Assembly (NCBI RefSeq): GCF_000009705.1
Contig: NC_003272.1
Location: forward strand, 2,670,001 to 2,702,000
From: Nostoc sp. PCC 7120 = FACHB-418
GTDB taxonomy: Bacteria > Cyanobacteriota > Cyanobacteriia > Cyanobacteriales > Nostocaceae
Direction of reading: 5' to 3'
Length of the DNA stretch: 32,000 bases
Program-made: the position numbers and the translations under genes
Shown: in pieces, positions 1 through 32,000 of the stretch
Position numbering within the stretch: the stretch's first letter is position 1
Layout of the letters: each line of letters begins with the position of its first letter
The notes under the pieces: model-generated
Told to the model about the DNA's origin: nothing
What the model saw: the letters and a program-made list of their open reading frames with translations, nothing else
Databases searched by the model: none

Positions 1-197
1 TAAACGCAGAGGGGCGCAAAGGAAAACGCAGAGGGACGCGGAGATTACTCAGTACTTCAGCAGGTTAGGAAACGCTATATAAACGAAAACTTTTGACTCA
101 AGAACAAATAGATAAGATTAAACCAATGATTAATGAATTATCACCTAAATTAAACGCTTATCTTAACTCCCGCAAAAAAAAGTCAGATAATATTTAA

Positions 198-246
198 CAG
201 TCACCTGTCAACAGTCAACAGTCAACTATCAACCGTCAACCATCAC
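198..246. repeat. STRR-type heptanucleotide tandem repeat, 7 units (cagtcac ctgtcaa cagtcaa cagtcaa ctatcaa ccgtcaa ccatcac)
   Basis: Read directly from the sequence. The 7-bp period is a permutation of the CAACAGT STRR family typical of heterocystous cyanobacteria. It lies immediately 3' of the phnE stop. Confidence 0.85.
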
Positions 247-247
247 A

Positions 248-1072
248 CTAAATAAACCACTCTCTAACCTTCGCCGAAAGTAAATCAATAACACCAGTAG
301 TCACAACCAAAATAATGAGAATTGCACAGACTTTTTGGTATTCAAATGACCCAAAACTCTGATATAAGGAAACTCCGATACCACCAGCCCCGACTATTCC
401 TAATACAGAAGCAGAACGCACATTTGATTCAAATCGATAGAGAGTGAAAGAAGTCCACAAAGGCATTACTTGGGGAATTACGCCATAAATAACTTCTTGA
501 ATATGACTTGCACCAGTGGCTCTAATTCCTTCTACTGGGCCTGATTCAATTGATTCTACCGCTTCAGAGAATAGCTTACCCAAAATGCCTGTGGTATGAA
601 CAAATAAAGCTAATACGCCAGCAAACGGCCCTAACCCTACAGCAACTACAAATATTAATGCAAAAACGATTTCATTAATAGCACGCATAGCATCCAAGAG
701 GCGGCGTGTTGGTTGTACAACCCATACTGGACACATATTATTAGATGCTAAGATAGATAGAGGGACAGCTGCGATCGCCGCCATTAAAGTTCCCCAAATT
801 CCCATCGATATAGTGATTAGCGTTTCTGAAAAATAATATCTCCAATCGCTAAAGTCTGGCGGGAAATATGAACGCATATATTCCGCCATGTTGTCTCCCC
901 GTTGCAGCAGTACAGGGAAATTTAACTCGCTTTGGTTATAGGCAAAAATCAATATAGCAGCAATCACTAAAAGAAACAAAACTTTTTTGGTATTCACAAG
1001 TTTTGCTTCTTGCTCTAACATTGCTACTACGCTAGGTGACAAGTTACTAATTAGCTGATGTTGCGATTGCAC
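248..1072 (-). CDS. phnE: Phosphonate/phosphite ABC transporter permease (PhnE family)
   Basis: 274-aa polytopic membrane protein. It carries the PhnE-like EAA-type loop region (ESIESGPVEGIRATGAS...QVIYGVIPQV). It is the last gene of a phnC-phnD-phnD-phnE minus-strand array. Confidence 0.85.
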   Translation of the reverse strand: MQSQHQLISNLSPSVVAMLEQEAKLVNTKKVLFLLVIAAILIFAYNQSELNFPVLLQRGDNMAEYMRSYFPPDFSDWRYYFSETLITISMGIWGTLMAAIAAVPLSILASNNMCPVWVVQPTRRLLDAMRAINEIVFALIFVVAVGLGPFAGVLALFVHTTGILGKLFSEAVESIESGPVEGIRATGASHIQEVIYGVIPQVMPLWTSFTLYRFESNVRSASVLGIVGAGGIGVSLYQSFGSFEYQKVCAILIILVVTTGVIDLLSAKVREWFI

Positions 1073-1096
1073 TTTTTTATACCTATAAATGTAAAT

Positions 1097-2098
1097 TTAT
1101 TGAATCTCTTTGAGTTGCTGATTCAGTTCTGCTATTTTTTGCTGTTTTTCTTGCGCGCTCAGATTTTCTTTAGCTTGAGTCTCTTGAATTTTTTTAGCAA
1201 TTTCTAATTCTCGAATTGTATGCCAATTTTTGTCTTCAGCCTGCACAAAACCAGAAATTTCAAATGGTGTTAAAACTTTTGCATCTTTATAGTTATAGAA
1301 AAACTTTTGCAACCTGTTTTTAATATCTGCTGGTAAGTCCTGACGATAAACAATCGGATCACTAGGAATTAGCGGTGATTGCCAAATAATTTCAATCTTC
1401 TGTCGAGCTGTAGGATTGGTTCTTTCCAAACGACTTAATGCTTCATTGCTGACAGTAGCTACATCTACCTGTTTATTTGCTACAGCCAGAGCGCAAGCTT
1501 CATGATTACCTGCAAAAATCAAGCGTTTAAAAGCTTTTTTAGGTTCAATATTATTTTTTGTAAAAATATAGTAACTAGGAACTAAAAACCCAGATGTAGA
1601 ATTGGGTTCATTAAAAGCAAAGGTAAGTTTAGCAGCATTCTGAATCACATATTTATCACCACCGACTGCTTTAGCTTCCGCCGTAATAGGATTATCTTTA
1701 TTAGCAATTAAATGAGAATAGTAGCCTCTAGTTCCATCTGCACTGACAACCTGAGCAAAAGCTTCTGCATTAGCAACTCTCGCTGCTTCAATATAAGATT
1801 TACCACCTAACCAAGCTGCTTGAACTTTACCAAAGCGCATAGCTTCTATAACTGCGGCATACTGTGTAACATAGAATGGTTTAATGGGGATGCCAACTTC
1901 CTGAGACATAGCAGCAGCAAAAGGTTCCCAAATTGGTTTTTGATTATCTTGAGATTCTGTAGACAGAACACCAAAGTTAATTTCTTTAAGTGCTGCGCTA
2001 CTATCATTAGCGTTGGAATTACAGGCTGAAAGTATCTTGGAACTTGCCAAAGTTAGGGTAAATAAAGAAGCCTGCTGAATAAATAACCTTCTGTTCAT
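1097..2098 (-). CDS. phnD: Phosphonate/phosphite ABC transporter substrate-binding protein (PhnD family), lipoprotein form
   Basis: PhnD-like core (FGVLSTES...YAAVIEAMRFGKVQAAWLGGKSY...NSTSGFLVPSYY). The N-terminus MNRRLFIQQASLF...LSAC combines an RR motif with a lipobox Cys. The ORF is open to 2137, but that extension runs into the STRR repeat. ATG at 2098 (MNRRLF) is therefore the more likely start. Confidence 0.85.
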   Translation of the reverse strand: MNRRLFIQQASLFTLTLASSKILSACNSNANDSSAALKEINFGVLSTESQDNQKPIWEPFAAAMSQEVGIPIKPFYVTQYAAVIEAMRFGKVQAAWLGGKSYIEAARVANAEAFAQVVSADGTRGYYSHLIANKDNPITAEAKAVGGDKYVIQNAAKLTFAFNEPNSTSGFLVPSYYIFTKNNIEPKKAFKRLIFAGNHEACALAVANKQVDVATVSNEALSRLERTNPTARQKIEIIWQSPLIPSDPIVYRQDLPADIKNRLQKFFYNYKDAKVLTPFEISGFVQAEDKNWHTIRELEIAKKIQETQAKENLSAQEKQQKIAELNQQLKEIQ

Positions 2099-2130
2099 AA
2101 ACCTAGTTGTGAGGTAAAGAGGTTTGTTAA

Positions 2131-2165
2131 CTGTCAACAGTTAACCGTCAACAGTCAACAGTCAA
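2131..2165. repeat. STRR-type heptanucleotide tandem repeat, 5 units (ctgtcaa cagttaa ccgtcaa cagtcaa cagtcaa)
   Basis: Read directly from the sequence. It is the same heptamer family as 198-246. It sits in the spacer between the two phnD paralogues. Confidence 0.85.
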
Positions 2166-2177
2166 CACAAAAAATAA

Positions 2178-3188
2178 TTAACGTCCTTGAAGCGCGCGTA
2201 GTTGACTATTAAGATTGTTCAACTTCTTCTTATCTGCATCGCTCAAACCAGTTTTGGATTGCAATTCTAAAACCTGTTTAGCAATATCTAATTCACGAAT
2301 AGGATTCCAGGTTTTATCATTAGCCGGAACTAATGCTGACCACTGTAAAGGTTCGAGAATTTTTCTATCTTTAAAGTTGTAGAAGAAGTTACGTAACTTT
2401 TTCTTGACATCTTCTGGTAAGTCCTTGCGATAAGCAATCGGATCACTAGGAATAATGGGGGATGTCCAGATGATTTCAATCTTCTTACGTGCTGAGGGAT
2501 TAGTTTTTTCTAATCTCTCTAATGACTCATTGTTGTTTGTAGCTACATCTACCTGATTATTAGCAACCGCTAAGGCTGTTGCTTCGTGACTACCGGAGAA
2601 AATCAACCGCTTAAATACTTTTTTGGGATCAACTTTGTTTTTAGCGAAGACATAATAACTTGGGACTAAAAATCCAGAAGTTGAGTTAGGTTCATTGAAA
2701 GCAAAAGTCAGCTTTGCCGCATTTTGAAGCACATACTTGTCTCCTCCTTGTCTTTTAGCTGCTGCTGTGATTGGATTATTTTTATTAGCAATTAAGTGAG
2801 AGTAGTAGCCTTTCTTGCCATCAGTAGCAACGGTCTGAGCAAAGGCTTCTGCATTAGCAATTCTGGCGGCTTCAATATAGGATTTACCACCATACCAAGC
2901 TATGTGTACTTGACCAAAACGCATGGCTTCAATTACGCCTGAGTATTGAGTAGCATAGAAGGCTCTAACAGGAATACCCAGAGACTTTGATAAAGCAGCA
3001 ATAAAAGGTTCCCACAAAGGTCTTTGATTAGATTGGGATTCTGTAGATATAATCCCAAAATTAAGTTCTTTAATAGGCGCAGCCTGTGCTGGTTTTATCC
3101 AGTTATCGGCAATAGTGGAAATAGTTTTAGTCCCTATTAAAGATGCACCAAATAAAGCAGAGCGTTCAATAAATAATCTTCTTTTCAT
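2178..3188 (-). CDS. phnD: Phosphonate/phosphite ABC transporter substrate-binding protein (PhnD family), soluble Tat/Sec-type signal form
   Basis: Collinear with the downstream paralogue, with well over half of the mature residues identical by eye. The N-terminus is MKRRLFIERSALFGASLIG...AQA-AP, with an RR motif, an AxA site and no lipobox Cys. Confidence 0.85.
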   Translation of the reverse strand: MKRRLFIERSALFGASLIGTKTISTIADNWIKPAQAAPIKELNFGIISTESQSNQRPLWEPFIAALSKSLGIPVRAFYATQYSGVIEAMRFGQVHIAWYGGKSYIEAARIANAEAFAQTVATDGKKGYYSHLIANKNNPITAAAKRQGGDKYVLQNAAKLTFAFNEPNSTSGFLVPSYYVFAKNKVDPKKVFKRLIFSGSHEATALAVANNQVDVATNNNESLERLEKTNPSARKKIEIIWTSPIIPSDPIAYRKDLPEDVKKKLRNFFYNFKDRKILEPLQWSALVPANDKTWNPIRELDIAKQVLELQSKTGLSDADKKKLNNLNSQLRALQGR

Positions 3189-3285
3189 AATTAATTACTA
3201 CATTAACTAGAGATTTATTTGGCAAAATTAGGCTATAAAACCTTAAAATCTAGACAACATCTGGTTTTTGAATTTTGAATTGGTA

Positions 3286-4083
3286 TTATACGAGCAGTTC
3301 ACCATGTCCTCGCATCACCAATTCTTCTGCTGCTGTACCGTAAATTTCATTGAGTTTTTTGTCATCTAGTTCTACAGTTGCACCATCAAACATCACTTCT
3401 CCATCTCTGAGAGCGATCGCCCGATCAAAGTAACTACGCACCATCTGAATCTGATGTAGGGAAGCAACTACAGTAATTCCGCTTTGGCGATTTAACTGCA
3501 CAAGTAACTCCATGACTTTACGCGCTGACTCAGGATCTAAAGACGCAATGGGTTCATCAGCGAGGATGATTTTCGCTCCTTGCACCAAACAACGCGCGAT
3601 CGCCACCCGTTGCTGTTGTCCTCCAGACAGCTTAGATGCTCGTTTGTAAGCGTGTTCAATAATACCTACTCTCTCTAACGCAGACAGAGCTTGGGCTTTT
3701 TCTTCTTTAGAAAATAAACGTAAGATTGAGCGCAAAATAGACAATCTTGCTAGTTTACCAACAAGAACATTTTCGATGACTGTTAACCGATTGACTAAAT
3801 TAAACTGTTGGAAGATACAGCCTATCTGGCTTCGTAAAGACGTAATTTTAGAGTGTACTTTTCCTTTACTTTGTAAGACTGTACCAAAAATATAAACTGT
3901 TCCAGCATCTCCAATATGCAGGCCGTTGATGTGCCGCAAAAGGGTAGATTTGCCTGAGCCAGATGCACCTATCAGGGCAACCATTTCTCCCTCATTGATA
4001 GAGCAGTATACATTTTTAATCGCTGTCTTACCTTTGAAACTTTTCGAGAGATTACTAACTTCTATAGCCACTGTAGTTGCCAT
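3286..4083 (-). CDS. phnC: Phosphonate/phosphite ABC transporter ATP-binding protein (PhnC family)
   Basis: Walker A GASGSGKST, ABC signature LSGGQQQRVAIAR and Walker B ILADEP. The length is typical of PhnC and it is the first gene of the array. Confidence 0.9.
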   Translation of the reverse strand: MATTVAIEVSNLSKSFKGKTAIKNVYCSINEGEMVALIGASGSGKSTLLRHINGLHIGDAGTVYIFGTVLQSKGKVHSKITSLRSQIGCIFQQFNLVNRLTVIENVLVGKLARLSILRSILRLFSKEEKAQALSALERVGIIEHAYKRASKLSGGQQQRVAIARCLVQGAKIILADEPIASLDPESARKVMELLVQLNRQSGITVVASLHQIQMVRSYFDRAIALRDGEVMFDGATVELDDKKLNEIYGTAAEELVMRGHGELLV

Positions 4084-4130
4084 TTTTTTGACATTTATAT
4101 GTCTCTGTCAAAAATTAATACTATTAATCG

Positions 4131-4160
4131 GTTAATAAAAAATTAAGAAAATACTAAATT
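4131..4160 (+). promoter_or_regulatory. Candidate Pho box (three 8-bp units at 11-bp period: GTTAATAA aaa ATTAAGAA aat ACTAAATT) in the phnC/porin divergent region
   Basis: The spacing and TTAA core resemble the cyanobacterial SphR/PhoB box PyTTAAPyPy(T/A) x3. It lies about 50-80 bp upstream of the phnC start. The surrounding DNA is very AT-rich, so a chance match is plausible. Confidence 0.25.
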
Positions 4161-4721
4161 ATAGGTTAATTATTTACTTATCACTCCAATGAAAGAGGTA
4201 ATTAGAAATATACCTCTTTATAATAAAAATTTTCTGATATCATGATTTCTATACATATTTTAATTAAGTTTAAATTAAAAAAAGACTAATTTTTGATAAA
4301 GGCGGAAGGGGTTGTTCATAAGTAAATACGCTTTATTACTCTGCAAGACTAAAGCAAGAGACTGTTAACCGGATACCAGCCATTAATTAGTGATTAAATT
4401 AGGGATAAACAGAGAATCATTAATAATGAATGCTCCATTTAATTAAGAATAGGTAAATACATGACAATTGTTTTTATTTCAAGACAATCTCTGGTGTGTA
4501 GTGAGTAATTGTGCTTTGATATTGTTAAAGTTGATTTTAAAAATATTTCTTCCAGAAGATTGACTTTTTTACCATCCAACATTGATTTTTTGTAATTAAA
4601 TATTAAATTCATAGCTTAATTAGTCAATCAATTTGCCTAACAGCTTTGAATGGCAATGAATTAAAAAATCAATGTGAAAAAATTATTTTCGCTATTTTCT
4701 ACCAGGTGTGAGGATACATTC

Positions 4722-6362
4722 ATGCAGAAATTTTGGGTAAATACTTTGTTATTTAGTCCAGCAATTGTGGGCTTATTCATGGTTGCAACACCAGTTATGA
4801 GTTCTGAAGTACCTGTAACTGAAGCACCTACCATAAATCAACCTTCCAGTTTTAGTAGTGCTGAGACTATCGGACAAGTAACTTCGGTTTCACAGCTTTC
4901 TGATGTCAAACCGACAGACTGGGCTTTTCAGGCTTTACAATCCCTGGTGGAAAGATACGGTTGTATAGCAGGCTATCCTAACGAAACTTATCGCGGTAAT
5001 CGTGCTTTGACTCGTTATGAGTTCGCTGCTGGTTTGAATGCTTGTTTAGATCAGATCAATCAACTTATAGCTACTAGCACATCTGAACTGGTCAACAAAG
5101 AAGACCTAGCAACACTGCAAAAGCTACAAGAAGAGTATGTATCTGAGTTGCAAACTATTCGAGGCCAAGTAGATGCTCTAGAAGCTCGTACTGTCACTTT
5201 AGAATCACAACAATTCTCCACAACTACTAAACTGCGGGGAGAAGCAATTTTTGCATTGGCTAGTGTATTTGGCTCTGATAGAGCAATCAACACCGATGCT
5301 CAAAATCGTGGTGCTAGCAGACCGAATCTTGAGGAAAATGTGATTTTTGGCGATCGCGTCCGGTTGAACTTCGATACTAGCTTCACTGGTAAAGACCGCC
5401 TCAGAGTTAGGTTACAGGGGAGAAATATTACCTCATTCAATACCTCTGTAACTGGAACAAACCAAACTCGTTTAGGATTTGATGGTAATGAATCTAACAA
5501 TGTCAGCGTATCGGCTTTGTTTTATCGTTTCCCTATAGGTGAGTCTACAATCTTCAACATAGCAACAGAAGGGTTGGAATATATTGATGAAGTACCTGCT
5601 TTGAGTAGCAATTTCGATTCTAGTGGTTCAGGCGCAGTATCCCGTTTTGGGCGTTATAACCCAATTTATCGAGCCGCAGAAGGGCCAGGTATCATTATTA
5701 GTCACAAGTTTAATGATGCTTTGACCTTAACTGCTGGCTACGTTGTCCCATCGGGTGTTGGTAATGACCCTAGTAACGGGAGAGGCATTTTTAATGGTAG
5801 TTATTCTGCATTAGGTCAACTGACCTTTCAACCAACCACAACATTAGGGTTGGCTTTTACTTATGTCAATGCCTATTACACAGAAGGTAGCGGAGTTACA
5901 GGCAGCACTGGTACAGGCTTTGCCAACAACCCATTCAACGGTGCGCGAACTTCTGTAAATAACTATAGCCTCAGTGCAAATTACAAACTTAGTCCTAAGT
6001 TTACTATCACCGCTTGGGGTGGCTACACTAATGCTCAAGCGGAGAATACAGCCGTTGCTAGGAGTAATGCAGATATTTGGAACTGGGCTGTTCAGCTAGG
6101 CTTTCCTGATTTGGGTAGAGAAGGTAATTTTGGTGGGATTGTGTTTGGTGCGCCACCTTACGTTGCTAATAATCAATTCGTAAGTGGTAATAATCGCCGC
6201 CAAGACAATGACACCTCCTATCATTTAGAAGCTTTCTACAGATATAAGCTAAATGACAATATTGCTATTACCCCCGGATTAATCACTATCTTTAGTCCTG
6301 AAGGTAACAGTGAAAACCCTAATATATATGTAGGAGTAGTCCGTACTACTTTTAGTTTCTAA
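4722..6362 (+). CDS. Outer-membrane porin with N-terminal SLH domain and OprB-like beta-barrel
   Basis: Signal peptide from MQKFWVNTLLFSPAIVGLFMVATPVMS. SLH motif DVKPTDWAFQALQSLVERYGCIAGYP...RGNRALTRYEFAAGLNACL, followed by a coiled-coil linker. The G/S/N/Y-rich barrel ends in ...RTTFSF with a terminal Phe. The ORF is open from GTG 4674; ATG 4722 gives the better signal peptide. Confidence 0.85.
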   Translation: MQKFWVNTLLFSPAIVGLFMVATPVMSSEVPVTEAPTINQPSSFSSAETIGQVTSVSQLSDVKPTDWAFQALQSLVERYGCIAGYPNETYRGNRALTRYEFAAGLNACLDQINQLIATSTSELVNKEDLATLQKLQEEYVSELQTIRGQVDALEARTVTLESQQFSTTTKLRGEAIFALASVFGSDRAINTDAQNRGASRPNLEENVIFGDRVRLNFDTSFTGKDRLRVRLQGRNITSFNTSVTGTNQTRLGFDGNESNNVSVSALFYRFPIGESTIFNIATEGLEYIDEVPALSSNFDSSGSGAVSRFGRYNPIYRAAEGPGIIISHKFNDALTLTAGYVVPSGVGNDPSNGRGIFNGSYSALGQLTFQPTTTLGLAFTYVNAYYTEGSGVTGSTGTGFANNPFNGARTSVNNYSLSANYKLSPKFTITAWGGYTNAQAENTAVARSNADIWNWAVQLGFPDLGREGNFGGIVFGAPPYVANNQFVSGNNRRQDNDTSYHLEAFYRYKLNDNIAITPGLITIFSPEGNSENPNIYVGVVRTTFSF

Positions 6363-6500
6363 TAGATGCAACTTCCGCCAAGTCTTTCTCTTACTAACCC
6401 CATGTGTGCGGACTTTCCATTCACCTTCACCGTACACTTTTACCCCTGTCGAATCCACCACTACATGAACAGCCTTGTCTTTTGGCACTACTCGCAGTTA
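6363..6500 (-). pseudogene. IS5-family transposase internal fragment
   Basis: Translates to ...VVVDSTGVKVYGEGEWKVRTHGVSKRKTWRKLHL, the conserved first-Asp region of IS5-group DDE transposases. It is only about 45 codons long. It abuts the porin stop codon and is fused out of frame to the next fragment. Confidence 0.75.
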
Positions 6501-6504
6501 CCCA

Positions 6505-6837
6505 ATGAATCGGGCCGTTGTCCTGCACGATAACTCTGATGCGTCCTGATTGTTTGGCTTCTGCTGCTTCAAGCTCCATCATTTGGATATAGGATTTGCG
6601 TGAAACGCCGCCAATCACCAAACCGTATACAAAACTAACTAGGGGTTGAAGGAACCCAATAATACTTAACCTTCGCCCCCTGCGGTTAATTTGCTCCAAG
6701 CGTTTTTGCCTCAGGTTCAACAGAGTTTTATCTTGCTCTCTAGTCAGAAATACCCTTAAACGATTGCCTATATCGCTGTTACCTTGGTAGACACATTGTA
6801 CGTATTTACTTATCTTTACATAGTTTGGTTTTTTCAC
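6505..6837 (-). pseudogene. IS630 (Tc1/mariner)-family transposase fragment
   Basis: The segment RLSIIGFLQP...GGVSRKSYIQMMELEAAEAKQSGRIRVIVQDNGPIH matches the central DDE region of IS630 transposases (LNVLGFL ... VVVxDNAxIH). The N-terminal HTH and the C-terminal D/E region are missing. Confidence 0.7.
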
Positions 6838-7470
6838 CTCGTTCTACTTACAGATTTTAGTTTCTATTAGAAAAGAAATGCTCAAAGCTTGATTAGATAA
6901 AAGTTACAGTGTTTCGCTACGATTATTGTTTTCCGGAAGTGAGAGAACAGGAGTAAGGATTTAGCGATCGCTCAGAAAGATGGACAATTAATTTTCAACC
7001 TGGAATCTGGGAAGGTGAAAACCAATTAAGTTACACAGGAAGTATTACAAGCTTTTGAACAAGCGAATAATCAAGCTATGGCATCTCTAGCTAATACTAA
7101 AAAGGAACAGATGGAAATGCAGGCATGAACTGCCCCACCCTGCGCTTTCGCTTAGAGAGTGGTTTTCTACATCCTCACCCCTGGAGTAAGATTTTTGACA
7201 TAACAAAGATATTATTATTTATTAACTATTCACCAATTACCTTTTATTTTTACCTTTCATTAAATTTTACTTAAACTCATGCCATCAAAATAGTTTAGTT
7301 GCAAATAATTGGGCAGTTATTTCCAGATTTTCTAAAGAATATCATTACCTATTGGCATCACTGATTTTATCGGTGATTAACTCTTATTTGTCAGCCAGAA
7401 AGAGTTAAAAATGTAAGACCAAAAATTCCACTGTCCATCATATCAAAAGTTTATACTGAGGAAAACAGAC

Positions 7471-7998
7471 ATGAAATTCGGTTCACAACTAGTCCTTGCT
7501 GCTGCTAGCTTAGTTTTGGGGTTAGCGAGTGTGGAAATAAAGCCAGTATCGGCGGCTATTGTTAATTATGCTTTTACGGTTAATAGTCCTACAAAAACAG
7601 GTAGTGGACTATTCAGATTTGATAACTCAATTTTGGTTGATGGTGAGACGAGAGTTCAGTCTCTTTCTTTTCAATTTGCAGGTGAATCTACTATTTATAC
7701 CGAACAAAATGATCCTAACTACCCAGATTTCCCTATTGTTTTTCTCAACAGGTTTTCTACAGGTAAAATATCTTTCGCTCTAGATTATCAATTTGATAAT
7801 CTTGCTAATCCTGATAGTTTTATCAGATATGAAATCGCTGGTGAAGATTTTACGATTTACTCTCTAAATGACCCAAATTTTGAAGTCACATCAGGTATAG
7901 TTTCTTACACACAAATTCCCGAACCTGCCATGCTAGGAGGTGTTGTTTTAGTGGGTACTGTTACCTTTATGAAGAAGAAAAAACTCATTGTCAGATAA
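7471..7998 (+). CDS. PEP-CTERM sorting-domain secreted protein
   Basis: N-terminal signal peptide MKFGSQLVLAAASLVLGLASV. The C-terminus is IPEPAMLGGVVLVGTVTFMKKKK, i.e. a PEP motif, a TM helix and a basic tail. Confidence 0.85.
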   Translation: MKFGSQLVLAAASLVLGLASVEIKPVSAAIVNYAFTVNSPTKTGSGLFRFDNSILVDGETRVQSLSFQFAGESTIYTEQNDPNYPDFPIVFLNRFSTGKISFALDYQFDNLANPDSFIRYEIAGEDFTIYSLNDPNFEVTSGIVSYTQIPEPAMLGGVVLVGTVTFMKKKKLIVR

Positions 7999-8230
7999 AA
8001 GCATCAGTTTTGCTAATTATCTCTTTAGTGAAGGCTATTTTTATTTGAAGAATACATTCGTCAGAATACAATCAGTGGTGGATTCAGACCTGCCACTGAT
8101 TGAAGACCACCAAATCAGAGATTTGGCTCCGTGCTTAAACCCATTTATTCATCCACCAGTCGCACAGAATTCATACTGAATTTTGGCTTATGACTCCTGA
8201 ATCCTGTTTGATAAAACCTTCTGGTAGATA

Positions 8231-8269
8231 ATGGAAAATGAGCTATTGATAATTCATTTTCCATTTTTT
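8231..8269 (+). terminator. Rho-independent terminator (11-bp perfect stem ATGGAAAATGA/TCATTTTCCAT, 12-nt loop, T5 tail)
   Basis: Read directly from the sequence. It lies about 230 nt downstream of the PEP-CTERM stop. Confidence 0.7.
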
Positions 8270-8342
8270 AATTTTGAACTGTTAAGTAGCCTTTTATAAA
8301 TCTGATATTTAATTATTAATTATAGAAAGTTTTTATCTTTAT

Positions 8343-8372
8343 ATTAACCTTATCTTAGTCAACAATTAATTT
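8343..8372 (+). promoter_or_regulatory. Candidate Pho box upstream of phoD (ATTAACCT tat CTTAGTCA aca ATTAATTT)
   Basis: Three 8-bp direct repeats separated by 3-bp spacers (11-bp period). They match PyTTAAPyPy(T/A) at most positions and are in the same orientation as phoD. The last unit ends 245 bp upstream of the phoD start. Confidence 0.45.
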
Positions 8373-8617
8373 CTATCTAGTAAGCTCTGACTTGCAAATA
8401 CAACAAATAACACATTAATAAAAGTTACAGTAACTAAAACCTTTATTAGGATAGTAACTAATACCAATTATCTGAAATTTAGTTATTAATTCAAGTCAGC
8501 ATACGACTATAAAATCTGACGCGCTGAATTTAACATTATCAATTGGTATGACAAGTAACGTATTTTTTGTGTTAGCTGTCGCAATGCTACAAACTATTTG
8601 TTAGTCAGGAGTAGAGA

Positions 8618-10210
8618 ATGGTAAATTACCATAATGTTCAGAAGTTCCTGCAAAGTCGTATCAAGCGACGCAACTTAATCATTGGTGCGGGAGCATTTAC
8701 TGGTTTAGCTATTGCCAGCCAATTTTCTCCTCAAAGAGCGATCGCTAAAAGCAGATTTCCCGATTATCCCTTTAAACTGGGTGTGGCATCAGGCGAACCC
8801 TACGACACTAGCGTTGTCATCTGGACTCGTTTAGCTCCCGAACCTTTAAATGGCGGTGGAATGCCACCTGTGAATGTGCCGATTCGCTGGGAAGTAGCCA
8901 CCGACTCTAACATGAAGCGCATTATCTCCAGGGGAACTGTACTTGCAACTCCTGAACTAGCTCACTCTGTACGAGTAGTAGTAGAAGGACTCTCACCTCA
9001 TACTTGGTATTGGTATCGCTTTAACGTTGGTAACGAAGCTAGTCCCATTGGCCGGACTCGCACTGCACCCGCATCCGGTAGTTTCTCCAATCAATTGAAG
9101 TTTGCGTTAGCATCCTGCCAACATTATGAGCAAGGTTATTACACAGCTTATAAGTATATGGCAGAGGATGACCTGGATTTGGTTGTCCATGTTGGTGATT
9201 ACATTTACGAAGGTGGAATCAATCTGACTCGACCAAGACAACACAATAGTTCTGAAATTTTCACCTTAGAAGATTATCGCAATCGTCACGCTCTATATAA
9301 AACTGATGTCAATTTGCAAGCCACCCATGCAGCTTTCCCTTGGATTACAACTTGGGATGACCATGAAGTGGAAAACAACTACGCCAACTTGATCTCAGAA
9401 ATTGATACTGAAGCAGACCAAGATCCAGCGATCTTTGCACAACGACGAGCCGTTGCTTATCAGGCTTATTATGAACATATGCCTCTGCGTCCCTTCTCCC
9501 GACCAGTCGGCTCTGATATGCAGCTTTACCGTCGGTTAAACTTTGGCAACTTAGCCACATTCAATGTTTTAGACACTCGCCAGTATCGCACCGATCAACC
9601 CTGTGGCGATGGTACGAGGACAGGTTGTTTAGACGCGCTTAATACTAATGCCACTATTACGGGTAAAGCTCAAGAAGATTGGCTATTTGACGGACTAGAT
9701 AAATCTACTGCTAGGTGGAATGTGTTAGCACAGCAAGTTCCCATTGCTCAGAGAGACTTTACACCGGGAGAGGGACAATCTTTCAGCATGGATAAATGGG
9801 ATGGATATGTGGCTTCCCGCGATCGCTTGATGACTTTTATTGCACAGCGTCAACCTTCTAACCCTATATCGCTAGCAGGTGATGTGCATTCTCACTGGGC
9901 AATGGATCTCAAAACCGATTTCAATAACCCAGAATCTGACATATGGGGTAGTGAGTTTGTATGTACTTCCATTAGCTCCGGTGGTGATGGTGCCGATATT
10001 ACTCCCACAGTACAAGCATACTTACCGGATAATCCCCACATTAAGTTCTACAACGGGCAACGGGGATATGTGCGTTGTACCGTCACTCCTACTACTTGGC
10101 GATCAGACTATCTGGTAATGTCAAATGTCTTGACTCCATCTGGAACAATTAGCAATCGAGCTTCATTTGTAGTTGACAACGGTATTCCTGGAGTACGACA
10201 AGTAGTTTAG
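8618..10210 (+). CDS. phoD: Tat-exported alkaline phosphatase/phosphodiesterase, PhoD family
   Basis: Twin-arginine signal KRRNLIIGAGAFTGLAIA. PhoD N-domain FKLGVASGEP...VVIWTRL. Metallophosphatase motifs HVGDYIYE, WDDHEVENN and AGDVHSHW. Confidence 0.9.
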   Translation: MVNYHNVQKFLQSRIKRRNLIIGAGAFTGLAIASQFSPQRAIAKSRFPDYPFKLGVASGEPYDTSVVIWTRLAPEPLNGGGMPPVNVPIRWEVATDSNMKRIISRGTVLATPELAHSVRVVVEGLSPHTWYWYRFNVGNEASPIGRTRTAPASGSFSNQLKFALASCQHYEQGYYTAYKYMAEDDLDLVVHVGDYIYEGGINLTRPRQHNSSEIFTLEDYRNRHALYKTDVNLQATHAAFPWITTWDDHEVENNYANLISEIDTEADQDPAIFAQRRAVAYQAYYEHMPLRPFSRPVGSDMQLYRRLNFGNLATFNVLDTRQYRTDQPCGDGTRTGCLDALNTNATITGKAQEDWLFDGLDKSTARWNVLAQQVPIAQRDFTPGEGQSFSMDKWDGYVASRDRLMTFIAQRQPSNPISLAGDVHSHWAMDLKTDFNNPESDIWGSEFVCTSISSGGDGADITPTVQAYLPDNPHIKFYNGQRGYVRCTVTPTTWRSDYLVMSNVLTPSGTISNRASFVVDNGIPGVRQVV

Positions 10211-10361
10211 GTTGACTACTCCCCCAAATTCATTCGGGGAGAGTTTGACCTGTCGATGAACTTGTAGCAATAATAACAGAAGCTGTATGGTTATATACTG
10301 CCTTTCATTCAGATGCCCACGCAGGGTTTTTTGGTAAGATTCAGGAAACATATTTTTCTAG

Positions 10362-10391
10362 GGGAGTCACAACGGTACTCCCTATTTTTTT
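10362..10391 (+). terminator. Rho-independent terminator (GGGAGT/ACTCCC stem, 9-nt loop, T-rich tail tattttttt)
   Basis: Read directly from the sequence. It lies in the convergent gap between phoD and the siderophore-binding protein gene. Confidence 0.55.
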
Positions 10392-10442
10392 GTCTTCACC
10401 ATCCTCTCAAAGTTTTGTCCTGCATCCCTTAGAGTTGCCTTG

Positions 10443-11402
10443 TCACCCTTTAAGATACTTAAATAAATCATCAACTATGGCATTAGCCGATAGAATGCTA
10501 CCAAAAATCCAGTAACTAGAATCCACACTATAAACTCTCTGATTCTGCGCTACATTCAGCGTCTGCCAAAGACGAGTATTTTGATATTTTTGGAATAACT
10601 CTCTAGCACCAGGATCTACTGCTACAAATAAAACATCAGCATCAAGTAAATCTATACGTTCTAGGTTCAACATTATTAAAGTATCATCAGGAGTTTTAAT
10701 TAACTGACGTTGAGCATTTGGCATAGAAATACCGACTTCTTGCAAAATACTGCCAGGAAATGAAAATTGAGAACGAAATTCGGGCAATTGTACCCCACCA
10801 TGAAAACGGCTAACAGATACTTTTAGTTGATTGGTCTGATTATTTAGGACAGTTCGCAATTTTGTTAATCGCTGTTTATACTCAGTCAGTAAATTTTCAG
10901 CTTGTTCAGCCTTGCCTAATACTTCACCAATCTGCCGAAAAGATGTTTGCCATTTAGCATGAACATATTTAAATTGAACTGTAGGAGCTATTTTTGAAAA
11001 TAACTGATAGTTTGCTGAATTAATCCCATACAAGCTAATAATTAAATCTGGATGTAAATTTAATATCTTTTCTAAATTAAATTGATCTTCTTTGCCTATA
11101 TAATTGATACCAGACATTTTGCTCTTGAGAAAACTAGATTTGCTAGCTACATAAGTAGTATCAGGCGCACCCATAGGTTTTAATCCTAATGCTATTACAT
11201 CTTCTAATGCCACCTGATCAGTGACTATAATGCGCTGTGGATTTAGAGGTACACAAGTTTCTCCCAATTCATGATTAATTAATCTACACTCTAAATTTGA
11301 TGATATTTTATCTGGCAAACTACTCTGGCAAGAAATACTAATCAAGCATGAAATAGCTATGACTAAAAATAGTTGAATATGATAATAAAAATGCTTTTTC
11401 AT
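10443..11402 (-). CDS. Iron-siderophore ABC transporter periplasmic substrate-binding lipoprotein (FhuD/FecB-like)
   Basis: Lipoprotein signal ...LISISC. Class III SBP hallmarks include PQRIIVTDQVALEDVIALGLKPMG, LHPDLII and RLWQTLNVAQNQRVYSVD. It sits directly downstream of a TonB-dependent receptor gene. Confidence 0.8.
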   Translation of the reverse strand: MKKHFYYHIQLFLVIAISCLISISCQSSLPDKISSNLECRLINHELGETCVPLNPQRIIVTDQVALEDVIALGLKPMGAPDTTYVASKSSFLKSKMSGINYIGKEDQFNLEKILNLHPDLIISLYGINSANYQLFSKIAPTVQFKYVHAKWQTSFRQIGEVLGKAEQAENLLTEYKQRLTKLRTVLNNQTNQLKVSVSRFHGGVQLPEFRSQFSFPGSILQEVGISMPNAQRQLIKTPDDTLIMLNLERIDLLDADVLFVAVDPGARELFQKYQNTRLWQTLNVAQNQRVYSVDSSYWIFGSILSANAIVDDLFKYLKG

Positions 11403-11540
11403 GTTATATATTCTCCTACCATTGAAGTATGAGTATTGGAGACAAAAAGCGGTGTAGAAGTTCTTTCCGCTTTATTGCCTTTGTGTTACGGATATTTAAC
11501 AATACAAGGGTTTGCGATCAGCTAAATTAGCTGTAACACA

Positions 11541-14117
11541 TCAAAATTCAAAAGACACAGTTCCTAAAACAGTAAAAGGTGCTGCGGGAACAATGAAAAA
11601 GCTTTGAGACTCGTAGTATTTCGTATCGAAAAGATTCTTAAAATTGAGAGCAGCACGCCAATTATCTCGTTTATAGAAAATACTTGCATCGGTTCTCACA
11701 TAAGAAGGAATTTTCAGATTATTGGGTAAACTCGCCTCTCGTTCGCCAACGTAAACAACACCAAGTCCTAATCCTAAACCCTGCAAGTTACCTTGTTGCA
11801 GTTCATAGGTAGTCCATAAACTCGCACTGTTGTAAGGTACACCAACTAACCTATTATTAACTAATGATGAGTTATTATCTTGGCTGATGTTGGCATCTGT
11901 GTAAGTATACGTGCCAATAATTTTCCAGCCAGGGAGAATTTCCCCAACAACATCTAACTCTACACCTCGACTTTTTTGTTCCCCTGTTTGAATGCTAAAG
12001 TTATCATCTTCAGGATCTGTTGTTAAAACATTCTTCTTGGTAATGTCAAAATAAGCTAAAGTTGCTGACAGACGCTTATTCAAAAATTCCTGCTTAATTC
12101 CTACTTCAAATTGCTCTGCCGTTTCCGGTTTAAAAGGCTCATTATTGCGAGTCTTGCCAAATATTTGTGGGTTGAAGGAATTTGTCCAACTAGCATAAAT
12201 TGAGGTGGAATCAGTAGGTTGATAAACTAACCCTAGTCTTGGCGAAAACTTAGAGTCTGAAGTCTCATCATAGACTGTACCTGTTTCTACATCTCGATAA
12301 ACTGAATCAACAGTATCAAAACGACCACCAGCAAGTAATTTTATTTGTGGTGTTAGTTCCACTAAATTCTGGAAATAGACTGCAATAGTATCTCCACCAT
12401 ATTCTTCATTAGACCTGCTAAGATCCGTAGGTGCTGGTGCGCCATACACCGGGTTGAAAATATCTAAATCGCCAATGCTGCCACTCAAAAAGTCGTAGCT
12501 GTATTTGTAATAGGATAACTCCAATCCCACGAGCATATTATGGACAATTGAACCAGTATTAAATTTGCCACTAATTTCATTTTGAAATGACAGATTATTC
12601 TGGGCTTCATCAACATTTCGATATCCCCTCGCTACCGTCTGTCCATCGGCATTGATTTCGTCTGGTTGCGCTCCTTTGGTATTACCACTAACGTTAATGA
12701 CATTAAAGGCTTGGCGAAATTTCCAGTTATTGTTGTAACCAAATTCACTTTCTAAAGTATAGGTGAAATTATTAGATTTGAATTCACCTCGGTTGAGATT
12801 AGGTTCACCTAAAAAGCGGTTGATGGGCAGATCAAAAACTACTTTATTATTGGAAGGAAAACCCCGTTCAAAAGTGTAGTCATACTTTTGGTATTCATAA
12901 CCAAAAGTAAGATTTGTCCTTTCTCCAGCCTTGACGGTAATGATTGGAGCAATAAAAGTGCTTTCATTTTCTACAAAGTCGCGGAAACTCCTCGCATTTT
13001 CGTAAGCTGCATTAATACGGTAGAGTGCCGCGCGATTTTCTAATAGGGGGCCAGAAAAATCAATTGATGAGCGATAAAAGTCGTTATTACCGATGGTACC
13101 GTTAATTTGATAGAAGGGGTCGGCTAGTGGCTTTTTGGTGATTGTGTTAACAACACCACCAGGACTAGTAGCACTTCCATACAAAACTGATGCAGGGCCT
13201 TTGAGAAATTCTACAAGCTCAATATTAGCGACATCACGGGGACTGATAAAACCAAAATCTCTAAAGCCATCACGTAGGGTTTCAAAACCCGTAGAAAAAC
13301 CGCGAATAAAATAACCTTGAGATGCGAGTCCACCATAGGTTTCTTGAGGACGTACACCACTGACATTATCTGCTAGTTCATTAAGTCTGATTACTTGGCG
13401 GTCTTGAATGACTTCTTTGGGTATGACCTGTACCGATGCTGGAACATCCCGCAGAGGTACATCCAATTTTGTGGCTGTTGTTGCTTCCCTGACTCGATAG
13501 GTATCTTGTTCACCTGTAACTACCAGTTCAATAGGTGCATCAGTTTCAGCTGTTGGCTGTGCTGTGGGAGTTTCTGTAGTTGGTTTTTCCTCCGGTGGCT
13601 GTTGTGGTGTTTCTGGTTGAGATGCGGAAGGTAATACAGGTGTCACGCCAAATATTAAACCTGCATCGCTATCAAATAGTTCATAAGTAGGTGTTCCCAC
13701 TTCTCCCGTGACAGTGATTCTGATAGTGTTACTGTCTTGGTTGACAACTGTAACTTCAGTAATACCCGCAAGAGGTCTTTCTTGCCGGAATGTATTTCCT
13801 GATGGCAAATTCAGTTGAGCATTAGTAATATTAACAATTAAGCTATTACCTGAACTGCTATTTGCTACTTGTAATTGTTCGCCTTGCTTAGTCTCTAAAA
13901 TTACTTCGATAACTTTATCTTTAGTATCAATCCGCACTCCATTGACAAGAATTGGAGATTGAGGCGCTGATGCTTGAGATAGTAATCCTTGAGAATTTGT
14001 CGAGGTAAGACCACGTTCAGACAAGAGAGTGGGAATACTCCCCCAAGCCGGTTGTACTGCAATAAATACCCCTGCTAGCCATAAACCCATCAATAATTGC
14101 GGTTGTCTCTTCATCAT
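11541..14117 (-). CDS. TonB-dependent siderophore receptor with N-terminal AMIN-like extension
   Basis: Domain order: signal peptide, AMIN-like beta domain (VNGVRIDTKDKVIEVILET...IRITVTGE), Pro/Thr/Glu-rich linker, TonB-box-like IELVVTG, then the plug (DVPASVQVIPKEVIQDRQ). The 22-strand-type barrel ends TVSFEF. Confidence 0.9.
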   Translation of the reverse strand: MMKRQPQLLMGLWLAGVFIAVQPAWGSIPTLLSERGLTSTNSQGLLSQASAPQSPILVNGVRIDTKDKVIEVILETKQGEQLQVANSSSGNSLIVNITNAQLNLPSGNTFRQERPLAGITEVTVVNQDSNTIRITVTGEVGTPTYELFDSDAGLIFGVTPVLPSASQPETPQQPPEEKPTTETPTAQPTAETDAPIELVVTGEQDTYRVREATTATKLDVPLRDVPASVQVIPKEVIQDRQVIRLNELADNVSGVRPQETYGGLASQGYFIRGFSTGFETLRDGFRDFGFISPRDVANIELVEFLKGPASVLYGSATSPGGVVNTITKKPLADPFYQINGTIGNNDFYRSSIDFSGPLLENRAALYRINAAYENARSFRDFVENESTFIAPIITVKAGERTNLTFGYEYQKYDYTFERGFPSNNKVVFDLPINRFLGEPNLNRGEFKSNNFTYTLESEFGYNNNWKFRQAFNVINVSGNTKGAQPDEINADGQTVARGYRNVDEAQNNLSFQNEISGKFNTGSIVHNMLVGLELSYYKYSYDFLSGSIGDLDIFNPVYGAPAPTDLSRSNEEYGGDTIAVYFQNLVELTPQIKLLAGGRFDTVDSVYRDVETGTVYDETSDSKFSPRLGLVYQPTDSTSIYASWTNSFNPQIFGKTRNNEPFKPETAEQFEVGIKQEFLNKRLSATLAYFDITKKNVLTTDPEDDNFSIQTGEQKSRGVELDVVGEILPGWKIIGTYTYTDANISQDNNSSLVNNRLVGVPYNSASLWTTYELQQGNLQGLGLGLGVVYVGEREASLPNNLKIPSYVRTDASIFYKRDNWRAALNFKNLFDTKYYESQSFFIVPAAPFTVLGTVSFEF

Positions 14118-14226
14118 CTCCTCACCTAGACCAGCCTCTCATACCAGAGGGTGTAATTTTAATAGCTAAGAATCTTTTTCAAGAAGCTTAATCTACAATG
14201 GATGTGATTTTGAAGACCTGATTGAA

Positions 14227-14263
14227 CCTCAAACGGATTTTTTTGCGCCTCAAACGGATTTTT
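14227..14263 (-). promoter_or_regulatory. Perfect 16-bp direct repeat CCTCAAACGGATTTTT x2 at 21-bp period; candidate AraC-family operator upstream of the receptor gene
   Basis: The copies are at 14227-14242 and 14248-14263, read directly. They lie between the AraC-family gene stop (14304) and the receptor start (14117). Two helical turns between direct half-sites is the classic AraC/XylS arrangement. Confidence 0.45.
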
Positions 14264-14303
14264 CCCATCCTCTGATAGCAAATAGCTGTATATTGGCTAA
14301 TCT

Positions 14304-15314
14304 TCAAGCTCTCAGTAACAAATCATAGGTTTTAGGATTTGTGCCGAACTGTTTACGAAAAGCTGTAGCAAAGCGACTTTGATTGGCGTAGCCAACAGCA
14401 CGCGCTACTTCTTTGACATTCATTTGACCTTCTAAAAGTAATAGGCGTGCTTTTTCCATCCGTTGTTGGTATAAGTAGCTAAATGCAGTTGTACCCAAGA
14501 CTTGGCGAAAGCCCAGTTTGAGTTTGTAGTCGTTTAATCCTACTTGTCTAGCTAGTTCTAGTAAAGAAGGGGGATTATCGAGATTTTGAGTTAAGATTTC
14601 TTTGGCATAATGAATTCTATCGATATCATCTTCCTTTAAGGTAGAGGTTGTTTTAGAATTATTTTCCTTGGTGGCTAATTGTTCCAGTTTCAAGGCAATT
14701 AACTCTAAACATTTACTCTCTAAATAAATTTTTTTGGTTAAACCTATAAATGGACAATTGATAATATGTTCCAGAGCAACGCGCATTTCTGGAGTGGTAT
14801 GATCAATTTGAAAATAAGACTCTTGACTGGTTTTGATGAGCTTTTGTAGGATTTGCGGCGAGATAGAATTTAAGCCACCTGTCATAAAACTCTGAATTAA
14901 TTCAGGGGATTCGGGATGTATATCTACTTTTAATAGTCGTTGCGATCGCAAAAATTCTGATTCCTTATTCTGGTGGAAAGCACCACTTTGAAAGAAATTT
15001 TTTCCGGCATTAATATTATTCCAATGCCCTAATAGGTGAAATCCAAATTCCAAACCATCAAGGAAACTATCTGAAACGTTTTTTTCTATAACTAAATCAT
15101 GCTGAAATTCAGTATCTATAATTAGTAAACTAATTTCCCGTAGTTCAATCCAACGTTCGTATCCACTGCCAAATCGTTTAGGGCATATATTAATAATATC
15201 AGATGGGTCTGATGGGTCTGGTTGTCTAGTGTTTTGATTGCGTTCTCTCCACAATTCTTGGTAATCTGCCAGTGAAATAATACTCGCCATGCCCCACCCT
15301 AGAAAACACCTCAT
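14304..15314 (-). CDS. AraC-family transcriptional regulator
   Basis: C-terminal double HTH: LLELARQVGLNDYKLKLGFRQV...MNVKEVARAVGYANQSRFATAFRKQFGTNP. The N-terminal ligand-type domain is of unknown specificity. The alternative start MASIISL at 15290 is plausible. Confidence 0.85.
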   Translation of the reverse strand: MRCFLGWGMASIISLADYQELWRERNQNTRQPDPSDPSDIINICPKRFGSGYERWIELREISLLIIDTEFQHDLVIEKNVSDSFLDGLEFGFHLLGHWNNINAGKNFFQSGAFHQNKESEFLRSQRLLKVDIHPESPELIQSFMTGGLNSISPQILQKLIKTSQESYFQIDHTTPEMRVALEHIINCPFIGLTKKIYLESKCLELIALKLEQLATKENNSKTTSTLKEDDIDRIHYAKEILTQNLDNPPSLLELARQVGLNDYKLKLGFRQVLGTTAFSYLYQQRMEKARLLLLEGQMNVKEVARAVGYANQSRFATAFRKQFGTNPKTYDLLLRA

Positions 15315-15410
15315 CTCAATTACTTGACACTACTTATAGATAAACTTTCTCAAATAGTTTTGAAGTAAGTCTATCAGAGTGTCAGAATCTTGTCTAGAGT
15401 TCGGATAGTT

Positions 15411-15424
15411 GGTGATTAATCACC
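15411..15424. promoter_or_regulatory. Perfect 14-bp palindrome GGTGATTAATCACC
   Basis: Read directly from the sequence. It lies about 100 bp upstream of the AraC-family gene start and 7 bp beyond the kinase-like gene stop. It is a candidate site for a dimeric regulator. Confidence 0.3.
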
Positions 15425-15431
15425 TAAGAAG

Positions 15432-16136
15432 TCAATAACGTCTTAAATACTTGAAACAGTTTAATTTTGGGGCTAGTTGACTACATAACTGTTTGCATGA
15501 AGTTCCTAAACGGTAAAATTTGCGAATCCAATCTAAAGCAGAGTATGGCACGCGCAGTCGAAGTGGGCGTAATATGGGCAGATATAACCAGTAATACGCC
15601 TTTTTGAGATTATTCCATTTTGAGCAAGGTTCTTGATGCAGGAAATCGGAAATGTCTACGACTAATCCTCTACCTTCGTGCATGATGACATTACGACCGT
15701 GGACATCATGAGGGTAAAGTCCACGACTTTGAGCATATTCAAGAGCGTCATCAATATCCCTGATGACCTGTTTGGGAATCGGTAAACCCAAGTGCATACA
15801 ATCGTAGAGTGTTGTGCCGTAAAGACGTTTCAAGACTAAAAAGGCATCTTGGGCATACAAGCACTCAGAAAATGCCGGGTGAGAACCTAAACGATGATAA
15901 ACTTCTACTTCTTCTTCATAGCCTGGCCGTTTTGGAGCATAAATTTTGACTACAAAGTCAGGGTAATCAGGGTGATAGACTACTGCTGCGTAATTTCCTT
16001 TGCCTAGCAGCAGCCAAGGTTGGGGAACATAAGTGACCTGAATTAGGTTACGCGGATTGACGCTTTCAATTTGTAAACTAGGTAGTAGTTCTTGATAAAT
16101 GCTTTCTTGAAAATGGGTTGGTAGTGATTTGTTCAT
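15432..16136 (-). CDS. Small stand-alone protein-kinase-fold protein (RIO/Kdo-kinase-like)
   Basis: Gly-loop LGKGNYAAV, Lys in VVKIY, catalytic loop HDVHGRNV and metal-binding VDISDF. There are no extra domains. The ORF is open to a TTG at 16157; ATG at 16136 (MNKSLP) is more likely. Confidence 0.65.
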   Translation of the reverse strand: MNKSLPTHFQESIYQELLPSLQIESVNPRNLIQVTYVPQPWLLLGKGNYAAVVYHPDYPDFVVKIYAPKRPGYEEEVEVYHRLGSHPAFSECLYAQDAFLVLKRLYGTTLYDCMHLGLPIPKQVIRDIDDALEYAQSRGLYPHDVHGRNVIMHEGRGLVVDISDFLHQEPCSKWNNLKKAYYWLYLPILRPLRLRVPYSALDWIRKFYRLGTSCKQLCSQLAPKLNCFKYLRRY

Positions 16137-16256
16137 GTCGGCAGTATATAGCACCAAACAATAAGATACACTACCTGATTAACATGGACTATTACGGCAA
16201 CAGTACAGGCTTATTTTGACCATTCTGGCTTGCGCCAGTCTTTGGTGCTGTGGTAA

Positions 16257-19200
16257 TTATTGGGGGAAGCGAATGGAGAAAGTAGTACCACGATCGCGCT
16301 CTAAAAGAATCTTGCCTTTGATTTGCCTCACGAGGTTTTTGACAATTCTTAAGCCTAAAGAGTTGGCATTTTCCCAATCTAATGTTTCGGGAATGCCAAT
16401 ACCGTTATCTTTAACTAAGAGAGTTAATTGATTTCCTGGGACGGTTTCCAGGGAAATTATAATCTTATTGCCTTGTTTTTGTTCTGGAAATGCGTATTTC
16501 AGGCAATTAGACACCAACTCATTAATGATTAATCCGCAGGGAATAGCATTATCTAGATCCAATTTAATGCTGTTTGTTTCTATATTGATCATTATATTCT
16601 TTTGACTGACCCCATAGCAACGAAATAAGCTATCTGTCAGATTTTTGATGTAGTCGCTAAAGTTAATTTGATTAATATCTGCTGACTGATAAAGTTGCTC
16701 GTGAATCAAAGCCATCGACTGTACACGATTTTGGGATTCTGTAAATAGCAACAAAGTTGTTTCATCAAAAGAACGTCTAGATTGCATCCTGAGCAAACTA
16801 GAGATTATTTGCAGGTTGTTTTTAACCCGATGATGAATTTCTTTGAGTAAGGTTTCTTTTTCATCTAGCGATCGCTGTATTTGTTCTACAGCTTGTTTGC
16901 GATCGCTAATATCAGACAATCGTACTAAATTAATCCCCTGACCAGCTACAGTAATTTGTTTGGCAGCTAAATTCCCCCAGAAAAAATTACCTTTGCGAGT
17001 GGCATATTCAATTTCTCGACTCCACCAAGATTTTTGATTTAGTTCCTGGGTAATTTCACCCAATTGTTCGGGAGTAAATTGGTAACGTTGTAGTGTGTTT
17101 CCCTGAATATTGAGTAATTCTTCCTTATTGTCCACTTCAAACAAATCAACTGCACGGTCATTACAATCAAAAATTAATTGCGTGTCTATGTCTACTAAAA
17201 AAAGAGCATCGGCTGATTCATTAAAAATTGCTTCTCGCAAATCACGATGGTGAATAACTTCGGACTCGATTTTTTTGCGGGCGGTGATATCTGTCAAGCT
17301 ACCTATATAACCAAGGATATTTCCATTTAGGTCGGTTTCGGGTACTATCTGGATGTAGAACCAGGTGATGCTGCCGTCTGGACGTACATATCTTACCTCT
17401 CGCCGACAAGTTTCAAATGAACTACATTGTTTTCCGCAGGGGCCAGAACAATCTACCACCAGGTGATAGCGATCTTCTTCATGGATATTTTCTAACCATC
17501 CTTTCTGCAATGCCGCTTGTGTTGGTTTACCCGTCATTAAACTCCAACGTTCGTTGACGTAAATACAATTACTAGCAGTATCAAGCCGAAAAATAGCAAC
17601 GGGAGCCGCTTCTGTCAAGGTAGCATAGCGCTTTTCACTTTCCCGTAAGGCGGCTTCTACTTGTTTGCGCTCGGTAATATCATAGTTAATCCCAACCATG
17701 CGTAGTGGTTCACCCCACTCATTGCGTTGAACTAAAGCGGAGGCTTTGATAAAGCGGATACCGCCATTTTTTAGAACAATCCGAAATTCTGTATCAAATT
17801 CTCTGACTCCCTTGATGGCATCTTCAAAGGCCATCATTGCTTCATCTCGGTCATCTGGATGGAGCCTATCTATCCAATCTTGGGACTTTACTTTATTCTC
17901 AAACCCTTGCAAATCATATAGTTCATACATTCGGTTATCCCATTCCGCTTCCTGTATCATATCCCAGTCCCAAATACCGAGATTGGCTGAGCTGACTGCC
18001 AAGGTCAGTCGATCTGAAAGGTTACGTAGTTTTTCTTCTGTTTGTTTACGCTCAGTAATGTCTAAGATAGTGCTGATTAACTGGTATGGTTGCCCATGAG
18101 TGTTTAATATAACTTCGCCTCGTGATAGTAAATAACCCAAACTGCCGTCAGCGCGATAAAAACGATACTCTAGTTCATAAGCTTGTCTTTGTGTAATAGC
18201 TTGATGTAAGACAACATCGTGGTAGTTGCGATCATCCGGATGAATACAATCAAGCATTTCGTCGTAACTTGGTGTCCCGGACTCAGGATGGTGGCCAAAT
18301 ATGCGAAAAACCTCTTGTGACCAGATTAAGTTTTGCGTTGACAAATCCAGTTCCCAACTGCCCAAATGAGCAATTCTTTGTGCCGCAGCAAGAGTAGAGG
18401 TATTTTTGCGAAGTTGAGCTTCTATCTGTTTTTGCTGAGTAATATCTTTGGCAATTCCCACACCACCGATAGGCTTTCCCTCTTGATTAAACATGGGTTT
18501 AACCGAGAGAGCAACAGGGAAACGCGAACCATCTTTACGAATAAAAGTCCATTCTAATTCATCACTATCTTGCTGGGTTTTGACCAGGAAATCCTCAGGG
18601 GTAACTTCTCTACCCATCTCTTGTTTGAGTTCATTCATCCGTTGTTTGAGTTCCTCTGGCTCATGAAAAATGTTTGGTGTTAACTTACCAATCACCTCAT
18701 CGGCTGAGTAACCCAACATCTTTTGAGCAGCAAGGTTAAAAGTTTGAATTATGCCCTCGGAATTGGTAGAAATGACTGCATAATCGATGCTTGAAAGAAT
18801 CGCTTGTTGCAATTCGGAAACGGTTAATAACTGAGCTTCTGTTTCCTTGCGTTTAGTAATATCTGTTGCCGAGCCGCTCATGCGAATAGCATTGCCTGAT
18901 TCATCCCATAAAGCCTGACCCCGATCTAATATCCATATATAGGAGCCATCTTTGCGCTGTAGCCGATATTCTTCTTGGAAAAAGGGTGTTTTGTGGGCTA
19001 AATGGTCGGCGATCGCCTTCATAATGCGATCGTGATCATCAGGATGAATCCGGCTTAACCATGATTCTCGATTTCGCCCCAGTTCCTCACTGCTAAAGCC
19101 CAACATTTCTTCCCATCGAATTGAGAAGAAAACTTCATTAGTTGTGATGTTTCTGTCCCAGATGCCATCATTGCTGCCTCTTAGTGCCAAATGCCAGCGT

Positions 19201-21380
19201 TCTTCACTTTCCCTTAAAGCGGCAGTGCGTTCTGCAACTCTCGCTTCCAGTTCTTGATTAAGTTTTTGTAATGCCTGTTCTGCCCGAATTTTATCGCTAA
19301 TATCAACTGCTACACCACCAATAAATAATTCCCCCGTAGTTGCAGGTAAGGGGAATTTATAGACTAAAAAATCCCCCAACGTACCATCCAATCTGGGAGC
19401 TTTTTCAATGGTTTCGAGGATTTGTTGCGTTTGTGCTACCCGGTGAATATTATCCAAAAACGGCTGGGCTACTTCTGGGGTATAAAGCTCAAAAACTGTT
19501 TTGCCCGTCACATCCTCTACCTTGTCAAATGGCAGTTGAAAGGTACGGACATAGGTCTGGCTTAGATAAAGCATTCGGCCGTGGTCATCGGTAATCCAGG
19601 AAGCTGAGGGGCTGTTATTCATAAAAGCCTGAAACCGCGCTTCACTCTCTTGCAGGGCAGACTCCGCCTGTTTGCGTTCTGTGATATCAAAATCTATACC
19701 ACTCATCCGCAGAGGGTTACCGTTTTGGTCGTAGAAAACTTTACCTCTACTGAGCGCCCAACGTGGCGTACCATCAAGTTTAATAAAGCGAAATTCGATG
19801 TTGTAATCTTCTCTGTTGTAGACAGCACAATTAATGGATTGTAAAACCCTCTCTCGATCATCTGGGTGTATCAGCGACACAACCATTTCAAAATGACCAT
19901 TGAAGGTTCCCGGAACCATGCCAAATAGTTTTTCCAAATTCTCCGACCAGTGAATTCCACCTGTTTGAATATTCCATTCCCAGTTACCCATACACGCAGC
20001 ATCTAGAGCCATAGTTAATCGCTCTTCGTTCTGCTGTAGAGCAGCTTCTGTTTGCTTCCGTTCGCTAATATCTACACAGGAACCGATATAACCCAGAAAC
20101 ACTCCTTCCGTGGTGAAACGGGGAGTGCCTGTATCCAAAATCCAACAATATTGTCCATCAAAGCGTTTGAGCCGATATTCCATTTGAAAATTTTGGCGGG
20201 CATCAAAGGCATTGACGTAAGTGTCTAAGCAATCTTTTAAGTCATCGGGATGCACTCCTTGAACCCAACCATCACCTACTTCTTTTTCTAAGGTTTTGCC
20301 AGTAAAATCTAACCAGGTTTTATTGAAGTAGTAGCAAAGTTTATCGAGTCCCGACATCCAAATCAGTACGGGAGCCGTATCAGCCATCTGGCGAAACCGT
20401 TGTTCGCTCTCGCGGAGAGTTGCTTCTACTCGTTTTCGTTCTTGTAGTTCCGTCTGTATTTGCTCATAGGCACTGGCTTGCTGAATTGCGATCGCTATCT
20501 GCACCGCCAACTGCTCCAATAAGTCCAGTTCAAATGACTGCCAATGATGGGGTGCAGCACATTGGTGAGCAATTAATAATCCCCATGATTTATTTGTCAC
20601 CATAATGGGTACTATCAGAGTGGCTTTAACTTGAAACTGCTCTAGTAGTTCTAAATAACAGTTCGTTAAGCCTGCCTGATAAATATCATTAATCGCTCGT
20701 TTTTTTAGTTGATGGTTATGTCCTGCACTATCTTGAAAGCACTTATCTTCAATTTGCGCTCCTTTCGTCGCTATCCAACCGGGAAGTATAGACTCTGCGA
20801 CCACAATTCCACTCATATCGGGTTGAAATTGATAGATTAGTACCCGGTCTGCTTGCAAAAACTGGCGCACTTCCGCGACTGTGACACTCAAAATATCTTC
20901 TAGCTTCAGGGATTGCCTAATTATTAAAGCGATCGCCACCATTAGCTGTTGCTGTTGCCGACTTTTTTCTAACTGTCTTGTCAGCAGCATCCGTTCTACA
21001 GCATAATGAATTGTACTTTGTAAGGTTTCCGGTGTCAGAGAATTTTTCACCAAATAATCTTGAGCGCCATTTTTCATAGCACAGACAGCGACACTTTCGT
21101 CACCTTGTCCTGTGAGCATAATCACAGCAGATTGGTTATTATTTAGGTGTTCTCTTAGTTTTTGCAAAAACTCTAATCCATCGTGATCCGGCAGTAAATA
21201 ATCCAGCAAAATCACATCTGGTGTCTGTTGCTCACACCATGCCATTGCCTCTTGTGCTGTCTCAAATTGAAAAATCTCGTAGGTATGTAATCTATCCTGC
21301 TGCAAAAACAAACGATATATCTCCCGATCTTCGGCGCAATCATCAATCAGCAAAATGGTTAGAGGGGAGCGTTGATTCAT
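16257..21380 (-). CDS. Multi-sensor hybrid histidine kinase: REC - GAF - about 9-10 PAS/PAC - HisKA_2 - HATPase_c
   Basis: N-terminal receiver (ILLIDD...DVILLDYLLPDHDG...LVKN). GAF domain (...LLIAHQCAAPHHWQ). PAS/PAC units are repeatedly closed by D(I/V)(T/S)ERKQ-type linkers. H-box EIHHRVKNNLQIISSLLRMQ (HisKA_2/HWE-like). ATPase motifs NELVSNCLKYAF, DNGIGIP and GLGLRIV. Confidence 0.9.
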   Translation of the reverse strand: MNQRSPLTILLIDDCAEDREIYRLFLQQDRLHTYEIFQFETAQEAMAWCEQQTPDVILLDYLLPDHDGLEFLQKLREHLNNNQSAVIMLTGQGDESVAVCAMKNGAQDYLVKNSLTPETLQSTIHYAVERMLLTRQLEKSRQQQQLMVAIALIIRQSLKLEDILSVTVAEVRQFLQADRVLIYQFQPDMSGIVVAESILPGWIATKGAQIEDKCFQDSAGHNHQLKKRAINDIYQAGLTNCYLELLEQFQVKATLIVPIMVTNKSWGLLIAHQCAAPHHWQSFELDLLEQLAVQIAIAIQQASAYEQIQTELQERKRVEATLRESEQRFRQMADTAPVLIWMSGLDKLCYYFNKTWLDFTGKTLEKEVGDGWVQGVHPDDLKDCLDTYVNAFDARQNFQMEYRLKRFDGQYCWILDTGTPRFTTEGVFLGYIGSCVDISERKQTEAALQQNEERLTMALDAACMGNWEWNIQTGGIHWSENLEKLFGMVPGTFNGHFEMVVSLIHPDDRERVLQSINCAVYNREDYNIEFRFIKLDGTPRWALSRGKVFYDQNGNPLRMSGIDFDITERKQAESALQESEARFQAFMNNSPSASWITDDHGRMLYLSQTYVRTFQLPFDKVEDVTGKTVFELYTPEVAQPFLDNIHRVAQTQQILETIEKAPRLDGTLGDFLVYKFPLPATTGELFIGGVAVDISDKIRAEQALQKLNQELEARVAERTAALRESEERWHLALRGSNDGIWDRNITTNEVFFSIRWEEMLGFSSEELGRNRESWLSRIHPDDHDRIMKAIADHLAHKTPFFQEEYRLQRKDGSYIWILDRGQALWDESGNAIRMSGSATDITKRKETEAQLLTVSELQQAILSSIDYAVISTNSEGIIQTFNLAAQKMLGYSADEVIGKLTPNIFHEPEELKQRMNELKQEMGREVTPEDFLVKTQQDSDELEWTFIRKDGSRFPVALSVKPMFNQEGKPIGGVGIAKDITQQKQIEAQLRKNTSTLAAAQRIAHLGSWELDLSTQNLIWSQEVFRIFGHHPESGTPSYDEMLDCIHPDDRNYHDVVLHQAITQRQAYELEYRFYRADGSLGYLLSRGEVILNTHGQPYQLISTILDITERKQTEEKLRNLSDRLTLAVSSANLGIWDWDMIQEAEWDNRMYELYDLQGFENKVKSQDWIDRLHPDDRDEAMMAFEDAIKGVREFDTEFRIVLKNGGIRFIKASALVQRNEWGEPLRMVGINYDITERKQVEAALRESEKRYATLTEAAPVAIFRLDTASNCIYVNERWSLMTGKPTQAALQKGWLENIHEEDRYHLVVDCSGPCGKQCSSFETCRREVRYVRPDGSITWFYIQIVPETDLNGNILGYIGSLTDITARKKIESEVIHHRDLREAIFNESADALFLVDIDTQLIFDCNDRAVDLFEVDNKEELLNIQGNTLQRYQFTPEQLGEITQELNQKSWWSREIEYATRKGNFFWGNLAAKQITVAGQGINLVRLSDISDRKQAVEQIQRSLDEKETLLKEIHHRVKNNLQIISSLLRMQSRRSFDETTLLLFTESQNRVQSMALIHEQLYQSADINQINFSDYIKNLTDSLFRCYGVSQKNIMINIETNSIKLDLDNAIPCGLIINELVSNCLKYAFPEQKQGNKIIISLETVPGNQLTLLVKDNGIGIPETLDWENANSLGLRIVKNLVRQIKGKILLERDRGTTFSIRFPQ

Positions 21381-21632
21381 AAGCTATATACAAAAAGGCG
21401 ATCGGATTTCGTCAAAAAATTGAGATTCTCTATTTGCTGAATTAAAAATTCTTCTTAAATCAAGCTATATCTAAAAATAGATTAGTAAAAACCGAGCCAG
21501 TGAAATCCCTAATAATATTAATAGTTGTAAAAGTCTTTCTCTAGTTGTAAACTAATTTTTAACTCCTGGGTTAAAATGTAAATATTATCAACAAAACTTT
21601 AACATAATAGAATACTAAAGATATCTCCAGTA

Positions 21633-22223
21633 ATGACAAAAATTTTAGTAATTGAAGACCAGGAAGATATTCGTAGCATTATTGTAGAAATGCTAACTGC
21701 GGAAAATTTCTATGTTATGGACGCAGAAAACGGACAAGTGGGGATTACTATGCTACAAAAAGAAATTCCCGATTTGATTATCTGTGACATTGCTATGCCT
21801 AAAATAGATGGATATGAAGTTGTTACTTGGTCACGGGAAAATCCAGAAACTGAAGCTATTCCTTTTATATTTCTTACAGCTAAAGCCTCTCAAAATGATA
21901 TTCGTCAAGGTATAGAATTAGGTGCTGATGATTATCTAGTAAAGCCATTTACTAGAGCAGAATTACTGGGAGCAATAACAGCTAGATTAGAGAAACAAGA
22001 AATAATTAATAGACAAACACAAAAAAGACTCAACACATCTTATAGTTATCTGGCATCGACAATTAGAAATGATTTAAATAATCCTCTTAACTACGTTACA
22101 TCGATATCAGAGAAACTCATCAATGACTATGAATTTATGAATCGAGAAGAAATCTTAAAAAAGATCAAAGAAATTTATAATTTAAGCAAAAATTTTCAGG
22201 ATATAAATCTGAATAAGCGATAA
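21633..22223 (+). CDS. Response-regulator receiver fused to a degenerate, His-less DHp-like stub (no catalytic domain)
   Basis: The REC motifs are intact (VIEDQED, ICDIAMP, FLTAK, LVKPF). The C-terminal segment SYLASTIRNDLNNPLNYV aligns to the HisKA H-box xFLAxISHELRTPLNxI, with Asn in place of the phospho-His. The ORF ends about 60 aa later. Confidence 0.75.
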   Translation: MTKILVIEDQEDIRSIIVEMLTAENFYVMDAENGQVGITMLQKEIPDLIICDIAMPKIDGYEVVTWSRENPETEAIPFIFLTAKASQNDIRQGIELGADDYLVKPFTRAELLGAITARLEKQEIINRQTQKRLNTSYSYLASTIRNDLNNPLNYVTSISEKLINDYEFMNREEILKKIKEIYNLSKNFQDINLNKR

Positions 22224-22247
22224 ATCTAATCAACTAGAAAATTAAAT

Positions 22248-23381
22248 ATGAATCCTATCCAAATTTTGATAGTTGAAGATGAGCAACTAGTGGCTGATGA
22301 CCTGAGAGAAACTCTAGAATATTTGGGGTACGGTGTGCCTGCCTTAGTAGCATCTGGAGAAGAAGCTATTCTCATGGCAGGAATCTTGCGACCTGACCTA
22401 GTGCTGATGGACATCAGATTAGAGGGTAAAATCGATGGCATAGAAGCCTCTTTTGCCATCCAGTCTCGCTTTGGTTTACCTGTCGTTTACCTAACTGCTA
22501 ATGCCGACCGCGCAACACTAGAGCGAGCTAAGGCTTCCCATCCTTTTGGTTATATTTTAAAACCCTTCGATGAAAGAATATTAGCTACCACAATAGAGAT
22601 TGCCATTTCCCGACATCAAACAGAAGTTGAAGTAAAAGAAGCACTAATGGCTGCCAAAAATAGTCAGCAAATTGCTGAATCCAAAAACCAGATGAAATCA
22701 CAACATCTCTACATGGCAGCACATGAGTTTCGTAACCCTTTAACTACAATTAAGCTCAGTGCCGAAATGTTGAATACCTATGGCGAGAAGATGTCAGAGG
22801 AAAAAAAACAAAAACATATCGACCGCATTGAATCTGCCACGGATAGCTTGACGAATCTGCTAGAGAATATACTCACACTTGGTAGAGCCGAAGCTGAAAA
22901 TTTTGTATTGAACCCCACGCTGATAGAGGTAGTAAGTTTCTGTGAAGAAATAGTCGAGTCTTTACGGTTAACATTGAAAGAACAGTATGAAATTAATTTT
23001 GTCACAGATACTAAAAGTTGTATTGCCTGCTTAGATGAACAGCTACTGTGGCATTTACTAAATAACTTACTTTCTAACGCAGTCAAGTACTCACCCAGAG
23101 GTAGTACTATTTTGCTGCGGCTGACTTGCGACGAAAGTGATGTATATTTTCAAATTAAAGACCAAGGTGTAGGTATTCCCCCAGAATTTCAAGCTAAACT
23201 ATTTGAACCTTTTCAACGTGCTGCCAATGTTGCCACGATTCCTGGCACAGGATTAGGGCTAGCAATTGTTAAGCAATGTGTCGATTTGCATCAGGGTACG
23301 ATATCTATTGATACTACCTTAGGTCAAGGCACAAGTTTCGTAGTTAAACTACCACTGAAGGTAGATTCAATATCGGCTTAA
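22248..23381 (+). CDS. Hybrid sensor kinase: N-terminal REC + HisKA + HATPase_c
   Basis: REC (ILIVEDE...DLVLMDIRL...LTANA...ILKPF). H-box MAAHEFRNPLTTI, N-box LLNNLLSNAVKYS, G-boxes DQGVGIP and GTGLGLAIV. The 24-bp gap after the preceding gene suggests co-transcription. Confidence 0.9.
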   Translation: MNPIQILIVEDEQLVADDLRETLEYLGYGVPALVASGEEAILMAGILRPDLVLMDIRLEGKIDGIEASFAIQSRFGLPVVYLTANADRATLERAKASHPFGYILKPFDERILATTIEIAISRHQTEVEVKEALMAAKNSQQIAESKNQMKSQHLYMAAHEFRNPLTTIKLSAEMLNTYGEKMSEEKKQKHIDRIESATDSLTNLLENILTLGRAEAENFVLNPTLIEVVSFCEEIVESLRLTLKEQYEINFVTDTKSCIACLDEQLLWHLLNNLLSNAVKYSPRGSTILLRLTCDESDVYFQIKDQGVGIPPEFQAKLFEPFQRAANVATIPGTGLGLAIVKQCVDLHQGTISIDTTLGQGTSFVVKLPLKVDSISA

Positions 23382-23857
23382 TTTTGATAAAAATAGCGCT
23401 TTTCGAGTTGATGAAGTATATCGTCAAAATCGTCAAATTTGCAATCATTTATCCATAGCAATCTAATTTTAGCCCTGTAATTACTAGGGTAAATAGGTAA
23501 TAGCAAGAATAAATAAGGCTATTTTCAAGCTACTAAGGATTTTACAACAATTAAATCAGATTTCTAGACTTAATAAAAATTAACTAAAAGCTGACTTCTG
23601 GGAAAATTATTAATATTACCGATATCTATAAAAAAGTTAATCATATATTTGCAGGTTTTCTTTCTCTAGGTAAGTTAAGACATGATCTTTTATAGGTATA
23701 GCTATATATTTAAAGAATAATTCCGGCTAATTACTGACTAAGAGCTTTTATTTTTTACAAAAATTGATATTATAAATAATTAACTTGCCGCTAATTTAAA
23801 AACTAAATATAATTGATAGAAATTCATGATGTAATTGAATTAATTTCTGATATAAGC

Positions 23858-26203
23858 ATGGCTAAACGATCTCTCCAAGCCTCGGATGAAGGTATTAGGA
23901 AAGCCAAAAGAGCTTTTAATCATAAAGGTTGGACACAAGAATATCTAGCCAGTCAAGTTGGACTAGATAGTCGCCAACCAATTTGGAAGTTTTTTTCTGG
24001 CAAACCTGTTGCCCGGCATATATTCCATGAAATTTGCTTTAGCCTAGCCCTAAATCCAGAAGAGATTGTTCAAACACCAGAATTTGAACCAGATGAACAC
24101 TTAGAAACCCAACAGATACTAGAAGGTCAAAACTCTACAGTCATTGAATCTTTAGTGACTAAAATACGTGCTGCCCACTCAGAAAAAATTCAAAATCAAT
24201 GTGGTACTATCCGGTTGTTAGATGTTGCGCGTACCGTAGAATTGGATGAATTATTTATTGAGGTCAATGTATTAGAAGAAATTACTAATCAAAGATGGCT
24301 GGATATTTCAGAGTTACAAAAGTCTGATAATAAAGCTTTAAACGAATTTGTATTAGAGGAAGTTACTACTAAAAAAATTACAGGACTACAAGCTATTGAG
24401 AAATTTTCTAAGCTTTTTGTCTTTGGCAATCCAGGTGCGGGAAAAACTACTTTTTTGCAATCAATCGCCACACTTTGTAACCAAGGTAAATTTCAGCCTC
24501 AACGTGTTCCTATTTTTATTAGCCTGAAAGATTTTGCCGAAAATATTGACTACGATGATAAAAACCCTTTATTAAGCTATTTAATTGAGGAATTAAGTAT
24601 TTGTAAAATAGCTCAACAGGAAGTAGAAGAATTACTTCATAAAGGTAAAGTTTTAATTTTACTAGATGGATTGGATGAAGTTGCAGATAAATATACGGAT
24701 AAAATCAATAAAACAATTAGTACTTTTTTGGATATTTTTTATAAAAATGTAGTAATTATCAGTTGTCGAATTGCATTTAGGCATCAAAAATTTAAAGGTT
24801 TTGCTGAAGTACAAATTTCTAAATTTACAAAATCACAAATATCAGATTTTGCTAATAAATGGTTTGCAGCTTTTGCTAAAAATAATACCCGGTTAAAGAA
24901 AACATTAGCCTCTAAATTTATTGATAAAATAACCCTTCCGGAAAATCGACTAATCCAAAATCTAGCATCCACACCTATTTTATTAAACCTCACCTGTTTA
25001 GTATTCCAATATCTCGGCGATTTCCCTACTAAGCGGTCTGAAATTTATCAGCAAGGTTTAGAGCTATTACTAGTACGTTGGGACGAAGCCAAAGGAATCA
25101 AAAGAGATGAAGTTTATGCTAATTTAACCTTAGCCCAGAAAATTAAGTTGCTTAGTTATATCGCTGCCACTTTTTTTGAAAAGGGCAATTACTTTTTTGA
25201 AGAAAACATCATTTGTCAATTAATAGCTGACTTTTTATATCTGTTACCAAATGCACCAACTGATTTAGAAGCTTTACAAGTAGATAGTAAAGCTGTGCTT
25301 AAAGCAATGGAGTTACAGCATGGATTATTAGTTGAACAAGCTAGGGGCATTTATTCTTTTTCTCATTTAACATTTCATGAATATTTTACCGCCAGATTTC
25401 TTGCTAACAGCGACCATAAAAAATTAGAACAAATTGCCGATTGTTTAATTGATAAGCGATGGTGTGAAGTTATATTGCTCACATCGGAAATTATCAAATC
25501 CTTTGAGGACTTATTCCAGCTAATCAAGCAACAAATTGATAAGTTAGCAGTTGCAGATGAAACAGTAAAACTTTTTCTCACTTGGGTAATGAACAAGTCC
25601 TCAACAGTTATTTCCAATTATCATTCGTCTGCTGTACGTGCTTTTTACTTTACCCTAGCCTTACCTCCAGATTATGCTTTATCACGTAACCAAACTCTAG
25701 CTACAGTTTTAGATAGTCATTTAACAGGAAAACTAGCTGATGATTTAGCTTTGGATTTAGCTTTAAGTCATATTTTTGCAGTTAGCATTTCTTTGACTCC
25801 AGAGCTTTTCTGCAAGCGTATATCTGCTCTCAAATTAGCTCTTGATATTGATTATTTACTACAATCACATTCATCCTTAGATGAATCGCTACAAAACCTC
25901 AAACAAGAACTGCCTAGTTCACAACAAGATAAAGAGATATTAAAAGCATGGTGGCAATCTCATGGGCAATCTTGGACAACACAGTTAAAAGAAGTAATCA
26001 AAATACATCGCCAAATGGATTGCGCTTGGCAATTTACTGAGAAACAATTACATTTAATTCAAAAATACTGGGAGGCAAACAACTTATTAGTATATTGTTT
26101 TAATACCGCTAGCAATGTTACTCCCAATTTAAAAGAAATTATTAAAGAATCTTTGATTTTACCTCCAGAACAAACAGAAATAACCACTCTAAATAATGTT
26201 TGA
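23858..26203 (+). CDS. STAND NTPase: N-terminal HTH - NACHT - non-repeat alpha-helical C-terminal domain
   Basis: N-terminus MAKRSLQASDEGIRKAKRAFNHKGWTQEYLASQVGLDSRQPIWKFFSGKPV (cyanobacterial HTH module). Walker A GNPGAGKTTFLQ. Walker B VLILLDGLDEV. Also ISCR and LASTPILLNLTCLVF, which are NACHT hallmarks. No WD40, TPR or LRR repeats are visible. The ORF is open from TTG 23813; ATG 23858 is more likely. Confidence 0.85.
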   Translation: MAKRSLQASDEGIRKAKRAFNHKGWTQEYLASQVGLDSRQPIWKFFSGKPVARHIFHEICFSLALNPEEIVQTPEFEPDEHLETQQILEGQNSTVIESLVTKIRAAHSEKIQNQCGTIRLLDVARTVELDELFIEVNVLEEITNQRWLDISELQKSDNKALNEFVLEEVTTKKITGLQAIEKFSKLFVFGNPGAGKTTFLQSIATLCNQGKFQPQRVPIFISLKDFAENIDYDDKNPLLSYLIEELSICKIAQQEVEELLHKGKVLILLDGLDEVADKYTDKINKTISTFLDIFYKNVVIISCRIAFRHQKFKGFAEVQISKFTKSQISDFANKWFAAFAKNNTRLKKTLASKFIDKITLPENRLIQNLASTPILLNLTCLVFQYLGDFPTKRSEIYQQGLELLLVRWDEAKGIKRDEVYANLTLAQKIKLLSYIAATFFEKGNYFFEENIICQLIADFLYLLPNAPTDLEALQVDSKAVLKAMELQHGLLVEQARGIYSFSHLTFHEYFTARFLANSDHKKLEQIADCLIDKRWCEVILLTSEIIKSFEDLFQLIKQQIDKLAVADETVKLFLTWVMNKSSTVISNYHSSAVRAFYFTLALPPDYALSRNQTLATVLDSHLTGKLADDLALDLALSHIFAVSISLTPELFCKRISALKLALDIDYLLQSHSSLDESLQNLKQELPSSQQDKEILKAWWQSHGQSWTTQLKEVIKIHRQMDCAWQFTEKQLHLIQKYWEANNLLVYCFNTASNVTPNLKEIIKESLILPPEQTEITTLNNV

Positions 26204-26375
26204 AATTTAAATTTTTCAGGCTGCATCAAGTTTTAAAATCAACTCAATATTGCTTTATATCTATGCGCTGTTATACCAATTCACAAGATATTTGAGACAG
26301 TCGCTACGTTGATACGCATCTGGTGCATTTTTTTCGGGAAATGGTATTACAGGAGTTTTAGAAGATTTTTGAAAC

Positions 26376-26420
26376 ATAAAAAAGGCTCAAGTAACGTAAA
26401 TGTGACACTGTTACTTGAGC
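26376..26420 (-). terminator. Rho-independent terminator of the minus-strand gvpL/F-arsA-like-cdc48-like operon (11-bp perfect stem GCTCAAGTAAC/GTTACTTGAGC, 14-nt loop, U6 tail on the minus strand)
   Basis: Read directly from the sequence. It lies about 90 nt downstream of the AAA+ gene stop (26512). The A6 run at 26378-26383 gives the U-tract on the minus-strand RNA. Confidence 0.75.
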
Positions 26421-26511
26421 TATGTCTAAATCATAAACTTATGAAATTGGTACCCATTTTAACGCGAGTCTTTTTTGACCTCTCCCCCAGCCCCTATAAA
26501 GAGCTAAAAAT

Positions 26512-28353
26512 TTAATCTGGGCGCTGTTCTGTGAGAACTTTATAAGCATAGTTGAAATCATCGGTAGTAATCTTGATTTCAGAAGGGTCTGTCAATCCTT
26601 GGGAGCGAAAACGACGAATTGCTTCTACCGCCGCTTGATTGCACAGTAAAGTTAAATCTGCACCATTCCAATCTTGGGTCATCTCTGCCCAATAGTTGAA
26701 ATCCACACCGTCTAGGGGTCGTCCTTGGCTATGGACTAGGAGAATTGCCAGACGACTAGCTAAATCTGGTAAATCTACCTTCATCTGTAAATCTAAGCGT
26801 CCGGCGCGTAACAAAGCTGGGTCAAGGGCATCGGGTCGATTGGTCGCCCCAATTACTAAGATGGTGCTGCCTACTTCTATGCCATCCAACTCTGTGAGCA
26901 ATTGTCCAACTACGCGATCGCTCACTCCCGAATCACCACTAAAACTGCCCCGTGCTGGAGCTAAAGTATCGATTTCATCAATAAATACAACACAAGGCTC
27001 TGCTTGACGCGCCTTGGCAAATAATTCCCGTACTGCTTGTTCACTTGCACCCACCCAACGACTGAGTAACTCTGGGCCGTTGACACCAATAAAATTAGCT
27101 CTGGCTTGGGAAGCAACGGCCTTAGCTAATAAAGTTTTTCCTGTCCCTGGCGGCCCCCACAGTAAAATGCCTTTTGGTGCTAGTGCTTTGGTTTGCAAAT
27201 ACAGTTCTGGATATAACAGCGCTCCTTCCACTGACTCCCGTAGGGTTTGCTTAATCGTATCCAAACCACCAATATCGTCCCAGGCGATGTGAGGAACTTC
27301 GACTTCCACGCTTCGTAGTACAGCTGGTTTGATTTCTTTGAGTGCTTGCAAAAAGTCAGCTTGGCTAACTGTCATATTCTCTGGAACTGCACTTTCAACC
27401 GAAGGCATTTGACGGCGCAGAGCAGTATAAGCAGCCTTTTGACAGAGGGCTTTTAAGTCAGCCCCCACAAATCCCACAGATCGTTCGGCGATCGCATCCA
27501 GGTCAACTGTTTCTTCCAAAGGCATGGCACGGGTGAGAATTTGCAGAATATCTCTGCGTCCTTTCACATCTGGCACACGAAACTGGACTTCCCGGTCAAA
27601 TCGCCCCGGACGGCGCAAAGCTGGGTCAAGATGGTCAGGACGGTTAGTCGCAGCCAGTACAATCACACCTTGACTGTGGGAAAAACCATCCATCAGGCTT
27701 AACAGTTGGGCTACAAGACGTTTTTCTACTTCCCCTTCTACTGCACTCCGGTCAGGAGCTAAACTATCGATTTCATCAATGAAAATAATACAAGGAGCAT
27801 TCTTAGCAGCCTTTTCAAAAATACCCCGCAGTCTTTGCTCGGCTTCACCATAATATTTGCTGATAACTTCCGGCCCCACCAGCGCAATATAGTTAACACC
27901 AAGTTCCTCAGCCAAACCACGAGCAGTTAGAGTTTTACCAGTGCCAGGAGGCCCAACTAAAAGTACACCCCGCGTAGGTTCCAACCCCAATTTTGCCAGG
28001 AGGTCAGGGCGTTTTAAGGGAATAGCGATTAATTCCTTAAGTTCTTTAACAACCTCACCCAGCCCGCCAACATCTTTCAAAGAATTACCAGAAGGCGCAT
28101 CCGGTGGAACAACAACATCAGAACTGTCTCCATTCCCTGAATCAGAATTAGGAGAGGGTTGGGTACGAATACGGCTTGTACCAATATCATTAGCCATATT
28201 ATTAGGACGCGGGATATTTCCAGTTCTAGGAATACTGCTCATAGAACGAGAGTTAATCTGGAAATCAGTCTTAATTTCTCCTTTCTCTGCTTTTTCTTCT
28301 AAAGTTTTGACTAATTCAATTAACTGTTCAAATCCCTTGAATAAATCACTCAT
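26512..28353 (-). CDS. Double-ring AAA+ ATPase, Cdc48/p97/VCP-like, with a non-canonical low-complexity N-terminus
   Basis: Two complete AAA modules. D1 has GPPGTGKT, IIFIDEIDS and ATNRPDHLDPALRRPGRFD. D2 has GPPGTGKT, VVFIDEIDT and ATNRPDALDPALLRAGRLD. The first ~100 aa form a short helix followed by an S/P/N/G-rich tract, not a double-psi-barrel N-domain. Confidence 0.9.
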   Translation of the reverse strand: MSDLFKGFEQLIELVKTLEEKAEKGEIKTDFQINSRSMSSIPRTGNIPRPNNMANDIGTSRIRTQPSPNSDSGNGDSSDVVVPPDAPSGNSLKDVGGLGEVVKELKELIAIPLKRPDLLAKLGLEPTRGVLLVGPPGTGKTLTARGLAEELGVNYIALVGPEVISKYYGEAEQRLRGIFEKAAKNAPCIIFIDEIDSLAPDRSAVEGEVEKRLVAQLLSLMDGFSHSQGVIVLAATNRPDHLDPALRRPGRFDREVQFRVPDVKGRRDILQILTRAMPLEETVDLDAIAERSVGFVGADLKALCQKAAYTALRRQMPSVESAVPENMTVSQADFLQALKEIKPAVLRSVEVEVPHIAWDDIGGLDTIKQTLRESVEGALLYPELYLQTKALAPKGILLWGPPGTGKTLLAKAVASQARANFIGVNGPELLSRWVGASEQAVRELFAKARQAEPCVVFIDEIDTLAPARGSFSGDSGVSDRVVGQLLTELDGIEVGSTILVIGATNRPDALDPALLRAGRLDLQMKVDLPDLASRLAILLVHSQGRPLDGVDFNYWAEMTQDWNGADLTLLCNQAAVEAIRRFRSQGLTDPSEIKITTDDFNYAYKVLTEQRPD

Positions 28354-28395
28354 AGCATCACTCCAAAAATCTCAAAAACCTTACTTTTTCCGCCT

Positions 28396-30303
28396 TTATC
28401 TTTTATTAGCAGTTAATTCCTCGACTTCAAATAAAAGACTAGCCGCGCCTTTAACTCGGTCTATAGCCTCCACCGAACGGGGTAATCCAGGTAGGCGAAT
28501 CATAGTTTGTTCTGGAAATAAACTATGATCAATTTCCACTTCTGGACTATAGCGATTCTGCACTATATAACGCTGACTAACCCCCATGTTTTTTAAAGAC
28601 TCTGTTAAGCGTATATGTTCAGATATGATGGCTACTTCTGACTGAATCACCCCAACAAATTGAGTATGTTGAAAATTCTTTAACTTCTTTTGTGCTTGTA
28701 CAACTTGCTGACGTAAATTTCGTAAACGTCCAATGAATTCCACTCTACCCAAAACATCTTGATATTTTAGCCACAGTTTAAATATCCAAGATAACCAATC
28801 ACCTAAAGCCGATGGCATTTCTAAAAATCGCAGAAGATGACCTGTTGGCGCAGTATCTAAAATGATTAAATCTTGCTGGTTACTATCTAACAAATCCATC
28901 ACAGTAATTAGAGATAGCATCTCATCAATACCCGGTAAAGCTTGAGACATAATCTGTCGCCATGCCTCCGGCACATAGGCAACATTCACTGTTGTATTTG
29001 CTTGTGAACCTTCGCCACTAATCATATCTGCCAATTCCCAAAGATAATCTCTACGGAATTGTTCTAAAACTCTGTTGGCATCAATTTCTTGCCCACTTAA
29101 ATTCGAGGTTAAAGATATAGGCTCATGTCCTAAATCCTTGCCAAAAGCATCTCCTAAAGAATGTGCTGGGTCTATAGAAATTACCTGAATTTTTTTATCT
29201 GGATGTTGTTGAGCAGAAGCCCAAGCTATGCCGGCGGCTACCGTTGTTTTTCCTACACCTCCTTTACCGCCAATAATAATTAATTTGCATCCTTCGTTAA
29301 TAAAATCATGAAAGCTAGGTAAAACTTGAGTAGGCCATTGAATAATTGGTGGCGGCACAAGTTCAACACTGGCAATTTTTTGAATTTGGGATGCTAGAGA
29401 ATCTAATGCCACCCCACCCAAGGGTTCTACTCTTTGTTGTGGTACGATAAAAACAGGCTGATTAGTATTAAGATTTAAGTACTTAGTAAGTAAATTTTGC
29501 TGTTCAGCGTAACGGTCTAGTTCTAACTCCGAATTTAGTAAAATGTGATTAATAAATAATCCAGCGTAGGGAACATCTAATGTTTCTAGGCTATTTAAAA
29601 ATCGCTCGGTTTCAGAAAAACACATGGGTTCAGAAATACCCACTACCAAACAACCAGTAAATTTTTCATCTTGCAGTAAGCGTCTGCCTTCTGCTAATTG
29701 ATGTTTCATCTCTACTAAAAAGTTATCGACTTCATCAGCCGTATAACTACCTTTAAAACTTTGGGTAATTACCCGATGTTTTTCTTGAAACAGTTCTAGG
29801 GAATTTAAAATAACATCTAAAAAATCTTTGAGGCGTAACAAATTTAGGGTATGACCAGAAGGAGCCATGTCTATAACTACACGATCTGCCTCATTGTCAG
29901 CTAGTAGGCGCTGAATTTCTAGCAAACCCATTAATTCATTCAAGCCAGGCCAGTTTAAATCCCATACTGGTGCTAAATCACCTCCATCAGCTAAACTGCC
30001 TCTCTCCACAAGTATTTCTAAAAAGTAACTATATTTTGCTTTAAATTCCAACAACAATTTTTGAGCATCCAACGCCTGAACACTCAAGTTAGGTAAGTCT
30101 GTTACTGCTAATGCAATATCTTTAACTTCTGATTGCAATACATCCCCTAAAGAATGTGCAGGATCTGTAGAAATTAACAGAATTTTTTCTTGAGGAAACT
30201 TTCTGGCCCAATAACGTGCAAAGCTGCAAGATATGGTAGTTTTACCAACCCCACCTTTGCCGCTAAACATAACTAGATGCAATGAATCATAGTAGTCCAT
30301 CAT
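28396..30303 (-). CDS. Tandem-domain ArsA/Get3(TRC40)-family ATPase
   Basis: Two homologous halves. Each has a deviant Walker A GKGGVGKTT, a DPAHSLGD motif and a switch II (DMAPSGHTL in one, DTAPTGHLL in the other). No arsB, arsC, arsD or arsR lies nearby. Confidence 0.85.
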   Translation of the reverse strand: MMDYYDSLHLVMFSGKGGVGKTTISCSFARYWARKFPQEKILLISTDPAHSLGDVLQSEVKDIALAVTDLPNLSVQALDAQKLLLEFKAKYSYFLEILVERGSLADGGDLAPVWDLNWPGLNELMGLLEIQRLLADNEADRVVIDMAPSGHTLNLLRLKDFLDVILNSLELFQEKHRVITQSFKGSYTADEVDNFLVEMKHQLAEGRRLLQDEKFTGCLVVGISEPMCFSETERFLNSLETLDVPYAGLFINHILLNSELELDRYAEQQNLLTKYLNLNTNQPVFIVPQQRVEPLGGVALDSLASQIQKIASVELVPPPIIQWPTQVLPSFHDFINEGCKLIIIGGKGGVGKTTVAAGIAWASAQQHPDKKIQVISIDPAHSLGDAFGKDLGHEPISLTSNLSGQEIDANRVLEQFRRDYLWELADMISGEGSQANTTVNVAYVPEAWRQIMSQALPGIDEMLSLITVMDLLDSNQQDLIILDTAPTGHLLRFLEMPSALGDWLSWIFKLWLKYQDVLGRVEFIGRLRNLRQQVVQAQKKLKNFQHTQFVGVIQSEVAIISEHIRLTESLKNMGVSQRYIVQNRYSPEVEIDHSLFPEQTMIRLPGLPRSVEAIDRVKGAASLLFEVEELTANKR

Positions 30304-30340
30304 GAAATTAAAAATTCCTTGATAAATTTATTAGTAGAAA

Positions 30341-31024
30341 TTAAACAAAGTGATAGGGTGGTAGAGGTTCTCCCAAGATTAAATTCCAATGAGGGCATTT
30401 TTCTTGTAGCGTTAACACTTGTTTGAAGAGTAAAGTTTTATCATGGCGATCAACTAAAAGATGAAGCCGTACTTCTTCTACATAATCTTGAATGATCGCA
30501 GATGAGCGATAAACATCCATTATTAAATTGATCAGATGATTTTTCTCCCTATTTTGATCACCAATAAAGTTTTTTTGATGTTCATAATGTAGTTTTTTCG
30601 CCAAAAAGTAATCTCTGCCATTTCCCCCTGATACCTTAGCGAGTTCTTCAAATTTACGAGGAATGAGCTTTAAAGTATATTCAGTTTTTCCTTGAATATG
30701 ATCGAGTTTCTTTTGATATTCCTGAGCATGAGACTCTATATGATTTAGTAATGTCTCTTCGGAATTGAAATAAGTGCCAAAACGTAGAGGTAAAACTGTT
30801 GTCTGCTGAGATAGCTCACAAATGACGCGATCGTGAGCTAAAACCATCTTGATAACTTCCTCGTCATTATTTTGGCTAGATTCTAAGGATATTCCCGGTT
30901 CCACGACGGCTGAGAGCTTATGGCCATGAATCAGGAGTAATTGACCCAGATTGCCAGATGGTAGACGTAAAGGAATATCAGGAGTATTTAGAAAAGCATA
31001 AGTGTAAAAATTTGGCGATCGCAT
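30341..31024 (-). CDS. GvpL/GvpF-family gas vesicle protein (GvpW-like)
   Basis: N-terminus YTYAFLNT...L..LPSG (compare the LYLYGI-type start of GvpF/L). Core motif HDRVICEL...TVLPLRFGT. C-terminus GEPLPPYHFV. Length about 227 aa. It sits next to gvpG and a GvpV-like ORF, matching the cyanobacterial ...G-V-W order. Confidence 0.75.
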   Translation of the reverse strand: MRSPNFYTYAFLNTPDIPLRLPSGNLGQLLLIHGHKLSAVVEPGISLESSQNNDEEVIKMVLAHDRVICELSQQTTVLPLRFGTYFNSEETLLNHIESHAQEYQKKLDHIQGKTEYTLKLIPRKFEELAKVSGGNGRDYFLAKKLHYEHQKNFIGDQNREKNHLINLIMDVYRSSAIIQDYVEEVRLHLLVDRHDKTLLFKQVLTLQEKCPHWNLILGEPLPPYHFV

Positions 31025-31124
31025 TATTCCACCCAGGTAAAAAAACTTAAATATTCTATTTTATTGCTGCCAGAACAAATATCTTGTCATAGAAATATAA
31101 AAACATCTGAATTTGATTAAACTA

Positions 31125-31152
31125 TTTACATCTTTAAAATCTTAGTTATAAT
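31125..31152 (+). promoter_or_regulatory. Sigma70-type promoter candidate (TTTACA - 16 bp - TATAAT)
   Basis: The -35 element is at 31125-31130 and a perfect -10 at 31147-31152. It lies in the 126-bp divergent region. It implies translation of the downstream ORF from ATG 31178 rather than 31151. Confidence 0.4.
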
Positions 31153-31177
31153 GCTATCAATTATTCAGGTATTTCCA

Positions 31178-31492
31178 ATGACAAAAGTACGTAATCGGGG
31201 CATAATCAGACCTAAAATCACTACAATGCCTAGAAATAAATCTGAGGCTTCCAGTCAATTAGAACTTTACAAATTAGTAACAGAACAACAGAGAATTAAA
31301 CAAGAGTTGGCTTTTATCGAACAGAGGACAGTACTACTTAAGCAACGATTATCTACGCTTAAAACCCAGATAGAAGGTACAGAAAGGAGTATTAATCATT
31401 TGCGTCATTCTGAGCTAAAATATTCTCGGATAGCACTACCAAAAATATTCAGTGAAACTAATAATTACCAAGCATTTGATATCGAATATTAA
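31178..31492 (+). CDS. Small basic/coiled-coil protein, GvpV-like
   Basis: MTKVRNRGIIRPKITTMPRNKSEASSQLELYKLVTEQQRIKQELAFIEQRTVLLKQRLSTLKTQIEG... has a basic N-terminus followed by a heptad-rich helix. It is followed at once by a strong hairpin terminator. Its position between gvpG and the GvpW-like gene fits gvpV. This identification comes from memory of the family, not from a search. Confidence 0.55.
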   Translation: MTKVRNRGIIRPKITTMPRNKSEASSQLELYKLVTEQQRIKQELAFIEQRTVLLKQRLSTLKTQIEGTERSINHLRHSELKYSRIALPKIFSETNNYQAFDIEY

Positions 31493-31527
31493 ACTATTAA
31501 CCCGCGAAAGCGGGTTTTTAATAGTTT
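31491..31527. terminator. Extended palindrome / bidirectional terminator (core AACCCGC gaaa GCGGGTT + T5; outer arms AAACTATTAA/TTAATAGTTT)
   Basis: Read directly from the sequence. It sits between the convergent GvpV-like ORF (+) and gvpG (-). Confidence 0.7.
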
Positions 31528-31617
31528 AATTTAACTGATTAAGTAGCTAAGTGTACATAAATCAAAGTTTGTAAGAAAAACTTGTCCCTGAGCGCTGCAA
31601 ATCAAAATAACACTTAA

Positions 31618-31995
31618 TCAAGGTGATAAAACTAAATCCTCTTTATCTTCGTATTCCTCGCTAAATCTAGATTGGTCTTGATAAACTGGATTTTCTTCAG
31701 ATGCTAATATAAAAATAGGTTGCACATCTAAATCATCATCTTCCTCAGACTCTGCATTGAGGCGCTCTTCTGCTTCTAAAGCTTGAATTTTCAAGAGAAT
31801 CTCTTCTTCTTGTATATCAAATTCTTCTTCAGAAATTTCACCCATATCAAATTTTAATTGCAGACTTAATAATTGCTTATGTAGATTTTCTTGAGCATCA
31901 AATTCAGTATTGGTACGTTCTTGAATTTGTTCTCCAATCCACATAAGTCCATTAATTGGCCCCATAACAGGCAATAACAAGATTTTACCTAGCAT
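31618..31995 (-). CDS. gvpG: Gas vesicle protein GvpG
   Basis: MLGKILLLPVMGPINGLMWIGEQIQERTNTEFDAQENLHKQLLSLQLKFDMGEISEEEF... is the conserved GvpG N-terminal hydrophobic segment plus helix. An acidic C-terminal tail follows. The rest of the gvp operon presumably lies beyond 32000. Confidence 0.85.
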   Translation of the reverse strand: MLGKILLLPVMGPINGLMWIGEQIQERTNTEFDAQENLHKQLLSLQLKFDMGEISEEEFDIQEEEILLKIQALEAEERLNAESEEDDDLDVQPIFILASEENPVYQDQSRFSEEYEDKEDLVLSP

Positions 31996-32000
31996 TGTAT

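Follow-up and report, generated by a model that had tools for sequence, protein, structure and literature searches.

A tandem ArsA/Get3-type ATPase and a Cdc48-type AAA+ ATPase encoded next to gvpW at the edge of cyanobacterial gas-vesicle gene clusters

What use would a gas-vesicle gene cluster have for an ArsA/Get3-type ATPase and a Cdc48-like double AAA+ protein? This question is raised by a locus of Nostoc sp. PCC 7120, which we analysed within a stretch of 32,000 nucleotides (the window). In the ORF listing, the gvpW, ArsA-like and AAA+ genes all lie on the minus strand with spacers of 37 and 42 bp, and 126 bp separate the GvpL/F-fold ORF from a plus-strand ORF at 31151–31492, the operon-like anatomy that an initial annotation of this DNA had described. 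The features, numbered from the first nucleotide of the window, are as follows.

26378–26420, minus strand: intrinsic terminator of the gvpW/ArsA-like/AAA unit, with an 11-bp stem, a 14-nt loop, C and U6
26512–28353, minus strand: double-ring classical AAA+ ATPase (Cdc48/VAT type) of 613 aa, without the Cdc48 N-domain
28354–28395, minus strand: 42-bp ArsA-like/AAA spacer, in which the ribosome-binding site GGAG lies 7 nt 5′ of the AAA start
28396–30303, minus strand: tandem Get3/ArsA-family ATPase of 635 aa, pseudo-dimeric, of a gas-vesicle-linked subfamily
30304–30340, minus strand: 37-bp gvpW/ArsA-like spacer, read from the sequence
30341–31024, minus strand: gvpW, a GvpL/F-fold accessory gas-vesicle protein of 227 aa (PF06386), which leads the triad
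31025–31177, no strand assigned: divergent intergenic region, with a sigma-70-like site for gvpV
31178–31492, plus strand: gvpV, a small coiled-coil protein of 104 aa
31503–31523, both strands: gvpV/gvpG hairpin between the convergent genes, ACCCGC-GAAA-GCGGGT followed by T5
31618–31995, minus strand: gvpG (PF05120, 81 bits), last in the main gvp operon; that operon extends past the window end

The gene products had been annotated as a GvpL/F-like protein, a tandem ArsA/Get3 ATPase, a Cdc48-like double AAA+ protein, GvpG and a GvpV-like protein, and Pfam searches, together with the published name of gvpV, showed these assignments to be correct. GvpW matched PF06386 (GvpL_GvpF) with 118 bits (E 9e-34); the gvpV product had no Pfam family match. 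The names gvpW (alr2245) and gvpV (alr2246) are those given by Cai et al. (2020) for PCC 7120. In the PCC 7120 lineage, the triad forms the far edge of the complete gvpA-A-C-N-J-K-F-G-(V)-W cluster; such a cluster was seen complete in locus L001, and the window runs on into one.

The terminator of the triad, recognised earlier by its 11-bp stem, could be read directly: the arms GCUCAAGUAAC (26420–26410) and GUUACUUGAGC (26395–26385) enclose the loop, and a fold as stable as the calculated one (−19.1 kcal/mol, z = −5.8) occurred in 0 of 200 shuffles. Sequence reading and a terminator scan found no hairpin or terminator-like site in the 42-bp spacer. The gvpV/gvpG hairpin, which had also been called bidirectional, folds on either strand (−14.4 and −13.4 kcal/mol) and is a probable bidirectional terminator closing the gvpA...gvpG operon. 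Because this hairpin lies beyond gvpG, and because all loci of the 7120, Microcystis and Planktothrix types keep gvpV, in opposite orientation, between gvpG and gvpW, it is plausible that the triad is transcribed as a unit apart from the main gvp operon. Within the gas-vesicle gene island of cyanobacteria, the gvpW, ArsA-like and AAA genes probably constitute a conserved transcription unit at the distal end. As to the near-consensus promoter reported for the divergent gene, TTTACA-16-TATAAT at 31125–31152 (plus strand) indeed matches the consensus at 11 of 12 positions, but the region as a whole contains fewer promoter-like hits than its shuffled counterparts (9 vs 15 ± 4), so that we treat the site as a consensus match only. 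Since the −10 box overlaps ATG 31151 and gene callers on identical genomes place the start 9 codons downstream, giving 104 aa, the true gvpV start is probably ATG 31178, with the upstream ATG not used. No gvpW promoter was identified in the region 31025–31177.

The order gvpG, (gvpV), gvpW, ArsA-like, AAA was also found in Microcystis (two), Planktothrix, Raphidiopsis and many metagenomic contigs, and the genes downstream of AAA are unrelated among the Microcystis, Planktothrix and Raphidiopsis loci; this recurrence amid unrelated genes shows that the arrangement exceeds chance. In Microcystis and in loci of the N. punctiforme type, orthologues of gvpW adjoin the ATPase genes. Of the metagenomic loci with a member of the AAA clade, 30 had 2.5 kb or more of sequence upstream; the ArsA-like gene was adjacent in 24 of these, and 22 of the 24 had gvp genes as well, many of the syntenic loci being redundant Microcystis contigs. 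The layout varies elsewhere: the basal Cand. Cyanaurora vandensis has AAA inside gvpA-N-J-AAA-F-G, N. punctiforme-type loci read ArsA-like ... gvpG, N-J-K-F-AAA-W-A, and in Leptolyngbya ohadii the ArsA-like gene and AAA form a divergent pair, with gvpA-N-J-K-F-G 1.2 kb away. The three genes remain neighbours across cyanobacterial orders, in keeping with the linkage proposed at the outset.

We assessed the gvp specificity of ArsA/Get3 homologues by their bit scores against the window protein and by the presence of gvp genes within 10 kb. In this sample, all ArsA-like ORFs of at least 187 bits, from cyanobacteria, Chloroflexota, Acidobacteriota, Myxococcota, Gemmatimonadota and Rokubacteria, lie within gvp clusters, except for one Lyngbya locus. 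The Chlorobiaceae homologues, which are single-domain proteins of 130–136 bits, likewise lie within a gvp cluster, and none of about 70 ArsA/Get3 loci with scores up to 125 bits has a gvp gene inside 10 kb. E. coli ArsA scored 97 bits. The 150 best-scoring 50%-identity representatives covered 225–838 bits, and most are full-length tandem proteins.

The AAA clade mostly adjoins or lies within gvp clusters and is solitary in some Leptolyngbya-type genomes. Solitary close orthologues (65–79% identical) occur in Kovacikia minuta, in Arthrospira platensis (among transposons) and on five metagenomic contigs, and ArsA-like/AAA pairs have no gvp gene inside 10 kb at three loci (L010, L114 and L118). 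Furthermore, no Cdc48-type gene was present inside 10 kb in 8 of the 11 non-cyanobacterial gvp clusters with an ArsA-like gene. Thus, the two genes are not an obligate pair, and the AAA+ gene is tied to gvp less strictly than the ArsA-like gene; the notion that both track gvp holds for the ArsA-like subfamily, found almost only in gvp clusters, but not fully for the AAA+ gene. The solitary genes, the pairs with no gvp gene inside 10 kb and the many named AAA relatives from Leptolyngbya, Oculatella and Elainellaceae would fit general cyanobacterial genes for proteostasis or membrane-protein targeting that sit beside gvp in some lineages, with no special gas-vesicle role. We hold this to be improbable, however: the genes are embedded in gvp clusters of three other phyla and of basal cyanobacteria, gvp context splits the ArsA/Get3 homologues near-perfectly, and cyanobacteria retain separate Get3 homologues, which are single-domain proteins of about 390 aa without a gvp link (L069, L071, L072 and L079). 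In addition, the solitary AAA genes have no alternative conserved neighbours among the loci compared, and even Leptolyngbya ohadii keeps the pair beside its gvp cluster.

In gvp clusters outside the cyanobacteria, the place of the ArsA-like gene is usually immediately after gvpF/L-gvpG. Full-length Cdc48 genes within gvp clusters were found in Chlorobiaceae, where the gene overlaps the ArsA-like gene, and in one Anaerolineales MAG, and these embedded genes group together in an NJ tree. The linkage of the triad to gvp genes is conserved among cyanobacteria and, in part, in other phyla. The original observation is real and gvp-linked, and part of it is known. Castillo & Saier (2010; PMC2963123) had already reported the ArsA-like/gvp association, with Nostoc PCC 7120 and A. 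variabilis among the examples; we found no paper noting the AAA+ clade or Cdc48-type genes in gvp clusters, and no functional or expression data for either ATPase gene in any organism.

Castillo & Saier (PMC2963123) proposed that the ArsA homologues energise a step of gas-vesicle biogenesis. Along these lines, the ArsA-like ATPase, alone or together with the AAA+ protein, would power a step of vesicle growth, for example GvpA insertion at the central seam, and would complement or replace GvpN. The gene does lie in the gvp cluster core, between gvpF/L-gvpG and gvpF/L-J/K, and the clusters of Acidobacteriota, Myxococcota, Gemmatimonadota and Rokubacteria that carry it have no GvpN inside 10 kb. 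E. coli cells given gvpABC+NJKFG+VW and neither ATPase form irregular vesicles, as this idea might lead one to expect, but they form them and float (PMC7204071), so that the two ATPases are not essential for basic assembly in E. coli. GvpN, moreover, is also present in the cyanobacterial, Chlorobiaceae and Chloroflexota clusters. To our knowledge, the known Get3/ArsA-family proteins act in capture and hand-over and not as assembly motors. We consider a role as assembly energiser unlikely.

The ArsA-like protein contains two PF02374 domains (E 1e-100) and matched TIGR00345 with 339 bits (cut-off 135). Each half has GKGGVGKTT and DPAHSLGD, with DMAPSGH and DTAPTGH as switch II of the N and C halves, respectively, and both P-loops and the switch motifs are intact and invariant. 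The AF2 model (pLDDT 80.5, pTM 0.77) resembles closed ArsA (TM 0.65/0.71) and Chlamydomonas ArsA1, the predicted fold being that of an ArsA/Get3 pseudo-dimer. The protein is thereby a member of the gvp-linked tandem Get3/ArsA subfamily, which is distinct from other ArsA/Get3 homologues by its gvp context. Database names such as 'arsenite-transporting ATPase' and 'ArsA family ATPase' would make it an arsenite efflux ATPase next to the cluster by chance, and matches of the AAA protein to the PADLOC IetA models (238 bits) and NCBIfam IteA (234 bits) would bring in an IetA-like anti-phage ATPase. Either identity is extremely improbable. With the model of ArsA proper (TIGR04291) the score was 170 bits, the cut-off being 650; the protein has neither the three-Cys metalloid site nor a CxxC, its only conserved cysteines being C26 and C218, in agreement with PMC2963123, according to which this cluster does not have the three metalloid ligands of ArsA; and arsB, acr3, arsR and arsC are absent from the window, as first noted. 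The IetA and IteA scores reflect generic per-module AAA similarity far under the cut-off of 510, and the IetS protease partner is not present.

The AAA+ protein contains two PF00004 and two AAA_lid_3 domains. It matched TIGR01243 with 662 bits, over model positions 177–676 only and below the cut-off of 802, and its best PDB match was Thermoplasma VAT D1D2 (611 bits, residues 90–580). Residues 1–45, a clade-specific helix (MSDLFKGFEQLIELVKTLEEKAEKGEIKT) and an SSIPRxGNIP motif, are conserved across the clade, and a low-complexity linker then extends to about residue 90; the gene defines a cyanobacterial clade whose Cdc48 N-domain was lost. D1 and D2 each have GPPGTGKT (Walker A) and DEID (Walker B), and the pore loops are aromatic in both rings (KYYG in D1, RWVG in D2). 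A VAT-like enzyme with such loops, encoded in a unit apart from the structural operon and hence open to independent regulation, could serve buoyancy control by stripping GvpC or pulling GvpA from intact vesicles, while the Get3-like protein retains the subunits that are set free. Such regulated dismantling strikes us as very unlikely; hormogonium-type Nostoc loci hold AAA amid structural genes, which argues for co-expression with assembly. It differs from the reading that we prefer in trigger and target only.

That preferred reading, which we regard as on balance probable, is that the triad encodes an accessory proteostasis module serving the shell proteins, which are very hydrophobic. We infer GvpA and GvpJ as clients, and possibly GvpG through its hydrophobic N-terminal helix; GvpA has been argued to require chaperoning by GvpF and GvpG (Iburg et al., 2024). 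Driven by its nucleotide cycle, the Get3-like pseudo-dimer would capture hydrophobic segments and keep them shielded, and would then hand them to GvpF/L/W-fold assembly factors, perhaps by contacting GvpW, at the growing vesicle. The double-ring AAA+ protein would thread and extract shell protein that is mis-assembled, aggregated or collapsed, so that it can be re-used or degraded, with its clade-specific N-terminal helix possibly serving as a docking site in place of the Cdc48 N-domain. The handling, insertion or recycling mechanism suggested in the initial annotation is compatible with all observations. Several points count against our reading: the vesicles formed in E. coli without either ATPase, the solitary AAA genes, the ArsA-like/AAA pairs with no gvp gene inside 10 kb, the ArsA-like gvp clusters with no Cdc48-type gene inside 10 kb, and the CxxC motif of Get3, which the cyanobacterial ArsA-like protein does not have. 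If the reading is true, the gas-vesicle cluster carries its own holdase/delivery ATPase and unfoldase for GvpA-type proteins, the latter being nearest to VAT, itself an unfoldase.

The open reading frame (ORF) map of the unit and its surroundings, with family assignments from Pfam and NCBIfam where indicated, contained the following features.

16257-23381: signalling block, including a hybrid histidine kinase of 1707 aa with multiple PAS/GAF domains (minus strand)
21633-22223: response regulator of the signalling block
22248-23381: response-regulator/histidine-kinase fusion of the signalling block
23813-26203, plus strand: NACHT + NCH2 STAND NTPase, 796 aa, convergent to the AAA+ gene
26512-28353, minus strand: AAA+ gene with two classical AAA modules and their lids, 613 aa (ORF map, Pfam/NCBIfam)
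28396-30303, minus strand: ArsA-like gene with two ArsA_ATPase modules, 635 aa (ORF map, Pfam/NCBIfam)
30341-31024, minus strand: gvpW with a GvpL_GvpF match, 227 aa (ORF map, Pfam)
first ATG at 31151, plus strand: gvpV ORF, opening 126 bp from the 227-aa gvpW (ORF map)
31618-31995, minus strand: gvpG (ORF map, Pfam GvpG)

The gaps of 42 and 37 bp between the three minus-strand genes agreed exactly with those in the initial annotation, and both terminators proposed there were recovered. The 11-bp stem with its U-run that closes the unit had a folding energy of -19.1 kcal/mol (z = -5.8), and the probable bidirectional terminator of gvpG was found as a GC hairpin, located between gvpV and gvpG, that folds on both strands. 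The near-consensus promoter-like site ascribed to gvpV was also present (TTTACA-16-TATAAT, 11 of 12 positions), but its -10 box overlaps the ATG at 31151. This first ATG would give a gvpV ORF of 113 aa; the gene calls in identical genomes are 104 aa long, and therefore gvpV probably starts at the ATG at 31178 and encodes a 104-aa product. The ArsA-like and AAA+ proteins were 100% identical to those of Anabaena sp. FACHB-709, and the flanks of the identical contigs placed the window end inside a complete gvpA-gvpA-gvpC-gvpN-gvpJ-gvpK-gvpF-gvpG-(gvpV)-gvpW cluster. Two assemblies with an identical ArsA-like protein differed by ~320 bp around positions 3600-4200, where one (L002) has a single gvpA, called as 99 aa, and the other (L001) has two 71-aa copies.

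The names gvpV (alr2246) and gvpW (alr2245) are those of Cai et al. 2020 (PMC7204071), whose naming goes no further. The gvpW product scored 118 bits against PF06386 (cut-off 23.6) and 232 bits against the Microcystis gene at the gvpW position, with GvpF orthologues matching far more weakly; judged by these scores, the 227-aa protein belongs to the GvpW subgroup of the GvpL/GvpF family. On the far side of the unit, the NACHT STAND NTPase showed a weak EruA-like anti-phage match, and it was not kept beside the gvp island in the Microcystis, Planktothrix and Raphidiopsis loci.

The ArsA-like protein contains two copies of PF02374 (337 bits) and scored 339 against TIGR00345 (cut-off 135). It carries the deviant Walker A motif GKGGVGKT, switch I DPAHS and switch II DTAPTGH (DMAPSGH in the N-terminal half), and both P-loops and both switch regions were invariant in 42 cyanobacterial homologues. 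It is a member of the ArsA/Get3/TRC40 family; its score against NF050088, the model of the Nostoc Get3-fold NosAFP, was 76 bits (cut-off 325). AlphaFold predicted an ArsA/Get3 pseudo-dimer (pLDDT 80.5, pTM 0.77), with TM-scores of 0.65/0.71 to closed ArsA and 0.59 to ArsA1. The model has a low-confidence loop at the matching place of each helical subdomain (103-113 and 433-442), and these loops may be counterparts of the flexible segments in the Get3 client-binding domain. A ParA/MinD-like positioning ATPase, considered in view of weak CbiA, ParA and MinD matches, is disfavoured because the full ArsA/Get3-fold pseudo-dimer is present with both helical subdomains.

Arsenic efflux is the reading implied by current annotation: databases name the ArsA-like protein an arsenite pump ATPase, and the genome paper of Nodularia lists nsp15480, which is the gene directly after gvpW, as an arsenic gene. 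The protein reached 170 bits against TIGR04291, the model for ArsA sensu stricto (cut-off 650), and only two cysteines, C26 and C218, were conserved in 119 cyanobacterial homologues, versus the three that bind metalloid in ArsA. No ars genes were present in the ORFs and flanks within 10 kb of the ArsA-like gene. On its score, its cysteines and its context, a role in arsenic resistance is rejected. The finding would also be a gain for annotation.

To define the extent of the family, we exhaustively searched 1.84 billion cluster representatives with the ArsA-like protein and obtained 459 clusters with E < 1e-30. Among the top 150, mostly full-length tandem proteins, a few closer relatives had 48-61% identity and many had ~30-37%, the latter with scores of 225-385 bits. 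In an alignment of 63 of the cluster representatives, each half of the non-cyanobacterial gvp-linked relatives retained one CxxC motif; the window protein has none, and the Get3-style CxxC has been lost from both halves in the cyanobacterial clade. As the two halves are fused in one chain, zinc-mediated dimerisation would not be needed.

Genomic context was assessed in 80 loci from a scan of one genome per GTDB species; at least about 20 of them contained family members and the remainder served as negative controls. Gvp genes were annotated with iteratively built HMMs that started from the Gvp proteins of PCC 7120, and the ArsA/Get3 ORFs were ranked by their score to the window ArsA-like protein, which separated them cleanly. 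Every ORF of at least 187 bits in the 80 loci lay within a gvp cluster, with the sole exception of Lyngbya sp. HA4199-MV5 (L010, 885 bits), where the ArsA-like gene forms a divergent pair with AAA and lacks any gvp neighbour within 10 kb. The gvp-clustered members outside the cyanobacteria came from Anaerolineales, Dehalococcoidales, Blastocatellia, Thermoanaerobaculia, Vicinamibacterales, Terriglobia, Labilithrix, Gemmatimonadaceae and Rokubacteria. The usual position of the gene is directly after gvpF/L-gvpG; in the window it directly follows gvpW. The single-domain ArsA-like protein of Chlorobiaceae (130-136 bits) was likewise encoded inside a gvp cluster. None of the ~70 ArsA/Get3 ORFs at or below 125 bits had a gvp gene within 10 kb; these included true ArsAs, archaeal Get3s and the ~390-aa single-domain housekeeping Get3 homologues of Nostoc, Dolichospermum and Cuspidothrix. 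These results firmly establish that the ArsA-like subfamily has a conserved link with gvp clusters across phyla, and the window protein is a member of this gas-vesicle-linked tandem subfamily.

This distribution confirms and greatly extends the survey of Castillo & Saier 2010 (PMC2963123), which covered only a few SEED genomes and described, as Clusters 4 and 6, two-domain ArsA homologues in the gvp clusters of four phyla. Their examples, of ~637 aa and with neither ars genes nor the ArsA cysteines, include those of Nostoc sp. PCC 7120 and Anabaena variabilis, so that the ArsA half of the finding was already described in 2010. We found no follow-up experiment to this association in the searchable literature.

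Seven gvp clusters with a tandem ArsA-like gene (L008, L011, L012, L013, L019, L024 and L039, from Myxococcota, Gemmatimonadota, Acidobacteriota and Rokubacteria) had no GvpN within 10 kb, the typical order being gvpF/L - gvpG - ArsA-like - gvpF/L - J/K - gvpF/L - K. In these soil-phylum clusters, the ArsA-like protein may be the sole cluster-encoded ATPase.

Residues 90-580 of the AAA+ protein aligned with D1-D2 of VAT/p97 (611 bits to Thermoplasma VAT). Both modules have GPPGTGKT and DEID as Walker A and B motifs; their pore loops, KYYG and RWVG, are matched in the alignment by KYYG and KWVG in VAT. The protein is, as far as its sequence indicates, a classical AAA unfoldase of the VAT-like type. 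It fell short of the Cdc48/VAT family as defined by TIGR01243 (662, cut-off 802.65), covering model positions 177-676 only, with D1 and D2 present, and Pfam returned no CDC48_N or CDC48_2 match. In the place of the N-domain, residues 1-90, which matched no Pfam family, comprise a conserved helix (MSDLFKGFEQLLELAKTLEEKAEKGELKT), the motif SSIPRQGNIP and a low-complexity linker that is variable and rich in Pro/Ser. The initial annotation had distinguished this protein from the single-module GvpN, rightly so: it has two PF00004 domains rather than a single AAA_5, and the true gvpN is a separate gene of the same cluster (L001, the contig with identical proteins, 5195-6427). A role in phage defence would assign the protein to the IetA/IteA anti-phage ATPases; its score there (234 bits, cut-off 510) reflected generic, per-module AAA similarity, no IetS partner gene was present, and this reading is rejected. 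What the unit encodes, the intactness of its catalytic motifs and its operon-like anatomy are firmly established.

Relatives of the AAA+ protein in the metagenome scan fell into two tiers by identity. Those of the upper tier (at least 64% over the full length) all carry the N-terminal helix together with SSIPRQGNIP. Those of the lower tier (at most 56%, confined to residues 83/94-605) are N-domain Cdc48/VAT types of 715-870 aa, and none of their genes lay near gvp genes in the scanned loci. The N-domain-less clade was monophyletic in a neighbour-joining (NJ) tree. In 24 of the 30 loci whose upstream sequence reached at least 2.5 kb, an ArsA-like gene adjoined the AAA gene, and 22 of these 24, many of them redundant Microcystis loci, had gvp genes. 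The order G,(V),W,ArsA-like,AAA was kept in Planktothrix, Microcystis and Raphidiopsis, with unrelated genes downstream. Other arrangements were AAA between gvpJ and gvpF in the basal cyanobacterium Cand. Cyanaurora vandensis; ArsA-like ... gvpG(-), gvpN-J-K-F-AAA-gvpW-gvpA in the N. punctiforme/Desmonostoc type; and, in Leptolyngbya ohadii, ArsA-like and AAA genes in divergent orientation at a distance of 1.2 kb from gvpA-N-J-K-F-G. The pair had no gvp gene in 10 kb in three loci (Lyngbya L010, L114 and L118), and the AAA gene stood alone in Kovacikia minuta, Arthrospira platensis and five contigs; an alternative conserved neighbour of the solitary AAA genes was sought and none was found. Thus, of the expectation that the genes remain neighbours within gvp clusters, adjacency and the near-constant gvp clustering of the ArsA-like gene held, but AAA proved solitary in some genomes. 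The AAA clade is firmly established as strongly, though not exclusively, linked to gvp clusters, the two ATPases are not an obligate pair, and the gvp linkage of the finding as a whole is well supported.

Several of these loci had features of their own. The AAA orthologue of Arthrospira platensis NIES-39 (79% identity) is isolated amid IS630 and IS605 elements and the reverse transcriptase of a group II intron, consistent with a scattered gvp gene set in this strain. In Kovacikia and Leptolyngbya ohadii, an ORF of ~85 aa starts at the stop codon of the AAA gene or immediately downstream of it (L169 11854-12114 and L170 11855-12112); no Pfam family matches this ORF, and the window has no counterpart. 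Nostoc punctiforme FACHB-252 has a TacA/GNAT-acetyltransferase toxin-antitoxin pair between the ArsA-like gene and gvpG (L171 5472-6271).

Full-length Cdc48 genes (CDC48_N + CDC48_2 + D1 + D2) were found inside the gvp clusters of two Chlorobiaceae MAGs and one Anaerolineales MAG, and the three encoded proteins grouped together in an NJ tree. In both Chlorobiaceae (L014 9998-13106; L015 4313-7422), the start of the Cdc48 gene overlaps the end of a single-domain ArsA-like gene of 312-321 aa, which suggests translational coupling of both ATPases. No Cdc48-type gene was present within 10 kb in eight of the 11 non-cyanobacterial gvp clusters with an ArsA-like gene.

In Nostoc punctiforme, Npun_F2147-F2164, including gvpA (Npun_F2159), are co-expressed in hormogonia (Klicki et al. 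2022). The gene order in two loci of the N. punctiforme type, L104 and L171, would place the AAA gene inside this block. The gvpA qPCR primer matched L104 with two mismatches; as gvpA is highly conserved, this lends weak support to mapping L104 onto Npun_F2153-F2159. The literature searched yielded no paper tying Cdc48/VCP-type ATPases or Get3 to bacterial gas vesicles, and nothing relevant on all2243-all2245 or on hormogonium together with AAA ATPase. Three aspects of the finding appear to be new to the literature: its Cdc48-type half, the conserved unit that begins with gvpW, and how broad the family is.

E. coli carrying gvpABC+NJKFG+VW without both ATPase genes floats, with irregular vesicles, and the PCC 7120 cluster has been called intact as gvpA through gvpW (Cai et al., PMC7204071). 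The two ATPases are accessory, since vesicles assemble in E. coli without them; these conserved genes are routinely omitted from the 'complete' gvp cluster. Current models give chaperoning to GvpF and GvpG only, which are argued to chaperone GvpA (Iburg et al. 2024). The finding bears on how GvpA is kept soluble, inserted into the growing shell and cleared after collapse. GvpA is extremely hydrophobic and aggregation-prone, and in eukaryotes and archaea the Get3-type and Cdc48/VAT-type families handle hydrophobic segments or extract proteins from assemblies.

By analogy with what the Get3 and VAT/Cdc48 families are known to do biochemically, the ArsA-like protein would act in holding and delivery, the AAA+ protein would extract or unfold GvpA/J-type proteins or the hydrophobic N-terminal helix of GvpG, and proteins of the GvpF/L/W fold would provide docking. 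Besides arsenic efflux and phage defence, the rivals to these roles are that the ATPases energise assembly, serve general proteostasis or carry out regulated dismantling. We tentatively raise the possibility, which we regard as less than probable, that cyanobacterial, green sulfur and Chloroflexota gvp clusters encode a dedicated insertion/extraction cycle for a protein-shelled organelle, in which the Get3-like ATPase delivers the hydrophobic GvpA-type subunits and the Cdc48/VAT-type unfoldase pulls them from collapsed or faulty shells. If it does operate, the cycle would be a bacterial counterpart to the eukaryotic GET and Cdc48/Msp1 logic, with a protein interface between gas and water taking the place of the lipid membrane. 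On the practical side, engineered gas vesicles are used as ultrasound reporters, and adding both genes could then regularise the vesicles and cut the proteotoxic cost of their heterologous expression as acoustic reporters.

The family of Castillo & Saier (PMC2963123) is the same protein family with the same genomic association, although their account is silent on the Cdc48-type AAA+ neighbour and on the gvpW-first operon structure. The top PDB sequence match of the ArsA-like protein was Chlamydomonas ArsA1, a fused chloroplast Get3 homologue (PDB 5zme, 153 bits), versus 97 bits for E. coli ArsA; each half was 26-29% identical to Get3/TRC40 and 19-21% to ArsA. The deviant Walker A, switch I and switch II motifs and the predicted pseudo-dimer fold are common to Get3/ArsA1 and the window protein. 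It differs from Get3 in having no CxxC zinc motif and in its presumed target, a protein shell rather than a lipid bilayer, client binding being a proposal. We know of no Get1/2 or Get4/5 partners in bacteria.

With VAT/Cdc48/p97, the AAA+ protein has in common D1-D2 with their lids, Walker A and B motifs in both rings and aromatic pore loops. Unlike them, it has neither the double-psi-barrel N-domain nor, in its sequence, the C-terminal HbYX motif, and its gene is linked to gvp genes. Cyanobacteria, to our knowledge, have no 20S proteasome. GvpN resembles the AAA+ protein in being an ATPase that is encoded in gvp clusters and is accessory rather than structural. It consists of a single MoxR/AAA_5-type module, whereas the AAA+ protein is a two-ring member of the classical clade, and the two are unrelated beyond the AAA+ fold.
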